Source: Candidatus Eiseniibacteriota bacterium (lineage in GTDB: Bacteria; Eisenbacteria; RBG-16-71-46; CAZAMP01). From it: DNA of 64,000 nucleotides. The stretch is from contig OZ245046.1 of the NCBI GenBank assembly GCA_965224245.1, forward strand, positions 4,896,001 through 4,960,000, read 5' to 3'. The translations under genes were made by a program, and so were the position numbers. Of the stretch, positions 1 through 64,000 are shown piece after piece; positions within the stretch are counted from its first letter, which is position 1; each line of letters begins with the position of its first letter. The notes beneath the pieces are model-generated. The model did no database searches and had not been told where the DNA came from. It was given only the letters and a program-made list of their open reading frames with translations.

Positions 1-190
1 ACTTCTATCGTCTGACGACGCCGAGCGGTGTCGCGACGAGATCGATCGCGGTGCTGCGGTAGCCCCTGGCAGCACCGTGTTAGGGGATGCTGAACCCCTG
101 GCGGAGGCCCCGGCATCCCGAGGATGTCGGGGCCTTCTTCATCGTGGCGCGGCGCGCCGATCCGCGAAGCGGCACCGGCCGCGCCCATCG

Positions 191-925
191 TCAGCCCGTC
201 TGCCAGGGCTCTCGCTTGGCCCCACCCCAGCCTCCGGGATCCTCGATACGCCACGGATTGCCTGTCCCCCATCCCTCCCTGAGCCACATCTCGAGGTGCG
301 GGACGCCATGGTACCGGTGAACGAGTCGGTACAGATCGGTCTCGAGGTCGAGCACGTAGACGCTGAGATCGGGAAACAGACTGTGGTGGACGACACGAGT
401 GGGGGTGTCACCGTCGGGCCGCAGGTCCAGCGAGAGTCCGCACCAGATCGGGGGGAAGGCGACCTCCTCGGCCACCTCTCGGCCCACTCGGGCGCACACG
501 TAGGGCACGGGGACTCTCATGAAGGCGCAGGCTGCGTCCCCCGCGAGCTCGCCGATCCTCTCGCCGCTCTGAGTTCTCGCGCCGACGAGCTGATAGAAGT
601 GCCAGCCCAGGGCGTCGTCGAGCCGGTAGCCACGACGCAGGGTCTTAAAAGTCTCCGGTGGGATGGACGCGAACGAGGTCGTGGTCACGAGACCGCTGGA
701 CTCCAGAAAGCCGCAGGTGTCCGACTCGGGGTCCGCGTAGACGTCCAGGACGTTGGCGAAACGAAACGAACCCGACGTGAGCAGCCTCGCGCGGGGAACA
801 TGCGGTGCCGGATGAAATGTGTCGGTTACCGGAAGGACGAACCTTCGGTCACCGACGGTGATCTCGCTCGCGGGATGAATCCAGCTCACGCTGACGAGCG
901 AGCCGGTGAGTCGAGCATCTGACAT
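191..925 (-). CDS. hypothetical protein (244 aa)
   Basis: Trimmed from ORF 191..1159 to the ATG at 925, which follows an AGGAGG RBS; globular-looking sequence; co-oriented downstream of the ECF sigma gene. Confidence 0.6.
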   Translation of the reverse strand: MSDARLTGSLVSVSWIHPASEITVGDRRFVLPVTDTFHPAPHVPRARLLTSGSFRFANVLDVYADPESDTCGFLESSGLVTTTSFASIPPETFKTLRRGYRLDDALGWHFYQLVGARTQSGERIGELAGDAACAFMRVPVPYVCARVGREVAEEVAFPPIWCGLSLDLRPDGDTPTRVVHHSLFPDLSVYVLDLETDLYRLVHRYHGVPHLEMWLREGWGTGNPWRIEDPGGWGGAKREPWQTG

Positions 926-1022
926 GACGCCTCCTTTCCCGACGACGCGTCCGGCGGGCCGGCTGACGCGATGGGCGCATCGAAGGCGCTCACGCACCTC
1001 GGCGCCGCGTCGTCGCAGCCGA

Positions 1023-1718
1023 TCATCCGCCGGCTCGCTGTTCAGAAAGCTCAACGGCCAGTCGACCTCGCACGTACCGGAGCGAGTCGAGCACGTGCTT
1101 GGCTGCTCGTCGATCGGCACGGTCGCCCTCACATCGACCCGCATGTACCGCGAGCTCACGACCGGACAGCTCGAACGCAGCCCCGGCGATCAGAAGCGGC
1201 GCGTCGCCACCGAGGCCGTTGACCACCGCCCACGTGCGCCGGAAGCGCTCGCGGGCCTCGACGTGCCTGAGAGGTCCGGGTGAGCCGTCCACCAGACACT
1301 CCGTCGTCTCGCGCGAGTCCTCGAACGAGATGCGGCCGACACACTCCCTCGTCCAACTCCGCAACCGATCACGGACGTGGTTCGAGACGATGCGACACAG
1401 CCAGTGCACAAAGGGCCTGCCGCGATTCCGATAGGAACGAAGCCGCCGGAAGTCTCTCTCGACGCACGCAAGAAACACATCAGGCAGCACGTCGTCGCGC
1501 ATGTGCTCGGGCAGCGGACGCACGAGCCACGGGCGTGCGTTCAGAAGTTCATGCAGGAGTTGTGCAAGGGCCTCTTGGGCCAATGCTGGGCAGCAGTCGA
1601 GATCGTCGAGAAACGTGGGCCACGCGGGGTCGGCCGCGGCGACCCGACCGGATGATCGTGCCCCGGGTCGGTCATCGACGCACGCGAGAGAGGGACCACG
1701 AGCGTTCGCGGGCGCCAT
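1023..1718 (-). CDS. ECF-type sigma-70 factor
   Basis: Region-2-like 'DDVLPDVFLACVERDFRRLRSYRNRGRPFVHWLCRIVSNHVRDRLR' and a C-terminal region-4-like HTH; start uncertain (1718 or upstream). Confidence 0.75.
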   Translation of the reverse strand: MAPANARGPSLACVDDRPGARSSGRVAAADPAWPTFLDDLDCCPALAQEALAQLLHELLNARPWLVRPLPEHMRDDVLPDVFLACVERDFRRLRSYRNRGRPFVHWLCRIVSNHVRDRLRSWTRECVGRISFEDSRETTECLVDGSPGPLRHVEARERFRRTWAVVNGLGGDAPLLIAGAAFELSGRELAVHAGRCEGDRADRRAAKHVLDSLRYVRGRLAVELSEQRAGG

Positions 1719-2001
1719 CGAGGATCCAGTGGGTGAGCTGTCAGTGCGCTCCAGCAGCAAGTTCGCCTCCCGGGCTCGAGGGGGTCGACGGCGGCGTCCT
1801 GCAGGACGCACGTTGTCGCCAGCGCAGATCGCCGGCAGTCGACGGGCCTGGGAGGAAGCGGGGACACCACGTATGCCGATGTGGCGGGCCTCGCGTGCTG
1901 CGGCAGAACTCCCGAGTCCGGCGACTCGAGGGTTTCAACGGATCGAGAGCGAGTTTTTCCATGGAGGTCGCTAGCGGCAACGATGTCGCCGTGTCGAGAG
2001 A

Positions 2002-5000
2002 TCAGCGACTGCGGCAGGCGAACCCCGACCAGTAGAACGGATGGTGAGGGCCACCTTGCCGCTCCCTCTCGGCGAGCAATGCGCGCGATGCCTCCCGGAC
2101 GGCACGTTGCACATCTCGGTCGCCATCCAGATACGCCGCATAGAAGCGACGCATCCACCCGACGGCCACGGCATCGTGGATCTTCCACAGACTCATCACC
2201 ACGCTCCGCGCCCCAGCCAGCTGGAATGCGCGAGGAAGGCCCCACGCGCTCTCACCGACCACGAGAGTACCGAGCCCGGTCTCGCACGCCGACAGCACCG
2301 CGAGATCGACACCCCGAAGATCGAGCGCCACGATCTCCTCCGCGGTGAGCAGTCCATCGGTGTCGTGGCTCTCGAAGGGGCGGTTGGCGCCGGACAGTAC
2401 GAGGCAGCTTCGCACGAGAGGGTCCAGCTGCTGAACCGCACCGATCGCGGTGGCGTGCCCTTCCGCAGTGATGGCTGCGGAGCGGACGCAGGAGCCACCC
2501 AGGTAGAAGCCGTGGGTGGCGAAGTGCACGACGGACGCGCCGCGAATGCCCTCACGAACGCGTCGCTCGCTCGCATCAACGGCAAGGAACACGCGCGACA
2601 TGCCCCCGCCATCGGACCAGATCGACGCAACCGACGCGGCCTCCTCCGCGGTCCGGTTCAGCGGCGCGAAAGTCTCCGGCTCATCGCACTCGTCGCCGAT
2701 CCCTCGCATAGCCGCGACCAGATCCGGCGCCACGCCCGACTCGTCGAAGGACGGATCCGCCACGATCATGGCTACACTCCCCGCACTCGCTGGATCGTTC
2801 GACTCGCGCAATGAGCGCTCGGTGTTCAGAAAGCGCATCTCGGGATCGCGTTGCACAAGATAGCCGTCCCCCTCGGCGGTGGGAAGGGCGTGGAAGTCGA
2901 CCAGGTCGAGCAGCCAATCGGAGACGATGAACACCGTCGAGACCCCGGTAACGTGCGGAGCAACCGGGTCCCAGATGCGCCGACGAAGTCGCGACCCGAG
3001 ATCGTTCACGCTTCGCATGCGGGCGCTCGGCGACTCGGTCAGGATCGGGCGCATCTCCGCCCGCCAGTCGACGATCAAGCTGTCGATCGGCCCGGCGGCG
3101 CCCAACGGAATCAGTGTCGGTGCGCGGTCGTCCGGGTTCAGGACGAAGGCCACGTAGCCCGAGCGTGACTCGAGATCAATGGTTCCGTCGTTCTGTCGCA
3201 CAGGTCGTGGATAGGCATACGAGACATACGAGACGAGGCACTCGTCGCGCGCGAGGGCGGCGGTCAGGTCATCGACGTCCACCGGGGTTCCGGGATCCAG
3301 GGGAGTGGCCTCGGCCAATGCATGCGTGAGCTCGATGGCCGCCAGCTCCTTCCTCAGCGCAGCTGCCAGCAAGGGGTCGGCGAGTGCACCGGGCTTCTTG
3401 CGGGATCGGTGCCAGTGCTCCGAGAGCGTTCTTCGGGTGTCTTGCAGGCGTGACACGAGTGACACGATCGTGGAATCGGTCGACGAGACGCCCGCACGCC
3501 ACATCGCTGTCGACAGCTCCATCTGCCGGCCACGATGGTCGATCACCATCTCGTAGACCTCGGAGACGAGTTCGTCCGACGGATCGGAGGCCAGCTCCAC
3601 CACGGAGTAGAGCAAGCCCTCACGCACCGCTGCCAGCGGGACCTGTATCAGCTCGAGGCTGACCGGTCTCGCCACACCACGATCGCGTTGTCGGCGGGCC
3701 AGACCCTGCCAGGTTCGGATCGATGCAGCCGGCTGGCGCCGAAGTGCCTCGATGTCGGCGGCGATTCCGGACAGCTCCCCGTCGTCGGTCCCCAGGGAGC
3801 CCGCGGCGCGTCGGGCGCGCCCCACGTAGGTCCATGCCGAGTCCAGCTCCCCGTGACGAAAGAAGCCGTAGGCCGCGGCGCGCAGCGCATTCGTGGTCCA
3901 GGGATGCTCGTCACCGAACTGGCGCCGCGCCATGTCCACGCCTTCGAGTAGATACGGCAGCCCCTCCGCGGCGCGCCCGGAGTATGTGAGGGCTGCCCCC
4001 AGTGCGGATGTCGAGATGCAGTACAGTCGGGTATCCGACCGGACGCTGTCCCGAGACGCGCGCGCGAGAACGACGGCGTCTTCGTAGCGCCGGCGCGCGA
4101 TGTCGTTGATCGCGAGGTGTTGCATCACGCGCCCAACGTGGACTGGATCGGGTCGACGCTGGCCGCCGAGAGCCTCGAGAGCAGCGCGAAACAGCAGATC
4201 CGCCACGACGCGACGTCCCAGCCGCTGATAGATCATCCCGGAGCCGTCCACGACGAGCGCCCAGATGCCGGGATGCTCCGCTCGGTCGACGACCTCGAGC
4301 GTCTCGAGATTCGCACGCAACGCGGGTGCAAACCGTCCCTCGGCAAGCGCGTTCGCGGACAGATTCGAAGTTAGCCCGACAATGTACTCGATCTGACCAG
4401 GACGGTACTCGCGTGCCAGCTCGACCGCGGTCTCGAAAGCGGAGAACGCCGAGTCGATGACGCCCTCGGTGTAGTAGGAGATACCCAGTCGGTTCCACGT
4501 GTTCGGCAGGCGATCGAGCGCCTCCGGCGTTCCGAGAGTCGTCAGGTCCCCGACGACGCTGCGCAGGAGCGCGCGCCCTTCTGGATGCCGTCCGAGTGTC
4601 ACCTGAAGGTCTGCGAGGTCGTCGCGCGTCTTGCACGCATCGAGTGAATGCTCTCCGAACGTCACGACACGCAGCTCGAGCAGTTGCTCGAGCTCCTGGC
4701 GGCTCTCGTCGAGTCGCCCCATCCATCGCAGGAGGTTGGCGACGTTGCTCAGGGAGCGATGAAGATCGGGGTCGGTCTCGTCCAGGAACTCGCGTCGCAC
4801 GGCAACCGCGTCACGAAACGCGTCGAGTGCCTCTGGGTCCATGTCCACGCGGTAGTAGCAGCTCCCGAGCACGTGCAGCGCACGGCCGAGCTCGGGGCCG
4901 CAATCGTCGCTCGATCGAAACAGGTCGATCGCGTCCGCGACGAGCTGGATCGTCGACGTGGTGTCACGCATGGCACGGCTGCGTTGTCGGCCCTCGGCGA

Positions 5001-5208
5001 CCAGCATCTTCACCACGGCCACTGTTCGCGGCTCCGCCGCCTGGCGTTCCGGCGAGTCGAGCCAGGCCGTGCCCATCGAGTCCGCGAGCGACCACTCACG
5101 CTGGGAGAGATGTGCCTCCAGCGAATCGATCAAGGCCGTCTCGTTCGCGTGTGTCCGGGCCGCGATCACCAGGGACACGGCGAGGATGAGTCGATACATG
5201 ACGGTCAT
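2002..5208 (-). CDS. exported TPR-repeat CHAT (caspase-like) protease
   Basis: Signal peptide 'MTVMYRLILAVSLVIAARTHA', TPR-like helices, CHAT His 'VVHFATHG' and Cys 'VLSACETG', 'VVMSLWKI', terminal 'HPFYWSGF'. Confidence 0.9.
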   Translation of the reverse strand: MTVMYRLILAVSLVIAARTHANETALIDSLEAHLSQREWSLADSMGTAWLDSPERQAAEPRTVAVVKMLVAEGRQRSRAMRDTTSTIQLVADAIDLFRSSDDCGPELGRALHVLGSCYYRVDMDPEALDAFRDAVAVRREFLDETDPDLHRSLSNVANLLRWMGRLDESRQELEQLLELRVVTFGEHSLDACKTRDDLADLQVTLGRHPEGRALLRSVVGDLTTLGTPEALDRLPNTWNRLGISYYTEGVIDSAFSAFETAVELAREYRPGQIEYIVGLTSNLSANALAEGRFAPALRANLETLEVVDRAEHPGIWALVVDGSGMIYQRLGRRVVADLLFRAALEALGGQRRPDPVHVGRVMQHLAINDIARRRYEDAVVLARASRDSVRSDTRLYCISTSALGAALTYSGRAAEGLPYLLEGVDMARRQFGDEHPWTTNALRAAAYGFFRHGELDSAWTYVGRARRAAGSLGTDDGELSGIAADIEALRRQPAASIRTWQGLARRQRDRGVARPVSLELIQVPLAAVREGLLYSVVELASDPSDELVSEVYEMVIDHRGRQMELSTAMWRAGVSSTDSTIVSLVSRLQDTRRTLSEHWHRSRKKPGALADPLLAAALRKELAAIELTHALAEATPLDPGTPVDVDDLTAALARDECLVSYVSYAYPRPVRQNDGTIDLESRSGYVAFVLNPDDRAPTLIPLGAAGPIDSLIVDWRAEMRPILTESPSARMRSVNDLGSRLRRRIWDPVAPHVTGVSTVFIVSDWLLDLVDFHALPTAEGDGYLVQRDPEMRFLNTERSLRESNDPASAGSVAMIVADPSFDESGVAPDLVAAMRGIGDECDEPETFAPLNRTAEEAASVASIWSDGGGMSRVFLAVDASERRVREGIRGASVVHFATHGFYLGGSCVRSAAITAEGHATAIGAVQQLDPLVRSCLVLSGANRPFESHDTDGLLTAEEIVALDLRGVDLAVLSACETGLGTLVVGESAWGLPRAFQLAGARSVVMSLWKIHDAVAVGWMRRFYAAYLDGDRDVQRAVREASRALLAERERQGGPHHPFYWSGFACRSR

Positions 5209-5228
5209 GAGGTTGCTCTCCGTTCGGA

Positions 5229-6167
5229 TCACGGTACGCGACGAACGAGTGTTGCCGACCATGACGTATCGGTGGGGAACGTGGCTGTGACCCACAGCTC
5301 CTCATCGTCACCGAAGTCTGTCTTGAACCGCCACGGCCGCGTCCCCTCCAGAAACCGCATCTCGCCCGAGGGCAGCGCGAGCAGCCAGAGCTGCCAGGGT
5401 CCGTTCTGTGGGAGTGCCAGATGCACCGAGGACGTCAGTCCGGACGGACGGCGCAGCTCGATCCTCTGCTCGCGACCGGGCCAGGACACATACTCGTCTC
5501 GAACCGGAACGAAGCGTCCGCCTCGGCTCACGATACCGTCGATGAACGCCCGGCTCGCCGCCGCCCTCGGATCGGATGGGGTCGCGTCGGGCGACCCGGA
5601 ACCGCGCATGGCGCCCGCGTCGAACTGCGAGCCGAACATCCGCTCAGCGGTGTTCCAATCGGATACCGGTCGCCACTGAAACGCCGGGGGAATCAAGACC
5701 AGCAGCGCCGTGGCGGAAGCCAGTGCGATCACGACCGCACCGGGCCGCCACCACGCCTTCAATCTCGACTGCCAACGCTCAGCGGGTCCGGACGACGACT
5801 CCGACACGGACGCGGCCACGAGCGTGGGCGGGGTTCCCCTCCTGGACGGCGACGCCGCCATCGCGGCTGCGAGGAGGGACTCGTCCTCACCGATGGACAT
5901 CACGTCCGGCGGCACGATGATCGAAGCGCGCAGCCGACTGTGAGCAGGGTCACTCGACTGCTCAATGGCGGCCATGAGGTCGAGCATGTCTCGCCGGAAC
6001 ACGACCGATTGGGCCAACGCTCGTTCCACCTGAGCTCGTTCGACGTCGGACGCCGTTCCGTTGACGTAGGCCACGATCGCCGGAACGTCGGGCGGCGAGA
6101 CGTTCTCGTCTTCGAGGTGCCTCACGAGTTCGTCCAGGAGCTGGTCGATCGCGTCATCGTCACGCAC
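5229..6167 (-). CDS. putative single-pass membrane anti-sigma factor
   Basis: Overlaps the stop of the upstream ECF sigma; N-terminal ASD-like 'IVAYVNGTASDVERAQVERAL' without Zn ligands; TM 'VVIALASATALLVLI'; extracytoplasmic C-terminal domain. Confidence 0.65.
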   Translation of the reverse strand: MRDDDAIDQLLDELVRHLEDENVSPPDVPAIVAYVNGTASDVERAQVERALAQSVVFRRDMLDLMAAIEQSSDPAHSRLRASIIVPPDVMSIGEDESLLAAAMAASPSRRGTPPTLVAASVSESSSGPAERWQSRLKAWWRPGAVVIALASATALLVLIPPAFQWRPVSDWNTAERMFGSQFDAGAMRGSGSPDATPSDPRAAASRAFIDGIVSRGGRFVPVRDEYVSWPGREQRIELRRPSGLTSSVHLALPQNGPWQLWLLALPSGEMRFLEGTRPWRFKTDFGDDEELWVTATFPTDTSWSATLVRRVP

Positions 6168-6786
6168 GGTGCGGCCGCCTCCCGATCGTGGAAAGCTCCG
6201 CCGCGAGGTCGATGCCGAGCTTCTCGAGTTCCTGCCTCAGCTTCTGGCGGCATTGGCGAACGACATTGCCCGCGTCGTGATTGCTCAACCCCAGCAGTGC
6301 GGAGAAGTCTCGGTTGTTCCATCCCTCGCCACGGGCTCGCAGGACGAACTGGCAGCGCGGATCGAGCTGGCGGATTGCCTCGGTGGTCAGCTCCAGCAGA
6401 CGCCGCCAGCCCACGCCGGCATCGACGGATGGGTCGGAGGATGCCGTTTGCTCGTAGTCGGCTTCCTCCGGCTCGGGTCGTTGTGCACGCAGCACGTCGA
6501 TGGCGCATCGACGGGCGACCACGAGGAACCACGTCCGGAACCGGTACCCACGAGGCTCGTATGCAAGTAATCGGCGACAGCTCTGGGCGACCATGGAGTC
6601 CAGCACCTCGACCACGAGATCGTGGCGCCGCTCGCCGGCGTTCGCGAACACCGGAAGGCTCGTGCACATGAGCTCCCGGTACGCCTCCTCGAGGAACATG
6701 TGTCGCCCCCGCACAGGATCCTCGCGCAACATCGCGATGCAGTCGGGCAGCGTCTGGTCGAAGCCGCCGGACCCGGTGTCGTCCAC
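6160..6786 (-). CDS. ECF-type sigma-70 factor
   Basis: 'RRLLAYEPRGYRFRTWFLVVARRCAIDVLR' (region 2) and 'AIRQLDPRCQFVLRARGEGWNNRDFSALLG' (region 4). Confidence 0.85.
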   Translation of the reverse strand: MDDTGSGGFDQTLPDCIAMLREDPVRGRHMFLEEAYRELMCTSLPVFANAGERRHDLVVEVLDSMVAQSCRRLLAYEPRGYRFRTWFLVVARRCAIDVLRAQRPEPEEADYEQTASSDPSVDAGVGWRRLLELTTEAIRQLDPRCQFVLRARGEGWNNRDFSALLGLSNHDAGNVVRQCRQKLRQELEKLGIDLAAELSTIGRRPHRA

Positions 6787-6999
6787 GCTCGTCCTTCCGC
6801 TGGATTACGTTCCAATGTCCGAGGGGCGGATCGTAGCACTTTTTTGGAGTGATGGTCACGGAAGACCCCCTGGGCGTCGACGCGATCCCGCCGGCGGTGG
6901 CGTCCGGGCTCTCCGGGTCGAGGGGTCGAGGGCGATGACCCGGCCCGGTGCGGTCCGGAAGAGCGCGTCGCGCCGGCCATCCGGCGCGACGCACCGTCG

Positions 7000-8676
7000 T
7001 TACGGCGTCACCTCCCGCGACATCGTGCTCTCCTGGTCGACGGGGACGGCGTCGGTGACCGGGGCGGCGTCGATTGCCGGCTGGATGCCACCCGCCCGGG
7101 CAATGCTCGCCTCGAGCCTGCGCGCCTCGTCGTCGTCGAGGATGCGCACTTCCGCCACCGGTTCCCCCGATCCTCCCCGCGCCGAGGTCCAGCGCACACA
7201 GACATAGACCGATCGCGCCACTGTCGTGTCGTTGGGGTGCGAGATGGACGCGCTATCGTAGAGCTTCACCTGCGCACAGTACTCGCCGGTCCGGTCGGTG
7301 AAGCAGCTGTAGCTGATCCACGCCCAGAAGTCGAAGGTCGTGCGGTCACTGGCCGGACACGAGTCGTCGAAGATGCTGCCGATGTAGCCCCAGCGATTCA
7401 AGGAACACGGCGTCCGGACGTAGTAGTACGATCCTCCGCTCGGACGAAACCACCACACAGCTTGCGCCTTGCACTGATTCCGATAGCCCCACATGTCGAG
7501 CTTGCCGCGAACGTAGAGGCGCTGGTTCGGATTGTCCGGCTCGGCGCGCACGTTGTAGAAGCGGGCCTTCTTGCGGAAACCGGTGTCGGACGCACTCCGC
7601 GAGCTCTGGTCGCAAGACCATTCCGCGCGCACGCTGTACGAGTAGGTCCGAGACGTGGACGAGCTGCGATCGTCGTAGGACGTCCCGGTCGTCGTGGCCA
7701 GGCGCGAGCCGTCGCGATAGATTGCGTAGCGCGCCGGCCGGGGCGACACCGAGCTCCAGGTGACGCGCACGTACGACGAGTACGTCCCGTTGCTGGCTCG
7801 CACGTTGGTCGGTGTCGGAGGCGAGTACGAGATGTCCGCCGAGCGCACCTGGATCGTCTTCGTCTGGTACCGGTCGACCGTCACGGTCTTGGACCTCGAC
7901 ATCAATCCACAGCCGGGATCTCGAACCGTCCACCGGTGAGTGCCCGGAGTCACCTCGATACGCGGGTTTCCGGACAGCCGCCCGATCGAACGATCGTCGA
8001 CGAACACGTCGTACGTTCCACTTCCGGAGAAGGACAGCTGCGTCGGCGGGCACACCACCCAGTCGATCGAGAGCCCTCCGGCGCCGACCCGCACGGTGTC
8101 GGTCGCCGCCAACCCGATCGTTCGCGTGAAGCTCTGGCTGACGCAACCGTCGTCGTTTCGGAAGCGAAAGCGCTGCTCTCCGACGTCGACGATCTCGCAG
8201 CGGCTCGAGCCCACGGAGATGCTACCGACCCAGTGGCCGTTCAGCTCGAGCTCCAGGTCCTCGGAGAGCCCGCTGAGCGTGAAGCAGAGCCGGGAGTCCG
8301 GACATGACGCCCAGTCGGGCGGCGAGTCCGCGTCGAACTCGACGGTCACCGTCTTCCCCGACTCCGCCACGACCGACTGCGACTTCGATACGCACTGGGT
8401 CCGGGCATTGACGACGTGAACGTCGTGAGGTCCCGGCTCGACGTCGACATCCAAATCCGACTCGTGATCGATGACGCCGACGCGCACCGTATCGACGTAC
8501 ACGCCGAGCGGGTCCGCGTAGTCGCCGAGAGCGAACGACAGCATCGCAGGCTCGGTCGGCGGCGGGGGGTCGGTCACGCCAGTCGTGTCATCCGGCCCGC
8601 AGCCGGCGAGCACCGCCACCGCCAGCGCCGCGCAAGCGAACCACGAGGCGCGCATGCCGAAGTATCGCAGGAACAT
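7000..8676 (-). CDS. lipoprotein with PEGA-like repeats and a fibronectin type III domain
   Basis: AAGGAGG RBS; lipobox 'LAGC'; three beta-rich repeats; FN3-like 'PTPTNVRAS...VRVTWSSV...YAIYRDG...YSYSVRA'. Confidence 0.7.
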   Translation of the reverse strand: MFLRYFGMRASWFACAALAVAVLAGCGPDDTTGVTDPPPPTEPAMLSFALGDYADPLGVYVDTVRVGVIDHESDLDVDVEPGPHDVHVVNARTQCVSKSQSVVAESGKTVTVEFDADSPPDWASCPDSRLCFTLSGLSEDLELELNGHWVGSISVGSSRCEIVDVGEQRFRFRNDDGCVSQSFTRTIGLAATDTVRVGAGGLSIDWVVCPPTQLSFSGSGTYDVFVDDRSIGRLSGNPRIEVTPGTHRWTVRDPGCGLMSRSKTVTVDRYQTKTIQVRSADISYSPPTPTNVRASNGTYSSYVRVTWSSVSPRPARYAIYRDGSRLATTTGTSYDDRSSSTSRTYSYSVRAEWSCDQSSRSASDTGFRKKARFYNVRAEPDNPNQRLYVRGKLDMWGYRNQCKAQAVWWFRPSGGSYYYVRTPCSLNRWGYIGSIFDDSCPASDRTTFDFWAWISYSCFTDRTGEYCAQVKLYDSASISHPNDTTVARSVYVCVRWTSARGGSGEPVAEVRILDDDEARRLEASIARAGGIQPAIDAAPVTDAVPVDQESTMSREVTP

Positions 8677-8710
8677 CTCGATCCTCCTTTGTCAGTGTCG
8701 TCTCGTCGAC

Positions 8711-9403
8711 TCACGGCGTCAGGCTCGTACCGATCCGAATCCCCATCCACCAGGCGTCCATGGGCACACCGCGGTGCTCGACCTCGCCCGAGTAGCGCAA
8801 CGTCTGCTCGTGACCGGAGATGGCGACCCGACTCACCTGCAGCTCGAGCACGCCGGGATGCAACCGCCAGCCGCAGGCCAGCGTCGTGAGAAGCCCCGGT
8901 TCGATGGATGACGTTGCGGATGCCACGTCGGGGTGCCCGTCGAAGCGCAGGCGGTTCGACACCCAGCCGATTCCGAGCCCCAGCTCGACGTAGATCGTTC
9001 CGCCCACGGGTCGCGGCATCGTCGACCGGACCACGGCGCCGATCCCGGTCACCGTCCACCGCCCGGTGACCTCGATGTCGTCCACGGTCCCGGCATCCAG
9101 GCCCAATCGCTCGTGGGTCACGAACGGGCCGATCTCGTAGTGCGCCGTGCGATCCAGGGACCACGTCGCACAGGCCTCCAGCGACAGTCCGGTGCTCGCT
9201 CCGGCGCCGGGACGTTCCGAGAAGCTGCCCGTCGGCATCGCGAATCCCACGAGGCCGTCCACGCGCGCTCCTCCGGCGAAGGAGGGCATCGCCACCAGCA
9301 GGCAAGCCAGGGCGGCCAGCGCACATCCTCGCGTGACGCACGTGAGCGTTCGTCGGCCACCCGTCTCACCTCGCCACCCAGCTCGCGATCGGACATTCGA
9401 CAT
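8711..9403 (-). CDS. putative outer-membrane beta-barrel protein
   Basis: GGGAGG RBS, signal peptide ending 'PSFA', alternating amphipathic beta strands, 'GLVGFAMPTGSF' opening strand. Confidence 0.6.
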   Translation of the reverse strand: MSNVRSRAGWRGETGGRRTLTCVTRGCALAALACLLVAMPSFAGGARVDGLVGFAMPTGSFSERPGAGASTGLSLEACATWSLDRTAHYEIGPFVTHERLGLDAGTVDDIEVTGRWTVTGIGAVVRSTMPRPVGGTIYVELGLGIGWVSNRLRFDGHPDVASATSSIEPGLLTTLACGWRLHPGVLELQVSRVAISGHEQTLRYSGEVEHRGVPMDAWWMGIRIGTSLTP

Positions 9404-9490
9404 GGCGTCCTCCCTTCACGATCGAGACCCCTCGGTCCGCTCCATCCGCGTCGAAGTTTGAACGGCTGGATCGCCGGCTTTTCGGAACGG

Positions 9491-9510
9491 GCTTTTCGTG
9501 TCCGAAAAGC
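9491..9510. promoter_or_regulatory. palindrome GCTTTTCG-N4-CGAAAAGC in the divergent promoter region of the T6SS-like operon
   Basis: Perfect 8-bp inverted repeat, with an extra half-site GCTTTTCGGA at 9477-9486. Confidence 0.5.
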
Positions 9511-9566
9511 ACGGCCCCGCCACGTTGAGATGATGCAGACGACGGGACGCACACGGGGGACGCGAC

Positions 9567-10787
9567 ATGCAATCAGAACTGGTACGGAACCCGATCCCGC
9601 ACCTGAGGCTCACGCGTGAGTTCCTGCTCGACCAGATCAGCTACGCCGAGTGGCACGGTCGGGTGGGCTCCCGACCCGGGCTACTGCCACCGGTGGGTGC
9701 CGAGCCGAGCTTGCAGCTCGACATGGAGCCCGCCGACGTCATGTGGCTCCGGAGACTCACGGCCATCGGCGAGCTCGGACAGCCCCTCCTGGTCGGTGAC
9801 GGGGGTCGGGACGTGTCGCCACTGGACACGACCCGTCTCGGCGTGGGGCGGCATCGTGTGTTCGCCGCACTCGAGCGAACCAGGGAGCCGTGTGGTGACG
9901 TCGTGGAGTGTCTGCCGGCCGATGGCGCCCGACGTGCGGTGTCCGGACATGCTCACTTGAAGCCCAGGGTGTCGCTGGTCGTCGGCGACGATCGTTTCCA
10001 GCACCGCGACTGGCTGGAGATCGCACACGTGGAACGAGCACGTGATCGCGGCGCGATGCGAACCTTCCTCGACGGCTCGTTTCACCCGGCGATTCGGGAC
10101 ATGTCGGCGTACACGAAGCCCAACCCGCTGGTGACGCTGGCCCGACTCGGACTGGACGCGTGCGGTGACATCGAGAGCGAGATCGCGAGGGTCGTACTCC
10201 GGTCCGAGCTCGTCGTGCTTCAGAACGTGGCGACCCACGGATGCCCGCAGCTTGCCGTGATCCAAGCACAGCGGTGTCTGGCGTTGCTGAGCGAGCTCGG
10301 CGGCGCTGCGGTTCCGGTACATGCCGGTGCGGAGCGTGTGCGATACGCGCCCGACACCGTGTGTCGATTCCTCTCCACGGTCGCCGGAGATCTCGCCGAT
10401 GGCGGCGATGGCCCGGTCTATCCCGACATCATCCGGGTGGACGAGACGAGCTACCAGCGTCTCGATGGTGAGCTCGAGGAGGACGGTCGCTACTGGACGT
10501 GGCAGGCTCGCCGACCCGGTGGGCTCTGGGCCAACGGCCTGGTGATCTACCTCCCGCGCTCGTCACCCGACGCGCTACCCATCGTGCAGTTCGGTCAGCA
10601 CAAGGCCGAGCCGCACTCGTTCAGGCGGGCCAGAACCTCCCACGCCAACGGTCGACCAGGGGCCACGCTTCGGCTGGATCCGATCACGGAGAGGTTGGGC
10701 GCGATCTACCTCGTGACTGACGCGGCTCAACACGAGCTCGAGCTGCGCGCTCAGCTCGGGGACGGACATGCGATCTACTACTTTTGA
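9567..10787 (+). CDS. tssK: TssK-like T6SS baseplate protein
   Basis: 'NPIPHLRLTREFLLDQ...PGLLP...LRRLTAIGELGQPLLV...LEIAHVER...LDGSFHPAIRDMS' follows the TssK pattern (W-x-x-G-M..H-F, YGL, C-x-A-I-T-x-x-G, D-x-x-F-I-P-P); first gene of the T6SS-like operon. Confidence 0.55.
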   Translation: MQSELVRNPIPHLRLTREFLLDQISYAEWHGRVGSRPGLLPPVGAEPSLQLDMEPADVMWLRRLTAIGELGQPLLVGDGGRDVSPLDTTRLGVGRHRVFAALERTREPCGDVVECLPADGARRAVSGHAHLKPRVSLVVGDDRFQHRDWLEIAHVERARDRGAMRTFLDGSFHPAIRDMSAYTKPNPLVTLARLGLDACGDIESEIARVVLRSELVVLQNVATHGCPQLAVIQAQRCLALLSELGGAAVPVHAGAERVRYAPDTVCRFLSTVAGDLADGGDGPVYPDIIRVDETSYQRLDGELEEDGRYWTWQARRPGGLWANGLVIYLPRSSPDALPIVQFGQHKAEPHSFRRARTSHANGRPGATLRLDPITERLGAIYLVTDAAQHELELRAQLGDGHAIYYF

Positions 10788-11736
10788 CGACGCGGCGATG
10801 CCGCGCGGGACACCGCTCGGCATGGTCGACCCCACGCTGGCCGCCGGCACGGCGGAGGGACTTCGCGTGCTCAACGAGCTACTCCTTCGAGTAGCACGGC
10901 CGCGCACGTACACCGCCGAGCGGTCGGCACTCGAGGCCATCAGGGCCATCCGTGATGATCGAGTGAGCATCGCCGCGGACACCGACGCCGCCTTCGACGA
11001 GCTTAGGCGCAACGTCCAGTACGTACGCGCCCAGGATGTCGAGGGACTCGCGGAGTGGCTCCAGCTTTCGAGTCGGTCCCTGGTGCCGAGCACCGAGGCC
11101 CGAAAGCGACGCCATGCACTCCTGATCGCCCTTACGGCGAAGGTCGTCGCCACGACGAGCGGATACGACGTCCCGGCCGCGATCGATGGCTCCGCGCTCT
11201 ATCCATGGAGTGAGGGGCTCGCGCCCCTTCTGACCTGGATGCCCACGAGGCCACTGACGCGTACGTACGGCGAGTTGGCCGGCCGCTATCTCGAGGTCAC
11301 GCAGGAGATCGTGTTCGACGTGCACCTGCATCCCATCGACGCGACGACCCCCGAGGAGTTCGACGGATGGCCGTGGTGGAAGCGCCTCGTCCAGCTGCGC
11401 GGCTGGAGAGCTCGCCACCGGCGCGAGGGGCCCGACAACCCGACCCTGGATGCGGGGCGGCTCGAGTTCCGCCTGGCCAGAAACGGGAGCTTCCGTCGGC
11501 TCGAACGTGACGGGGGCCTCGTCGCCCGCCGTTGGCTCACCACGCTCGGGTACCGCGACGTCGTTCGGCGGACCCGCCCGGGGCTTGCCTGGGTCCTCGG
11601 AGCGTTGGTAGCGGTGATCTCGACGACTGCATTGCTGCTCGTCCTTCACCATCGCATGGACACCATTGCGGGACGCGACCGGGCGCTGGCGGACCACGCA
11701 GCTCGGATCGCCCGCGAGCTGGGGAGTGGACGATGA
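10768..11736 (+). CDS. helical protein with C-terminal TM anchor (TssL/DotU-like topology)
   Basis: Helical N-terminal region; single TM 'LAWVLGALVAVISTTALLLVL' near the C-terminus; lies between the tssK-like and tssM-like genes. Confidence 0.5.
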   Translation: MRSTTFDDAAMPRGTPLGMVDPTLAAGTAEGLRVLNELLLRVARPRTYTAERSALEAIRAIRDDRVSIAADTDAAFDELRRNVQYVRAQDVEGLAEWLQLSSRSLVPSTEARKRRHALLIALTAKVVATTSGYDVPAAIDGSALYPWSEGLAPLLTWMPTRPLTRTYGELAGRYLEVTQEIVFDVHLHPIDATTPEEFDGWPWWKRLVQLRGWRARHRREGPDNPTLDAGRLEFRLARNGSFRRLERDGGLVARRWLTTLGYRDVVRRTRPGLAWVLGALVAVISTTALLLVLHHRMDTIAGRDRALADHAARIARELGSGR

Positions 11737-13826
11737 CGAGGATGACGGCCACCCGCATCTCGAAACGACTGCGGCGTTTGTCGAGCCTCTTCGGGCGGAC
11801 GAAACGTGTGGTGCTGATCGGACGTGACGTGAGGGACGCTCGAGGAGTCCTCGACGCCTGGCTCAACACCTGTGAAGGCGGGGGGGCGCTGCGGACGGTC
11901 ACACCCCCGACGGGAGATTCCGCGCGCGGAGATCGGGTTGCTCACGAGATCGTCGTGCTCTCGACGGAGCGTCCCGGGCGCTCGTGCCGCTGGGGCGTCG
12001 ATGTCCCCGATCTCGCGACGATCGACCGGGACGAGACCTGGCCCACCCAGGCAAACGCCGCCGTGATCTGCTGGCCCCACGCGGCATTGACCGAGCCGGC
12101 GGAGCGCGTGGCCGAGGCGGTGTTTCGGCTCAGCGGTGCCGTCGGCGAAGGAAGAGCGCGGGGCAAACTCCGGCGTGTCGCGTTCGTGATCACCGGCATT
12201 CCGGCGGACATCGGGCCACGACATCCGTCGCAGGCGCGCCTGGATCTTCCACCGAAGCGACGCCTCGACGACGCCATTCGTGTACAGGCCCGCGAGGGCG
12301 CCGGCGTCCCCGGGCATCCACTCGCGGATGATCGCTGGAGCACCTACCTGCGCTCGAGCGTGGCCGGCAACGCGTCGGTCCGGAAGCTGCATGAGAACGT
12401 GCGCCTGGCATGCGGCGGCGCCTGCCCCATCTTCTTCCTGGCCACCGAGCCCAGCGGCACAGCCGTCACGCGTATTCTGCGATGGCTGAACGGCGACCCG
12501 GAGCCGCGCCGCCAGCGGGTGCGCCCGTTGCTGGCCGCTGGCGTCGCCGCCTCGCTGCTGGCCGCTCTGGTCACATTGATCGTGGTCGTACCGCCCGGTA
12601 CCCAGGCGCGCGTCGCGCCGTCGACGACGTCCGTGGAGAAGATGGCCGGGCTGGCGGACGCGCTGGATGAGCGGCTGTCGGCACACGAGCGATGGTCGGT
12701 GCGCACCGCCGCAATGCTGTCGAGATCGGCCCTCGAGACCGAGCCTCTGCGCGCGGCACGGGATGCCATCCGCGATGCCCGAGCCCGCATCGCCGACGTG
12801 GACGCATTCGTATCCTGGCGGTCGCGCCTGTCTCGGACCCGGGCAGCTCTGGTCGACAGCGTCTCGTCGCGCGGGGTGATCGCGCCCTCCACTTCCGACG
12901 CGGCCCGGGTGGCCGCGGAGTCGGCACTCGACTCGCTCCGGAACTGGTCCGATCGGCCCTGGATCACCCGATGGCGCCACGCCGATCTCACGGAGGCCAG
13001 GCAGCAGGCAGGCGAGATCGCGGTGTGGTGGGCGTTGACGTCGCTGGACGTCGACCTCCGCCCCAGTGGGAGGCTCGTGGCCGATCTCGGGCGGCAAGCA
13101 GCGATCTCGTCCGAGCTGACGCGACTCTCGTTCACCGAGGAGGCGCAGTGGATTCACCTCCGGCTCGACACCCCGCTTCACTTTCTCGCGGACTACGCCA
13201 TCCGTCTGCGTGACGACATCAACCCCTACGCGGGCGTCTTCCGCCGCTTCGTGCCGTTCCTGTCCGAGCCGGACGTCCGGTCGGAGGTCGCGGCCCTGAG
13301 GGAGCTTTCGGTGGCGGAGGTCCTCGCCGCGCGAGACCTGCTCCGAGAGCGCGTTGACGAGCTCGTGACGCTGGTCGAGATGTGGGAACGCGTATCCAAC
13401 ACCTCCCGTGCCGACCTGAAGTCGGACCTGAGCACGCTCGCCACCGGACTCGATGAGATCGACGACGCGGTGTACATGGAGATCGCGCTGAACGTGGCAG
13501 GCGATACGCACTGGCACGTCGACTACGCAACATCTTCGAGTGGCCCCTGGCGCGCATCCACTCTGGACGGCGACGGTGGTGCCACGATCGTGGCGGCGAC
13601 TGCCCGGCCTGACGCAACGCTCTACCTCCGGTTCAACTGGCGGTCTCGGACCCACGCCGTCGAAAGCCGCCGGGCAGGCAGCGCATGCACGGGTGGATCG
13701 AGGATTGAGCTCCCGCTCTGGCAAGGTCACGGCGTGATCCAGACGCGCACGAGGAACGTGCACTGGAACGTGCGGGACGGCCGTCCGACGTGGCCGCCCT
13801 CGAAAGTGGATGGAGGTGCGGAATGA
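11733..13826 (+). CDS. membrane protein with degenerate P-loop/GTPase-like N-domain, TM and large periplasmic domain (TssM-like architecture)
   Basis: ATGA overlap with previous gene; 'KRVVLIGRDVRDARG', 'WGVDVPD', 'RRVAFVITG', 'PIFFLA' strand order; TM 'LLAAGVAASLLAALVTLIVVV'; long helical region, then a beta-rich C-terminus. Confidence 0.5.
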   Translation: MTRMTATRISKRLRRLSSLFGRTKRVVLIGRDVRDARGVLDAWLNTCEGGGALRTVTPPTGDSARGDRVAHEIVVLSTERPGRSCRWGVDVPDLATIDRDETWPTQANAAVICWPHAALTEPAERVAEAVFRLSGAVGEGRARGKLRRVAFVITGIPADIGPRHPSQARLDLPPKRRLDDAIRVQAREGAGVPGHPLADDRWSTYLRSSVAGNASVRKLHENVRLACGGACPIFFLATEPSGTAVTRILRWLNGDPEPRRQRVRPLLAAGVAASLLAALVTLIVVVPPGTQARVAPSTTSVEKMAGLADALDERLSAHERWSVRTAAMLSRSALETEPLRAARDAIRDARARIADVDAFVSWRSRLSRTRAALVDSVSSRGVIAPSTSDAARVAAESALDSLRNWSDRPWITRWRHADLTEARQQAGEIAVWWALTSLDVDLRPSGRLVADLGRQAAISSELTRLSFTEEAQWIHLRLDTPLHFLADYAIRLRDDINPYAGVFRRFVPFLSEPDVRSEVAALRELSVAEVLAARDLLRERVDELVTLVEMWERVSNTSRADLKSDLSTLATGLDEIDDAVYMEIALNVAGDTHWHVDYATSSSGPWRASTLDGDGGATIVAATARPDATLYLRFNWRSRTHAVESRRAGSACTGGSRIELPLWQGHGVIQTRTRNVHWNVRDGRPTWPPSKVDGGAE

Positions 13827-14404
13827 CGCGGACCGCTTCTGGGCTGGGTGCGACGCTAATCCTCCTGACGACGCTCGTCGGTACGGGCGAAGGGGTCGAC
13901 GCGGCGGGCGCGTTCCTCGAGGCCGAGTGTCGGGTCGTCACCGGCGGTGACTCGACCGAGGTCGTCCTCGAGGTCGTGAACGTGCGCAACCTGGCGACCG
14001 GTCCATCGGACTGGACCGCGTCGCTCTCGATCGACTGTTCCGTGGAGGAGTCGCGCCTTCCCTGGCGAACCGAGCTGGGGAGCGGCTGGCGTGCGGTCGC
14101 GGCCTGGACGGTCACCAGTCCGAGCCGAGGCTTCCTCTTTCTCGGGGGCCGGGGCGGACGCGCCACGCTCACGCTGCCATCGGCCGGCTGGTCGATCCGG
14201 TGCCACTGCGCGGGCAAGAGCGACGAACCCCGCGTTCGAGTGTTCGGCGTCCTGATCGGGCCGGACGGCGAACCGGTCCCGTCTCTGAGCTACGTCGGCG
14301 AGCAGGAGTCGTTCTTCGCGCGTCTCCTTCCCTTCGGGTCCGGGCACCCCGCCGAGCTGCCGTCGTCGGTTCGGCTGCGCCTGGCCTGGGAGCCGTTCGA
14401 GTGA
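13823..14404 (+). CDS. exported beta-rich protein (possible TssJ analogue)
   Basis: ATGA overlap; GGAGG RBS; N-terminal hydrophobic signal; beta-sandwich-like composition; no lipobox. Confidence 0.5.
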   Translation: MTRTASGLGATLILLTTLVGTGEGVDAAGAFLEAECRVVTGGDSTEVVLEVVNVRNLATGPSDWTASLSIDCSVEESRLPWRTELGSGWRAVAAWTVTSPSRGFLFLGGRGGRATLTLPSAGWSIRCHCAGKSDEPRVRVFGVLIGPDGEPVPSLSYVGEQESFFARLLPFGSGHPAELPSSVRLRLAWEPFE

Positions 14405-14562
14405 TCGGCGCGCTCCGTCGGTTGACCGCAAGATGCGTGTCCACATTGCAACGCCGACCCGACACACATCTCGAGGAAGATCCAATCCCATCTCCGAAAT
14501 CGCCGCTCGAGGCCCGTTCATCTGGTGAGACCACGAGCCTTCGCATGATGAGGAGGATCCCC

Positions 14563-15087
14563 ATGGCGGACGACAAAGGTCTGAAAGCGCACATCGTGTA
14601 CCCCGATCCCGAGAAGGCGCTCTCGGCCCCGGTGTTGCCGGAGGTCGCGATCGCCTTCGACGCTTCTCTTCAGCCCAGGCGCCGATCACTCGCGGCGCTC
14701 AAGGCTGCTCACCCGACCGACCTCACGGCCAACAGCGTCGACGAGGTCTGCTCCGGGCTCGGTCTGGTGATCCGGGGCACGGTCGAAGATGAGACGGGCG
14801 CGAAGAAACAGGTCGTCATCCCGGTCGCGAACGAAAACACGTTCACGCCGGGCGGGCTGACCGCCCGCTGCGAGCCTCTCTTCGACCTGTACACCGCGCA
14901 TCGAACGGCCGATCAAATCGCGACGCTGTCGGAGGAAGTCGAGCTCGACCAGGCGCTCTCAGCGATCGAGACGCTGGATGCATTCGAGCGAGCACTCGCC
15001 GCCGTGGACGCGCCGAGTAACGATGACGTCCCTGACCCGGCGAGCGACGACGAGACCTCGCCCAACGAGCAACCCGGAGGAATGTGA
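14563..15087 (+). CDS. tssB: T6SS contractile sheath small subunit TssB-like
   Basis: AGGAGG RBS; 'SVDEVCSGLGLVIRGTVEDETGAKKQVVIPVANENTFTPGGLTARCEPLFDL' parallels the TssB core; directly precedes tssC. Confidence 0.7.
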   Translation: MADDKGLKAHIVYPDPEKALSAPVLPEVAIAFDASLQPRRRSLAALKAAHPTDLTANSVDEVCSGLGLVIRGTVEDETGAKKQVVIPVANENTFTPGGLTARCEPLFDLYTAHRTADQIATLSEEVELDQALSAIETLDAFERALAAVDAPSNDDVPDPASDDETSPNEQPGGM

Positions 15088-16442
15088 TGATGAGCGCAGT
15101 GGCCACACGCCTCGACCACGAGATGCTGGAGCGTCTGCGTGGGATTCATGCCGTCATGCCCGGGCTCCAGCCCGATCCAGTCACCGGAGGCGACCTCGAG
15201 TGTCCCGGCATCGACGTCACCGAGAGCGACATCGACCTCCGGGACCTGCTCAACCGTCGCGGAGAAGCGGCACGGCAAAGCAGGCGTCTCCTGCGGGCAC
15301 ACATCCGGGCGTTCATCGCGATCACGCGTCGCGCCGAGGCGAACGGCCAGACCCTGAAACAAGCCGCGTCCGAGCACGCGGACGCATCGGCCCAGGCGCT
15401 GGAACGATCCTGGGTATCGCTCCTCACTGCGAACCGCGAGCTGGAGACCCGGGTGCGAAGCGTGGCGTTGATGTTTGCCAACCTCGCATCATCCCGGGCC
15501 GCGCTCACCGATCGCATCCACTTTCTGGACGTCAGCCACGAGGAGCTGAACACGCCCGCCGGCCAGGACTTCGTCCGCGACTACCTGAGCCACTTCGTGG
15601 ATCGCCCGGATCCCCGGGAGGCCCGCGGATACTTCTGGGCTCCCGGCTGGCTAGGAGATGCCGATGGCGTCAACGCGCTCGGTCGAGTCGTGCACGAGCA
15701 TCGTGCGCTCTTCGTGTCGGACGCGCCGCCGTACGAGTCGGAGGTCGCGCTGAAGAAGGCCGCCAGGCCCGGACGTCTCCTGGACTCGCTGAAGGGAGAG
15801 GACGTTCACCATCGGCACATGATCCTGATCGGCAACCCGACCCGTGCCCGCGGCGCGTTTCGCGGACGCACGGCATCAGAGGCCGACGACGTTCGGGTTC
15901 CGGGCAGCTCGGCCTGGTTCGGCATGCAGCTCGACACGATCGTGCGCGGTACGCCGTGGATTCCGGTCGCCGGCTACCTGAACCCGCTGGCCGGCGTGGA
16001 CGACGTCGCGGTCGATCTCCGGCTGGAAGACGTGGCCGGGTTCCGTCTGTATGCGAGCCATCGCATCAATCCCGTCATCCTGAGGGGCGCCGGCTCGAAC
16101 ATCGCGGTCGTCTGGGGCGCCTACACCCTCGGCGGGCAGCAGGTCGGCGAGGCGGTGGCCGAGCTCGAGGTGGTCCGTTTTGCGGAGTGGGTCATGAACC
16201 AGCACGGACTCCTGGTCGAGCTCGACAAGGGCGCCAGGGAGGTTCGCCGCCAGCTCGCCCACTTCGTCACGTTGAACCGCGGCGCGGGAAAGATGTTCAG
16301 AGCGAAGAGCCGAGTCGACGTGCGGGTCGAGGGAAAGACGATCGTCGTCGACTTCGATCTCCACTACCGAGTGGTCACCGAACACGCGGTCATTCGGATG
16401 AACAAGTCGTCAGACGAGACCGCGCTCGAAATCACGGACTGA
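15087..16442 (+). CDS. tssC: T6SS contractile sheath large subunit TssC-like (Bacteroidota DUF5458 type)
   Basis: 'LETRVRSVALMFAN', 'DRPDPREARGYFWAPGWLG', 'MILIGN', 'EADDVRVPGSSAWFG', 'INPVI...VVWGAYTL' are collinear with T6SSiii TssC motifs. Confidence 0.8.
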   Translation: MMSAVATRLDHEMLERLRGIHAVMPGLQPDPVTGGDLECPGIDVTESDIDLRDLLNRRGEAARQSRRLLRAHIRAFIAITRRAEANGQTLKQAASEHADASAQALERSWVSLLTANRELETRVRSVALMFANLASSRAALTDRIHFLDVSHEELNTPAGQDFVRDYLSHFVDRPDPREARGYFWAPGWLGDADGVNALGRVVHEHRALFVSDAPPYESEVALKKAARPGRLLDSLKGEDVHHRHMILIGNPTRARGAFRGRTASEADDVRVPGSSAWFGMQLDTIVRGTPWIPVAGYLNPLAGVDDVAVDLRLEDVAGFRLYASHRINPVILRGAGSNIAVVWGAYTLGGQQVGEAVAELEVVRFAEWVMNQHGLLVELDKGAREVRRQLAHFVTLNRGAGKMFRAKSRVDVRVEGKTIVVDFDLHYRVVTEHAVIRMNKSSDETALEITD

Positions 16443-16461
16443 TCGTCGACGGGAGGATGAC

Positions 16462-16896
16462 GTGCCTAACTACAGGATCCGCGCAGAGCTGAAGCCGCGA
16501 AGTGGCGAAGCGATCGAGCTCGACCACATCCTGAGCCTATCGTGGAGGGCCTGGCGTAGCCCGGGCCCCAACAACAACCTCGGGCAGGTGGGGCACCAGG
16601 TCGACGAGATCGTGCTGACCCGGCACAAGTCGCTGCCCAATGGCGAGCAGCCGGCGGAGGACAGGACGGTCGCGGCTGCCGCGGCACGCGAGCAAGACGC
16701 CTTCCACTCCGGCGAGATCACGGTGGCACGCCCGGAGGATCCGACGAACCCGGTACAGACGATCCGCTTCGACGAGGGTCACGTGACGTCGATCCAGCAA
16801 GAGATCAACGGCAGCCGGTTCGTGGAGACGCTCAACATCGCCGTGAAGTCACTCCAGGTCGACGACAACATCTTCGAGCCGGAACCGGCGGAGTGA
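16462..16896 (+). CDS. hcp: T6SS tube protein Hcp/TssD-like
   Basis: 144 aa, follows the sheath genes; GGAGG RBS; 'SGEITVARPEDPTNPVQTIRFDEGHVTSIQQEI...ETLNIAVKSLQV' is a typical Hcp/TssD C-terminal half. Confidence 0.75.
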   Translation: MPNYRIRAELKPRSGEAIELDHILSLSWRAWRSPGPNNNLGQVGHQVDEIVLTRHKSLPNGEQPAEDRTVAAAAAREQDAFHSGEITVARPEDPTNPVQTIRFDEGHVTSIQQEINGSRFVETLNIAVKSLQVDDNIFEPEPAE

Positions 16897-18362
16897 GTGT
16901 CACCGGTGCAGTGGCCCCCGGCGCGGACTGTCGGTTTCGGGTACTCGTGGACGACGATCGGCTCGACGGCATCGGCGACGTGACCATCGTCGAGGATCTC
17001 CGGGGCGGGGTGGATGCCAGGTTCGATCTGTGGCTCGACCCGGCGACTCGCATCCGGCCTGGCCAGCGCGTGACGGTTCGGGTGGAGCGGGTGGGCAGGA
17101 TCAACCACGACACCGAGATCCACACGTGGTGCCGTACCACGTCGACCTTTCGGGTCTCGGGCGAGCGGGCAACGTGCCGTACGCACGCCACCGATCCCCT
17201 CCGCGTGCATCCGCCGCAGCCGGAGTTCCGGAGTCATGCCGGCGGTGTCGGGTTGCTGCAGCTCGCGCGCGCGGTGGCGCGTCTGCCGAAAGGCGTGCGC
17301 GCGTCCGCCCAAGACGTACCGGTGCGCGCGGCCTGGCTTCTGCAAGCCGACGAATCCGCGGTCGAGTTCATGCACCGGGTAGCGGCCGCGATCGACCACG
17401 TCGTGTTCTGGAGTCGAGACGAGCTGACCGCGGCGATGATCGGTGACGACCGCGAGGACCACGAGCTCGGCGACTTCGGCGAGGACGACGTTCTGCGAGC
17501 GACCTACGTGGAGTCGGTGGGCCTGCATGGGACCAACACGACGTGGATCCATCCGGAGACGCGATCGGTGCAGCAACGTCGTCAGGACCCGCACCGCTCG
17601 GGCGGTACGATCGCAACGCGTCGAAGCGCGTGGCGCGCCGGCGGCGCGGTCATGCCGGCACCGGCCGATGGTCTGTGGATGGCGACGACATTGTCGACAC
17701 ATCGGCCGGACGTCCGCCTCGGGTCGCGGCTCGAGATGGAGAACGGTCCCTGGATTGTCCACCGCGTCGAGCATCACCTCACGGCTCGCGGCACCTACGA
17801 GAACGTGATCCACGCCGTGCGCGCGGTGGACTGGGGACGTCCCGCGTACGCGCTGACGCCGTTGGTGATCGGCCCGCTGCACGCGACGGTGGTCGACAAC
17901 GAGGATCCGGCTGCTCTGGGACGGATCCGTGTCGTCCTGCTCGAGGATCCTGACCGGCGTCCGACACCGTGGGTGCCTTACGGATTTGCCTACGCGGGTC
18001 CAGCACATGGGATTCACTACGTTCCCGAGAAGGGCGACCTGGTCCTCGTGGATGCCGAGCCCGGCTCGCCCGAGCGTCTCTACGCTCGAGGCAGCATCCG
18101 AAGCGCTCGGTCGCCGGTGCCCGACGATTGGCAGGTCCGTGGTAACGCGATCAAGACCTGGGTGACCCGGGGCGGCAGCGGTGTCGTCATCGACGACGGG
18201 AGCCGCACCCTCCGGGCGACCGCGGGCGCCATGCTGAGTGTGAACGCCGACGACCTGGTCGCCGAAGCGACGACTCTCCGACTCCACGCTGCCGGGAGTC
18301 TGGCGCTCGACGGTGACGAGCACGTCGCGATTCGGTCTCGCCGTCGCATCGATCTGGGGTGA
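16893..18362 (+). CDS. vgrG: VgrG/TssI spike protein
   Basis: 'WLLQADESAVEFMHRVA' (gpD-like); 'ATVVDNEDPAALGRIRV...PWV...YAGPAHGIHYVPEKGDLVLV...PERLYARGSI' (gp5 OB-fold); short beta-helix tail. Confidence 0.85.
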   Translation: MSVTGAVAPGADCRFRVLVDDDRLDGIGDVTIVEDLRGGVDARFDLWLDPATRIRPGQRVTVRVERVGRINHDTEIHTWCRTTSTFRVSGERATCRTHATDPLRVHPPQPEFRSHAGGVGLLQLARAVARLPKGVRASAQDVPVRAAWLLQADESAVEFMHRVAAAIDHVVFWSRDELTAAMIGDDREDHELGDFGEDDVLRATYVESVGLHGTNTTWIHPETRSVQQRRQDPHRSGGTIATRRSAWRAGGAVMPAPADGLWMATTLSTHRPDVRLGSRLEMENGPWIVHRVEHHLTARGTYENVIHAVRAVDWGRPAYALTPLVIGPLHATVVDNEDPAALGRIRVVLLEDPDRRPTPWVPYGFAYAGPAHGIHYVPEKGDLVLVDAEPGSPERLYARGSIRSARSPVPDDWQVRGNAIKTWVTRGGSGVVIDDGSRTLRATAGAMLSVNADDLVAEATTLRLHAAGSLALDGDEHVAIRSRRRIDLG

Positions 18363-19936
18363 ACATGTTCGAGCTGGAGGCATTGACTCGCACCATGCTG
18401 GATGCGATCGACGATGTCGGCGCCGCCCTCGTGGAACGGACGCGCACCGCGTGCGCGAACGCGCTGCTGGCGGTGTCGGATCCAGGGCTTGCACTACCGT
18501 CTCCACCGGTCGCGCTGATGGAGTTCGACACGGACGAGACGGCAACCCTCGACCGACGGGCCTTGCTGCGGTCAGAGCTGGCACTCAAGGCGTCAGGCGA
18601 GATCCTGGTGACTCCGGTGTGCGGGGACATCGTGGTTCATCCGTGGCGCATCGAGAGCGCCGAGTGGATCATGGACGACCCACGCGACACCGGTGAGGAC
18701 GATCCCAGGGTGGCGAGGGGCGTCGTGTGTCGGCTTCGGAGATCCCCGGCGTCGACTTGCACGCCGGGTCCCCTGACCGTGCACGTGGGAGTGGACCCGG
18801 CGGTGGTTGGAAGCCTCAGACGGAGCATCGCGACGGCGCGCGCGATCGACGACTCGGACACCCAGCGACTGCTCGTCGTGGACCGAAAGCCGGAGACGTA
18901 TCTTGCCACACGGGTCCCCGTCGGTCCCACGACGACCGATCAGCAGGTCGCGGCACAGGAGGAGACGCTCGTCAGCGTGTATGTGACGCGCGAACTCTGC
19001 GAGCGCGAGTCATGGACGCTCGAGCTCCGCTTCGCGCGGCGAGCACTGGCCGTGTCGTCGACGCCGTCCGTGACGGCAAACGTGCACTCGGTCTGGAACT
19101 CCCTGTGGACGCGGTATCCAGAGCGCGCGTCGGTGCAGCAGACCGTGTCCGAGAACCGGAATCGCTGGGTACATGCGCTCGGGTCCCGAGACGTGGGATC
19201 GAGCTGGCGTGCGTGGAGCGTCGTTCGCGTCGGGACCTCACGGCGCCTCCATTCCGCCACGTCCTGGTTCGCGTCGACGGGCCGTTCGCCGGCGACCGAC
19301 ACACCGGCGCTCCTGCTGGCGTACGTCGGTGAACAGACGTCGCATCCCGAGCGACAAGTGCGCGCGACGTCTCCTACCCCCGTTCTGTCGATCGTGGTCG
19401 ACGCGACCACGCGGCGACACCTGGACGATGCCCGCACGAAACTGACGGCGGAGTACTGGATCACGACGGGTGCCGACGGCAATGGCGTTCCGGCTGGCAC
19501 CGCATTTCACGTCGACTCACCCCTGTCGGCTCGTCTTCAGGGACGGCTCGTCACGTCGATGTGGGGTGGCACCGACGGCGCGATGGGCCATGTGGTCGAC
19601 TTCTCGGGAGACGAGCAGCCATCGGTGTTCGTGGCTCCACGTGGCTTGCTCACGGTGACTGACGCGATGAACATCATCGCGCGTGCCTCGGGAGGGATGC
19701 TGGACGTGGTCGATCCGCGGGACTTCCTTCGCTGGGGGGCAGCGTCGCCGATCGAGCCGCTCGTCGTGCGCGTGCGGTTCCGCGACCGCGTCCCCGGCCA
19801 TCAGGGCGGAATCGTGCTGGCAGCGTGTCGCGGCGCACTCGAGCAGCGGATGGGCAGCGCGGTCGCGGCCGGACTCGTGCTCACTTGCGACGAGATGCGA
19901 GATGGGGTCGCAATGGATGTTTCCGATGACGCGTAG
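18359..19936 (+). CDS. tssF: TssF-like baseplate protein
   Basis: N-terminal 'LLAVSDPGLALPSPPVALMEF', 'VTANVHSVWN', and C-terminal 'EYWITTGADGNGVPAG...TSMWGGTD' match baseplate TssF/gp6-like motifs. Confidence 0.65.
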   Translation: MNMFELEALTRTMLDAIDDVGAALVERTRTACANALLAVSDPGLALPSPPVALMEFDTDETATLDRRALLRSELALKASGEILVTPVCGDIVVHPWRIESAEWIMDDPRDTGEDDPRVARGVVCRLRRSPASTCTPGPLTVHVGVDPAVVGSLRRSIATARAIDDSDTQRLLVVDRKPETYLATRVPVGPTTTDQQVAAQEETLVSVYVTRELCERESWTLELRFARRALAVSSTPSVTANVHSVWNSLWTRYPERASVQQTVSENRNRWVHALGSRDVGSSWRAWSVVRVGTSRRLHSATSWFASTGRSPATDTPALLLAYVGEQTSHPERQVRATSPTPVLSIVVDATTRRHLDDARTKLTAEYWITTGADGNGVPAGTAFHVDSPLSARLQGRLVTSMWGGTDGAMGHVVDFSGDEQPSVFVAPRGLLTVTDAMNIIARASGGMLDVVDPRDFLRWGAASPIEPLVVRVRFRDRVPGHQGGIVLAACRGALEQRMGSAVAAGLVLTCDEMRDGVAMDVSDDA

Positions 19937-20468
19937 CATGCTGCACGATGCCGACACCCCTCGTCGAGAGCTGGGCATCGACGTCGGTCGACAGATCACG
20001 GAACGGATCGGGGAGCGCCTCGGCGCCGACGAAGGAGCCCGTGACGACGTCCCGGGGCGGGTGTCGAAGCAGCTCGGTGACGCGCTCGCGCTCCTCGCCT
20101 CGCCTCCGGTTCGACAGCGTCTCGACGAGCTGGAAACGCTGCTGGCCGTCGTGCTCACGACACCGTGGCACGTCGCCGCGATCGAGATCGCCAAGCCTCT
20201 GCCGCACGTGATCACCCGCTTCACGCGATCGGCGCACCGCGGAGCGCGCATCTCGGTGGGGAGAGGACGGCGCGCGAGCCGAATCGGAGAATGTCGGGTC
20301 GCCGAAACGCCGATCACCGTGCACCTGCCACAGGTGAGTGAGGTCGGGCCGGATCAGCCGCGGGACTGGGTGCTCCGGGCGCCAGTCGGCACGGTCGTGC
20401 GGCCAGCCGAGGAGGCGCCGTTGGATGTCCGGGTCGGCGTCAGTTGCATCGAGGAGGATGCATCATGA
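19926..20468 (+). CDS. TssG-like baseplate protein (short)
   Basis: Overlaps the tssF stop and is coupled to the PAAR gene; position after tssF; weak resemblance to the TssG C-terminal part; start uncertain. Confidence 0.45.
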   Translation: MTRSMLHDADTPRRELGIDVGRQITERIGERLGADEGARDDVPGRVSKQLGDALALLASPPVRQRLDELETLLAVVLTTPWHVAAIEIAKPLPHVITRFTRSAHRGARISVGRGRRASRIGECRVAETPITVHLPQVSEVGPDQPRDWVLRAPVGTVVRPAEEAPLDVRVGVSCIEEDAS

Positions 20469-20791
20469 GAGGTATCGCCCGCCGGGGCGATCGCATCGAA
20501 GGGGGTGTTCACTGCCACGGTGGCCACTCGCACCCTCCGCCGGCGAGCCCGGGCCGGATCGTCGGGGGCGCGCGCAAGGTGTTCGTCAACGGTCGCCCGG
20601 CGGCTCGCGCCGGAGACAGTGGGTACTCGCCGCTCTGCTGCGCCGGCATCGGCCGCATCTCGATCCGAGAGGACCAGATGCTCGTGTGGATCGAGGGAAA
20701 GCCGGCGGCTGGCGTCGGAACACCCACCATGCACTGCGACGTCGCCCCGGGACGCATTGCCACCGGAAGCACCGAGGTCCGCATGCCGTAG
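20465..20791 (+). CDS. PAAR-domain spike tip protein
   Basis: 'IARRGD', 'VFVNGRPAARAGD', 'VWIEGKPAAGVG', 'GRIATGSTEVRM'; His/Cys metal ligands; GGAGG RBS. Confidence 0.9.
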   Translation: MRGIARRGDRIEGGVHCHGGHSHPPPASPGRIVGGARKVFVNGRPAARAGDSGYSPLCCAGIGRISIREDQMLVWIEGKPAAGVGTPTMHCDVAPGRIATGSTEVRMP

Positions 20792-20871
20792 CGCGGCGTC
20801 CGGCTACACGGTGTCCGAAAAGGGCACCTCCCGCGCGTTCACTTGATGGACGCCATCAAGGGAGGTGAGAG

Positions 20872-21639
20872 ATGACGACGCGAACGGGCGCGACCCGCTG
20901 GCCGGGCCGCCTCGGTGCACTGCTCGTACTGGTATGTGGGATACAGGCTTGCGAGAAGCCGACGGAGTCCGAGCCGGACGATCGACGTGAGTTCTCGATC
21001 CGCGCGACGCTGGGCGCCGACACGCCCGTGCGGGGCGCAACGGTGCGAATCCCGCTCGGGACTCGCTCGCTCAGTGAGCGAACCGGTGACGACGGACGCT
21101 GCACGTTCTATTTCGAAAGGGATGAGGATCTTCCACCGCGCCTCGTCGCCACGATCGAGCACGCGTCGATCATGCCCGATGCGGTCGCGTTCGACACGTC
21201 CGGCGACGGGGACGCCCTCCGTCGCACGTGCGTTCGACGACCGTCGACGACGTACGTCGAGGACGTGACGCTTCACCACCTCGGGAACGATCGGTACGGT
21301 GGCGACCCCAACTCGCAGCTCCAGATTCCGTCTCAGGGGATCTCGCAGACGTACCGCTTCCACCTCGACACGTATCCGTCACGGATGCCGACGATCCGGC
21401 TCTATGCGCGAGGCATCCAGCATCCGACACGGATTCAGCTCAACGGACAGACGGTGTCGCGGCTCGGGGACAGCGACCCGTCGGGCGGGCTGAGCAGGTA
21501 CAACTTCCGGCTCGGGGGCGCTCCGCGTTCGGTGCTCCGTCCCGGCATGAACACGCTGACCGTTCACACCGCCCCGTACAACGAGAGCGATCCGTGGGAC
21601 GACATCGAGTTCTGCGCGCTGATGCTGTACTTCGAGTAG
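20872..21639 (+). CDS. lipoprotein of unknown function
   Basis: GGAGGT RBS; lipobox 'IQAC'; carboxypeptidase-regulatory-like N-domain and beta-sandwich C-domain. Confidence 0.7.
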   Translation: MTTRTGATRWPGRLGALLVLVCGIQACEKPTESEPDDRREFSIRATLGADTPVRGATVRIPLGTRSLSERTGDDGRCTFYFERDEDLPPRLVATIEHASIMPDAVAFDTSGDGDALRRTCVRRPSTTYVEDVTLHHLGNDRYGGDPNSQLQIPSQGISQTYRFHLDTYPSRMPTIRLYARGIQHPTRIQLNGQTVSRLGDSDPSGGLSRYNFRLGGAPRSVLRPGMNTLTVHTAPYNESDPWDDIEFCALMLYFE

Positions 21640-21677
21640 CGGCGCCCCATCGCGGGGTGGGCGAGCAAATGGGATCG

Positions 21678-21710
21678 AGGCGACTCGGCACGGAGGGCGC
21701 CGAGTCGCCT
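21678..21710. terminator. GC-rich hairpin between convergent genes
   Basis: AGGCGACTCGGC-N9-GCCGAGTCGCCT, a perfect 12-bp stem between the T6SS operon end and sodA; no U-tract. Confidence 0.55.
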
Positions 21711-21721
21711 AGCAATGGACG

Positions 21722-22333
21722 CTAGCCGCGCGCGGCGGCGTACAGCGATCCAACCTTGTCCCAGTTCACGACGTTCCAGAACGCCGAGATGTAGTCCGGC
21801 CGGCGATTCTGGTAGTGGAGGTAGTACGCGTGCTCCCACACGTCGAGTCCGAGGATCGGCGTGTAGCCCTGCATGTACGGCGAGTCCTGGTTGGCGGTCG
21901 AGAACACCTCGAGCTTGCCGTTCTTCACCGCGAGCCAGGCCCAGCCGCTGCCGAATCGGGTGGCGCCGGTCTTCGAGAACGCGTCCTTGAAGGCGTCGAA
22001 GCCACCGAGCTCGGAGCCGATCGCCTTGCCGAGATCGCCCGACGGCGCGCCGCCGCCGCTCGGTCCCATGATCTGCCAGAAGAGTGAGTGGTTGGCGTGG
22101 CCACCGCCGTTGTTGATGACGGCCTGTCGAGCCGAATCCGGGATGTCGCCGATGCCACGCAGCACGTCCTCGATCGACTTCGACGGGAAGGCGGAGTGGC
22201 CCTCGAGCGCCTTGTTGAGGTTCGTGACGTAGGCGTTGTGGTGCTTGCCGTGATGGATCTCCATCGTGCGGGCGTCGATGTGCGGCTCCAGCGCGTCGTG
22301 CGCGTACGGGAGGTCGGGCAACGTGAAGGCCAT
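21722..22333 (-). CDS. sodA: superoxide dismutase [Mn]
   Basis: '[15 protein letters not shown]', '[10 protein letters not shown]', 'NNGGGHANH', 'FGSGWAWL', 'NQDSP', 'DVWEHAYY'. Confidence 0.97.
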
Positions 22334-22783
22334 GTCGAGGCTCCTCTCGGTGTGAAAGACGTCGGTTTCGGATGGTCAAGGACCCCTCGCGCTCGGGCGG
22401 CGAGGGGCGGCGGGTCGCGTGGCGCGGTCCCGCGGCGCGGGCGATGGTGCGTGCTCACCGTCAGCGGCGGACGGGCCGTCCAATCGACGAGTGGAACAGG
22501 GTACCACCGCGGGCACGCCGGCGAAAGGGACGCCCGCTCGCCGGCGCTGTCGCGTCGAGCGACAACACGTGTGCTCGCAGAGCGTTAGCGTGACCCGAAC
22601 GACGACCCCGCAAGGACGCGCGGCGACCCGGCGGGGACTCGTGGAACGCCCCCGGGTGGAAACGCGCGGACACGCCCCCGGGTTCCGTCCCGCCGTGGGT
22701 GGACGGCGGCCCGTCCCCACGTCTCACGCCGACACCCGGGTGTCGGCTTTCCCCGCGCCGCCCTCGCGTGCGAAGCTTCCGCC

Positions 22784-23608
22784 ATGAAACGACCCGGACA
22801 GCGCCTCGACGCGTTCCTCGCGCACGCCGGCGTCGGATCTCGTTCGGAGGTCCGCCGCCTCATTCGCTCGCGCCGGATCGTCACGGTCGACGGCGAGACG
22901 TGCATCGATCCCGGGCGTCACGTGTCGACCGAGACGATCGCGGTCGACGGCACGATCGTCGCCGCCGCGCCCACCGACGTCGTGCTCCTGATGCACAAGC
23001 CCCTGGGACACGCGTGCAGCCACGACGTCGCCGAGTCGCCCACCGTGTTCGAGCTTCTGGACGACGTCTACACGGGTACGTCGCTCCAGTGCGTGGGCCG
23101 CCTCGACCGCGAGTCGTCCGGCCTCCTCGTGCTCACCGACGACGGTCAGCTCAATCACGCGCTGACGCATCCGAAGCGCAAGGTGCCGAGGCGGTATCGT
23201 CTCGTCTACGAGGGCGAGCTCGTGCCGGACGCCGTCCAGCGGGTGGCGGAAGGGATCGTGCTCCGGGACGACGAGCGGCCGACGAGGCCGGCGGTGCTGA
23301 CGCTCGGGGAGGCCGTCGCCGGGGCCGACGCGTCGCCACCCGGGCACGCCGCGACGATCGTGCTCAGCGAGGGCCGGTACCATCAGATCCGGCGGATGAT
23401 CGCCGCGCTCGGTGGACGCGTCGTGTCGCTGCACCGGGATCGGATCGGTCGGCTGGAGCTGCCGGCCGATCTCGCGCCGGGCGAGTCGCGCCCGGCGACC
23501 GCGGAGGAGCTGGAGCGTCTCGTCACGTCCGACCAGGTCCGGGGCACCGTCACGTCGACGCGCGACGACCCATCGCCATCATGCGAGTGCAAGCCGTCGC
23601 GCGAGTGA
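22784..23608 (+). CDS. rsuA: RsuA-family rRNA pseudouridine synthase
   Basis: S4-like N-terminus 'RLDAFLAHAGVGSRSEVRRLI'; 'HKPLG', 'VGRLDRESSGLLVLTDDG', 'EGRYHQIRRM'. Confidence 0.9.
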   Translation: MKRPGQRLDAFLAHAGVGSRSEVRRLIRSRRIVTVDGETCIDPGRHVSTETIAVDGTIVAAAPTDVVLLMHKPLGHACSHDVAESPTVFELLDDVYTGTSLQCVGRLDRESSGLLVLTDDGQLNHALTHPKRKVPRRYRLVYEGELVPDAVQRVAEGIVLRDDERPTRPAVLTLGEAVAGADASPPGHAATIVLSEGRYHQIRRMIAALGGRVVSLHRDRIGRLELPADLAPGESRPATAEELERLVTSDQVRGTVTSTRDDPSPSCECKPSRE

Positions 23609-23619
23609 CCTCCGGAACG

Positions 23620-25647
23620 TCACTCGGCCAGGACGACGCGCACCGCCCGCACGCCAGGGCTCCCTCGCACGAAGTACACGCCAGGAGCCACCCGGTCCCC
23701 GCGGTCGTTGCGCGCATCCCAGTCGAACCGTCCGCCCAGCCCCGGCACGGTCGATCGCACGACGCGGCCGGTCGCGTCCAGAACCTGAACCGATCGAGGC
23801 GGTCCGGTGACGCCGTCCAGGACCACGCTCACCCGCTGCGTGAACGGATTGGGGACCGCACGACGCGTCACCGACCGTTCATCGACCACGGGCCCCTCCA
23901 CGTCGAGCGACGACAGGAGGTCGTCGATCACCCCGGTCATCAACAGGGGGTCGTAATCACAGGATCGGTACGCGACCCTCCCGTCGGGGTCGATGATGAA
24001 GTCACGCGGGAACGGAGATGCGCAGTTGTGAATCAGGTAGTCGACGTACGTCGCCGAGGTCCCCGCCGGATCGGCCAGGATCGGGAACGTCACGCCGAAC
24101 TGATCGGCGAAGTCGGCCGCGATCGCGGCCGACTCCCCCCGGTCGATGCCGAGCACCACCACGCCGTCGGCCTGGTACGTCTGCCAGATCGTCACCTCGA
24201 GGTCCGAAAACTCCGGACCGCACACCGGTCACCAGGATGCGAAGAAGGCGAGAAGGACCACCCGGCCTTCGTAGTCGGACAGCGTGTACGTGAGTCCGTC
24301 GATGCCCGGCAACGAGAAGTCGGGAGCGTCGTCCCCGACCTGGAGCGTCGTCGGGTTCCCCTCGAGATAGACCTGCGTCATCGGCTCGTCGGGGTCGTTG
24401 CTGGCCAGGCGCAGCGACGCCACGTAGTCCTCGCCGCCCGGGGAGGTGAACGTGACCACCACGTCGCGGGATTCGTCTTCGCCGAGCATGAAGGGGCCCG
24501 TGTCCACGCTGAACGCCCCGGCGCCGGACCCCCCGAGGTTCACACCCGTGACGTCGAGCACGCCCACGCCCGTGTTCGTCACCGTGACGATCGCGTCGGC
24601 GCTCTCGCCGGCGGGTACGTCGTCGGCGACGAACTCGTCGGGAGTGGCGCGAATGTCCGGCGACACCTCGGCGCCGTACTCGTACACACGGAACGTGGAC
24701 CAGTCGGCGACGTAGATTCGCGTGCCCTCGGCCACGAGACCCATGGCACGATAGGGCGTGTCCTCCCAGCCGACTCGCGTCGGAACGGACGGGATCGAGA
24801 CGTCGACGACCGAGAGCTCCTCCCACTCGGCCACGTACAGAAGGGATCCCGAGAGATGGAGGTTGAACGCCGTCAGCGACGTGTCGTAGGTGCCGACCAG
24901 GACCGGCAGATCCGGATTCGAGAGGTCGTACACGTCGGCGCCGTCGGTCCCGACCGCCGTGGCCAGCAGTCCGCCGTCGGACGTGATGTCCTGCGCGACG
25001 CCGGATCCCGCGACGGATGCGAGGTGAACGGGGCTCCCGGGCGCGGACACGTCGAGGACCGACACGCCGCCCGCGCCGTCGGCCACGTAGAGCCGATCGT
25101 CCACCAGCACCATGCGGTAGGCGTTCTGGACGCCGTCCGTCACGACGCTCACCGGCGCCGGGTTCGCCGGATCGGTCAGGTCGAGCACCTGGATCCCGGC
25201 GTCGTGTCGCGCCGCGTACAGCGTCGTACCGTTTCGCAACACGCCCTCGATCTGGATGCCCGGAAGATCGATCGTGTCCACGACGTGGGGATTCGTGGGA
25301 TCCGAGAGATCGTACGTGCGGAGACCGTTCTCACGGGCTCCGCAGTAGCCGTGCGCGGCGCCCAGCGCCATTCCGTAGTATGCGACGGTCTGATCCGATC
25401 CGACGAGGCTCGGCGCGCCGGGATCGCCGACGTCGTAGACGCTGAGTCCCCCGGTTCCGATCACGTAGACCGTGTCGCCGACCTTCTCCGCGTCGAGGTA
25501 GTGCACGAAGAACGTCGGCCTGAACGCGCCGAGGAGCTCGACGCCGTCGCTGGCCTCGGCCCCGGTGCCGAGCAACGCCAGTGCACCGCCGACGAGGACG
25601 CGCGGCACGATCCGGCCCGCGCCCGGGCTGTTCGAACGGGATGACAT
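23620..25647 (-). CDS. exported LVIVD-repeat / Ig-like / TlpA-AhpC thioredoxin-fold protein with FlgD-like tail; putative selenoprotein (UxxC)
   Basis: ORFs 24229..25932 and 23620..24225 are in the same frame and joined by TGA at 24229-24231, reading '[18 protein letters not shown]'; hairpin just downstream; ATG at 25647 with GGGAGG RBS and a signal peptide. Confidence 0.85.
24201..24219 (-). promoter_or_regulatory. putative bacterial SECIS element
   Basis: mRNA UGA-CCGGUGUGC-GGUCCG-GAGUUUU-CGGACC: 6-bp perfect stem starting 10 nt after the UGA, with a G at the start of the loop. Confidence 0.65.
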
Positions 25648-25861
25648 GGCTCCCTCCCGGTTCCGGCCGGATCTCGGACTGCGCGACGCGGCGAGGCCGT
25701 GATCGCGCTGGACGGGGCGAGGCGCTCGGGAATCGAGAAGATCGTACCACGCGGAGGGGGCCAGATCGTCCGGGCCCATGCACAACGGCCTCGGCCGAGG
25801 CGACCGAGAAGCGCTCTCGTTCCGAGGCCGCCGATGGAGACGATTCACCGCCGAACGGCGA

Positions 25862-28138
25862 TCACGGGAGCCGCACGACCCGTCGCACGTCCGTGCGTGC
25901 GCCCGTGTCGAGGCGGACGACGTACACCCCACTCGCGATCACGCGGCCCCTGTCGTCGAGACCGTCCCACGCGAGGTCGTGTCGCCCGGCATCGAGTCCT
26001 CCGGCGAGCAGCGTCCGGACCGACCGCCCGCGCACGTCGAAGACGCCCACCCTTACGTCGGTCGGCCACTCGAGCGTGAACGCGAGCGTCGTGGAGCTGC
26101 GGAACGGGTTCGGTCGGCTCACGAGACGCGTCACGACGTCGCTCACCGGCGGGGTGTCGAGCGCGCCGCCGAGCGCGTGAGCCGGCAGCACGACGATGTC
26201 CCCCGGATAGCTGCCGTTCGTCAGCATCACGGTCTCCTCGTCGGCCGCGATCTGCGACAGCACGAGCCCGGGCTCGGTGTACTCGCCCACGAGCACCGGG
26301 GCGATCGGGTCGCTCCAGTCGATCACGTAGAGCGTGCCCGATGCGGTGCCGGCGTAGACGATCTCCCCGGCGCCGGTGGGCGCGCCTCCGTCGGAGGACA
26401 CGACGGCCAGCGTGCGTGCGCCCACGTCGATGGAGGCGACCTCGGAGCCGACCGCGAAGTCGTATCGCACGACGCGTGCGCCCGGCTCCACCGAGCTGCC
26501 TAGGTACACCTGTTCGGGAACCGAGGAGGGCGCGACCGACTCGACTCCCGTCAGCGGCGTCACGTGGTCGATCACCGGCGCGTCCGGATCGCCGACGTCC
26601 CAGCGCGCGGTCTGGCTGGTCGTCGCGACGACGGCGAACGTGCCGTCCACGTGAAACTCGTTCACCGCGTTGGGGGTCGCACCGAAGCCGCGGTCGAAGG
26701 GGGCCTCGGGCGTCGAGACGTCGACCACGTAGAACCCGAGCGGCGACGAGCTCGAGCGCACGACGCGGCTGCCGTCCGGCGTCGCGTCCACGCTGGAGCT
26801 GAAGCCGGGAAGCGATCCGACGATCGCCGGGTTCGCGGGGTCGGTGAAGTCGACGATGTCGAAGCCCGCGAGCCCGCCGGCCACCGCGAGCGATCGCTCG
26901 GTTGGCCCCCCCGCCGCGACGCGCAAGAGCTCGTGCTTGTAGTGGCGGAGCCGCTGGACGGCGGCCGCGCCCGTCTCACCCAGAAGGACCGGGAGGCACG
27001 GATTGATCACGTCGTACACGCGGATCCGCCCTCCGGACATCCCGCCTGAGTCGGACATGAGCATGTGGTTGCCCATCGGGCGGGTGAGCGCCGCCGGCAC
27101 CACGAACTCGTCGGCGAGGCGAGCGAGGGGGCTCGGCGTCATACCGTTGCCGTGTCGATACAGCACGAGCTCCGGGCTCGTTCCACCGCGCCGGGTGAGG
27201 AAGCGATCGCCGTGCGAGGAGACGCGACGGACACCGTGGTGGCCGCGCAGGGTTCCAATCCGTTCGAGAGCCTCCGACAGCACGTGAACGAGATCCTCTC
27301 CGGCGGCGATCGTGGACGTCCCCGGGGCCCGCGCCACGGCCACGATGTTCGTCAGGTCGATGTTCTCGCCGAGCGGGATCGGAGGCGACGTTCCGTACCG
27401 CTTGACGCCGGCGCCGGTCGCGAGAACGATCTCGTGGTTACCGTTCAGGGCGACGTCGCGCACCGTGCCGGGGACGGTTGTGACGAGGCTCGTCGGGGGC
27501 TCCATCGTGAGATCCGAGACGACGAGCACGGCGGACCCGACGAAGGCGGCAGTGCCGGCGTGGGCATCGTGCGCGAGGGTCGCCTCCTCCGCAAACGGGA
27601 TGGCGGCCGACGTGAGGCTCGGGCCGCACGGCGAGGTGAGACGCACGACGACGGCGCCCAGGCCGTACTGCACGACGAGGTCGTTCCCGGACAGAGAGAT
27701 CGACCCGACGTCGCCCACGGGGCCGAGGTCGATCGTCTCGACGAGGGTCGGGTTCTCGGGATCGGAGAGGTCGTAGCGCCTCACGACGTCCATACCGGCG
27801 ACCCAGAGGCACGTGCCGTCGGGCGAGGCCACGACGTCGAACGCCTCGTCGCCGAAGCTCCCGATCTGCTCGCCGTCGTCGGCATGGATGTCGACCCCGA
27901 AGTCCCCGACCGCCACGTAGGTGTAGGAGTCCACCGAGACGGCGCCGTACTCGTCCTCCTCTCCGAGCCGTTCCCCGGCCGGGCGCCGCCCGTCCAGGTC
28001 GATCCGGCGGATTCGCCGCGCGTACTCCTCGTAGTCGATGGCGTCGCCCGTGGCGCCGGCCGGCGCGGGCAACGAGATCGTGGCCGCCGCGGCCACGATG
28101 AGGGTCAGGGAAAGAACGAGATGGGACTCGAGACGCAT
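25862..28138 (-). CDS. exported LVIVD-repeat beta-propeller protein with FlgD-Ig/T9SS-like C-terminal domain
   Basis: Signal peptide; repeated 'YDLSDPENP', 'VDFTDPANP', 'IDWSDPIAP'; tail '[12 protein letters not shown]...[11 protein letters not shown]...WDGLDDRG...SGVYVVRL'. Confidence 0.85.
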
Positions 28139-28240
28139 GGACTTCCTCCGATCGGTTGCCGGCTCGCGGGCGGGGCTTCTTCTCGGAGGTATTGGTGCGG
28201 GGAGGCTGGATTTCTTCCGGGGACCGGCGGTTTTTCGTCC

Positions 28241-31200
28241 CTACGGCAACGCCACCAGCCGCCAGAGCTGGCGCGGGACCGCTCCCGTCACCGCGAGGAT
28301 GGGCGGATACCGATCTCCGTCGTCCACGTAGTCGAGGGACCGCCCGACCCCGCCCCCGCTCGTGCGGAGCCGGTACAGGTAGTCGCCGCCCAGCTCCACC
28401 GCGGTCAGCGTCCAGTACTGGTCCGCATCGTCGGCCACATCGACGATCGTGGCGGGCGCGCCGCCGTCTCCCCCGTCGATGACGCGGTCGACCCCGAGCA
28501 CCACCGGTGAGAGGCGCAGGAAGCCGGTCGTGCCGACCGGACCGAGCCGCCACCGGGACGCGTCCGAGTCGTCGGTTCCCATGAACAGAAGCGGCGGCTC
28601 GATCGCGCTCACGGTCAGGCGCTCTCCGGACACCAGCGTGGCGTTCGTGATCCGGTACACGTCGCCGGCGTCGAGATCCTCGCGCGGGCCATACTCGATC
28701 ACGTAGCCGTTCATGTCGTCGGTGTCGAGCTGGGTGTCGTTCCAGCCGCTCGTGCGGAGCTCGAGGAAGTCGGAGTCCCCGACGACGTCATTCGGACGAC
28801 CGAACGCCCAGGCCGTGAACGCGAACGGCTCGCCGGTGACCCACCGCCACCCGCCGTCGGGCTCGGCGGAATCGACGTCGCCGTCCACCTGGTAGCCGCC
28901 GATCCACACCGGCTTCGTCGCGAACGGCACGAGCGCGTCCACGAACGCGTTCTCGTCGGCGTCGGCGATGCATGCGAGATAGCCGCGCAGGCCCAGGTGT
29001 GTCCGGGCGGCCGCGTCGGCCCGTGCGGCGGGCCAGGTGATGTCGAGCTGCTCGACGAGCTCGTAGTAGTGACCGTTGGCCCCGTTCAGGACGACGTTGC
29101 CGAAGAGCACCTCGGTCGTGAAGGTCCAGTTCACGCCGGCGATCAGCGGATTGCCGGCGAGGTCGGTGACGGAGCCCGTCACCATCGCCGTGTACGAGCG
29201 CCCGCCTCCGAGCGGAGCCGCCGGCGTGAAGGTCGCGCTCGCGCCGACGGCGTCGACGGTGCCCGCCACCGCGCCGTCGGGGCCGGTCACGAAGAACGAC
29301 GAGCTGGTCACCGTGGCCGGGTCGATCGGCTCGTCGAACGTGACGCTGACCGTCGCCGACACCGGCACGTCCACGGCGCCGTTCGGGGGATCGAAGTCGA
29401 TGGCGAGGGGGCCGCGATTCGTCTCGAACGTCCATACGGCGCCCGCGGCGATCGGGCTGCCGTCGAGGTCGGTGATGTCGGTCGTCAGCGATGCCTCGTG
29501 GACCGACGCGCTCTCGAGCGGCGCGGACGGCACGAAGGTCGCCGTGGGTCCGCTGACGTTCAGCGAGCCGTCCACGTCCACGCCGTCCCGGCGCACGCGG
29601 AACGACGTGGGCGTCACGCTGCCCGGATTCACGTCCTCGGAGAACGTGGCCACGACCGAGGCGCTCTCGTCCACGTCGGTGGCGCCGTCGGCCGGGGACG
29701 TCTCGATGACGCGCGGCGGATCGGGGTCGAGCGTCGTGAAGCCGGCGTCGAACGCCACCAGCGGATTCCCCGCGAGATCCTGGATGCCGGTCGTGAGCTC
29801 GACGGTGTACGCGGTGAAGCCGTCGAGGTCACCGGTCGGCGTGAACGTGGTCGTGCTCCCGACCGTGGAGCGCGTGCCGTCGACCGGCGGCGGGCCGCCG
29901 GTCGCGCGCACCCGGAACGTGCCGGCGGTCACGCTCCCCACGTCCTCGGAGTACGTGACCGTGATCACCGCGTCGAGGGGAACGTCCACGGCGCCGTCGG
30001 CGGGGTCGATGGTGAGGACGGTTGGGCTCTCGGTGTCGACGGGCACCGTGGTGAAGCTCCAGATCACGTCGGTCTGCAGGGGGTTGCCCGCGAGGTCGGT
30101 GATGGCGGTGGTCAGGGTCGCCGTGTACGGGATGTCGCCGTCGAGCGGCGCCAGCGGCGTGAACGTGACGGCATCTCCGAACGTGGACACGGCCACGTCT
30201 CCGGCCACCGAGCCGCGCGGACCGGTCAGCATGACGCTTCGCCCGTCGACGGTGGCGGGGTCGATCTCCTCGGAGAACGTCGCCGACACGACGACGTCGA
30301 GGGGCACGTCCACCGCGCCGTCGACCGGAAACCGCTCCAGCACACCGGGGGCCTCGACGTCGGCGACCGTGAACGTGGACGTGAAGACCGCGGCGAGCGG
30401 GTTGCCGGCGAGGTCCTCGATGCCCGTCTCCAGACGAACGGTGTACGTGGTCGCGCTCGCCAGCGCCGCCGTCGGATCGAACGTGGCCATGTTCCCGGAC
30501 GCGGACACGCTGCCGGCCACGGTCCCCGTGGGTCCTTCGAGCGAGAACGTCGACGGGGTCACCGATGCTGGATCCACGTCCTCGGAGAACGTCGCCGTGA
30601 TCGAGACGCCCGGGGCCTGATCCACCGCGCCGTCGGCCGGTGAGATGCCGGTGACGCTCGGCGGCGTCACGTCGGCGATCGTGAACGACCAGACGACCTC
30701 CTCGGCAAGCGGGTTGCCGACGACGTCGGTCACGGCGCGGGTGATGCGGGCGGTGTACGCCGTCTCGCCGGCGAGGTCGGCCGAGGGTGTGAACGTGGCC
30801 GTGTTTCCGGCGGCCGCCGCGGCGCCCCCGACGGCGCCGCCGGGACCGGTGAGCGTGAACGACGCCGGCGTCACCGTGGACGCGTCGATCTCCTCGGAGA
30901 ACGACGCCCGCACGACGACGTCGGGGGCCACGTCCACGGCCTCGTCGGCCGGCTCGGTGCTGGTGACGACCGGCGGCTCGGTATCGACGAACGCGGTGGT
31001 GAAGGACCACTCGACGCCGGCCTCGAGCGGGTTGCCGGCGAGATCGCGGATGCCGGTGGTGATGCGCGCCGTGTACGCAGTCGAGCCGGTCAGCGGCGCC
31101 GACGGCGTGAGCTGCGCACTGGAGCCGCTCGCCTCGACGACGCCGGCGACGTCGCCGCCCGGGCCCGAGAGCGTGAACGTCTCGGCCGTCGCGCTGGCCG

Positions 31201-33382
31201 GATCGATCGGCTCGGAGAAGCTCGCGCTGACCACCACGCCGGGCGAGACGTCCACCGCCTCGTCGGCCGGCGACGTGGCCGTGACGCGGGGAGGCTCGAC
31301 GTCGCTCGTCGTGAACGACCACGTGAACTCGGCGGCGAGCGGGTTGCCGGCGAGGTCGGTGATGCCGGTGGTGAGCCGAGCGGTGTACGTGGTCGCGCTG
31401 GCCAGGTCGTCCGTGGGGTCGAAGGCGATGGCGCGGCCCGCGGCGTTGACGCCACCGGTCACCGCGCCGCCGGGGCCGGTGACGCGGAACGTCGACTCGG
31501 TCGCCGTCGCGGGATCGATGTCCTCGGAGAGCTCCGCGCTCACGATCACGTCCAGCGGCACGCCGGTGGCGCCGCTCGCCGGGAGCGTGGTCACGACCGC
31601 GGGGCCCTCGACGTCGACCGTCGTGAACGACCAGGTGACGTCGGCGGCGAGCGGGTTGCCGGCGAGGTCGGTGATGCCGGTGGTGAGCCGCGCGGTGTAT
31701 GTCGCGTCGCTGGCCAGGGGTCCGAACGCCTGGAACGTCACGGCGCTGCCGCTGGCGTCGACGCTGCCGGCAACGGCACCGCCGGGGCCGATCAGCGTGA
31801 ACGTGGACGTGGTCACCGACGCGGGGTCGACGTCCTCGCTGAACGCGGCCCCCACGACGACGTCGAGCGGCACGTCGATCGCGCCGTCGAGCGGCTGCGT
31901 CGCGGTGACCGAGGGGGGCACGACGTCGGCGGTGGTGAAGCTCCACTCGACGTCCGACGCGAGCGGGTTGCCCGCGAGGTCGGCGATGCCGGTGGTGAGC
32001 CGCGCGGTGTACGTCGTCGAGCTGGCGAGCGTCGCGGTGGGCGCGAACGACGCGCTGCTGCCGCCGGCTCCCACCATGCCCGTCACGGATCCCGCGGGAC
32101 CCTGCAGCGTGAACGTGGTCGCGTCGACCGTGCCGGGGTCGATCACCTCGGAGAACGCCACGCCGATGGCAATGTCGGGGGGGACGTCGGTCGCGCCGTC
32201 GGCGGGGGTCGTCCGCGTGACGGTGGGCGGATCGACGTCGCTGAGCGCGGTCGTGACCGACCAGGTGACGTCGGCGCCGAGCGGGTTGCCGGCAAGGTCG
32301 GTGATGCCGGTCGTGACGCGCGCGGTGTACGCCGTCTCTCCGTCGAGAAGGGCGCCGGGCGTGAACGTCGCGGCGGCCCCCGCCGCGTCGATCGTCCCGG
32401 CGACCGCGCCGCCGGGTCCGGTGAGCGTGAACGTCGACGGAGTGACGCTGAGCGGATCGACGTCCTCGGAGAACGTGGCCACGAACACGGCGCCCGGCGA
32501 GACGTCCACGGCGCCGTCCTCCGGCGACGTGTCGACGACCACCGGGGGGTCGACGTCGACGATCGGCGCGGTCGTGAACGACCAGACGACGGGCTGCGCG
32601 AGGGCGAACCCGGTGAGGCTCCGGACCGACGTCGTCAGCCGCGCGGTGTAGGTGGACTCGCCCGCCAGCGGCACCGACGGCGTGAACGTGGCGACGTCCC
32701 CGCCGGCGCCGGTTCCTCCGGACACCGCGCCCGCGGGGCCGGTGAGCGTGAACGACGCACCGGTCACCGACGTCGGATCGACCGCCGCGCTGAACGTCGC
32801 CCGGACGACCGCGTCCCACGCGACGCCGGTGTCGCCGGCGTCCGGATCGGTGGCGAGCACGTCGAACGCCGGGCGCGCCGCGACCTCGATCACCGAGGAG
32901 TCGAAGCGGCTGGGGTCGGCGTTGGACGTGGCGGTCGCGACGGTGGCCCCGACGCTCACACCGGTGACGTTGCCGCTGACGTCGACCCGGGCCACGCTCG
33001 GGTTCCCGGTCGACCACGTGAGGGCCCGATCGACGCCGGGCGATGCATCCACGACCGCGGCCAGGGGCGCGACCTGACCGACGACGATCCGGAGCGTGTC
33101 CGGCGACACCCGGACGCCGCGCACGCCCTCGTCACGCGGGCTCGTCGTGATGTCGTCCGAGCAGCTGGACCCGATCACGACGGCGATCACGGAGCCGACC
33201 GCGATCGCGACCAGCGGTAGTCGCGCGAGGGGGTGGCGCGCACCGGCCGATGCCGGGCGGGGCGACGGATGCCGGGACGATGCGTCACGGGACGATGGGC
33301 GACGGGGCGATGCGTGACCGGGCCGGTGGTGGCGCTGGCGGGTGCGCCGGGTGTGTCCACGGCGAGAGAGCGTCCACTGCAC
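28241..33382 (-). CDS. large surface lipoprotein: Big_2 + 12 SbsA/Big_5 Ig-like repeats + C-type lectin-like + ricin-like domain
   Basis: Lipoprotein-like signal '...VIGSSC'; 12 repeats of 'PPxVxxTxPADGAxDV...ATFSExxDP...YTARLTTGITDLAGNPL...WSFTT'; 'NGHYYELV..TWPAARADA...WIGGYQ...WRWVTGE'; start chosen at a GTG after GAGGT (uncertain). Confidence 0.85.
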   Translation of the reverse strand: MQWTLSRRGHTRRTRQRHHRPGHASPRRPSSRDASSRHPSPRPASAGARHPLARLPLVAIAVGSVIAVVIGSSCSDDITTSPRDEGVRGVRVSPDTLRIVVGQVAPLAAVVDASPGVDRALTWSTGNPSVARVDVSGNVTGVSVGATVATATSNADPSRFDSSVIEVAARPAFDVLATDPDAGDTGVAWDAVVRATFSAAVDPTSVTGASFTLTGPAGAVSGGTGAGGDVATFTPSVPLAGESTYTARLTTSVRSLTGFALAQPVVWSFTTAPIVDVDPPVVVDTSPEDGAVDVSPGAVFVATFSEDVDPLSVTPSTFTLTGPGGAVAGTIDAAGAAATFTPGALLDGETAYTARVTTGITDLAGNPLGADVTWSVTTALSDVDPPTVTRTTPADGATDVPPDIAIGVAFSEVIDPGTVDATTFTLQGPAGSVTGMVGAGGSSASFAPTATLASSTTYTARLTTGIADLAGNPLASDVEWSFTTADVVPPSVTATQPLDGAIDVPLDVVVGAAFSEDVDPASVTTSTFTLIGPGGAVAGSVDASGSAVTFQAFGPLASDATYTARLTTGITDLAGNPLAADVTWSFTTVDVEGPAVVTTLPASGATGVPLDVIVSAELSEDIDPATATESTFRVTGPGGAVTGGVNAAGRAIAFDPTDDLASATTYTARLTTGITDLAGNPLAAEFTWSFTTSDVEPPRVTATSPADEAVDVSPGVVVSASFSEPIDPASATAETFTLSGPGGDVAGVVEASGSSAQLTPSAPLTGSTAYTARITTGIRDLAGNPLEAGVEWSFTTAFVDTEPPVVTSTEPADEAVDVAPDVVVRASFSEEIDASTVTPASFTLTGPGGAVGGAAAAAGNTATFTPSADLAGETAYTARITRAVTDVVGNPLAEEVVWSFTIADVTPPSVTGISPADGAVDQAPGVSITATFSEDVDPASVTPSTFSLEGPTGTVAGSVSASGNMATFDPTAALASATTYTVRLETGIEDLAGNPLAAVFTSTFTVADVEAPGVLERFPVDGAVDVPLDVVVSATFSEEIDPATVDGRSVMLTGPRGSVAGDVAVSTFGDAVTFTPLAPLDGDIPYTATLTTAITDLAGNPLQTDVIWSFTTVPVDTESPTVLTIDPADGAVDVPLDAVITVTYSEDVGSVTAGTFRVRATGGPPPVDGTRSTVGSTTTFTPTGDLDGFTAYTVELTTGIQDLAGNPLVAFDAGFTTLDPDPPRVIETSPADGATDVDESASVVATFSEDVNPGSVTPTSFRVRRDGVDVDGSLNVSGPTATFVPSAPLESASVHEASLTTDITDLDGSPIAAGAVWTFETNRGPLAIDFDPPNGAVDVPVSATVSVTFDEPIDPATVTSSSFFVTGPDGAVAGTVDAVGASATFTPAAPLGGGRSYTAMVTGSVTDLAGNPLIAGVNWTFTTEVLFGNVVLNGANGHYYELVEQLDITWPAARADAAARTHLGLRGYLACIADADENAFVDALVPFATKPVWIGGYQVDGDVDSAEPDGGWRWVTGEPFAFTAWAFGRPNDVVGDSDFLELRTSGWNDTQLDTDDMNGYVIEYGPREDLDAGDVYRITNATLVSGERLTVSAIEPPLLFMGTDDSDASRWRLGPVGTTGFLRLSPVVLGVDRVIDGGDGGAPATIVDVADDADQYWTLTAVELGGDYLYRLRTSGGGVGRSLDYVDDGDRYPPILAVTGAVPRQLWRLVALP

Positions 33383-33646
33383 GGGTGTCCACCTCGGTGT
33401 CTCGGCCACCGCCCCGAGACGGAGGCAGACGTCCGGGGGTTCCGACGAGGGCGGTGTGGCGGCGGCCGTGGCTGTCTCGCGAGCGTCTACGGCTCGCCCA
33501 TCGGACCGTTCGGCGCGAGAGATGGTCACATTATACGTGTGGGATGCCAAGTCCCGGGCGCGCCGGGGGCGCTGGCGGGTGAATCGCCGGGAAGTGGTTG
33601 CAAGAGACCGGCGGAGAGACGGCACGGGCCGGATCGACGGCGCGTC

Positions 33647-33925
33647 CGGGACGCCGGCGGGGGCCCGGGATGCGGTGGGGCCCCGGGACGCCGGCGGGGC
33701 CCGGGATGCGGTGGGGCCCCGGGACGCCGGCGGGGCCCGGGACGCCGGCGGGGCCCGGGACGTCGGCGGGGCCCGCGACGTCGGCGGGGCCCGGGACGTC
33801 GGCGGGGCCCGCGACGTCGGCGAGGCCCGCGACGTCGGCAGGGCGCGCGACGTCGGCAGGGCCGAGGCGTCGGCAGGGCCGAGGCGTCGGCAGGGCCGAG
33901 GCGTCGGCAGGGCCGAGGCGTCAGC
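33647..33925. repeat. GC-rich degenerate tandem repeat array (about 18-bp and 17-bp units)
   Basis: Units GGGGCCCG(G/C)GACG(C/T)CGGC grading into GGGCCGAGGCGTCGGCA. Confidence 0.85.
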
Positions 33926-34013
33926 GGGGATAGGGACGTCTGCGGGCCCGGGAGCTCGACCCGCCGTGGCACCCCGCTGGGGCCTCAAGTCGCTGCAATA
34001 GTACACTTTACAC

Positions 34014-34042
34014 TTGATTCCGGACTCGGTTTGGGTTACGCT
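34014..34042 (+). promoter_or_regulatory. sigma70-like promoter upstream of the HNH gene
   Basis: TTGATT-N17-TACGCT within a locally AT-rich patch. Confidence 0.4.
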
Positions 34043-34177
34043 CCCAGCATCGATCAGCCCCCGATCGACGTCTCCGATCGCTCCCCGGGTCCACGCCACC
34101 CCCCGGACCAGGCTCTTCCGTGACCGCGCGTTCGTCTCGCCGCCGTCGCGTGACGCGGGTCAGTCGAGGGATCACCC

Positions 34178-35506
34178 ATGACCGTTTCGATCAGCCGGGA
34201 ACACTCCCGCCGGGTCTGCCGGCGGCTGGAGCGGATGCAGCGCCTCGAGGGCCGGGCGAGCGCGGCGGTCGCGCTCTCGTTCGCCGAGGTGTTCGGCGAG
34301 CATCACTACCGGGCGCTCGGGTTCACGTCGATGCTCGCGTATGCGACGGAGCGTCTGGAGATGTCGGCGTCTCGTTTTCATCAGCTGCGTGGCGTGGCGG
34401 GGCACCTGCGGGAGTTTCCGGCGCTCCGCGAGGCGATGGCGTCGGGCCGCGTGACGTGGACGAAGGCACGCGCGATCGCACCGATCCTGACCGCGGAATC
34501 GGCGACGACGTGGATCGATCTCGCGGCGACGCTTCCGCGGCGTGAGCTGGAGCGCCGGATCGCCGACGCCCGGGGCGCCGCGCGGGCGTCGTCGGCGCGC
34601 CGGGCCGCCGGCGCCGCACAGGAGGCGATCCCGGTCCCGAGGACCCGGCCGGGAGACGAGACCGACCCGGCTAGCGGCGCCGGCAGGCGTGCGACGCCCG
34701 GAGACACCACGCCCGGAGACGCGACGCCCGGAGACGCGACGGAACGCGTGACGACTCCGCGTGCAGCCGCCGCGGATACCTCGCACGGGGGCGCTCCGGC
34801 CGGGCCCGTCGCGAGCACGGGGTCGGGTGCCAGCCCCCAGAACATCGACGTTCGCGTCGAGCTTCGCCTTCGCCTCGATCCGATCGCACACGCACACGCC
34901 GAGGCCGCGTGGGAGCACGCGCGCAAGCAGGGGTTCCGGGGCTCGAAATCCGACTTCGTCGTCGCCGCGATGTCGGCATTCGCGACGACGCTCACGTCCT
35001 CGCGTCGCGCACCCTCGGACACGGCGACCGCACCGTCGTCCGAGTCGCCGGGGTCGATCGGGTCGTCCCGGTCGGCGCGGTCGGTCGCGTCGGCAAGGAG
35101 AGCGTCGTCCTCGCTCCCCGGCGCACGATCGCAGTACCAGATCGTCGTCACCGACTGTCCGAGCTGTCGTCGAGCGCGGGTCGGAGACCGTCCGGTGTCC
35201 GATGCGGCACGGCGGGCGTTGCTCGCCGACGCGGACATCATCGACTCGCGCGGACACCGGCGCGCGACGATCCCGACGGGACTCCGGCGGCGCGTCCTGA
35301 TGCGCGATGATCACCGTTGCACGATACCCGGGTGCACGACCCGACATCACCTCGCCGTCCACCACCGGATCCCCGTCGAGCTCGGGGGGCGCAACACGCT
35401 CGAGAACCTGACGACGCTGTGCTGGAGCTGTCACTGGGCGCTGCACGCGATGCCGCTCGAGGTGGCACGGACGGTGCTCTGCCGGCCGCCACGTCACGAG
35501 ACGTGA
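34178..35506 (+). CDS. HNH endonuclease with DUF222-like N-terminal region
   Basis: 'ALREAMASGRVTWTKARAIA' N-domain; 'RRRVLMRDDHRCTIPGC...LAVHHRIPVELGGRNTLENLTTLCWSCH' HNH motif. Confidence 0.88.
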   Translation: MTVSISREHSRRVCRRLERMQRLEGRASAAVALSFAEVFGEHHYRALGFTSMLAYATERLEMSASRFHQLRGVAGHLREFPALREAMASGRVTWTKARAIAPILTAESATTWIDLAATLPRRELERRIADARGAARASSARRAAGAAQEAIPVPRTRPGDETDPASGAGRRATPGDTTPGDATPGDATERVTTPRAAAADTSHGGAPAGPVASTGSGASPQNIDVRVELRLRLDPIAHAHAEAAWEHARKQGFRGSKSDFVVAAMSAFATTLTSSRRAPSDTATAPSSESPGSIGSSRSARSVASARRASSSLPGARSQYQIVVTDCPSCRRARVGDRPVSDAARRALLADADIIDSRGHRRATIPTGLRRRVLMRDDHRCTIPGCTTRHHLAVHHRIPVELGGRNTLENLTTLCWSCHWALHAMPLEVARTVLCRPPRHET

Positions 35507-35618
35507 TCGGTGTGCTGCGGTCACGCCGGCTCCACGGCGCGGCGCGGCGCGATGTGGCGCGCGGCCCGATGCGACGCCGAGGACGCGGCGGACGCGGCCG
35601 GGCGCGGCGCGATGTGGC

Positions 35619-35813
35619 GTGGCGCGGTGCGACGCCGTGGGCGTGGCACGGTGCGATGTGGCGCGGTGCGACGCCGTGGGCGTGGCACGGTGCGATGTGG
35701 CGCGGTGCGACGCCGTGGGCGTGGCACGGTGCGATGTGGCGCGGTGCGACGCCGTGGGCGTGGCACGGTGCGATGTGGCGCGGTGTGACGCCGTGGGCGT
35801 GGCGCGGTGCGAT
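35619..35813. repeat. 5 x 39-bp tandem repeat
   Basis: GTGGCGCGGTGCGACGCCGTGGGCGTGGCACGGTGCGAT x4 exact plus one copy with 2 substitutions; no spacers. Confidence 0.92.
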
Positions 35814-36054
35814 GTGTGGTGGCCCGGCCTGGCGTGAGGCGGTGCGGAGTGGCGGGGCGTGCGACCCCGTCCCGCGAAGTCGGATACGCTCGCTCTGCGC
35901 TGGGCGCTTCGGACGATCGGGTGTGGTGGGAACGGGCAAGACCGTCAGGCGCGTGGGTGCGCGACGCGTGCCGATGTGGGACCGGGTCGTCGGGAGCGGG
36001 GAGCGCGGGAAGTCGGCCCAGGGCCCGCGTGGCGAGCCCCGGGCGCGCGGTGGA

Positions 36055-37176
36055 TCAGTCCCGGAGGTAGTGGCAAGTGTACCCGTTCGGGTTCTTCACG
36101 AGGTAGTCCTGGTGGAAGGCCTCGGCGTCGTACCATTTCGAGGCGGCGACGATCTCGGTGACGATCGGGTCGCGCCACTTGCCCGACCCGTCCACCTGGG
36201 CCTTCACGCGCTCGGCCGCGTCCCGCTGGGCATCGCTGTGGTAGAAGATCGCCGAGCGGTACTGCGAGCCGCGGTCGTTCCCCTGCCGGTTCATCGTGGT
36301 CGGGTCGTGCATGCGGAAGAACCACCCGAGAAGCTCCTCGTACGACAGGACGTTCGGATCGAACACGATCCGCACCGACTCGGCGTGGCCGCTCGAGCCC
36401 CTCTTGACGTCCTCGTACGTCGCGTTCTCGACGTGTCCGCCGGTGTAGCCCACCTGCGTGTCGAGGACACCGGGGATCTCGCGAATGATCTGCTCCATGC
36501 CCCAGAAGCACCCGCCCGCCAGCGTGGCGACCTCGGTGTTCTCCGCCATCATGCCCACCTTTTCGTCCGCGCCCCGGGGCGCGTCACCGCCCTTTCCGAA
36601 CAGCGGGAGAAAGTCTCCGTAGCCGGCGCCGGCCAGATCGTCCACCGGGACGAACCGGAGCGATGCCGAGTTGATGCAGTACCGCAGCCCCGTCGGCTCG
36701 GGTCCGTCGGGGAACACGTGACCGAGGTGCGAGTCGGCCATCTTCGAACGCACCTCGACGCGCCGCATGCCCAGTCGCGTGTCGGTGCGCTCGACGACGA
36801 GGTCCGGGATCAGCGGCCGCGTGAAGCTCGGCCAGCCCGTGCCCGACTCGAACTTGTCCAGCGAGCTGAACAACGGCTCGCCCGAGACGACGTCGACGTA
36901 GATCCCGTCAGCGTGATTATCCCAGAACTCGTTCTGGAACGGGCGTTCGGTGCCGTCCTCCTGCGTGACCTCGTACTGCGTCGAGCTGAGCGCCGCGCGG
37001 AGCTCGGCGTCGGCGGGCTTCTGGAACGACTCCCACGGACCCGACGCGTCGATCGCCACCGGGTTGGGGTCGGTGCTCTCGGGCTTGGGCGCCCGCGTGC
37101 GGGCCATGCTCTGCCAGGTGAAGCCGAAGACGGCCGCCGTGATCACGGCTGCCGAGAGAAATGCTCCGAGTCTCAT
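36055..37176 (-). CDS. msrAB: exported bifunctional methionine sulfoxide reductase MsrB-MsrA
   Basis: GGAGGT RBS, signal peptide; MsrB 'GTERPF...GWPSF...[18 protein letters not shown]'; MsrA 'GGCFWG...[11 protein letters not shown]...[14 protein letters not shown]'. Confidence 0.95.
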
Positions 37177-37423
37177 TGGTGACCTCCAGGTCGGGTCCGG
37201 CGGGAGGCCGGAAACGGCTCGGGACGCCGGCGCCGAGGCGGCGGGTCGCGAGCCCTGAGAATACCGACACTGGGATGTTCGCTTCCATGGGTGGGGTCCC
37301 CGGACCGGGCGCTTTTGAGCGACTTTCCACCGGGGCGTGATCAATGCGTGAGAGATCCCCCGGGAGACGGCACGTTACGGCCGTCTCGAGGGGGCTGCCG
37401 GGGGTTCGGGCCGGATCACGCCG

Positions 37424-38056
37424 TCAGTCGCCGCGCGACCAGACCGTGCCGATCCCGAACACGAACGACCAGTTCTCGACGTCGCTGACGAACTCCCGCC
37501 GCACCTCGGCGTTCATCTCGATCGGCCCCTCGCGGTGTGCCACGCCGAACGCGGCCTCGGCGCCGATCTGGGTGCTTCCGAGCGCATCCTCGAGGCTCCG
37601 GTCCGACGGCACGTCGGCGCTCACCAGGTGGAGGGCCAGGCCGGTCTTCAGGTACGTGTGGAGGCCGTCCTCGCCCCAGTCGTCGGCCCGGAACCGGAAC
37701 AGCCTCGCGCGGACGTCGACGGCGATCCGGGTGTCGCTCAGATCTCCGAGGGCGGTGTCGCCGTACTTCGAGCGATCCAAGTCGGCCTTCCAGCGGCTGA
37801 CCTCCAGCGAGGTGCGCAGGAACGGCTTGACGATCGATCCCATGCCGGCGACCGCGCCCAGCACCAGCCCGCTCGAGGCGTGCTTCGGTGACGCGACCCC
37901 GACCACGAACCGGAGGCCCGTCGGGCGCAGGCGGGCCTGCTCGTCCGTATCCTCGAGCTGCGCGGACGCCGCGCCGGCAGCGGTCGCGAGCAGCAGCGCC
38001 GAGGCCAGGGCGCCGCGCCAGGACCACGCTCGCGAAAGCGAAGTCGGGAGGAACAT
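37424..38056 (-). CDS. outer-membrane beta-barrel protein
   Basis: GGAGGT RBS; signal peptide ending 'ASA'; amphipathic strands; terminal 'WSFVFGIGTVW'. Confidence 0.7.
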   Translation of the reverse strand: MFLPTSLSRAWSWRGALASALLLATAAGAASAQLEDTDEQARLRPTGLRFVVGVASPKHASSGLVLGAVAGMGSIVKPFLRTSLEVSRWKADLDRSKYGDTALGDLSDTRIAVDVRARLFRFRADDWGEDGLHTYLKTGLALHLVSADVPSDRSLEDALGSTQIGAEAAFGVAHREGPIEMNAEVRREFVSDVENWSFVFGIGTVWSRGD

Positions 38057-38369
38057 GTCGGACAACCTCCTGAAAAGGGGTTCGATCACGCGCAGGGGAT
38101 TGTAGGAGCCGGACGTCGCGATGGGAAGCGTCACGACGTGCGCGCCATCCCTCGGAGATCGACGCGAGCGGGACTGAGAAGTCACATGTCGGGATCGGCC
38201 GGCACGCCGGACCGGGGGTGTTGCGCGCCTGGGGGGGAGGGCGTGGCCACCGACGGGGGCTAAGTCCAATGTTCTCGGAAGTCGCCGTGCACCCGGGCGG
38301 GCGGTAGAGCCACACCCGGGTGCACCGTGCGGTGGCGGGGTTCGCCAACGGGATCGGGCGGGTCCGCGT

Positions 38370-39806
38370 CTATCGAATCCGGACCACGCGCGCGACCGAG
38401 GTCCCCGCGACGCCGGCGGACCCCGTCGCCGTCAGTCGAACGTGGTAAACACCGGACGACACGATCCGACCGGCATCGTCGGCGCCGCTCCACTCGATCC
38501 GGTGGACGCCGCCGGAGTGGTATCCGGAGGCCAGCGACGCGACGCGCCGACCGGAGACGTCGATCACGTCGACCTGCACCGATCCGGGCACCGCCAGATC
38601 GAACGTCAGCGCGAACGGTCCACGCGAGACGGTGGCCGACCCCGGGGCGAGGCGCAGCCGGGGCACCATGGGACGCCCCGCGAGGTCGGGTGTGGAGACC
38701 ACGTCGCGCGGGATCAGAACGAAGCCGCGGGGCGCACCGAAGCCGGGACCCATGTGACCGTCCCCCACGATCCACCCTAAGTTGTTGATTCCCAGTGCGC
38801 GGTCCAGCACGAAACCGCTCGACGGGTCGATGGCATCGTTCAGGTCCCGCATTCCGCGGACCGGATCCCAGGCGAACGCGCGCCAGTCTCCGGTCACACC
38901 GCTCATCGCGGAGCCCACGACGACCTCGGCGTCGTTGATGGCGGCGGGGTTCACCCTCAGCGAGGCGCCCCCGTCGAGTCCCGGAAGGAACGTGAAGCCG
39001 GCCGCCTCGGTCCAGGTGAACGCGTGGAAGGCCGAGCCGTTCCAGCCCGAGCCCAGCACCACGCCGTTCTCGTTGATCCCGGCCGCGCTGCTGGTCCCGG
39101 CACCGCTGGGGCTCAGGAGCTCGTGCAGCAGGACGGCGTCACCGGTCGGGACGTCGTAGACGAACGCCTCGCTGTCGCCGGCCGACCAGCGGATGTTGCC
39201 CACCGCGACGCCGGCGTCGTTCACGCGGAGCAGCTCCCGCGACGCGAGCACGTCGATCCCTCGCGTGCCGCTCTCGGCGTCCCAGACGATCGGCGTTCGG
39301 TTGACGCCGTCGGAGTCGCTCCCCGACCCCTTCACGTGCCCGACGACCAGTCCCGTGTCGTTGAGTCCGTGGACGTACACGGTCGTGAAGCCGCCGCCGA
39401 GGCCCCCGATGAAGGTGGTTTCCCCGGTGGTCAGGTCGTGGAGGGCGGCGTCGCCGGCCACCTGGTCGAGGTCGTTGATGTCCTCGATCCAGATCAGGGG
39501 CGTCGCCGACTTGCCCTCGGCCTCGGTCCACTGGAAGCCCGCGTAGAAGCTCCCGGAGGTCGAGGTACCGCACGCGCGGTTCGAGTCGTTGATGTCCCAG
39601 AGGTAGCACTCGGGGATCGAGCCGTCGAAGGCCTCGACGACGATCAGGTCGTATTCGACGTCGGCGTGGGCCGCAGGGACGATCGGCCCCGGGCCCGACG
39701 ACCACGCGATGGCGGTGGTGACGGCGACGGCCCGGATCAGCGTGGGGACGGCCGCGCCCGCGCGCGGTCGGTGTCCGTGGCCCCGCCGGCGGTCGGACTG
39801 GAGCAT
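38370..39806 (-). CDS. exported HAF-repeat-like protein with FlgD-like tail
   Basis: Repeats 'GINENGVVLG', 'AINDAEVVVG', 'GINNLGWIVG', 'HAFTW'; tail 'DVSGRRVASL...WSGADDAG...SSGVYHVRL'. Confidence 0.8.
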   Translation of the reverse strand: MLQSDRRRGHGHRPRAGAAVPTLIRAVAVTTAIAWSSGPGPIVPAAHADVEYDLIVVEAFDGSIPECYLWDINDSNRACGTSTSGSFYAGFQWTEAEGKSATPLIWIEDINDLDQVAGDAALHDLTTGETTFIGGLGGGFTTVYVHGLNDTGLVVGHVKGSGSDSDGVNRTPIVWDAESGTRGIDVLASRELLRVNDAGVAVGNIRWSAGDSEAFVYDVPTGDAVLLHELLSPSGAGTSSAAGINENGVVLGSGWNGSAFHAFTWTEAAGFTFLPGLDGGASLRVNPAAINDAEVVVGSAMSGVTGDWRAFAWDPVRGMRDLNDAIDPSSGFVLDRALGINNLGWIVGDGHMGPGFGAPRGFVLIPRDVVSTPDLAGRPMVPRLRLAPGSATVSRGPFALTFDLAVPGSVQVDVIDVSGRRVASLASGYHSGGVHRIEWSGADDAGRIVSSGVYHVRLTATGSAGVAGTSVARVVRIR

Positions 39807-40127
39807 CAGGCGTTCTCCTTGGAAGGGGGTCGGGGTCCGAGGGTCGGGGGAGCCCGCGACACGGATGACGACGAGTGGGGGTTCGCCCCCAGCTGATACG
39901 TCGGGCCGTCATGTATGCCGGATGCCGGCGATCGCGCCGTCCACGACGCCCGGGGCGCGATCCGCGACCTGGGAGCCGGCCGAACCCCTGTGCGAGGCCG
40001 CGCCTTGCCGCCGTCGGAGCGCAACGATACGATATCGCACTCTGGATTCCCGACACCCCGGCGACGAGCCCCGGCGCGGCCCGCTTGCGGAGCGCTCCAG
40101 CCCTCGCGACCGAGAGGAAGAGGCATC

Positions 40128-40982
40128 GTGCCGCACGCGCCCAACGTCGACGTTCGAGTCGGACAGAGCCTGCTCTCGCGCGTGCTGCCGCCGAGGACCT
40201 GGCCGCTGGCCGTGTTCACGTTCGTGGCGCCCCTGTGCGTGGGGCTCGTGATCCACGCCCTGATCCAGCTCGACCGCCTGATGATGGCGGCGGCCGTGGG
40301 CGTCGGGGTCCTCGCCCTGGCCGTCGGCAGCCTGCCCGCGACGTTGACCGACGCGGTGCGCCGCGAGCGCGCGTCCGACGCCGCCCCGGAGGACGCGCCC
40401 GCCGGCGTCCCCGCGAGCACCGGCGACGGCCACTACCTCTGGCCCGGCTCCGCGGGCGATCGCCGCTGGTTCATCGCGTTCCTCGCCCTGGGCATGGTGT
40501 CGGTGCTGGTGTGGCCGGTGCTGGTGATCCGGCTCGCGACCGGGGTGCCGGCGGTGTTCGTGGGGGGGCTCTACCTCGTCACGCTCGGGGCGGGCACGGT
40601 CGGACGGGCGTCGGCGGGGCCGCGACCCTCCCGGCTCATCCCGTGGTGCTATGTGGTCGGGCCGGCCAGCGCGGTGGCGCTCGCGGCACTGGCCATGCGT
40701 CCGACCCACCTCGGGCCGTGGCGCGACGTCGTCTACATGACGATGGGCCGCGGCGCGGCCGTGGCCGCCATCCTGTACTGGCTCCTGTTCGAGCGTGCGA
40801 TCCGGCAGCGGTACCGCGGAACCGGACCGGCGCCCGATGCACTCCTGCCGTCACGCGTGCTGGCGTTTCTCCTGGCGGCGACCGGGTTTCTCGTACCCGG
40901 GGGCGGCACGCCGTACGCGATCTCGTGGGCGGCGGCCTGGCTGATGGTGGCCTACCACGAGCGCCGGCTCGCGATGCGCTAG
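40128..40982 (+). CDS. integral membrane protein, unknown function
   Basis: GTG start after GAGG; multiple hydrophobic TM segments. Confidence 0.65.
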   Translation: MPHAPNVDVRVGQSLLSRVLPPRTWPLAVFTFVAPLCVGLVIHALIQLDRLMMAAAVGVGVLALAVGSLPATLTDAVRRERASDAAPEDAPAGVPASTGDGHYLWPGSAGDRRWFIAFLALGMVSVLVWPVLVIRLATGVPAVFVGGLYLVTLGAGTVGRASAGPRPSRLIPWCYVVGPASAVALAALAMRPTHLGPWRDVVYMTMGRGAAVAAILYWLLFERAIRQRYRGTGPAPDALLPSRVLAFLLAATGFLVPGGGTPYAISWAAAWLMVAYHERRLAMR

Positions 40983-40989
40983 TCCGGCG

Positions 40990-42216
40990 CTAGAGCCCCG
41001 CGCGGTAGCGCGCCTTGATCCGGCCCCACGAGGACGTCGCCGTCGGCGTGACCGCGCAGGCCTCCCCGAAGGCACCGACCGGCTCCAGACACGGGTTGTT
41101 CTCCGGAAGGCACGGCGAGATCGGCTCGACGCCGTAGTCCCCACCGGCGCGATCGCAGAACAGGGGATCCACGTCGGCGTTGCCGCTGACCAGGCTGCCG
41201 TGGCCCACGAGCGGACCACCGGCGTTGTCGAACGTGATGTTGCACTGCACGCGCGACGTCGCGCCGTCCTCGACCTCGATCCCCGGTCCGGCGCCTCCGA
41301 CGACGAGGTTGCCGTGGACGTGCACCGCGCTGCCGTTGCCCGCGTAGATCCCCGGACCCGATGGCGTGTCGACGATCGTGTTCCGGTACACGTCGGCGCC
41401 CGCCAGGCGGGCGTAGATCGGGGAGGGCGTCCGCACGAAGAGGTTGTCGCGGACGACCTGCCGCCCTCCGTTGCGCTGCATGAACAGCCCGCCGGCGCCG
41501 TCGGTGAACGTGTTCTCGGCCACGACGATCATGCCCGCGCCGAACGTGATCACGCTCCCGTACCGGTTCACGCCGTGCGAGATGATCTCGTTGCCGACGA
41601 CCTCCATCGTGCCGCCGTCACCCGGGTGCAGCTCGAACACGCCACCGGGCGTGCCGTTCCCGACGATCACGTTGCCCGCGATCCGGCCCGGGCCGGTGAT
41701 CGCGACCTCGTGCCCGCCCTCGATCAGTGTCGAATCCTCGAAGCGGTTCCCGGTGACCTCGTGATGGCCGCCCTCGAGCGACAGCAGCGCGAACCCGCCG
41801 TTCTCGAGGAACCAGTTGCCCACGATCTGGATCGTGGCGTTCTCGGCCGGCAGCATGAACACGACCGGGGCCTCCGTCTCGCGGAACGTGAAGCCCTCGA
41901 GGCGAAAGAGGCCGTCCACCGAGCTCTCGACGGAGAACATGACGCTCGTGAACGGCACGGGCTTCACGATCGTGTGCTCGGGACCGAACGACGCGCGGAT
42001 CGTGATCGCGTGGCTCACGACCGTGTAGGGCTCGTCGTAGACCCCCGGCGCCACGACGATCTCGTCACCGGGGGCCGACGCCGACACGGCCTCGGAGATC
42101 GTCGCGTAGTCGACGGGCACGTCGATGGTCGACGCGAGTGGCGAGGTGACCAGCACCGGGCCGGAGAGGGCGACCGCGAGGGCCCGGCTGAGACGAGGGT
42201 AGCGATTCGGATACAT
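40990..42216 (-). CDS. exported right-handed parallel beta-helix protein
   Basis: 'TIDVPVDYATISEAV...GDEIVVAPGVY'; Asn-ladder repeats; 'DPLFCD...YGVEPISPCLP'; tail 'SSWGRIKARYR'. Confidence 0.85.
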   Translation of the reverse strand: MYPNRYPRLSRALAVALSGPVLVTSPLASTIDVPVDYATISEAVSASAPGDEIVVAPGVYDEPYTVVSHAITIRASFGPEHTIVKPVPFTSVMFSVESSVDGLFRLEGFTFRETEAPVVFMLPAENATIQIVGNWFLENGGFALLSLEGGHHEVTGNRFEDSTLIEGGHEVAITGPGRIAGNVIVGNGTPGGVFELHPGDGGTMEVVGNEIISHGVNRYGSVITFGAGMIVVAENTFTDGAGGLFMQRNGGRQVVRDNLFVRTPSPIYARLAGADVYRNTIVDTPSGPGIYAGNGSAVHVHGNLVVGGAGPGIEVEDGATSRVQCNITFDNAGGPLVGHGSLVSGNADVDPLFCDRAGGDYGVEPISPCLPENNPCLEPVGAFGEACAVTPTATSSWGRIKARYRAGL

Positions 42217-42349
42217 GCGACCTCCTCGATGCGAACGAGCCGACTCCCCGAAGGGGGGAGTGAACGTGACCGCGGGAGGGCGCTGTGAACCACATCAGTG
42301 TAACAAGCCGCGACGCGGGTGGTTCCGGCCAACGAGGGGCGACTCGGGG

Positions 42350-42900
42350 CCGCCGCGACTCGAGCGTCCCCCAGGTCGTGTCGACGACCGGCACCCGCTC
42401 GCCCTCACCCAGGGCGCCGATCGGCAGCTCGCAGGCGTTGTTCTCCGGAAGGCACGGCGAGTCCGCCGCGACCGAGAACTCCCCGGCGGAGGGATCGCAG
42501 AAGCGCGGATCGGCGTCGAGGTTCTGCGACTCCGGGTCGGCGCCGACGATCCCGCCCTCGCGGTCCCGAAACGTCAGGCTGCACAGGACGACGGCGGCCG
42601 AGTTCAGGATCCGGATGCCGGCGCCGGCAGAGCCCACGATGATGAGCTTCGCGAGCTCGCCGCGCACGATGGCCCCTTCGATCCGGACCACCGCGCGCCG
42701 AGCGTCGCCCGCAGCGCAATCGCGACCGCGAGATCGGCGCCGATCGTGGTGAGTCTCGGGCCCGACTCCGAGCGCAGGATGATCGCGACGTCCTCGATCC
42801 AGAGGGACTCGACGTGACCGGCGGCCCCTAGCACGTCGTCGCCAGCCTCGGCCGCGTCGATCGTGGCGTCGATCGTGGCGTGGTTGCCGGCGAGGTGCCC
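42350..42900 (-). pseudogene. degraded paralog of the adjacent beta-helix protein
   Basis: N-terminal 'HATIDATIDAAEAGDDVL...IILRSESGPRLTTI' and C-terminal 'DADPRFCDPSAGEFSVAADSPCLPENNAC...TTWG' lie in different frames, with most of the middle missing; bounds approximate. Confidence 0.6.
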
Positions 42901-43021
42901 CGATGCGAGCGCCGTGCGCGTCGTCGTGTGTCGCGTGCGTCGACCGTGCAGCGCGGCGACGCGAGAGGTGAACTCTAGTCGCCTGTAACAAAAGGCGAAT
43001 CCACTTTGCGCGAGAAACTCT

Positions 43022-43050
43022 TTGACTCACCTGAAGGCGCTCGTTAGAAA
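43022..43050 (+). promoter_or_regulatory. possible sigma70-like promoter for nrdJ
   Basis: TTGACT-N17-TAGAAA in an AT-rich intergenic patch. Confidence 0.3.
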
Positions 43051-43393
43051 ACGATGACCGTGCTCGCTCGCCGCTTCCAGGCTGCGCGCCACGCCGTGTG
43101 ATTCTCAACGCAACTCTTCGGTCGTCACTCTCGAGGTCGTCACTCCGATCCGCTTCTCGGTTTGCCGTGTGCGGCACCGCGTGACGCTTCGAGTCGAGGG
43201 GGCTGTGTCGTTGACCGGATCATCTCTGCGCCTCCATCCGACTCTGGAGCCGATCGCGAACCGGTATCACACGATCCAGATTCCTGTTCTTCGAGCGAAT
43301 GTCCCGCGCGAGGCGCCCGAAGTCGTTTTTTTCCGTTGCTGCCGCGTCGACGTCTAGCTCGCGGACGTCGAACGCCCCCTGGGAGAGCGTGAC

Positions 43394-46300
43394 ATGCAGA
43401 TCGATCGGCTGTTCACGAAAGCCGGCCAGGATCCCTACGACGGGATCGAGTTCGTTCCCCGCACCTCCCGCATCACCAATCCCGACGGCTCGGTCGTGTT
43501 CGAGGCGAAGGACATCTCGGTTCCCAAATCATGGAGCCAGGTCGCCGTCGACATCCTCGCGCAGAAATACTTCCGCAAGGCGGGCGTGCCGCGGCGCACG
43601 GTGCGCGTCCCGGAAGAGGGCGTGCCCGAGTGGCTGTGGCGTTCGATTCCCGACGAGAACGCCGCCGACGTCGAGGGCGAGGAGCGCTTCGGTATGGAGA
43701 CCGACGCGCGCCAGGTCTTCAACCGGCTCTCCGGCTGCTGGACGTACTGGGGCTGGCGACACGGTTACTTTACGAGCGAGACCGATGCGCGCACGTTCTA
43801 CGACGAGCTGTGTCACATGCTCGCAACGCAGGTGTGCGCACCCAACTCGCCGCAGTGGTTCAACACCGGTCTGCACTGGGCGTACGGCATCGACGGTCCC
43901 GCGCAGGGCCACTTCTTCTTCGACCCCAAGCAGGGCAAGGTCGTCGAGTCGCAGAGCGCGTACGAGCACGTGCAGGCGCACGCATGCTTCATCCAGTCGG
44001 TCACCGACGATCTCGTCAACGACGGCGGGATCATGGACCTGTGGACGCGCGAGGCGCGGCTCTTCAAGTACGGCTCGGGCACCGGCTCCAACTTCTCGGC
44101 CATCCGGGGCGAGAGCGAGCCCCTGTCCGGCGGCGGCAAGTCGTCGGGGCTGATGTCCTTCCTGAAGATCGGCGACGCGGCGGCGGGCGCGATCAAGTCG
44201 GGCGGCACCACACGCCGCGCGGCGAAGATGGTCATCGTCGACGCCGACCACCCCGACATCGAGACCTACATCGGCTGGAAGGCCACCGAAGAGCAGAAGG
44301 TCGCATCGCTGGTGGCGGGAAGCCGGCTGGCGAACAGACATTTGAATGCGGTCATGCGGGCGTGCCACGCCATGGACTCCAAGACTGCGAGCCACGACTC
44401 GCACGACGAGGAGCGGTTCGATCCGCGGCACAATACAGAGCTCAGGGATGCGCTCCTGGCCGCCCGCATGGCCCTCTTGCCCGAGAACTACATCCGGCGC
44501 GTGATGGACCTGGCCAAACAGGGCTACACGTCCATCGAGTTCCCCGAGTACTCCACCGACTGGAACTCCGACGCCTACGCCACCGTCTCCGGCCAGAACT
44601 CCAACAACTCGGTCCGCCTGACGGGCGACTTCATGATGGCCGTGCAGGAGGACGGGCGCTGGAACCTCATTCGCCGCACCGACGGCGAGGTGTCGAAGAC
44701 CCTCCGAGCCCAGAACCTCTGGCGCGACATCGCGTTCGCGTCCTGGTCGTCGGCGGACCCGGGCCTTCAGTTCGACACCACGATCAACGAATGGCACACG
44801 TGCCCCAGGGGTGGCCGGATCAACGGATCCAATCCATGCGTGACCGGAGACACGCTCGTATCTACTGGTGAAGGACTGGCGCGGATCGATAGTCTTCTCG
44901 AGGGTCCGTTCTCGGTGGTGTCCGGATCGGGGCAGCTCGAGGTGGTGAAGCCGGCGTTCGTGACCGGTCGCAAGCCGGTCCTGAAGCTCCGGACCCGAGC
45001 CGGGTTCGAGCTCCGCCTGACCGCCGATCACAAGGTCTTCACCGCCAACCGCGGCGACGTTCCGGCGGAGGAGCTGACGCTCGACGACGTCCTGATGCTG
45101 GGCCGCCCGGTCTTCGGCGACCAGCACATCTCCAGTACGCGCGCGGCCGCGCTCGGCGAGGCGATGACCCGGCTGCTCCGGACGGCCAGGCGCGGGGGCC
45201 GCCGCGGCGCCGCGTCGGCGACCCGGGCCGCCGACGGCGAGACCCGCTGGGCCGGCGACGGCGCCGTGGCGACGCTCGCCATCGCCGAGGACCTGGCCCC
45301 GTTCGTCGAGCTGGACGACCGCGAGATCGCGTTCGCGCCCGGCTTCTTCGCGCTGGACCGCGAGTCGATCGCGACCGTTCTGACCACGATGTTCGCCTCG
45401 GGCCTCGTCGTCGTCGACGGACACGGCAACGGCACCGGCTCCATCAGCCTCTGCGAGCGCTCGAAGACGCTCGTCCAGCAGATGCAGCAGCTCTTCCTGG
45501 CCTTCGGCGTCAAGGCCGAGACCGGCAGCGTGGCCGGCTCGCGCGATCACTTCGTCAAGGTGCCGGTTCCGACGGTGGCCGCGCTGGACGAGCGTCTGGC
45601 CGACGAGGATGCCCTCCTCGACGAGGACACGTTCGTCGACTTCCTCCACTCGCTGACGCCCGACGGCACCGAGACCGTCTACGACCTGACCGAGCCCGCC
45701 ACGAGCCACTTCGTGGCCAACGGCCTCGTCGTGCACAACTGCTCGGAGTACATGTTCCTCGACGACACCGCGTGCAACCTGGCGTCCATCAACCTGGCCA
45801 AGGTGTTCAGGTCCGAGACGGCCACGTTCGACGTGGCCAGGTACGAGCACGCGATCCGGGTGTGGACGGTCGTCCTCGAGATCACGGTCGCAATGGCGCA
45901 GTACCCGTCGCGGAAGATCGCCGAGCTCTCGCACGTGTACCGCACGCTGGGCCTCGGCTACGCGAACCTCGGCACGGTGCTGATGCTGAGCGGCATCCCG
46001 TACGACTCGAAGGAGGCGTTCGCGATCTGCGGCGCGCTCACCGCCATCCTCACCGGCGTGTCCTACCGGACGAGCGCCGAGATGGCCGGGGAGGTCGGCC
46101 CGTTCGCCGACTTCGAGCGCAACCGCGAGGACATGCTCCGCGTCATGCGCAACCACCGCCGCGCCGCGTACGACGCCGGTCCCGAGGACTACGAGGGCCT
46201 GACGATCCTGCCAACGGGCATCTCGTCCGAGCACTGCCCCGCCGACCTCGCCAGCGCGGCCCGCCGCGCCTGGGACGAGGCGATCGCGCTGGGCGAGGAG

Positions 46301-48190
46301 TACGGCTACCGCAACGCGCAGGCCACCGTCATCGCGCCCACGGGCACCATCGGTCTCGTGATGGACTGCGACACCACCGGCATCGAGCCCGACTACGCGC
46401 TGGTGAAGTTCAAGAAGCTGGCCGGCGGCGGCTACTTCAAGATCATCAACCAGTCCGTGCCGGGCGCGCTCCTTCGCCTCGGATACCGCGGCGCGCAGAT
46501 CGAGGACATCATCCGCTACTGCAAGGGCGCGGGCACACTGGACGGCGCCCCGCACATCAACGCCGAGACGCTGCGGGCGATGGGCTTCGACGACGAGCAG
46601 CTCCAGAAGGTCGAGGAGGGGCTCGGCTCGGCGTTCGAGATCGCGTTCGCGTTCAATCGCTGGACGCTGGGCGACGAGTTCTGCACCGACGTCCTCGGCT
46701 TCACGAAGGAGCAGATGGACGACTTCTCGTTCAACATGCTCGATGCGCTCGGCTTCACCAAGGAGCAGATCCGCGAGGCCAACGACTTCGTCTGCGGCAC
46801 GATGACGCTGGAGGGTGCGCCGCACCTGAAGCCCGAGCACTACGCGGTGTTCAACTGCGCCAACCGCTGCGGCCGCTACGGCAAACAGTTCATCCGTCCG
46901 GAGGCGCATCTGTTGATGATGGCCGCCGCGCAGCCGTTCCTGTCGGGTGCGATCTCGAAGACGGTCAACATGCCGCCCGACGCCACCGTGGAAGACGTCG
47001 AGCGCATCCACATGCGCGCCTGGCAGCTCATGATCAAGGCCGTGGCCATCTATCGTGACGGCTCGAAGCTCTCGCAGCCCCTGAACGCCACCGGCGACGA
47101 GGAAGACGTGCTGGAGCTGGCGGTGGCCGCCGGCGCCGAGGAAGGCGCCCTGGCCAAGGTCGCCGCCGAGGGCCCGATGGTGGTGGCCGAGCGCGTGATC
47201 CACCGCTACATCGCCAAGCGCCGCCGCCTCCCCAACCGCCGCGGCGGCTACACGCAGAAGGCGGTGGTGGGCGGCCACAAGGTGTACCTCCGCACCGGCG
47301 AGTACACCGACGGCGGCCTGGGCGAGATCTTCCTCGACATGCACAAGGAGGGCGCCGCCTACCGCTCGCTGATGAACTGCTTCGCGATCTCGATCTCGCT
47401 CGGCCTCCAGTACGGCGTGCCCCTCGAGGAGTACGTCGACGCGTTCGTGTTCACCCGCTTCGAGCCCAACGGCATCGTCTCGGGCAACCCGCACCTGAAG
47501 ATGTCGACGTCCGTCATCGACTACATCTTCCGCGAGCTCGCGGTGACCTACCTGGGTCGTCACGACCTCTCACACGTGAGCCCCGAAGAGCTCGAGTCCA
47601 ACTCCCAGGCCACCGGCCTCGGCGAGCCCGATGACTGGGAAGGCGAGGAGCTCGTCCTGGAGCGCCTCGTCCCCAAGGACGAGCACCAGGTCGGTCACCC
47701 GATGACGGTGCACGTCGACCCGACACATGCGGGGCCCCAGGAGCCGGCCGAGTCGCCGGTCTCCAGCACCTCAGGCGCCGGCGCATCCGGCCGAGGCCGC
47801 GGCGCCCCGGGCGGCACGGGCACTGGCACGGGCACTGGCACGGGCACTGGCACCGGCGCTGACGCCGGGGCTGGCGCTGGCACCGGCGCTGGCGGCGCGG
47901 CAACACCCGGGAGTCCCAACGTCGGCGACTCGGTCGAGCAGGGCCGCCTGGACCTCGGCGATCAGCCGATCACGGCGGGAGGCACCGCGGTCGGCACCGC
48001 CGTCGAGTGGCGTACCCGGGAAGAGCGCCCGGGCGTCTCGGCCACGGCGGCCTACGACGCGAAGGTGGCGGAGGCCAAGCTCAAGGGCTACGAGGGCGAC
48101 GCGTGCACGGAGTGCGGCTCGCTGACGATGGTGCGCAACGGGTCGTGTCTGAAGTGCCTGAGCTGCGGGGCGACAAGCGGTTGTAGCTAG
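43394..48190 (+). CDS. nrdJ: class II (adenosylcobalamin-dependent) ribonucleotide reductase with intein
   Basis: 'APNSPQWFN', 'HACFI', '[13 protein letters not shown]', 'NP[intein][16 protein letters not shown]', 'IAPTGTI', 'AISKTVN', TSCPD-like domain, terminal 'CTEC...[11 protein letters not shown]'. Confidence 0.97.
44837..45739 (+). mobile_element. intein (301 aa) with degenerate LAGLIDADG domain
   Basis: Starts 'CVTGDTLV', block B '[11 protein letters not shown]', ends '[21 protein letters not shown]' before the +1 Cys. Confidence 0.95.
47811..47895 (+). repeat. Gly-Thr/Gly-Ala coding microsatellite in the NrdJ linker
   Basis: (GGCACGGGCACT)x3 plus variants encoding [23 protein letters not shown]. 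Confidence 0.7.
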
Positions 48191-48204
48191 CGCCCCGCTC
48201 TGCC

Positions 48205-48891
48205 TCACCGCCGATGCGTCTCTGATCGACGATGGATCGCCTTCACGCGCCCCCACGTCGTGCCGATGACCGGCGTCGCCGGACACGCGTCGATCTGAAA
48301 CGGATAGTCGCCGGCGAGGTCGACCAGTCCGAGATTCGCGGTGGCGACGAAACGCGGGCCGTGAGCCACGTCGGTCACCTCCGCGACCCCGAACGCATGG
48401 TCCGTGACCTCGATGTAGCCCCTGGCCCCGACATCGACATCGAACGCACCGATTACGAAGCCCCCCCGGGCGTTCATCGCGACGGCCGGGGTCCAATCGA
48501 AGAACGCGCTCCCCGTGGACGCCGGGAACCCGAACGCATCTGTTCCGGCGTCCGTGCAATAGTGCCAGGCGCGCACGTTCGCGGACGGTGGAAACACCAC
48601 TCCGAAGGCCGCGCCGCGTAGCGAGTCGGCCCCGGCGATCACGATGTAAACTCGCTGCGTGGTTGAGTTATCCCCCTCAATGACGTACATGCCACAGCCC
48701 AGGGAGTCGACCAACTCCGGAGCGCATGGATCCGAGCTCAGATCCGCACCGGTCTCGATGTGGAGGCCGATGGACGGCACTGACGACGCGTCGGCGGAGA
48801 GGTCTGCGTGACACACCGCCAGCAGGACGAAGGTGGCGAAGCTACAGCGAGGCGAGATCGCGCGCACGGAAAACCCCCTGCCGGCGGACAC
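48205..48891 (-). CDS. secreted protein (paralog 2) with TWGRVKA tail
   Basis: Signal peptide; near-identical to 48945..49586; ends 'GTTWGRVKAIHRR'. Confidence 0.75.
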   Translation of the reverse strand: MSAGRGFSVRAISPRCSFATFVLLAVCHADLSADASSVPSIGLHIETGADLSSDPCAPELVDSLGCGMYVIEGDNSTTQRVYIVIAGADSLRGAAFGVVFPPSANVRAWHYCTDAGTDAFGFPASTGSAFFDWTPAVAMNARGGFVIGAFDVDVGARGYIEVTDHAFGVAEVTDVAHGPRFVATANLGLVDLAGDYPFQIDACPATPVIGTTWGRVKAIHRRSETHRR

Positions 48892-48944
48892 GGCACGATG
48901 GTCGGCGAAACCTCAGCCATGGGCGTGGCCTGGGCACGTAGAAT

Positions 48945-49586
48945 CTAGCGATAGGTTGCCTTGACGCGTCCCCATGTCGTGCCGATGATCGGCGTGACCG
49001 GACACGGGTCGTTCTGGAATGGATAGTCGCCGGCAAGATCGACAAGCCCGAGATGGGCGACTCGAACCAACCGCGTACCGTGGATTACATCGGTTACCTC
49101 CGCGACCCCGAACGCATGGTCCGTAACCTCGATGTAGCCCCTGGCTCCGACATCGACATCGAACGCACCGATTACGAAGCCCCCCCGGGCGTTCATTGCG
49201 ACGGCCGGGGTCCAATCGAAGAATGCGCTCCCCGTGGACGCCGGGAACCCGAACGCATCTGTTCCGGCGTCCGTGCAGTAGTGCCAGGCGCGCACGTTCG
49301 CGGACGGTGGAAACACCACCCCGAAGGCCGCGCCGCGCAGCGAGTCCACACCTGCGATCACGATGTAGACCCGCTGCGTGGCTGAGCTGTCCCCCTCGAT
49401 GACATACATGCCACAGCCGAGGGAGTCCACCATCTCCGGAGCGCAGGGATCCGAGCTCAGATCCGCACCGGCTTCGATGTGTAGGCCGATCGACGGCACG
49501 GACGAAGTCTCACCGGAGACGTCCGCGTGACACACCGCAAGAAAGACCAAAGTGGCGAGGCTACCTTGTGACAAGCCCACGCGCAT
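48945..49586 (-). CDS. secreted protein (paralog 1) with TWGRVKA tail
   Basis: ATG after GGAAGGAG; signal peptide; ends 'GTTWGRVKATYR'. Confidence 0.78.
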   Translation of the reverse strand: MRVGLSQGSLATLVFLAVCHADVSGETSSVPSIGLHIEAGADLSSDPCAPEMVDSLGCGMYVIEGDSSATQRVYIVIAGVDSLRGAAFGVVFPPSANVRAWHYCTDAGTDAFGFPASTGSAFFDWTPAVAMNARGGFVIGAFDVDVGARGYIEVTDHAFGVAEVTDVIHGTRLVRVAHLGLVDLAGDYPFQNDPCPVTPIIGTTWGRVKATYR

Positions 49587-52419
49587 GGCGCACTCCTTCC
49601 TCATCGATGGCACGGACGAAGTAGACGCCGGTCGACAGACTGTGGAACTCCACCGCCGCGTGGTGATTGGCGAGGGGCTTCGTCGCAACAAGCCGTCCCT
49701 GCACATCGAAGAGGTCCACGCGGGATGTGACCGCGGCTGTGCCTTCCATCGAGACGCGCAACCCACCCGAAAGACTCTGGACCGACATCGCCGCGCCGTG
49801 ACCGACAGAACCCAGCTCCGGAGCGACGTCGAGAGCGAAATCATGCGGCATCAGAAGTGATCCCATGTAGACGCGCCTCGACCAGTAGCCCCACGGATCC
49901 GTCTCGTCATAGTAGCCCAGAACGAATGCCCTGAAGTGCTGCGACGATGTCGGGTCGTCGACGACCATCAGCCGGTATGGCGTGCGTGGCCCGACGCTCG
50001 GCACGATTGCACTCAGGGGTGAGACGTAGTTCATGAACCCACTCTCTGGGTTCAGGACGGCGACGGCGGTGCAGGAGTTCGGGTCACACCCGGTGCTGGG
50101 CATTGCCATCGCCATGACGGGCCGTCCCTCGGTCGTGATGGCGACGTCCATCCCAGCCGCAAGCGTGTAATCATCGGAGCATGAAGCAACCGTCTCCCAG
50201 GGGCTCAGGCCATCGGGGTCGATTCGAAACATGAACGCCGAGTAGCGATCCAGCGGAACGGCCTGGTGGTAGCCCCAACCGGAGACGTAGATCTCGCCTG
50301 AACGTCCCACGGCTACGCCGGTCAGGCGGTAGTCAGAGCTGATGAGCTGTGGGTAACAGTAGTAGGTGTAGTCCGATTGCGTGTCGAGGTTGCGAAAGAC
50401 CACGACGGGCCGAACCGTTCCCCCGTACTGCACCCGGGCGGACATGGCGAGCGTTCCATCCTCCCCGATTGCGATCAGCCCCGGAAACGCGCTCCCCTCA
50501 CCCGCCGCAAGACTGACCCCCTCAACGAAGATCATCGTGGCAAGGTCGACGGCCACGAGAACCACTTCACTCACGCCGCCTGCGTCCCGAGACTCGCCAG
50601 CGATCCACAGGAGGCCACCCGGACGTGGGTCCATTACCGCGATATCAGCCGAGGGCTGCAACGCGAACACCGGCAGCGTGAACTCGCTCTCGATCGCCCC
50701 GGTGCCCGAGACCTTCAGGACGAATTGCCTGCGCTGTGACGCCGTCTCGGTGAAGCCAACGACGTACGCACAGCCACCCCGGATGAAGACCCCTGCCGCG
50801 GTCTCGTCTCCGTCGGGGAGCTCCGTGCTGGCGTACGGCACCGACCAGTCCACGCTTCCATCGGTCGCGTCGACCTTCATGATGGCCAGGTCGGTCTTGC
50901 CATCGTAGGTGCGACGGCGGTCGGCGACGAACACCGAGGTCCCATCGAAGGCGATCAGACTCTCGTTTCGACGCGATCCGAGCATGTCTCCCACCGACCC
51001 GTCGTCGCCGGGCTGGCCGACGCCGTTGTACCAGCGAGACCACTCGACGCCGCCGTCGAACTCCCGCGTCACCATCGCGTATCGGCTGTCCTTACCCACG
51101 ATGGATGAGAAGGTCACCTCCGAGGCGGTACCAACGGACAGATCGACGATCGCATGAGGCACCGCGACGTATCCGGGAGCCTCGTCCAGAACATCCTCCC
51201 AGTCGTCTTGCAGTGCCCAGGGAAGGGTCGCCCCCGACACCCCCTGACAGTCGTAGATCCAGGGCTCCGCAGGGGAATCCGTGCAGAAGGACAGGTACTG
51301 GCGAGGAATCTCCGTCGCGCCGGCGGGCGGCGCGGGATTCGAGGGATCCCCCGACCCACAGATGTTCGGCGGCGCCGACCCCGCGATGGCCGCGGCACCG
51401 AGGAAGTCGGTGTCGACGAACGCGTACGGGCCCGGGGAGCCGGCGAAGCTCGGTGCCTCGGCGCCGAACGGTGCGATGACCCGCATCTCCCCCACGGAGT
51501 ACGCATCCACGTCGAAGTACCCCACCGGGATCAGGCCGCCAGCCGAGGAAGCCGTCTGCGCGGTATCCCACGAGACGGTGACACCCGCGCCGCGCGAAGG
51601 CCAGCCGCCCAGGGCGCGGGACGTGCCCCCACCGCATGTCGACCAGTCGGAGAAGCGAAGGCCCGCATCCACGTCCAGCCCGAAGGACAGCACCTTCAGG
51701 TCCGCGATGCCGGACGCGAGAAGATAGACGCGATGCGAGACCGTGCCGTCACCGTCGGCGGTGACGACCGTCGAGCAGTCCAGCGAGTCGAGATCGGCGC
51801 ACACCGTGGTGCTCTCGACGACATGCAAGAAGAGCGCGGGGTCTCGAACGTCTTCACACGCGCGTTCACCGCCACCGGAGCCGGCGACATCGGCGACACC
51901 TAGATGGCCGGGCGCGATGGTGTGAGTCACCCCGTCTGCGTCCGTGTATTCCGCTCGCCCGATGCGACTGTCGTTCACGACGGTCACTACGCCGGTCGAG
52001 CCGGCCTCCACCGTCAGATAGCCGACGACGGCAAGACCATCGGGGCCGTCTGGATACTCGGGTTCGTCCCAGGTGACGGCCACCCCGGTTCCGGATGCTG
52101 GCCATCCGGTCTCGGGGATCTGAAGGCCACCGGCACAGCTCGTCCATCCGACGACGGACACCGAGGAGTCGTACTCGATGGCGAACTGCACGCCGGCGAT
52201 CGACCACACGTCGGCGGCCAGAATCCAGACGAACTGTGCATGGGCCGAGCTGCCCTCCACGATCGTCGTCGTGCACGTCAGCGTGTCCACGTCGAGTGCC
52301 GTGCATCCAGCGTAGGAAGCGTCCGTCACGTGGACGGCGAGGGCGGGCTCCGAGCGGGCCGTCCCGATCAGCCCGGCGGACACCAGGATCAGCATTGGGA
52401 TCCATGACTTGGTATGCAT
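49561..52419 (-). CDS. large secreted protein: two N-terminal beta-sandwich repeats, beta-propeller-like region, T9SS-like C-terminal domain
   Basis: GGAGGT RBS, signal peptide; repeats 'WPxxGxGVxVxW'; tail 'LFDVQGRLV...LSTGVYFVR'. Confidence 0.8.
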   Translation of the reverse strand: MHTKSWIPMLILVSAGLIGTARSEPALAVHVTDASYAGCTALDVDTLTCTTTIVEGSSAHAQFVWILAADVWSIAGVQFAIEYDSSVSVVGWTSCAGGLQIPETGWPASGTGVAVTWDEPEYPDGPDGLAVVGYLTVEAGSTGVVTVVNDSRIGRAEYTDADGVTHTIAPGHLGVADVAGSGGGERACEDVRDPALFLHVVESTTVCADLDSLDCSTVVTADGDGTVSHRVYLLASGIADLKVLSFGLDVDAGLRFSDWSTCGGGTSRALGGWPSRGAGVTVSWDTAQTASSAGGLIPVGYFDVDAYSVGEMRVIAPFGAEAPSFAGSPGPYAFVDTDFLGAAAIAGSAPPNICGSGDPSNPAPPAGATEIPRQYLSFCTDSPAEPWIYDCQGVSGATLPWALQDDWEDVLDEAPGYVAVPHAIVDLSVGTASEVTFSSIVGKDSRYAMVTREFDGGVEWSRWYNGVGQPGDDGSVGDMLGSRRNESLIAFDGTSVFVADRRRTYDGKTDLAIMKVDATDGSVDWSVPYASTELPDGDETAAGVFIRGGCAYVVGFTETASQRRQFVLKVSGTGAIESEFTLPVFALQPSADIAVMDPRPGGLLWIAGESRDAGGVSEVVLVAVDLATMIFVEGVSLAAGEGSAFPGLIAIGEDGTLAMSARVQYGGTVRPVVVFRNLDTQSDYTYYCYPQLISSDYRLTGVAVGRSGEIYVSGWGYHQAVPLDRYSAFMFRIDPDGLSPWETVASCSDDYTLAAGMDVAITTEGRPVMAMAMPSTGCDPNSCTAVAVLNPESGFMNYVSPLSAIVPSVGPRTPYRLMVVDDPTSSQHFRAFVLGYYDETDPWGYWSRRVYMGSLLMPHDFALDVAPELGSVGHGAAMSVQSLSGGLRVSMEGTAAVTSRVDLFDVQGRLVATKPLANHHAAVEFHSLSTGVYFVRAIDEEGVRHARGLVTR

Positions 52420-52576
52420 CTCGTGACCTCCGAAATCGTGCCCTGCGCGTTCATAGGCTCATGGGTCAATCCAGAAATGATATCAAAAGCATCTGATATT
52501 GGATACATCGAAACAGCCCAGGTGGGCACGAGAACGCAGAAGGCCGGGCCTCGGCGCGTCCGCAACGATGCTGGCG

Positions 52577-53815
52577 TCAGCGTCGCTCGAGGTGCCCCCT
52601 CGAAAGCACGATGTCGATACCCTCCGTGGCGGCATGGGACGATCGACCCCGCCGGCCGGTGACCGTCATGACCGTGTCGTACCACCCCCGACACACCAGC
52701 ACCTCGTCATCGGCGAGCCAGAACACCCGATCCGCACGTGGGTCAGCATCCAGCTCCACCCGTACGATCTCCCGCACGCTCTCCGTTCGCGGATCCAGCA
52801 CGTCCCACTCCTGGAACGCGCCCGACGGTGCGTCATACGCCCCCCGGCTCGTCAGCACGTGGAGGTCACCGCCAGGCCCCACACGCAGGTCGACGACATC
52901 GGGATCGAACGGCGCGACGTGAACCGAGACCTCCGGACAGGTGCGACACGCGGGATCCCGGCGGGGCGTCCTTGCCGCACGGAGTCGTTCGATCTCCTCC
53001 CGAGGTCGTCGATTGTGCTCGTACGGAATGCGAATCGATCCGATCCCCCCGGAAGGATCGAACACCGTGATCTCGTACCGGTCGTAGTGCTCGGCCGCGT
53101 AGACATGACCATCGGGCGCCACGTCCCATGCCCGCAGGAAGTAGTCCTCGATCTCGTCCAGCTCGATCCGTTGCCGATCCTTCCGGATCGACTTCGTCTC
53201 GTAGGTTGCGAGCTGTCGACTTCCGGCCGGGTCGAGCTTGACGAGGCTGAAGTGGTTCGTCGTAGATCGTGCGTCGCGATCGATGCCGGACCTCTTCAGG
53301 ACGAGCCCGCTGCCGCAGGTCCTGAGCTCCCAGCCGAGCGATCGCCGATCTCCACCCGGACACACCTGTCGATCCACGAACCGTCCATCGGGTGTGAACC
53401 GGAGGATGCGAGCCGGGCTTCGCTCCAGAACGAGGAGCTCACCGGTCGGGCTCCAGGCGAGCGACCTCGGATCGTCGGCGATGTCCCCCGGTCCCTCCCC
53501 CGGGCGCCCGATGCGTCGCAGAAGGGCACCATCCGGGTCGAAGACCCACACGGTCTGCTGCTGGCGATCGAGGAGATACACGTTGCCGTCGTCATCGCGC
53601 GTGGCGCCGGCGGGCACGCCGACGAGATACGCGGGGTCGGAGTCGCTCAGACGCCAGGCTTCCTCGAACGCGAGCGCGAGGCGCGACTGTGCCCGACCAT
53701 CGCCGGGAGCGCCGAGAAGCCCACCGACGACGACGCCAGCCCAGACGACGCACCCGATGCGACCGACACGACCGATCGACCCCGAGATCACGGGCCGCTC
53801 CGCGCGAACGCGCAT
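52577..53815 (-). CDS. exported 6-bladed beta-propeller (NHL-like) protein
   Basis: 'GNVYLLDRQQQTVWVFDPDGALLRRIGRPGEGPGDI', 'RILRFTPDGRFV'; hydrophobic N-terminus. Confidence 0.8.
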   Translation of the reverse strand: MRVRAERPVISGSIGRVGRIGCVVWAGVVVGGLLGAPGDGRAQSRLALAFEEAWRLSDSDPAYLVGVPAGATRDDDGNVYLLDRQQQTVWVFDPDGALLRRIGRPGEGPGDIADDPRSLAWSPTGELLVLERSPARILRFTPDGRFVDRQVCPGGDRRSLGWELRTCGSGLVLKRSGIDRDARSTTNHFSLVKLDPAGSRQLATYETKSIRKDRQRIELDEIEDYFLRAWDVAPDGHVYAAEHYDRYEITVFDPSGGIGSIRIPYEHNRRPREEIERLRAARTPRRDPACRTCPEVSVHVAPFDPDVVDLRVGPGGDLHVLTSRGAYDAPSGAFQEWDVLDPRTESVREIVRVELDADPRADRVFWLADDEVLVCRGWYDTVMTVTGRRGRSSHAATEGIDIVLSRGHLERR

Positions 53816-54039
53816 GGTTCGGTCTGGCAGGTCATCGACTGCCAGTCGTCATCGAGGACGTAATAGCAGTCGAGCGTGGAGAGCGAACCGACGCAGTTCG
53901 CGCCATCGCACTGCCGGTAGCTGCATCCCTCGAGCGGGTCCACCGGGGCTCCCACCATCTGCGTCGGCGCAAACAGCAGCCCGGCGACGGTGGCGAGCAT
54001 GAACGCGCCAATCGCGAGCAGGAATCGGTTCCGGGCCAT
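53788..54039 (-). CDS. small secreted six-cysteine peptide
   Basis: Signal peptide 'MARNRFLLAIGAFMLATVAGLLFAP'; six Cys in a short mature region; overlaps the propeller gene start. Confidence 0.65.
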   Translation of the reverse strand: MARNRFLLAIGAFMLATVAGLLFAPTQMVGAPVDPLEGCSYRQCDGANCVGSLSTLDCYYVLDDDWQSMTCQTEPCAFARSGP

Positions 54040-54303
54040 TCAAGAGCCCCCCATCGAACTGTCCAAGCGGACGAGTCATCGATCGGCAGTCATGTTCGGC
54101 ACCCGGACCATCTATTAATGGATACCACATCGCGCCGCGGAGACGCAACCGTGGTGACCGAGGGCGGCGCGCATCCGCACGGTGCCCGTGGAATCGAGGT
54201 CTCCGACGGGATGCACGGATCGGACGTCGATCGCTGGTATCATCCACCCGCCCGGAGCCGTCCAACGAGATAGGGCTTCCGCACGTCGAACCAAGGAGTC
54301 CCC

Positions 54304-55590
54304 ATGCGATCCATCGATCTCATGGTGGGGGGATTGGTCCTCGCCGTCACGACGGGATCTCTCGCTCGCGCCGAGTGCGTGGACTACGCCGACCCACCCG
54401 CCGACCCGCTCCTCGGATACCTCGAGATCCCCGGTGATCCCGGAGACATCACCCTTCGCGACGGCGTCGTCACGCTCGCGGTGACCGATCCCGACGGCGG
54501 AACGCCGGTGATGATGACCGTCGACGTCTCCGACCCTTCGGCACCGACGCCCCTCGACACGATCGCGTCCCCCGCGGCGTACGGCCGGATCGTCCTCGAG
54601 GGAGACCAGCTTCACGCCGCCGGACCGTCGCTGGCGCACTTCGACGCGTCCGATCCGACGGACCTCGTCGCCCTCGGCACGCTGGACGCGATCGAGTTCC
54701 CGTCACAGAACGCGCGGGCGCTCGCGGTCGTGGGCACGCTCGCCTATCTGGCCACCGAGGACGAACGTCTCGTCATCGCCGACGTGAGCGGAGACCCGTT
54801 GCCGCTCGGCGATCTCGCGATCGGTGCGGCGACGAGCCTCAACGACCTCGTGGTCAAGGACGGGTACGTCTACCTCGTGGGCATCGGCGGGCTCTTCATC
54901 GTCGACGCCACCGACCCCGCAGCGCCGGAGTTCGTGGACACGATCAGCCTCGAGAACCAGGGCACGTCGATCGGCCTCGTCGGAAGCACGGCGATCGTCG
55001 CGGTGTTCGAACGCGCCAGCGCGACGTTCGATCTGTCTGCGCCGGGCTCGCCGGCGCCTCTCGGAACGGGGCCGAGCCTGGCCCGGTTCGCGACCACGGG
55101 AACGATCCTCTATGCGATCGAGGCATCGGACCTCACGGCGTACGACTACTCCGATCCGACATCACCCGAGGAGATCGGATCGCTCACGTTCTTCTTCTCG
55201 TTCGACCTCGCGGTCGATGGATGCCTCGTGGCCGGGTTCAATCCGTTCTTCCCGCCCGAGGAGCTCCGGCTGTTTCCGGCGCACGACCGGGTGACGGTGA
55301 GTGTACCCGGGTACAGTGCCTCCGCCCCCGCCGTGTCGTGTGCGCCGAACCCGATGTCGACCATGACGACGTTGCGTCTCGAGGGTGTGACGGATGGGGA
55401 GACGCGGGTGACGATCCATGATGTGCGGGGTCGTCGCGTGCGCACGCTCCATGGCGAGGTGGACGCGACCGGCTCGCTCGTCGTGCGGTGGGATGGCCGA
55501 GACGATGTCGGTCGAAGGCCGGTGCCGGGGGTGTACGTCTGTGTCAGCGGTGATGGTGTGACGAGGGGGCGGATCACCGTCGCTCCGTGA
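54304..55590 (+). CDS. exported LVIVD-repeat protein with FlgD-like tail
   Basis: AAGGAG RBS; signal peptide; 'VDVSDPSAP', 'GLFIVDATDPAAP', 'YDYSDPTSP'; tail 'PNPM...HDVRGRRVRTL...WDGRDDVG...PGVY'. Confidence 0.85.
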   Translation: MRSIDLMVGGLVLAVTTGSLARAECVDYADPPADPLLGYLEIPGDPGDITLRDGVVTLAVTDPDGGTPVMMTVDVSDPSAPTPLDTIASPAAYGRIVLEGDQLHAAGPSLAHFDASDPTDLVALGTLDAIEFPSQNARALAVVGTLAYLATEDERLVIADVSGDPLPLGDLAIGAATSLNDLVVKDGYVYLVGIGGLFIVDATDPAAPEFVDTISLENQGTSIGLVGSTAIVAVFERASATFDLSAPGSPAPLGTGPSLARFATTGTILYAIEASDLTAYDYSDPTSPEEIGSLTFFFSFDLAVDGCLVAGFNPFFPPEELRLFPAHDRVTVSVPGYSASAPAVSCAPNPMSTMTTLRLEGVTDGETRVTIHDVRGRRVRTLHGEVDATGSLVVRWDGRDDVGRRPVPGVYVCVSGDGVTRGRITVAP

Positions 55591-55991
55591 CGACCCAATC
55601 GTCCGCGTGTCAGCCTCGGCGGCATCGTTGGGGGCTGAGGTGCTCAGGCCGAAGCGGTCTGCGGGGTCGGTAGCCCCATTCACATGAAGCTGCCGTGCTC
55701 TTGGCCCGAGACCACGAAGGTCGGACTTCCGCTGCCGGGCTACCCCGACGCATGCGATCTTTCGATCGGTCCTGGCCGAACGGGTTGCCCAACCTGAAGT
55801 CATGGAATACAATGGGCGCGCCTCATCCTATGAATGTCGTGTAAGAGATATGAAACGGTCGATATAAGAGCACGTCGGAAGACAGGCAATTCCCCGCTCG
55901 GAGGTGCTCACTGGTGAATTGGAACTCACTCCCCTGTGCGTTGATGGGTTGGACCTTTCGAGGCATTTGCGGCACGCAGAGAGCGGTACGC

Positions 55992-56225
55992 ATGCTGCTC
56001 GCGCTCTTCATCGCAGGGTGGATCGCTGTCGACGCAGCGGCGTTACCAGCGGTCCCGAAGCCGACTTCCGATCACGTGCAGATCATGAGCGACGGAGAGC
56101 CCTGGGATGACCCGGAGGAACATCGCTTCGGTGTAGGTGCTCTGCGTGAGGAGGTGCCATCCACTGGCCGCCGGTTGATACCAGCTGCCGACGACACCGA
56201 GATGAGCCAATCGAATGAACGCTGA
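55992..56225 (+). CDS. small exported acidic peptide
   Basis: Signal-like 'MLLALFIAGWIAVDAAA', then 'DGEPWDDPEE'; overlaps the start of the sigma54 activator; start uncertain. Confidence 0.45.
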   Translation: MLLALFIAGWIAVDAAALPAVPKPTSDHVQIMSDGEPWDDPEEHRFGVGALREEVPSTGRRLIPAADDTEMSQSNER

Positions 56226-58422
56226 CCTCATTTCCATCGTTGCGTCTCGACATTCGCACTCGCCCACGGTCGCGACAGCTCTCGGGTGCGATAGACCGGG
56301 CGCAAGTCTCGCTGTTCAACACTCTCGCTTGATCGATCTGGTGCGGAAGCTACGAGATACCGGCGACATTGCCACCGCACAGGACATCGCTGAACTCGTT
56401 CTTGAAACGAACGTAGCTACGCCGAAGCAGCGTGCAGATTGGTACATCGAACGATCGAAGCTGCGACGACGAGACGGCGACCTCTTCGGGGCCAGTGAGG
56501 AAGCAACGAAAGCTGCAGTTCTATTCGAGATGGAAGCGCTACCGGAGAGGACGTGTGAAGCCAACATCCTTCGTGGCGTTTGCTATGCCGCGATGGGGCA
56601 GTGGTCGTTGGCCGAGCAGATTCTGGCTAGAACCATGCACGCCGCGATCAAACTCAAAGTCGATTGGCTGACGAAGAGTGCCAGACTCAATCTGGCCATC
56701 ACGCTCTACATGCGCGGTAACATCTACGAAGCGTTTGTGCATCATCGAGCCTTGCTGGCCGGACCGATGTCGGACAGACGAGAAGAGAACCTTCGAGTCG
56801 GACTTGCTCGCACAACTCGACTGCTCGGTTACTCAGCATCTGCGTTGAGGCAATGTCGTGCTCTCCTGGGCCGAAGGAAGTTCAAGGAGCAACGACGAAC
56901 CGTCGCGCTGGCCAACGAAGTCCTCGGAGACTCCCTGATGGACTCCGGCCGACTCGCCCCTGCTATCCGCTCATTCAAAAAGTCCCTCAAGCTCGGCCTC
57001 CAAATCGCCCCCGAAGGCGACCTCGTCTGCGAAGCCTACCGCCGCCTCGCCGAAGCCCACCTCTCCGCCGGCGACCTCAAGAAGGCCCAGGCCGCCATCG
57101 ACGCCGGCTACCCCCTCTGCGAGAAGACCCACGACGACCGTGAACGGGCCGCCTACCTCCGCGTCATGGGCGACCTCGCCCTGGTCAACGGCGAGACCGA
57201 CGAGTCCGACAAGCGCTACGCCCAGTCGCTCCAGATCAGCGAATCGAGAGGCTTCCAGCTCGAACGCGCCATGACCCTCGAGACCGCCGGCCGCGCCCAC
57301 GTCGAGACGGGTCGCCCGGACACCGGTGTCGAGTTCCTCAAGCAGGCCGAGACCCTCTACGAGGAGATGCGCATCCCCCGGGGCGTCGCCCGCCTGCGCC
57401 GCGGCGAGACGCTCTTCGCCCGCCCGCTCCCCGATCCGAAGAGGACCCGGCGCACCGCCACGAGGAGCGTCACCGACGAGGAAGCCCGCTACTGGGAACG
57501 CTTCGGCATCTACACCCGCGACCCCACGTTGCTGCGCGCGCTCGACGAGGTGCGGGACGCCGCGCCGAGCCACCTCCCGATCCTGATCCTGGGCGAGAGC
57601 GGCGTGGGCAAGGAGCTCGTCGCCGCCGCGACCCACGCGCTCAGCGGCCGCGGCGGATCCCTCATCGACATCAACTGCCCGGCGATCCCCGAGACGATGC
57701 TGGAGAGCGAGCTGTTCGGGAGCGAGCGCGGTGCGTTCACTGGCGCCGAGACACGAGCGGGGCTCGTGGCCGAGGCGGATCGGGGCAGCCTCTTCCTGGA
57801 CGAGATCGGCGACATGCCGAAGCCCCTGCAGGCGAAGCTCCTCCGGTTCCTGGAGACGTCGACGTATCGCCCGGTGGGCGGACGGAAGTCGAGACGGGTG
57901 GACGTCCGCTTCATCAGCGCGACGAACGTGGATCTCGGACGGCGCGTCGACGACGGCACGTTCCGGAGCGATCTCTATCACCGCATCGCCGGACTCGTGG
58001 TCGAGATCCCGTCACTGCGACGGCGGCCGGACGACGTCGAGCTCCTGGCCCGACTGTTCCTGGCCCGCGGTCTCGGCGAGGACGCCACGGTGGCGCCGAC
58101 ACTCGATCCGGCGGTGGTGCATCGCCTTCGCGAGTTCCCCTGGCGAGGCAACGTCCGCGAGCTGAAGAACACGATGGACGCGACCGCGGTCAGGCTCCGA
58201 GGGCGGCACCGGGTCTCGATCGACCTCCTCCCCGCGTGGCTCCGCCGCCTCGATGGCAGCAAGACGTTTCGCGACATGACGATCGACGAGGTCCTGCTGG
58301 AGATCGAACGCCGCGACGGGAACCTCCTCCAGACCGCGCGAGACCTCGGCATCAATCGATCGTCGCTCTACCGCCGCCTGGAGCGCGCCGGGATCGACGT
58401 GGCCCGGCTCCGCACGCACTGA
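56215..58422 (+). CDS. TPR-containing sigma54-dependent enhancer-binding protein
   Basis: N-terminal TPR-like helices; 'GESGVGKE', 'ESELFGSERGAFTGA', 'LFLDEIG', 'WRGNVREL'; Fis-type HTH 'GNLLQTARDLGINRSSLYRRL'. Confidence 0.93.
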   Translation: MNADLISIVASRHSHSPTVATALGCDRPGASLAVQHSRLIDLVRKLRDTGDIATAQDIAELVLETNVATPKQRADWYIERSKLRRRDGDLFGASEEATKAAVLFEMEALPERTCEANILRGVCYAAMGQWSLAEQILARTMHAAIKLKVDWLTKSARLNLAITLYMRGNIYEAFVHHRALLAGPMSDRREENLRVGLARTTRLLGYSASALRQCRALLGRRKFKEQRRTVALANEVLGDSLMDSGRLAPAIRSFKKSLKLGLQIAPEGDLVCEAYRRLAEAHLSAGDLKKAQAAIDAGYPLCEKTHDDRERAAYLRVMGDLALVNGETDESDKRYAQSLQISESRGFQLERAMTLETAGRAHVETGRPDTGVEFLKQAETLYEEMRIPRGVARLRRGETLFARPLPDPKRTRRTATRSVTDEEARYWERFGIYTRDPTLLRALDEVRDAAPSHLPILILGESGVGKELVAAATHALSGRGGSLIDINCPAIPETMLESELFGSERGAFTGAETRAGLVAEADRGSLFLDEIGDMPKPLQAKLLRFLETSTYRPVGGRKSRRVDVRFISATNVDLGRRVDDGTFRSDLYHRIAGLVVEIPSLRRRPDDVELLARLFLARGLGEDATVAPTLDPAVVHRLREFPWRGNVRELKNTMDATAVRLRGRHRVSIDLLPAWLRRLDGSKTFRDMTIDEVLLEIERRDGNLLQTARDLGINRSSLYRRLERAGIDVARLRTH

Positions 58423-58424
58423 CG

Positions 58425-58540
58425 CCCCCGACGCCCGCCCTCGAGCTCCCCGACATCCGCCTCCATTGCCCGACACTCGCCTCGAACACCCCGACACCCG
58501 CCTCGATTCCCCGACGCCCGCCTCGAACACCCCCGACACA
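58425..58540. repeat. degenerate direct repeats (about 20-22 bp, 5-6 copies)
   Basis: Consensus CCCGAC(A/G)CCCGCCTCGA repeated in the intergenic region. Confidence 0.7.
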
Positions 58541-58668
58541 ACTGGCCCGCCGATCCCGTAAACTCGACGTACCCGGACGACGTCACCGCCGCCGTGCGCC
58601 GCGGATGCCGGCGACGCTCGCCCCCGGCTCGACACCGCCAAAACGCCGACGAGGCGACGGGAGGGGTC

Positions 58669-59325
58669 ATGGCAGGACCCGAGCTTCGACTGCCCACCTG
58701 GGAGCAGTTCCTCATCAACTACGGCAGCGCCACCGCATCCTGGGGCGCGCGGCTCACGAGCGATCAGAAGAAGCTCGCGAAGGAGATCTTCGGCGACTCG
58801 ATCGACCTCACCCGGGTTCGGGTCCGGACCGGAGCGCTGCCCGGCATGGGCGGCGCCGCCGCGATGGTGCTCGGCAACACGGTCATCGTGGACCCGAAGT
58901 ACGCGCTGAAGGGCGGGCTCCTGGCCCACGAGCTGACCCACGTCTGGCAGTACCAGACGACCGGCTCCAAGTACCTGAGCAACGCGACCGTCCACCGATC
59001 CTATCGCGTGAAGATCGTCCGGGGCCGGCCCATCGGCGAGTACAACGCGGAGCAGCAGGCCACGATCGTCGAGAACTACTACTACTGGCGCTACCTCAAG
59101 ACGGTGTCGTCCGACTTCCGCGCCGACAATCCCAACATCAGGGGGACGATGAAGGAGGTCGATCGCCTGATGAACGAGATCCGTGGGCGGCGACCGCAGG
59201 CCGAGAGCACGCTCCAGCTCGATCTGAACCGGGCGATGACCGGAGCCGACTCGAGCTCGCTCCCGTCTCCGGCGGATCTGAGCGACTCGCCGAACCCGGT
59301 CTATCAGCTGGAGCTTCGGTTCTAG
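58669..59325 (+). CDS. DUF4157-like HExxH zinc metallopeptidase domain protein
   Basis: GGAGG RBS; 'FGDSIDLTRVRV', 'AMVLGNTV', 'LLAHELTHVWQY', 'YNAEQQATIVE'. Confidence 0.8.
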   Translation: MAGPELRLPTWEQFLINYGSATASWGARLTSDQKKLAKEIFGDSIDLTRVRVRTGALPGMGGAAAMVLGNTVIVDPKYALKGGLLAHELTHVWQYQTTGSKYLSNATVHRSYRVKIVRGRPIGEYNAEQQATIVENYYYWRYLKTVSSDFRADNPNIRGTMKEVDRLMNEIRGRRPQAESTLQLDLNRAMTGADSSSLPSPADLSDSPNPVYQLELRF

Positions 59326-59387
59326 CGAGTCTCGCCGAGAGGACGTCCGTTCCATCGATCCACGTCGAGCTGGAGGCGCTCTTCACG

Positions 59388-60800
59388 TCATGGGAGCACG
59401 GCTGACGCTCCTCCCGCGTTGTAGAACCGCCCCGAGATATCCTCGGCCACCTCGACCACGGCTCCGGACTCGAGATCGATCGAGAAGACATGGTCATTGC
59501 CGGAGATGGCGTAGAACGCGCGGCCCGTGTATGCGACCCCCGTACACCTTCGGGGAAGATCGGCGACGACGCTCGACGAACCGGTATCGGGATCGACGCG
59601 CAGGAGCGTCGACGCGCCGGCGATGATCGCGGCCACGTAGAGCTGGCCGTCGTGAGGCGAGAAGTCCAGATCGCCGCCGGGCGCGCCGGCGATGAATCCG
59701 ATGAAACGCGTGGCGCCGGACTGGGGGTCGATCTCGAACAGACGCCCCACCGTGCTCGATCCGTCGACCTCGGCCGCGCCGAACAGACGGCGATCGACGC
59801 TGAAGGCGAGGCTGTTCATGACGGCGCTCATCTCGCCGAGGCGGGTCATCACGGCCGTGGTCGGGTCGATCCGGTAGAGCCAACCCTCGTCGTCACACCC
59901 GTAGAGTGCCGCGTCGGGTCCCGGCGACCATGCGATGTCGTACAGCCGCACGCCACGACCGCCGTAGCGCGCTCGCCCCAGCTCCGTGTACACGAATCCG
60001 GCAGCGGCATCGACGTATCCGACGTGGCTCGGTCGCAAGATGCTCGAGACCCAGATGAGGTCGGGTTCGGGCCACGGCAGCACGTTCACCCGGCCGGTGC
60101 CGGAGACGCCGGCACGTACCTCGACGACCTCGAGCTCGGCCGATCCTGGCGCCGACGCTGTGATCCAGCCCTCTGCGTCGATGGTGACGACATCGTCGCC
60201 CGAGACCACGCGCCACTCGAGGGCGGATCCGGGTACCACGAACGCCTGTCCACGCGTGTCGGTCGAGGACACACTGACCGGAAAGCGATAGCCGACGGGG
60301 AGCCCCAGCGGATCGCCCTGCACCGTCAGGCTCGTGAGCGTCGAGACCAGCTCGAGTCGAGCGGTGAACAGCTCGCCCGGCGAGACGTCGAACGCGGTGG
60401 CACCCGACGCGACGGTCCCACCCTCTCCGTTGAGCAGCGTTCTCGCCACCCCCACGAGCTCATAGCGTCCCGCGGGGATGAGATCCCGAAACCGGATCGT
60501 CTCGCTCGCCGCACCGTCGTCCGGCCGGTTGGCAACCAAGGAGTAGCGGACGTCCGGCCGGTCGGATCGGTGCATCTCGAGCGCGATACTCTCGGCATAC
60601 GGCGGGATGTAGGCCATCCGTGCATCGCGAGCTCCGGACCACGTGATCGCGATCTCAACGGCGGAGCCGATCGGGGGCTCGGTGCCGACGACGTCGGGTG
60701 CCCGCTCGCACGCCGCGCTCGCAAGCAGGATCGTTGTCCACAGGGGGATCCGACCCCACCGGACGCACCCGTCGACCTTCGAGACTTTAATCGACTTCAA
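59388..60800 (-). CDS. lipoprotein with Ig-like domain and C-terminal beta-propeller
   Basis: TTG start after GGAGGAGG; lipobox 'SAAC'; Big_2-like 'VVTIDAEGWITASAPGSA'; propeller repeats 'LYRIDPTT', 'LFEIDPQSG', 'GDLDF'. Confidence 0.75.
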   Translation of the reverse strand: MKSIKVSKVDGCVRWGRIPLWTTILLASAACERAPDVVGTEPPIGSAVEIAITWSGARDARMAYIPPYAESIALEMHRSDRPDVRYSLVANRPDDGAASETIRFRDLIPAGRYELVGVARTLLNGEGGTVASGATAFDVSPGELFTARLELVSTLTSLTVQGDPLGLPVGYRFPVSVSSTDTRGQAFVVPGSALEWRVVSGDDVVTIDAEGWITASAPGSAELEVVEVRAGVSGTGRVNVLPWPEPDLIWVSSILRPSHVGYVDAAAGFVYTELGRARYGGRGVRLYDIAWSPGPDAALYGCDDEGWLYRIDPTTAVMTRLGEMSAVMNSLAFSVDRRLFGAAEVDGSSTVGRLFEIDPQSGATRFIGFIAGAPGGDLDFSPHDGQLYVAAIIAGASTLLRVDPDTGSSSVVADLPRRCTGVAYTGRAFYAISGNDHVFSIDLESGAVVEVAEDISGRFYNAGGASAVLP

Positions 60801-62646
60801 CGTTTCCTCCTCCGGAGACCCCGTCGTTCACGACGAGCTCGGGTAGCGAGTCGATGTCGGTGACGTCCATCGGTGCGTGACTCCACGCCGGCACGAAGCC
60901 CGGGGACGAGCACACCAGCTCCACGTCCGATATCGCCGGGAACGAGACCGTGTCGTCCCCCGGCTCGCGTCGGATCAGGAGCGCGAACGCCGTCGCCAGG
61001 AACGAGAGTGACTCGCCGTCGACCGCGGGGTCGACCGTGGACGGATTGCGCCGCCCGTGGTCGTAGAGCAACGCGGCGACGGCATTCTCGAGGTCGTCGA
61101 ACGTCCGGGGCAGAGGAGTGCCATCGCCGAGGCCGAGGAGCATCCTGGCATCCTCCACGCTCTGCTGGTCGAACGCCGGCGAGTCCTCGCTCGTGGGCGA
61201 TCTGGGCGTGATACGTCGCGGGACGACGCCTGCGCGGCGAAGCTGATCACACTCCGCGATGTCGGCGTTCGTGACCGCACCCACCTGCGTCGCGTCCGGC
61301 TGGCGTCCGTCGACCTCCATGCCATCGGCCAGCTCAACCAGCGATCGGTCGGTCTCGTCGGAGAAGACGCCCTCCTCCTCGCAGCGACCGATGGCGTCGC
61401 GGAGCGCGATCAGCTCGTTCACGTAGACGGCGCCGAAGACGGTTGCTCCCACGACCGACGGTGCCATCGCGACGGTACCGACGGCAGCGGCACCGGCGCC
61501 GAACCCGGTCCTGGCGAGGTCGAGGGCGCAGGCGGCACTGGGTGCCCAGCTCTCCACGCCGCGATAGAGGTCGTCGATGCCGCGGTCGATGATGAAGCCC
61601 AGCGTCAGGTCCTCGAGCACTTTGACGTCGAAGAACTTCGGCGCCCAGCGCGGATCGCTCAGGAGGGTGGCCAGCCCGTCCAGCGAGGAGGGAATGTCGC
61701 GCATCCACTCCTCGGGGACGTATCCAAAGACCTCGTCCGCGATGGTGCCCAGAAACGACGCGTCCAGCCGATGCGCGAAGTCGAGGACGTCGTCCCAGAA
61801 CGACGACTCCTCCGGCGGACGGGATCGTGCCGTGGTTGAGAGCACGACTCCGAGCGGAAGCTCGGCCACGATTCGATCGACCCGAGATAGATACGACGCG
61901 ACGTCGTCACCCGTGAGCTCGGAGTTGATCGGGAGGAGCGACGACGGACTTGGAGATCGACCCGTTCCCGCGGCCACACGGCGAACCCACGTGTTGAACA
62001 CGTCCGAGTACACCACGTACGCGGCCACCTTCCCGATCTCGTCCTCCGAGCGCGCGATGGAGGCCGCCATCTCCCGGGCACCCGCGACCTGGTTGTAGCG
62101 GTAGAGGTCTCCCAGGACGCGCATCGCGTGAAACGTGCGCTCGAACATGGCGGCTGTCCACTGGGGGTTGTTCAGCGCGGCGCCGATCTCCTCCTCGTCC
62201 ACCGCGAACTCGCTTCCCACGAACGAGAGGTCGTCCAGTCGGAGCGCGGTATCCAGGAGCCGGCCGTACATCTCGGCGAACCCCTGGAGCGCGACCGTCA
62301 CCGTCTGGCCGAACGTGCGTAGCTCGTCGCCACCGCTCGTTCGGTGCTCGGCGAGCGCTGCGATCTCTGCAACGCCTGCGATCTCGGCGAGCTCGGGGAT
62401 ATGCGGCGAGGAGCCCGTCCACGCCTCGGTCACGAGCTGAACGGCGTTGCTGTACTGATCGATCCGAGCAGTGAGCGCCCGCTCGATGACCGGTCGATCG
62501 CGACCCGGCGTGCCGCTCCCGAGACTCTCGGGCTGGATCGGTGTGTTCTCGTGCGAGCAGCTCGCGAGGAGCAGCAGCGCCGGACCGACGAGGTGCGCAT
62601 GGTGTCGGCTCCCAGCGGCGCTCGCAGTGTGTCTCCGTCTCATCAT
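60787..62646 (-). CDS. helical lipoprotein of unknown function
   Basis: Lipobox 'LASC'; helical composition; internal Gly/Ala-rich hydrophobic segment; coupled to the downstream gene. Confidence 0.6.
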   Translation of the reverse strand: MMRRRHTASAAGSRHHAHLVGPALLLLASCSHENTPIQPESLGSGTPGRDRPVIERALTARIDQYSNAVQLVTEAWTGSSPHIPELAEIAGVAEIAALAEHRTSGGDELRTFGQTVTVALQGFAEMYGRLLDTALRLDDLSFVGSEFAVDEEEIGAALNNPQWTAAMFERTFHAMRVLGDLYRYNQVAGAREMAASIARSEDEIGKVAAYVVYSDVFNTWVRRVAAGTGRSPSPSSLLPINSELTGDDVASYLSRVDRIVAELPLGVVLSTTARSRPPEESSFWDDVLDFAHRLDASFLGTIADEVFGYVPEEWMRDIPSSLDGLATLLSDPRWAPKFFDVKVLEDLTLGFIIDRGIDDLYRGVESWAPSAACALDLARTGFGAGAAAVGTVAMAPSVVGATVFGAVYVNELIALRDAIGRCEEEGVFSDETDRSLVELADGMEVDGRQPDATQVGAVTNADIAECDQLRRAGVVPRRITPRSPTSEDSPAFDQQSVEDARMLLGLGDGTPLPRTFDDLENAVAALLYDHGRRNPSTVDPAVDGESLSFLATAFALLIRREPGDDTVSFPAISDVELVCSSPGFVPAWSHAPMDVTDIDSLPELVVNDGVSGGGNVEVD

Positions 62647-62764
62647 GTCTCCGTTTCCCGACGACCGGGCTTCGACGCCGAACCCCGGACGCGACGACCG
62701 CGTCGCCCGGACCGTGTCCGGCCCGGGCGAGACGACCGCGTGCACGTGCGCGCGGCGGATTCCC

Positions 62765-64000
62765 TCATCGAATGACCAGGCGCGACGTCCGCGAGACCGA
62801 GTCGACGTCGACCCGCACGAAGTAAACGCCGGGACTCGCCAGGACACCGCCGCTGGTGCGTCCGTCCCATCGGATGTCGTGCCATCCAGCGATGAGCACC
62901 CGGTCGGCCACGAGGGCGACGAGTCGGCCCTGCACGTCGTACACGGCGATGCGGACCGTGGCGGTCTCGGCGAGCGCCAGGCGAACCTGCGTTCCCGCGC
63001 GAGACGGATTGGGTCGCGGCGAATCCACGCTGGTGGCGTCGGGAGCCGGCGCGTGCTCGTCGGCGGCAACGATGCCGCCGGTCATGGCCACGCTTCCGCA
63101 GCCGGTCAGGAGCAGGCAATCGAAGGCGCCGCCCTCGGCCGGTGGGGTGAATCGAACGGTCACCGTCAAGAAGTCGTCCGGATCGATGATGTAGTCGCCG
63201 CCGCCCTCGACGATCTCGAACACGCTCGTGTCACAGGCCGCATCCAGCTCCACCCGTCCCGCGATCGGTGCGCCGCCGACGTTGTCGATGAAGATCGACT
63301 GCTCGTCGAACTCGCCCGGAAGGGCATCGAACTCCATCGTCGTGTCCGAGAGAACGCACTGCCCCGGCTGGACGCCCTCGCCGTACAGGAACACATCCTC
63401 GCAGCCGGTCTCGACGAAACAGCTGTAGAAGTCCTCGTCCACGGCGGTGAACCGGAGCGTGACCGTACGTGACTGTCCCGAGCTGAGTGCGTAGGCCCCC
63501 CCGCCCGAGACGATCTCGAAGCCCGCGTCGCACAGGCCGGGGTCGAGCTGGACGACGCCGGAGAGGATCCCTTCTGCGCCGTCGTTGCGGACGACGAACG
63601 ACGACTCGGCGAGCTCGCCGATCACCACCGCGCCGAAGTCGATCTCGTCCGGTGTCGTCGAGCACGCCGGGTTCACGCCTGCGCCGTACACGTAGGGGCC
63701 GAGGCAATCCTCGTTTCCGAGCTCGATGTCGCAGTCGAAGAAGTCGGCGACCGTGGGGGCGAAGCGCACGGTCACGTTCCGGGTCTGACCCCGGGAGAGG
63801 CTGTAGGAGCCCGCCCCGCCCACGATGGTGAACTGACCGGTGTCGCAGCTACCGGTGGAGACGACGCCGGCCAGGACTCCGCCGCCGTCGTTTCGGACCG
63901 AGAACGACCACTCGGCGCTGGTGCCGGTGACGACGTTGCCGAAGTCGTGACTGCTGTCCCCGGTAACCGTGCACACCGGACCGATGCCGTGGCCGTCGAG
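62765..64000 (-). CDS. exported protein with tandem choice-of-anchor D/ASH-like Ig repeats and FlgD-like tail (5' end outside window)
   Basis: Repeats 'DFGxV...FxVRNDG...FxIVxGGGxYxL...VTVRFxP'; tail 'PNPSR...YDVQGRLV...WDGRT...PGVYFVR'; frame open to the window edge. Confidence 0.85.
   Translation of the reverse strand, partial: LDGHGIGPVCTVTGDSSHDFGNVVTGTSAEWSFSVRNDGGGVLAGVVSTGSCDTGQFTIVGGAGSYSLSRGQTRNVTVRFAPTVADFFDCDIELGNEDCLGPYVYGAGVNPACSTTPDEIDFGAVVIGELAESSFVVRNDGAEGILSGVVQLDPGLCDAGFEIVSGGGAYALSSGQSRTVTLRFTAVDEDFYSCFVETGCEDVFLYGEGVQPGQCVLSDTTMEFDALPGEFDEQSIFIDNVGGAPIAGRVELDAACDTSVFEIVEGGGDYIIDPDDFLTVTVRFTPPAEGGAFDCLLLTGCGSVAMTGGIVAADEHAPAPDATSVDSPRPNPSRAGTQVRLALAETATVRIAVYDVQGRLVALVADRVLIAGWHDIRWDGRTSGGVLASPGVYFVRVDVDSVSRTSRLVIR

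What the first reader, a model, noticed from the sequence alone, without database searches (positions are those of the whole stretch)
9567..21639. Divergent, apparently chimeric type VI secretion-like operon: Bacteroidota-type tail with a TssK-L-M-J-like membrane module
Seen: twelve co-oriented genes, many with overlapping start/stop codons, including clear VgrG and PAAR and recognisable sheath, tube and baseplate genes. Established: Bacteroidota T6SSiii uses DUF5458-type TssC and TssD and lacks TssJ/L/M, using TssN/O/P/Q/R instead; Proteobacterial T6SSi clusters tssJ, tssK, tssL and tssM. Inference: TssB, TssC, Hcp, TssK and TssF here resemble T6SSiii. The genes after tssK instead have TssL-like (C-terminal TM), TssM-like (NTPase-fold, TM, periplasmic helices) and exported beta-rich architectures. 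In a high-GC, non-Bacteroidota-looking genome this could be an undescribed T6SS subtype or an evolutionary intermediate.
Basis: partly seen in the sequence, partly recalled or inferred. Interest (0 to 1): 0.92.

Follow-up and report, generated by a model that had tools for sequence, protein, structure and literature searches.

The report
Divergent type VI secretion operon, pseudo-GTPase anchor
This is a real but extremely divergent bacterial "molecular crossbow" (type VI secretion) gene cluster whose likely membrane anchor is a stripped-down relative of the classical TssL-TssM pair with a dead GTP switch, which bears on how this weapon's anchor evolved.

Summary
The 12-gene plus-strand operon at 9567-21639 is real. 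Pfam confirms a T6SSiii-type sheath protein TssC, VgrG and PAAR. Hcp, TssB, TssK and TssF are supported only by weak profile matches, gene order and, for TssK, a language-model look-up.

It is not a recent chimera. The two genes after the TssK-like gene are remote homologues of a conserved module, tssK / tail-anchored protein / membrane GTPase. I found that module beside T6SSiii-like tail genes in 12 of 206 genomes of the same phylum. Its GTPase is in turn a profile-level relative of the TssM NTPase domain. The tail-anchored protein is weakly TssL-like.

The window's version is the extreme case:
- Its TssM-like protein folds as a small GTPase, but the Walker A and NKxD motifs are absent in 0 of 18 family members.
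- No ClpV, TssE or TssG is recognisable in the operon.
- Its family is absent from the other 205 genomes of the phylum.
- The same genome also carries a canonical T6SSi elsewhere.

This scan has already noted GTPase-anchored T6SS loci on other DNA. I found no paper describing them.

The parts
9567..10787 (+). g1, 406 aa: TssK-like baseplate/anchor adaptor (probable)
   Evidence: ESM Atlas: 29 of 30 feature hits are PF05936 (TssK) clusters, scoring 0.91 with 195 of 256 shared features. hhalign against a TssK family from T6SSiii-like loci gives E 0.0022, probability 12.9%, the best of 11 families tried. It sits directly before the TA and GTPase-like genes, as tssK does in 11 of 11 related loci. 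There is no Pfam hit and no direct hit to T6SSi TssK.
10768..11736 (+). g2, 322 aa: tail-anchored inner-membrane protein, homologue of the 'TA' family, weakly TssL/DotU-like
   Evidence: It has a single C-terminal TM helix at 275-293. hhalign of g2 against the TA family gives E 1.3e-4, probability 54%, over 78 columns, while off-target families give 1.5% or less. It aligns at full length with 10 TA proteins at 14-27% identity, with shared invariant residues. TA family against T6SSi TssL gives E 0.0047 over 158 colinear columns. The AF2 model is all-helical but has pLDDT 55.5 and is not usable.
11733..13826 (+). g3, 697 aa: TssM-like membrane pseudo-GTPase (cytoplasmic GTPase-fold domain 22-257, TM 268-286, periplasmic helical stalk about 300-577, C-terminal beta domain 580-682)
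13823..14404 (+). g4, 193 aa: exported protein of unknown fold (signal-peptide-like N-terminus, no lipobox Cys)
   Evidence: The N-terminal sequence was read. Its start overlaps the g3 stop by 4 nt. There is no family hit and no profile hit to any family tried. The TssJ-like reading was not tested.
14563..15087 (+). g5, 174 aa: small sheath subunit TssB (probable)
   Evidence: A GAGGAGG ribosome-binding site lies 5 nt before the ATG. The stop overlaps the tssC start by 4 nt. hhalign against the TssB family gives E 0.011, the best of its row but only 3.7% probability. There is no Pfam hit.
15084..16442 (+). g6, 452 aa: large sheath subunit TssC, T6SSiii-type family
   Evidence: PF17541 gives E 4.3e-11 over residues 61-318. 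hhalign against the TssC family gives 98.8%, E 4.8e-17. There is only one close relative in 5.8 billion clusters, P0002 at 42% identity. All others are 20-28% identical.
16462..16896 (+). g7, 144 aa: Hcp/TssD tube protein (probable)
   Evidence: PF17642 gives E 0.0078, below its cut-off. hhalign against the Hcp family of T6SSiii-like loci gives E 4.3e-4, probability 33.8%, the best of its row.
16893..18362 (+). g8, 489 aa: VgrG spike, short, with no C-terminal effector domain seen
   Evidence: PF04717 gives E 6.9e-13. TIGR01646 gives 1.1e-8. tblastn finds VgrG genes in 18 loci. hhalign gives 99.4%.
18359..19936 (+). g9, 525 aa: TssF-like baseplate wedge protein (tentative)
   Evidence: It sits directly after vgrG. 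Two weak, colinear profile hits, each the best of its row, support it: T6SSi TssF at E 0.02 over 107 columns and an FCB-type TssF at E 0.036. There is no Pfam TssF hit.
19938..20468 (+). g10, 176 aa: unknown, in the TssG position but half its length
   Evidence: There is no family or profile hit. It starts 1 nt after the g9 stop, and its own stop overlaps the PAAR start.
20465..20791 (+). g11, 108 aa: PAAR spike tip
   Evidence: PF05488 gives E 1.3e-16. A GAGGAGG site precedes the ATG. phmmer finds PAAR genes in two T6SSiii-like loci.
20872..21639 (+). g12, 255 aa: probable lipoprotein of unknown function (candidate outer-membrane or immunity component)
   Evidence: The N-terminus has a hydrophobic stretch followed by Cys residues. 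There is no family or profile hit.

Best explanation
The operon encodes a cell-anchored contractile injection machine of the type VI secretion kind.

Shown:
- A T6SSiii-family sheath (g6), a VgrG spike (g8) and a PAAR tip (g11).
- A membrane protein (g3) whose cytoplasmic domain has a small-GTPase fold without nucleotide-binding motifs.
- A tail-anchored membrane protein (g2).
- Remote homology of both g2 and g3 to a module that follows tssK in T6SS loci of the same phylum.

Inferred:
- g5 and g6 polymerise as a sheath around a g7 (Hcp) tube on a baseplate built from g9 (TssF-like), g10 and g1 (TssK-like).
- g1 docks the baseplate onto an inner-membrane complex of g2 (TssL-like) and g3 (TssM-like).
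- The helical periplasmic stalk and beta domain of g3 reach towards the outer membrane, possibly with exported g4 and lipoprotein g12.
- Sheath contraction expels the tube and spike.
- Because the GTPase domain has lost Walker A and NKxD, it most likely acts as a fixed scaffold rather than a switch.
- With no ClpV in the operon, the sheath is either recycled by another Clp ATPase of the cell or not recycled.
- The operon was probably acquired horizontally.
For: Tail:
- PF17541 TssC 4.3e-11 and PF04717 6.9e-13; PAAR 1.3e-16.
- In an 11 x 11 hhalign matrix, seven of the eleven window proteins tested best match the family expected from their position. They are g6 98.8%, g8 99.4%, g7 33.8%, g1 12.9%, g5 3.7% and g9 1.4%; all other cells are 0.9% or less.

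g1:
- 29 of 30 Atlas hits are TssK clusters.

g3:
- 21 relatives among 1.84 billion representatives, of which 17 besides g3 itself are full length at 659-715 aa.
- Walker A in 0 of 18.

Module:
- K, TA and GT genes occur in that order in 11 of 11 fetched loci from the 12 of 206 genomes that hold the GTPase.
- A2 to GT E 5.6e-6; g2 to TA E 1.3e-4.
- GT to T6SSi TssM E 5.1e-7, 92.4%; K to TssK 97.9%.
- Pfam on one GT protein: DO-GTPase2 2.2e-10 and IcmF-related_N 5.2e-4.

Intactness:
- All 12 frames are open, and 7 of 11 junctions overlap.

Foreign origin:
- The g3 family is found in 1 of 206 genomes of the phylum.
- Third-position GC is 0.78-0.82, against 0.84-0.92 in neighbouring genes.
- One family member carries an Acidobacteriota class label.
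Against: - No gp25/TssE, TssG, ClpV or TssA is recognisable in the operon. In this genome Pfam finds gp25, TssG and TssF, and a ClpV query finds its best match, only in a separate canonical T6SSi locus 3.3 Mb away. The machine may therefore be incomplete or dependent on that locus.
- The TssB, TssK, TssF and Hcp calls rest on E values of 4e-4 to 0.036.
- g2 and g3 have no direct match to TssL or TssM, so the link is transitive.
- The genomic context of the other 17 g3-family proteins could not be seen. Linkage of this family to T6SS is therefore shown only in this one genome.
- No effector is identified.
- The TssC tree placement rests on very long branches (stem 3.03) and is unsure.
Confidence: 0.72

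Rival explanations
1. The operon is an incomplete or decaying satellite that cannot fire alone. It either borrows ClpV, TssE, TssG and perhaps other parts from the genome's canonical T6SSi, or it is no longer functional.
For: No gp25, TssG or ClpV is recognised in the operon. The genome has a full-looking T6SSi at C1:1.55-1.58 Mb, with TssL, TssM, three VipB matches, gp25, TssF, TssG and ClpV. The GTPase motifs are lost.
Against: All 12 frames are intact and tightly coupled. The motif loss is shared by all 18 family members, which keep their length and other invariant residues, so it is an old, selected state. The sheath is too far from VipB-type sheaths for any direct match, which makes sharing of structural baseplate parts unlikely. 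g10 may be an unrecognised TssE or TssG.
Confidence: 0.13
2. It is a contractile injection system of another kind: an extracellular or free cytoplasmic phage-tail-like particle. On this reading g1-g4 have an unrelated membrane function.
For: There is no ClpV, as in eCIS and T6SSiv. Most genes are unassignable. The sheath is very divergent.
Against: The only sheath family hit is the T6SSiii TssC model. PHROGs gives 0 families for the first 10 operon proteins, g1 to g10. No tape-measure-sized, terminator or fibre gene is seen among the 12 ORFs. g1 is TssK-like. g2 and g3 match the module that follows tssK in T6SS loci which also carry ClpV.
Confidence: 0.08
3. It is a recent chimera, the first reader's strongest form: a Bacteroidota-type tail recombined with a Proteobacteria-type tssJ-K-L-M block.
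For: The gene order K, L-like, M-like, exported protein mimics tssK-L-M of T6SSi loci in the same phylum. The genome holds a T6SSi that could have been a donor.
Against: g1, g2 and the g3 family have no direct profile similarity to T6SSi TssK, TssL or TssM built from 28-30 loci of this phylum: probability 1.2% or less, with the best hit only the TM helix. The same order with a T6SSiii-like tail is conserved in 11 of 11 other loci. No T6SSi Pfam family hits the operon.
Confidence: 0.03

Closest known systems
T6SSiii of Bacteroidota (TssB-K tail and baseplate plus the TssNQOPR membrane complex; Bongiovanni et al. 2024, PMC10781749; outline and sections 6 and 11 read)
   Same: The sheath belongs to the same Pfam family, PF17541, and the tube weakly matches PF17642. 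VgrG and PAAR are present. No TssA is seen.
   Different: There is no TssN in the operon or genome, although Pfam detects it at 9e-75 in a control locus. The membrane proteins have other topologies: one C-terminal TM and one mid-protein TM, against the 5-TM TssN and the N-terminal TM of TssQ, TssO and TssP. There is no ClpV or gp25. TssC is only 20-26% identical. By gene content and an earlier scan note the host is not Bacteroidota, but I did not verify the phylum name.
T6SSi membrane complex TssJ-TssL-TssM with adaptor TssK (Pseudomonadota type, also present in this genome)
   Same: The gene order is tssK, a tail-anchored protein, then an NTPase-fold/TM/periplasmic protein. The phylum's intermediate family links g3 to the TssM NTPase domain (E 5.6e-6, then 5.1e-7). 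The TA family aligns colinearly with DotU/TssL at E 0.0047.
   Different: g3 is 697 aa, against 1128 aa for the open frame of the genome's own TssM. It has one TM helix and no Walker A. It has no IcmF Pfam domains. No TssJ lipoprotein is identified. There is no direct sequence match.
GTPase-anchored T6SS loci of the same phylum (tssK / TA / DO-GTPase-type membrane GTPase / GAP1-N2-like gene, with ClpV). They are seen here in 12 of 206 genomes and noted earlier by this scan on other DNA. No paper on them was found.
   Same: The order and topology of the three genes are the same. There is profile-level homology of g2 and g3, a T6SSiii-like TssC, and a weak match of the C-terminal beta domains.
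   Different: The window's protein has lost the G1 and G4 motifs (0 of 18 against 9 of 10). The next gene is an exported protein rather than a GAP1-N2-like one. There is no ClpV, recognisable TssE or TssG. BLAST-level similarity exists only for TssC and VgrG.
DO-GTPase / GAP1 'GTPase-centric' conflict systems (Kaur et al. 2020, PMC7159879; passages read with find)
   Same: The intermediate GT family hits DO-GTPase2 at 2.2e-10, and its downstream gene hits GAP1-N2 at 0.003. The Atlas lead for g3 was a DO-GTPase cluster at 0.79.
   Different: g3 itself has no Pfam DO-GTPase hit and no GAP1 partner. In the passages found, that paper does not connect these GTPases to T6SS: 0 occurrences of T6SS or IcmF.

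Membership tests
T6SSiii (Bacteroidota type) | Sheath large subunit of the PF17541 TssC family | tested here: met
   E 4.3e-11, 42.8 bits against a cut-off of 25. It is the only such match in the genome.
T6SSiii (Bacteroidota type) | TssN (5-TM protein between tssK and tssG), nearly ubiquitous in T6SSiii (PMC10781749, section 11) | tested here: not met
   There is no PF17555 match in the operon or in the whole genome at E up to 0.1. The control locus L006 gives 9.1e-75.
T6SSiii (Bacteroidota type) | TssO, TssP, TssQ (N-terminal TM) and TssR (about 790-aa lipoprotein) | tested here: inconclusive
   No Pfam hit. The topologies of g2, g3, g4 and g12 differ from those described. Folds were not compared, and I did not confirm that Pfam holds models for all four.
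T6SSiii (Bacteroidota type) | ClpV and gp25-like TssE in the locus | tested here: not met
   None among the 12 ORFs. The genome's gp25 match and its best ClpV match lie in the T6SSi locus.
T6SSi (TssJLM type) | VipA/VipB sheath (PF05591, PF05943) | tested here: not met
   No hit in the operon. The genome's three PF05943 matches are all at 1.56-1.58 Mb.
T6SSi (TssJLM type) | TssM with IcmF-related domains and TssL with a DotU domain | tested here: not met
   There are no Pfam hits. The genome's only PF14331 match, and its one PF09850 match, lie in the T6SSi locus. Direct hhalign gives probability 1.2% or less. Only a transitive link through the GT and TA families exists.
T6SSi (TssJLM type) | TssJ outer-membrane lipoprotein binding the TssM C-terminus | not tested
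   g4 has no lipobox Cys, and g12 looks like a lipoprotein. No fold or profile comparison with TssJ was made.
GTPase-anchored T6SS of this phylum (undescribed class) | tssK, then a tail-anchored protein, then a GTPase-fold/TM/periplasmic protein, in that order beside a T6SSiii-like tail | tested here: met
   The order is seen in 11 of 11 comparison loci. g2 to TA gives E 1.3e-4 and A2 to GT E 5.6e-6. g1 is TssK-like.
GTPase-anchored T6SS of this phylum (undescribed class) | Intact GTPase motifs (Walker A, [NT]KxD) and a GAP1-N2-like gene downstream | tested here: not met
   Motifs occur in 0 of 18 against 9 of 10. g4 against the N4 family gives probability 0.6%.
Small GTPase (TRAFAC) fold | Ras/Rag-like alpha/beta fold of the cytoplasmic domain | tested here: met
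Extracellular contractile injection systems / tailocins | Tape measure, tail terminator or cap, fibres, Afp-type sheath | tested here: inconclusive
   There is no PHROGs or Pfam hit of that kind among the operon proteins scanned. Four proteins remain unassigned.

The most novel reading that the evidence does not exclude
The operon would represent a self-sufficient, minimal 12-gene type VI secretion lineage outside classes i-iv. In it the TssM-type NTPase has become a nucleotide-free scaffold, and the machine works without a dedicated ClpV or a recognisable gp25-type sheath initiator.

Taken with the GTPase-anchored loci of the same phylum, it would show that a TssL-TssM-type anchor predates the split between T6SSi and T6SSiii. 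On that view Bacteroidota later replaced it with TssNQOPR.
Probability: 0.3. Interest if true: 0.85.

Novelty: new variant of a known kind. Interest (0 to 1): 0.7.

Why it matters
Current reviews sort T6SS into four classes, each tied to particular taxa (PMC13584744, passages). The T6SSiii anchor is presented as unrelated to TssJLM and confined to Bacteroidota (PMC10781749, section 11).

A T6SSiii-like tail joined to a slimmed TssL/TssM-like anchor points to an older, shared way of fixing the machine in the envelope. Such loci occur in an active-GTPase form in 12 of 206 genomes of this phylum and in a dead-GTPase form here. This makes the origin of the membrane complex directly testable.

The pseudo-GTPase also gives a natural experiment on whether nucleotide binding by TssM-type proteins is needed for firing.

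Tried and rejected
**Family and sequence searches**
- Pfam at E up to 10, NCBIfam and PHROGs gave nothing for g1-g5, g9 and g10. Pfam alone gave nothing for g12.
- Word-indexed homologue searches returned only the query itself for g3, and the query plus one relative for TssC.
- tblastn of the 12 proteins against 57 fetched loci hit only TssC and VgrG. In a phmmer run whose TssC, VgrG and own-genome rows I filtered from the printout, the only other hits were two for PAAR.
- PDB sequence searches with g9, g10 and the g3 profile gave only chance-level hits, E 0.12 or more.

**Context of g3 relatives**
- The g3 profile found no match in any fetched T6SS locus.
- It found none in the other 205 genomes of the phylum.
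- It found none in IMG/VR viral contigs, where 95 pattern hits gave 0 confirmed. An earlier try with the full alignment failed for lack of a conserved stretch.
- The context of g3 relatives therefore stayed out of reach.

**Structure and binding**
- AF2 of g2 with the TA alignment gave pLDDT 55.5, so no fold search was run on it.
- Complex prediction of g3(1-300) with g2 gave no answer, score 0.00.

**Other**
- The promoter and terminator scan found no promoter-like sites and 5 terminator-like sites, against 3.5 expected by chance.
- SOD homologues carry mixed phylum labels, so they gave no taxonomic placement.
- Considered and rejected: g10 as TssE or TssG (no signal), and g4 as the GAP1-N2-like partner.


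Full report
**1. The observation**

Region 9567-21639 holds twelve plus-strand ORFs. Their third-position GC of 0.78-0.82 marks them as the coding frames in this 67-70% GC DNA. Refined starts, two of them behind GAGGAGG sites, give these coordinates:

| Gene | Coordinates |
|---|---|
| g1 | 9567-10787 |
| g2 | 10768-11736 |
| g3 | 11733-13826 |
| g4 | 13823-14404 |
| g5 | 14563-15087 |
| g6 | 15084-16442 |
| g7 | 16462-16896 |
| g8 | 16893-18362 |
| g9 | 18359-19936 |
| g10 | 19938-20468 |
| g11 | 20465-20791 |
| g12 | 20872-21639 |

Seven of the 11 junctions overlap. The only sizeable gap is 158 nt before g5. The flanks are on the minus strand: an OMP-like gene, an ECF sigma / TPR-CHAT cluster, and an Fe/Mn superoxide dismutase.

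**2. What family libraries recognise**

- g6 is a PF17541 (T6SSiii-type) TssC, E 4.3e-11.
- g8 has the VgrG OB domain, E 6.9e-13.
- g11 is PAAR, E 1.3e-16.
- g7 matches PF17642 (TssD) only below its cut-off, E 0.0078.
- Nothing else matches Pfam at E up to 10, NCBIfam or PHROGs.

As a control, the same Pfam library finds TssN (9e-75), gp25, ClpV and a weak TssF in a Bacteroidota-type locus, L006. TssN is absent from the whole genome, which is 97% complete.

**3. How isolated the system is**

- TssC has one relative at 42% identity among 5.8 billion clusters. All other relatives found are 20-28% identical: 39 metagenome loci, 1 genome locus and 9 other genomes of the phylum.
- Only TssC and VgrG give BLAST-level similarity to 57 fetched loci.
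- In a quick ML tree, g6 and P0002 form a very long-branched pair with a stem of 3.03. The pair sits next to a clade from the same phylum (SH-aLRT 85) and outside the clade holding the TssN-bearing locus L006. Long-branch warnings apply.

**4. The 'TssM-like' gene g3**

A full HMMER search of 1.84 billion representatives found 21 proteins. Seventeen besides g3 itself are full length, at 659-715 aa and 18-26% identity. One of their cluster members carries an Acidobacteriota-class label.

AlphaFold2 on this alignment gave pLDDT 78.5. The model has these parts:

- an alpha/beta domain at residues 23-252;
- a TM helix, placed at 268-286 by hydropathy;
- a helical periplasmic region at 300-577;
- a beta domain at 580-682.

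None of the 18 family members has a Walker A or [NT]KxD motif. In the profile alignment the loop lengths are kept, but GK[ST] and TKxD are replaced. The family is a pseudo-GTPase.

**5. The link to known anchors**

While scanning fetched loci for P-loop plus TM proteins, I found an 800-aa membrane GTPase of the same topology in T6SS loci of the window's own phylum. It occurs in 12 of 206 genomes.

In all 11 loci fetched it follows a TssK gene and a 300-aa tail-anchored protein (TA). In 8 of 11 it is followed by a fourth conserved gene. T6SSiii-like tssB, tssC, hcp, vgrG, tssF and tssG plus ClpV lie alongside.

Pfam on one locus gives:

- TssK 2.1e-5;
- DO-GTPase2 2.2e-10;
- DO-GTPase1 3.3e-4;
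- IcmF-related_N 5.2e-4, below its cut-off;
- GAP1-N2 0.003;
- TssG 2.4e-9.

Profile-profile comparisons within this module:

| Query | Target | Result |
|---|---|---|
| g3 family | GT family | E 5.6e-6, 85.6%, 223 colinear columns covering the whole GTPase domain |
| g2 | TA family | E 1.3e-4, 54% |
| g1 | K family | E 0.019 in the first test |
| any | off-target cells | 1.5% or less |
| g3 family C-terminal beta domain | GT C-terminal beta domain | E 0.011 |

Comparisons with T6SSi families built from 28-30 loci of the same phylum (with alignment detail):

| Query | Target | Result |
|---|---|---|
| K family | TssK | 97.9% |
| GT family | TssM N-part | 92.4%, E 5.1e-7, 154 columns |
| TA family | TssL | 7.4%, E 0.0047, 158 colinear columns, including an 'LE.RLA..GFF' stretch opposite the DotU 'AGEEFF' stretch |
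| g1, g2, g3 | T6SSi families | no direct hit |

So g3 is TssM-like by a two-step homology chain plus fold and topology. g2 is TssL-like only weakly. Its own model was too poor to test, with pLDDT 55.5.

**6. The other parts**

- g1: 29 of 30 Atlas feature hits are TssK clusters at 0.91, and it matches an enlarged TssK family at E 0.0022.
- In the 11 x 11 matrix, each of g1, g5, g6, g7, g8 and g9 best matches the family expected from its position. g5-TssB (E 0.011) and g9-TssF (E 0.036) are weak.
- g9 against T6SSi TssF gives E 0.02 over 107 colinear columns. The positive controls work: FCB TssF 97%, TssG 98.1%, TssE 60.4%.
- g10, g4 and g12 match nothing.
- No gp25, TssG or ClpV is recognisable in the operon.

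**7. The rest of the genome**

G000 has a canonical T6SSi at C1:1.55-1.58 Mb. It holds:

- TssL, 4.1e-40;
- TssM, 2.4e-70;
- three VipB matches;
- gp25;
- TssF, 1.5e-210;
- TssG, 8.2e-99;
- ClpV.

T6SSi is common in the phylum: DotU occurs in 53 of 206 genomes and TssF in 56 of 206. The g3 family is found in this genome alone, 1 of 206. With the lower third-position GC, this suggests horizontal acquisition. An earlier scan note names the phylum Eisenbacteria. I could not verify this, because SOD relatives carry mixed labels.

**8. Interpretation**

The best reading is a cell-anchored T6SS-like machine with a T6SSiii-like tail. TssK (g1) docks it to a reduced TssL-like/TssM-like inner-membrane pair (g2, g3). 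The NTPase of g3 is a dead scaffold. g4 and g12 are possible periplasmic or outer-membrane partners.

The rivals are a dependent or decaying satellite, another kind of contractile system, and a recent chimera. The third is largely refuted (section 5).

**9. Novelty**

Bongiovanni et al. found T6SSiii only in Bacteroidota among complete genomes, and no MC homologues elsewhere. A 2026 review lists four classes. Kaur et al. 2020 describe DO-GTPases without a T6SS link in the passages found.

My searches found no description of a GTPase-anchored or pseudo-GTPase-anchored T6SS. Supplements were closed.

This scan has noted GTPase-anchored T6SS loci on other DNA several times. One such note was later marked 'part of it fell'. 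I re-derived the class independently on loci of this phylum. The window adds its most divergent, GTPase-dead, ClpV-less form.

The main weakness is that linkage of the g3 family to T6SS genes is seen only in this one genome.

Noticed in passing
G000:C1:1551460-1579327 (loci L084-L086, L124-L128, L142, L159): The same genome carries a canonical T6SSi locus 3.3 Mb before the window. It has TssL, TssM, three VipB-type TssC matches, gp25, TssF, TssG and ClpV.
   Followed up: partly
L053 14347-19952 (+); L056 3-6226 (-); L075-L083: Twelve of 206 genomes of the phylum have a conserved tssK / tail-anchored protein / DO-GTPase-type membrane GTPase / GAP1-N2-like module beside T6SSiii-like tail genes and ClpV. 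I found no paper describing it.
   Followed up: yes
L052 14184-15044 (+): The TssE of this related locus is a fusion of a PDZ domain with the gp25 baseplate-wedge domain (PDZ_6 3.9e-9, GPW_gp25 7.4e-6).
   Followed up: no
window 2002-6786 (-): An ECF-type sigma factor fragment, an unknown gene and a 1097-aa TPR-CHAT protein (CHAT 5.4e-58) lie on the minus strand 2.8 kb upstream of the operon, beyond the genes at 7000-8676 and 8711-9403. An earlier scan note reports a similar sigma/anti-sigma/CHAT set just beyond the other end of the window.
   Followed up: no
window 14405-14562: The only sizeable intergenic gap in the operon is 158 nt. It separates the membrane module (g1-g4) from the tail genes and ends in a strong GAGGAGG site. 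It could hold an internal promoter, but the sigma-70 scan found none.
   Followed up: partly
L004 / L059 (G085:C117): A contig whose public title names Candidatus Saccharimonadales matches, over the stretches hit by g6 and g8 (same coordinates and identities), a contig of a genome that the genome tool files in the same class as the window's genome. The label or the binning of that record is doubtful.
   Followed up: no
L053 1438-2574 (-): A formylglycine-generating-enzyme-like gene (FGE-sulfatase 6e-39) sits at the end of the tail gene row of a related T6SS locus.
   Followed up: no
window 8711-9403 (-): The divergently transcribed neighbour of the operon is a 230-aa protein with a faint outer-membrane beta-barrel match (PF13505, E 0.079). 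Whether it belongs to the system is unknown.
   Followed up: no

Follow-up and report, generated by a model that had tools for sequence, protein, structure and literature searches.

Does this locus carry two adjacent genes, or one gene whose in-frame UGA is read as selenocysteine (Sec)? The window, a 64,000-nucleotide stretch of a Candidatus Eiseniibacteriota genome, holds two open reading frames in the same frame of the minus strand, one at 24229..25932 that ends in ...LLAFFASW and one at 23620..24225 that starts with GTG and begins MCGPEF. From the ATG at 25647, the frame translated with TGA as U gives 675 residues, and the whole coding sequence (23620..25647, minus strand) consists of 675 codons plus a terminal TGA stop at 23620-23622. 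The N-termini of the orthologues align with this ATG, and a GGAGG Shine-Dalgarno-like motif can be read from the sequence 5 nt before it (25653..25657, minus strand). The internal TGA is codon 473 (24229..24231, minus strand); the letters around it, tgg-tga-ccg-gtg-tgc, give W-TGA-P-V-C inside FASW-U-PVC. It would thus encode the first position of a U-P-V-C redox motif, in which the TGC codon 476 (24220..24222, minus strand) supplies the putative resolving Cys of UxxC. The U, P, and C of U473-P-V-C476 are invariant in 13/13 family members. An earlier, sequence-only reading had placed this TGA at the first-Cys position of a TlpA-type FASW-x-PVC motif, and U473 does align with the first Cys of the ResA CxxC. 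It had also expected standard pipelines to split the gene, which they do: gene callers yield a 472-aa piece (P0002) and a 201-aa GTG-started piece (P0121), and database entries stop at the Sec codon.

We favor, with a probability of roughly 0.9, a single gene for a 675-residue exported selenoprotein, with hairpin-directed Sec insertion at UGA-473 and a propeller-Ig-redoxin architecture that ends in a tail of the type IX secretion system (T9SS) type. Its status as a genuine selenoprotein is supported by the comparisons described below, from which the Sec insertion itself is deduced at the sequence level; from the same comparisons we infer its biochemical role, substrate, export route, and surface location.

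Domain architecture and predicted export

The order propeller, Ig, Sec-redoxin, FlgD-like tail, as first proposed, is borne out by Pfam, NCBIfam, and an AlphaFold model with four domains (pLDDT 81.1, pTM 0.72). Residues 1-32 (25552..25647, minus strand) resemble a signal peptide, with a basic N-region, a hydrophobic core, and a probable cleavage site at AEA-S; the model has low pLDDT here, with a helix at residues 14-26, and a signal-peptide-like start is common to all 11 orthologues with a complete N-terminus. An LVIVD-repeat beta-propeller follows at residues ~35-325 (24673..25545, minus strand; PF08309, 66.8 bits against a cut-off of 20.2), modeled as all-beta with pLDDT mostly 80-95 and matched to WD40-type, 7-8-bladed propellers in a whole-chain Foldseek search. 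Residues ~329-431 (24355..24663, minus strand) look like an Ig-like choice-of-anchor-D domain, with matches under the cut-offs of both NCBIfam (NF012200, 42.6 bits; cut-off 45) and Pfam (PF22544, residues 343-430, 22.9 bits; cut-off 25.5). NF012200 is matched by 11 of the 13 family members at E<=1e-3, and D418, D420, and E421 of the SNDPDE motif in this domain are invariant in the family alignment. Behind the thioredoxin-fold redoxin domain (residues ~436-580; 23908..24342, minus strand), a low-confidence linker in the model (residues 582-602) leads to a C-terminal beta-sandwich tail (residues ~603-675; 23623..23841, minus strand) that resembles FlgD-Ig and T9SS C-terminal domains.

The FlgD-like character given to this tail by the sequence-only reading holds as a resemblance, below the cut-off in the tail itself (FlgD_ig, 20.5 bits at residues 619-660; cut-off 27) and at E<=1e-3 in 11/13 family members, and the tail is best read, more specifically, as a T9SS-type C-terminal sorting domain. 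It scores 18.3 bits with Por_Secre_tail (TIGR04183/PF18962; cut-off 23), a model that 4/13 members match at E<=1e-3, and it also matches the C-terminus of PorZ with 31.8 bits. One family member ends instead in a type I dockerin (E = 6.2e-10), which points to an extracellular anchor. Similar tails close more than 60 other frames of the genome, which also encodes PorU (469.6 bits, above 420) and SprA (540 bits summed; cut-off 200), as well as a PorV-like gene adjoining PorU (92.8 bits, under the 250 cut-off). The tail of the present copy is the weakest in the family: it falls under all curated cut-offs, has low pLDDT, and carries a deletion relative to the orthologues. Because of these subthreshold scores and low pLDDT, T9SS export is less certain for this copy.

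The alternative that survives best accepts a genuine selenoprotein and keeps it in the periplasm, where a CcdA/DsbD-type membrane reductant would supply this ResA/TlpA-like enzyme and the degenerate tail would no longer be a T9SS signal. The known relatives ResA, TlpA, and DsbE work periplasmically or outside the membrane and draw on membrane reductants, we know of no extracellular reductant, and the shortened, subthreshold tail suits such a location. A recognizable FlgD-Ig tail in 11/13 family members, the dockerin of another, and the presence of PorU, SprA, and more than 50 similar tails in the genome argue for export beyond it, and we consider a periplasmic enzyme unlikely.

The UGA lies within a single redoxin fold

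PF00578 (AhpC-TSA) matches residues 437-560 with 83.9 bits (cut-off 26) and is matched by 13/13 family members; this match spans the TGA, so that the thioredoxin fold carries on in frame past it, as had been claimed. PF08534 adds 62 bits (cut-off 26.6). The sequence matches in the PDB are 2ls5 (4.8e-19) and ResA (1e-15 to 1e-17), and Foldseek superimposes the domain on ResA 1su9_B with a TM-score of 0.88 and an rmsd of 2.2 Å. Both comparisons place it nearer to ResA/TlpA than to the peroxiredoxins, in agreement with the TlpA-type label it was first given. It scores below the NCBIfam cut-offs for ResA (NF002854, 73.3 against 170) and TlpA (NF047696, 25.8 against 230) and is not filed as ResA or TlpA proper, though it probably works like them.

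Both open reading frames exist under table 11, as they would if the locus held two real genes, one for a 472-residue propeller-Ig protein and a separate one for a 201-residue protein starting from the GTG two codons on. However, the break would then divide one thioredoxin fold after beta1 and ahead of the active-site helix, so that the N-terminal piece would have no sorting tail and the C-terminal piece would miss beta1, the first active-site residue, and the signal peptide. As for the GTG, it is just the codon for Val in U-P-V-C, a position held by V or I in the orthologues. Two separate genes are thus very improbable. Sec insertion in bacteria is usually inefficient, and for this reason a truncated 472-residue product may accompany the full-length one.

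A candidate SECIS hairpin and the selenocysteine machinery

A hairpin right after the TGA had been part of the original proposal, and we find it at 24219-24201, retained with covariation. This candidate bacterial SECIS element, GGUCCGGA-GUU-UUCGGACC (24201..24219, minus strand), has an 8-bp stem and a 3-nt loop and starts 9 nt past the UGA; its loop begins with a G, 17 nt past the UGA, in both main sequence types. PMC1088965 describes the bacterial SECIS as a stem-loop directly after the UGA with a small G-containing apical loop, and the 8-bp stem and GUU loop just past this UGA correspond to that wording.

Across the alignment, 88.4% of 112 cells pair at the hairpin; shifting the partner by 1-3 columns as a control lowers this to 22-46%. 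Compensatory, two-sided changes occur in five of the eight stem pairs, with a covariation score of 0.533 (0.03-0.17 in the shifted controls), a signal that comes mostly from two clades of related sequences. As the stem overlaps conserved codons, constraint on the protein is partly confounded with that on the RNA. Four copies with only 40-52% protein identity share the same 19-nt hairpin letter for letter. In the same register, the Cys paralogue that encodes GPELSDL forms 5/8 pairs, and 29 regex-picked Cys-type rows form 1-6 of 8 (mean 3.3). One TGA-carrying copy (G017) forms 3/8 pairs in the common register and needs a different hairpin with a one-base shift, CCGC-GGUC-GCGG. The hairpin does not stand out by folding energy alone (71-nt stretch, z = -0.97, with 36/200 shuffles folding as well), and an Rfam scan of 24100-24300 at E<=10 returned no SECIS family, with chance-level microRNA and sRNA matches only.

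The Sec machinery is encoded in the same genome, which is 97% complete, in line with the earlier selenoprotein call: selA (516 bits), selB (324 bits), selD (378 bits), and tRNA-Sec (71.9 bits; called tRNA-SeC with anticodon TCA by ARAGORN) all score above their cut-offs. The selD gene has an in-frame TGA of its own, followed by an element of this kind, with an 8-bp stem and the loop GGU. There the first loop G is base 21 after the UGA, so that 20 bases separate UGA and loop G in selD compared with the 17-nt distance here. Within the class, selA is present in 182/206 genomes; it was not found in one genome that carries the gene (G054, 75% complete).

Decoding of UGA-473 as something other than Sec, either through reassignment of TGA to Trp or Gly or through near-cognate read-through, is hardly credible. 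Read-through alone would also hold the frame open, but TGA ends the present gene where orthologues end with TAG or TAA, and it also ends neighboring and homologous genes. Across the 13 family members the internal codon is always TGA, whereas the genes truly end at TAG (6), TAA (4), or TGA (3). Moreover, codon 473 is the catalytic Cys column, the SECIS-like hairpin with its G-first loop is conserved, and the full Sec machinery is present.

Conservation of the UGA codon

The TGA occupies one alignment column in 14/16 aligned homologous sequences, comprising 12 full or near-full-length copies (from 11 genomes found among the 206 of the class), a metagenome contig (L054), and a small paralogue in the same genome (L033), and it is therefore not unique to this gene. 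Because this column is so widely shared and the hairpin lies in register with covariation, the coincidence is more than chance. The other two sequences carry Cys (the G001 tandem redoxin) and His (the G065 tandem paralogue, in which both active-site residues are gone). The Cys/TGA alternation that the selenoprotein reading implied is thus seen at the level of the domain: TGA is kept in the orthologues, and Cys stands at the U473 column in domain-level homologues, namely the G001 tandem paralogue and many others within the class. Database and genome searches found no full-length Cys form.

Downstream of the UGA, P474, C476, F513, L524, D526, P545, I552, D553, and G556 are invariant. Over 205 downstream codons of a close pair (G057/G059), differences at codon positions 1/2/3 number 12/7/37, with 36 codons differing synonymously, a pattern showing that protein-coding constraint extends beyond the UGA. 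About 17-25 protein-database clusters stop exactly at ...FFA[SNT]W, as does every orthologue-like entry seen in two very large protein collections.

Searching genome contigs with the single protein gave just two weak domain-level loci. The metagenome-contig search used an 8-sequence alignment, with one pattern generic for redoxins, and produced 80 loci; among those passing the motif filter, TGA stands at the site only in L054 (propeller plus Sec-redoxin) and in L094, another Sec-redoxin with FWASF-U-PTC, the rest being mostly ordinary CxxC redoxins or outside the filter. The regex motif filters admit a few chance frames and skip the FGANW-U-PIC subfamily, whose counts were for that reason taken from the BLAST-anchored alignment. 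Three shorter one-TGA matches (G034, G010, and G023) proved to be plain Cys-type redoxin genes in which the TGA is the normal stop, and a redoxin motif search of a fourth (G024) gave no match.

Per-run contigs from three runs, all of one sample that is possibly the source, span the TGA with 0 differing letters, so the codon originally read is also the one these assemblies carry. A pseudogene or a sequencing or assembly error would take one base, turning TGC or TGT into TGA in a broken gene, and gene callers do split it, but for practical purposes conservation refutes this, with the same TGA in 12 copies of 11 genomes, a metagenome contig, and a paralogue, third-position-dominated divergence that goes on downstream, agreement of the three per-run assemblies, and at least 17 database clusters that end at the very same residue.

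Proposed mechanism and significance

In the mechanism that we propose for the single-gene selenoprotein, SelB-GTP and Sec-tRNA(Sec) would bind the hairpin 9 nt past UGA-473, leading to insertion of Sec in place of termination, with the terminal UGA, which has no such hairpin, acting as an ordinary stop. The product would comprise a cleavable signal peptide, a 7-8-bladed LVIVD propeller, an Ig domain, a W-U-P-V-C redoxin, and a T9SS-type sorting domain. The U473 selenolate would attack a substrate disulfide (or a sulfenate or peroxide), and C476 would resolve the mixed selenenylsulfide, giving an intramolecular Se-S bond to be recycled by some reductant. We identified no reductant or partner gene in the neighborhood of the locus. 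The propeller and Ig modules may supply substrate or surface binding, and the tail would direct export to the cell surface via the type IX system.

A more tentative reading, to which we give rather less than even odds, is an obligately Sec-dependent surface enzyme (attached via T9SS, or via a dockerin in some relatives), in which a propeller-held, TlpA-like Sec-redoxin carries out extracellular thiol/disulfide or chalcogen/metalloid redox chemistry. The propeller-redoxin fusion appears to exist only in its Sec form. On this same tentative reading, the G065 paralogue would have given up redox activity by losing both active-site residues, not by exchanging Sec for Cys. We know of no reductant system that reaches outside the cell.

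The UxxC redoxin selenoproteins would gain a multidomain, probably surface-exposed member, and selenium use would be linked to the extensive set of LVIVD/T9SS surface proteins in a class where selA is nearly universal. Since gene callers cut the family short at the Sec codon, neither annotation nor selenoproteome censuses can see its redox domain and sorting tail. If the surface Sec-redoxin reading is true, this would be the first T9SS-cargo selenoenzyme as well as a systematically misannotated family. An architecture with no Cys version found is also a useful natural case for asking what Sec, and not Cys, does in an oxidizing compartment.

Comparison with known systems

To our knowledge, the catalogued UxxC redoxin selenoprotein families are small single-domain proteins, whereas the present domain sits at residues 436-580 of 675, flanked by a propeller-Ig module and a sorting tail. 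The genome also encodes a stand-alone redoxin of ~220 aa with FASW-U-VGC, which fits the catalogued kind. The sequence-only reading had called the architecture unusual. This stands for the fusion, since the propeller-Ig-redoxin-sorting-tail arrangement is absent from the accessible part of a 2026 inventory of 119 families, and it does not stand for the Sec-redoxin domain, which is of a known kind, the Prx-like/TlpA-like UxxC selenoproteins. The Prx-like selenoprotein family is described in PMC1088965, and Sec-redoxin families are catalogued with Pfam domain identifiers in Table 1 of PMC13188914. As far as these two sources go, the catalogued UxxC redoxins share with our protein the Pfam domain, Sec in the first (nucleophilic) UxxC position, a SECIS directly downstream, and widespread Cys homologues. 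The same Table 1 lists a ResA-like WAxxUGC-motif selenoprotein (UGC-containing TlpA family), which likewise bears Sec on a ResA/TlpA-type fold and, as presented there, differs in motif and Sec placement, with W-U-P-V-C here; the present domain lacks that motif and scores 20.6 bits with the corresponding model (NF041054; cut-off 300).

The best sequence and fold matches are ResA, TlpA, and DsbE (PDB 1su9, 1st9, and 3c71; 2ls5 of Bacteroides thetaiotaomicron). Shared with them are the W-C-x-x-C active-site context and the conserved proline loop P-F/Y-P-x-D. Unlike them, the present protein has Sec in place of the first Cys, fused domains, no membrane anchor, and no cytochrome-c maturation context at its locus.

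The propeller and C-terminal sorting domain are also shared with LVIVD-propeller surface proteins that carry FlgD-Ig/T9SS tails, of which the genome has dozens of paralogues; none of those seen has a redoxin domain. The upstream neighbor at 25862-28138 is a protein of this type, and another LVIVD paralogue (G000:C1:~4153500-4156520) is directly followed by the stand-alone Sec-redoxin gene. The T9SS component PorZ (PDB 5m11) likewise combines a propeller with a C-terminal sorting domain.

A single reading frame with an internal UGA

The gene at 23620..25647 (-) is, with a probability that we put at roughly 90%, a genuine selenoprotein gene, and the overall interpretation of the sequence-only reading is supported by the UGA column, the selenocysteine (Sec, U) machinery, the conservation, the downstream coding, and the hairpin. 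Under table 11, two same-frame ORFs are called, 24229..25932 (-) and 23620..24225 (-), the latter from GTG, and they meet at tgg tga ccg gtg tgc (W-UGA-P-V-C), whose UGA occupies 24231-24229 (-). With TGA translated as U from the ATG at 25647, one frame yields the 675 residues proposed earlier as a single protein hidden as two ORFs, and then closes with another TGA, at 23622-23620. This ATG is preceded at a distance of 5 nt by GGAGG, and the N-terminus starting there resembles a signal peptide, indicating that the GTG-started ORF 24229..25932 is an over-extension.

The domain order proposed from the sequence alone, propeller, Ig domain, redoxin, and FlgD-like tail, was recovered in Pfam and NCBIfam matches (below cut-off for the Ig domain and tail) and in AlphaFold2 folds. 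Pfam matched LVIVD repeats (66.8 bits), a HYDIN/VesB-like Ig domain at residues 343-430 (22.9 bits, slightly below cut-off), AhpC-TSA at residues 437-560 (83.9 bits), Redoxin (62 bits), and FlgD_ig at residues 619-660 (20.5 bits, below cut-off). The AhpC-TSA match spans the UGA, so that the internal stop falls inside one domain. NCBIfam gave choice-of-anchor D at residues 329-421 (42.6 bits versus a cut-off of 45), ResA as the top redoxin model (73.3 bits, below 170), and weak tail matches to the PorZ C-terminus and Por_Secre_tail.

The AlphaFold2 model, with a 13-member protein family alignment as input (mean pLDDT, 81.1; pTM, 0.72), comprises a disordered or helical signal peptide (residues 1-32), an all-beta propeller (35-325), a beta-sandwich (332-430), an alpha/beta thioredoxin fold (436-580), a low-confidence linker (582-602), and a beta-sandwich tail of lower confidence (603-675). 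The propeller matches WD40-type propellers, with PorZ (5m11) also among the fold matches. The nearest PDB sequence to the redoxin domain is 2ls5 (4.8e-19), together with Bacillus ResA entries (1e-15 to 1e-17); U473 aligns with the first Cys of their CxxC, and ResA (1su9_B) superimposes on the modeled redoxin with a TM of 0.88 and an rmsd of 2.2 Å. From motif and fold, we infer a Sec-based thiol-disulfide oxidoreductase, in which U473 would be the nucleophile and C476 the resolving residue.

Truncation in protein databases

A word-indexed search of 5.8 billion clusters (E ≤ 1e-10) returned 111 proteins, 21 of them shorter than 600 aa. Eleven of these 21 terminate in ...FFA[SNT]W, the 472-aa piece from the window being one of them; six stop at the equivalent strand with different final residues (FFATY, IFSSI, YFATF, YFALF, YFATF, and YFGVF), and the remaining four break off at other points. 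In an exhaustive HMMER search of 1.84 billion representatives, all eight single-stretch orthologue-like matches (P0004, P0136, P0141, P0147, P0158, P0161, P0196, and P0211) align with the query up to residue 472 and end there with FFA[SN]W; the sole other mid-length protein in the best 150 matches was propeller-only. Orthologue-like entries in the two collections are deposited as pieces that stop before the UGA, as would be expected if standard pipelines split the gene.

No full-length Cys version of the propeller-Ig-redoxin architecture was found in the indexed searches or in the best 150 HMMER matches, and a second indexed search with residues 432-676 (candidate lengths, 371-1183) gave 17 matches, none with LVIVD plus a complete redoxin. 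Because giant LVIVD-repeat proteins fill the HMMER list down to 241 bits, it may have missed a distant Cys form of full length. Cys versions of the redoxin domain alone are common. The family is truncated in current annotations and has been found so far only with Sec.

Conservation of the UGA and of the frame beyond it

Searched in all six frames, the 206 genomes of the class gave matches at E ≤ 1e-36 in 12, and full- or near-full-length matches with exactly one internal TGA at 12 places in 11 genomes, namely, the window's own (G000), G001 (twice), G017, G019 (a copy cut by a contig end), G046, G054, G057, G058, G059, G061, and G065. After BLAST-anchored extraction and MAFFT alignment, 14 of the 16 sequences had the TGA in one shared column, i.e., the 12 copies, a metagenome contig (L054), and a small own-genome paralogue (L033), so it is far from unique to the window. 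The Cys/TGA alternation looked for among homologues was seen in one of the 16 aligned sequences, a G001 redoxin gene (L142/L144, G001:C35:25530-25994; FATW-C-AAC) that is 52% identical to the Sec domain and lies immediately 3′ of one of the two G001 Sec copies. A second full-length copy in G065 (L143, G065:C169:3746-5713), in tandem with the Sec copy L136, reads DPH-H-PS-G without an internal stop and is probably a redox-dead copy of the four-domain protein, His and Gly replacing U and C.

The orthologue ORFs span 672-696 residues, with Sec at residue 467-490 and signal-peptide-like N-termini throughout. Two subfamilies can be distinguished around the active site, one with FGANW-U-PICxLQAAATDA; the metagenome copy (L054:16-1377) has FFAPN-U-PVC. 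In the 13-member alignment, U473, P474, C476, F513, L524, D526, P545, I552, D553, and G556 are invariant, as are D418, D420, and E421 of the Ig domain. Between G057 and G059, differences at codon positions 1/2/3 number 14/8/82 over the 466 codons before the TGA and 12/7/37 over 205 aligned codons after it (36 codons differing synonymously), which indicates purifying selection on the frame on both sides.

A sequence error at the TGA was rejected on its cross-genome conservation, which is the main argument against it, ahead of the run contigs. Separately assembled contigs of three runs span the TGA with zero differing letters (X1, 23620-25647; X2, 23620-25470; X3, 24139-25647), and those of a fourth run do not reach it; as the four runs come from one sample of one study, possibly the window's source, this agreement is weak support.

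Reassignment of TGA was likewise rejected, because TGA ends the gene under study where orthologues end with TAG or TAA (true stops of 13 family members: TAG in six, TAA in four, TGA in three), and because it also serves as the stop codon of the convergent pseudouridine-synthase gene (at 23606-23608) and of Cys-type redoxin genes in relatives.

Selenocysteine machinery and a candidate SECIS hairpin

In the window's own assembly (6.94 Mb, 27 contigs, 97.4% complete), the Sec machinery to be looked for was all detected over curated cut-offs: selA (516 bits), selB (324 bits), selD (378 bits), and tRNA-Sec (71.9 bits; tRNA-SeC with anticodon TCA by ARAGORN). The selD gene (L001, G000:C1:4218184-4219107) is itself a selenoprotein gene, with one in-frame TGA within GAG-U-ASKLGP followed by GGGCCAGG-GGU-CCUGGCCC, an 8-bp stem with a 3-nt loop, G first. 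Sec use is close to universal in this class, selA being found in 182 of 206 genomes (a count including G083, flagged unpublished and used nowhere else) and in 116 of the 121 of good quality. Among the 11 genomes that carry the gene, selA was detected in all but G054 (75% complete).

The hairpin noticed directly after the TGA holds up as an 8-bp helix. The RNA at 24231..24201 (-) reads UGA-CCGGUGUGC-GGUCCGGA-GUU-UUCGGACC, and its 19-nt hairpin is letter-identical in G000, both G001 copies, and G019, whose proteins are only 40-52% identical. It includes GGU and UUU codons, which would be expected to be rare in a genome so G+C-rich. The second subfamily has another sequence in the same register, C(C/G)GCUGCA-GGC-UGC(A/G)GCG, with the variants CGCCGCA...UGCGGCG (G054) and GGCUGCA...UGCAGCC (G058). 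In both subfamilies the first loop base is a G, located 17 nt past the UGA. The selenoproteome literature (PMC1088965) recognizes bacterial SECIS elements by a small, G-containing apical loop directly 3′ of the UGA.

Across a 14-sequence nucleotide alignment, the helix is paired in 88.4% of 112 cells, compared with 22-46% once the 3′ side is shifted by 1-3 columns; in five of its eight pairs both positions change, the score for covariation is 0.533 versus 0.03-0.17, and the observed pairing was reached by 0 of 500 shuffles. These values come from related sequences, with most compensatory cells separating two clades and the stem overlapping conserved codons. L054 and L033 pair at 6/8 positions in the common register, and G017 fits it poorly (3/8), having an alternative CCGC-GGUC-GCGG shifted by one base. 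As a control, the G001 Cys paralogue, with nearly the same peptide (GPELSDL), pairs at 5/8 only, its hairpin being degraded, and 29 regex-picked Cys-type rows, about five of them chance frames, pair at 1-6 of 8 in the same register (mean, 3.3). The folding energy of the region is ordinary (z = -0.97), and no Rfam family matches it.

Another redoxin with an active-site TGA (FWASF-U-PTC; ~aa 627, frame +1) was seen on a metagenome contig (L094), with a strong hairpin, GCGCGG-AGUUG-CCGCGC, after it. Single in-frame stops at G000:C1:991316-991732 (TGA in an LVIVD frame) and G000:C1:2466350-2466814 (TAG in a redoxin-like frame) could simply mark where normal genes end.

Predicted export and gene neighborhood

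The own genome encodes the T9SS sortase PorU (469.6 bits), an adjoining PorV-like gene (92.8 bits, below cut-off), and SprA (540 bits summed), and the same FlgD-Ig-like tail closes several dozen of its frames. Tails of the 13 family members match FlgD_ig (11/13), TIGR04183 (4/13), and CHU_C (2/13), and L054 has a type I dockerin in place of the FlgD-Ig tail (Pfam E = 6.2e-10). Such a conserved body with exchangeable anchors, which fits the "choice-of-anchor" idea on which the name of NF012200 rests, points to a site beyond the outer membrane; tail and machinery together suggest a surface location via T9SS. The window copy has a more degenerate tail than any other family member, so that export of this copy is the least secure step.

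Upstream are two genes, one encoding a 758-aa protein with LVIVD and FlgD_ig matches (25862-28138, -), the other a 1952-aa protein that has 12 Big_5 Ig-like domains and a CopC-like stretch (28241-34099, -); with the selenoprotein gene they make up a cluster coding for predicted surface proteins. The convergent pseudouridine synthase (22784-23608) lies downstream. The neighborhood of the selenoprotein gene showed neither a reductant gene (CcdA/DsbD) nor one for cytochrome maturation. Elsewhere in the window, an ORF at 16893-18362 (+) has a Phage_base_V/VgrG-type OB domain (49 bits), hinting at a nearby T6SS or contractile-injection locus. The paralogue L033 (G000:C1, about 4156700-4157400) is a stand-alone signal-peptide plus Sec-redoxin gene of about 220 aa (FASW-U-VGC) with its own hairpin, GUCCGA-AGUUC-UCGGAC, directly 3′ of a large LVIVD plus FlgD-tail gene; the two would be an unfused counterpart, repeating the propeller/Sec-redoxin association.

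Comparison with known selenoproteins

A full-text search of the literature gave no selenoprotein-LVIVD pairing and no beta-propeller plus thioredoxin-like selenoprotein from metagenomes; such fusions may appear in the supplementary tables of selenoproteome surveys. Selenocysteine and type IX secretion co-occur in a paper on vent-plume genomes. An inventory from 2026 (PMC13188914) covers 119 families of prokaryotic selenoproteins, and its available text has no LVIVD, propeller, or T9SS-linked family, the word "propeller" occurring 0 times. It does list a Prx-like thiol:disulfide oxidoreductase (PF00578, UxxC), a Redoxin family protein (PF08534, UxxC), and UGC-containing TlpA family proteins, so that the catalytic domain of the 675-residue protein is of a known kind. 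Measured against that text, the propeller-Ig-redoxin-tail protein is a new multidomain form of an already known kind of Sec-redoxin.
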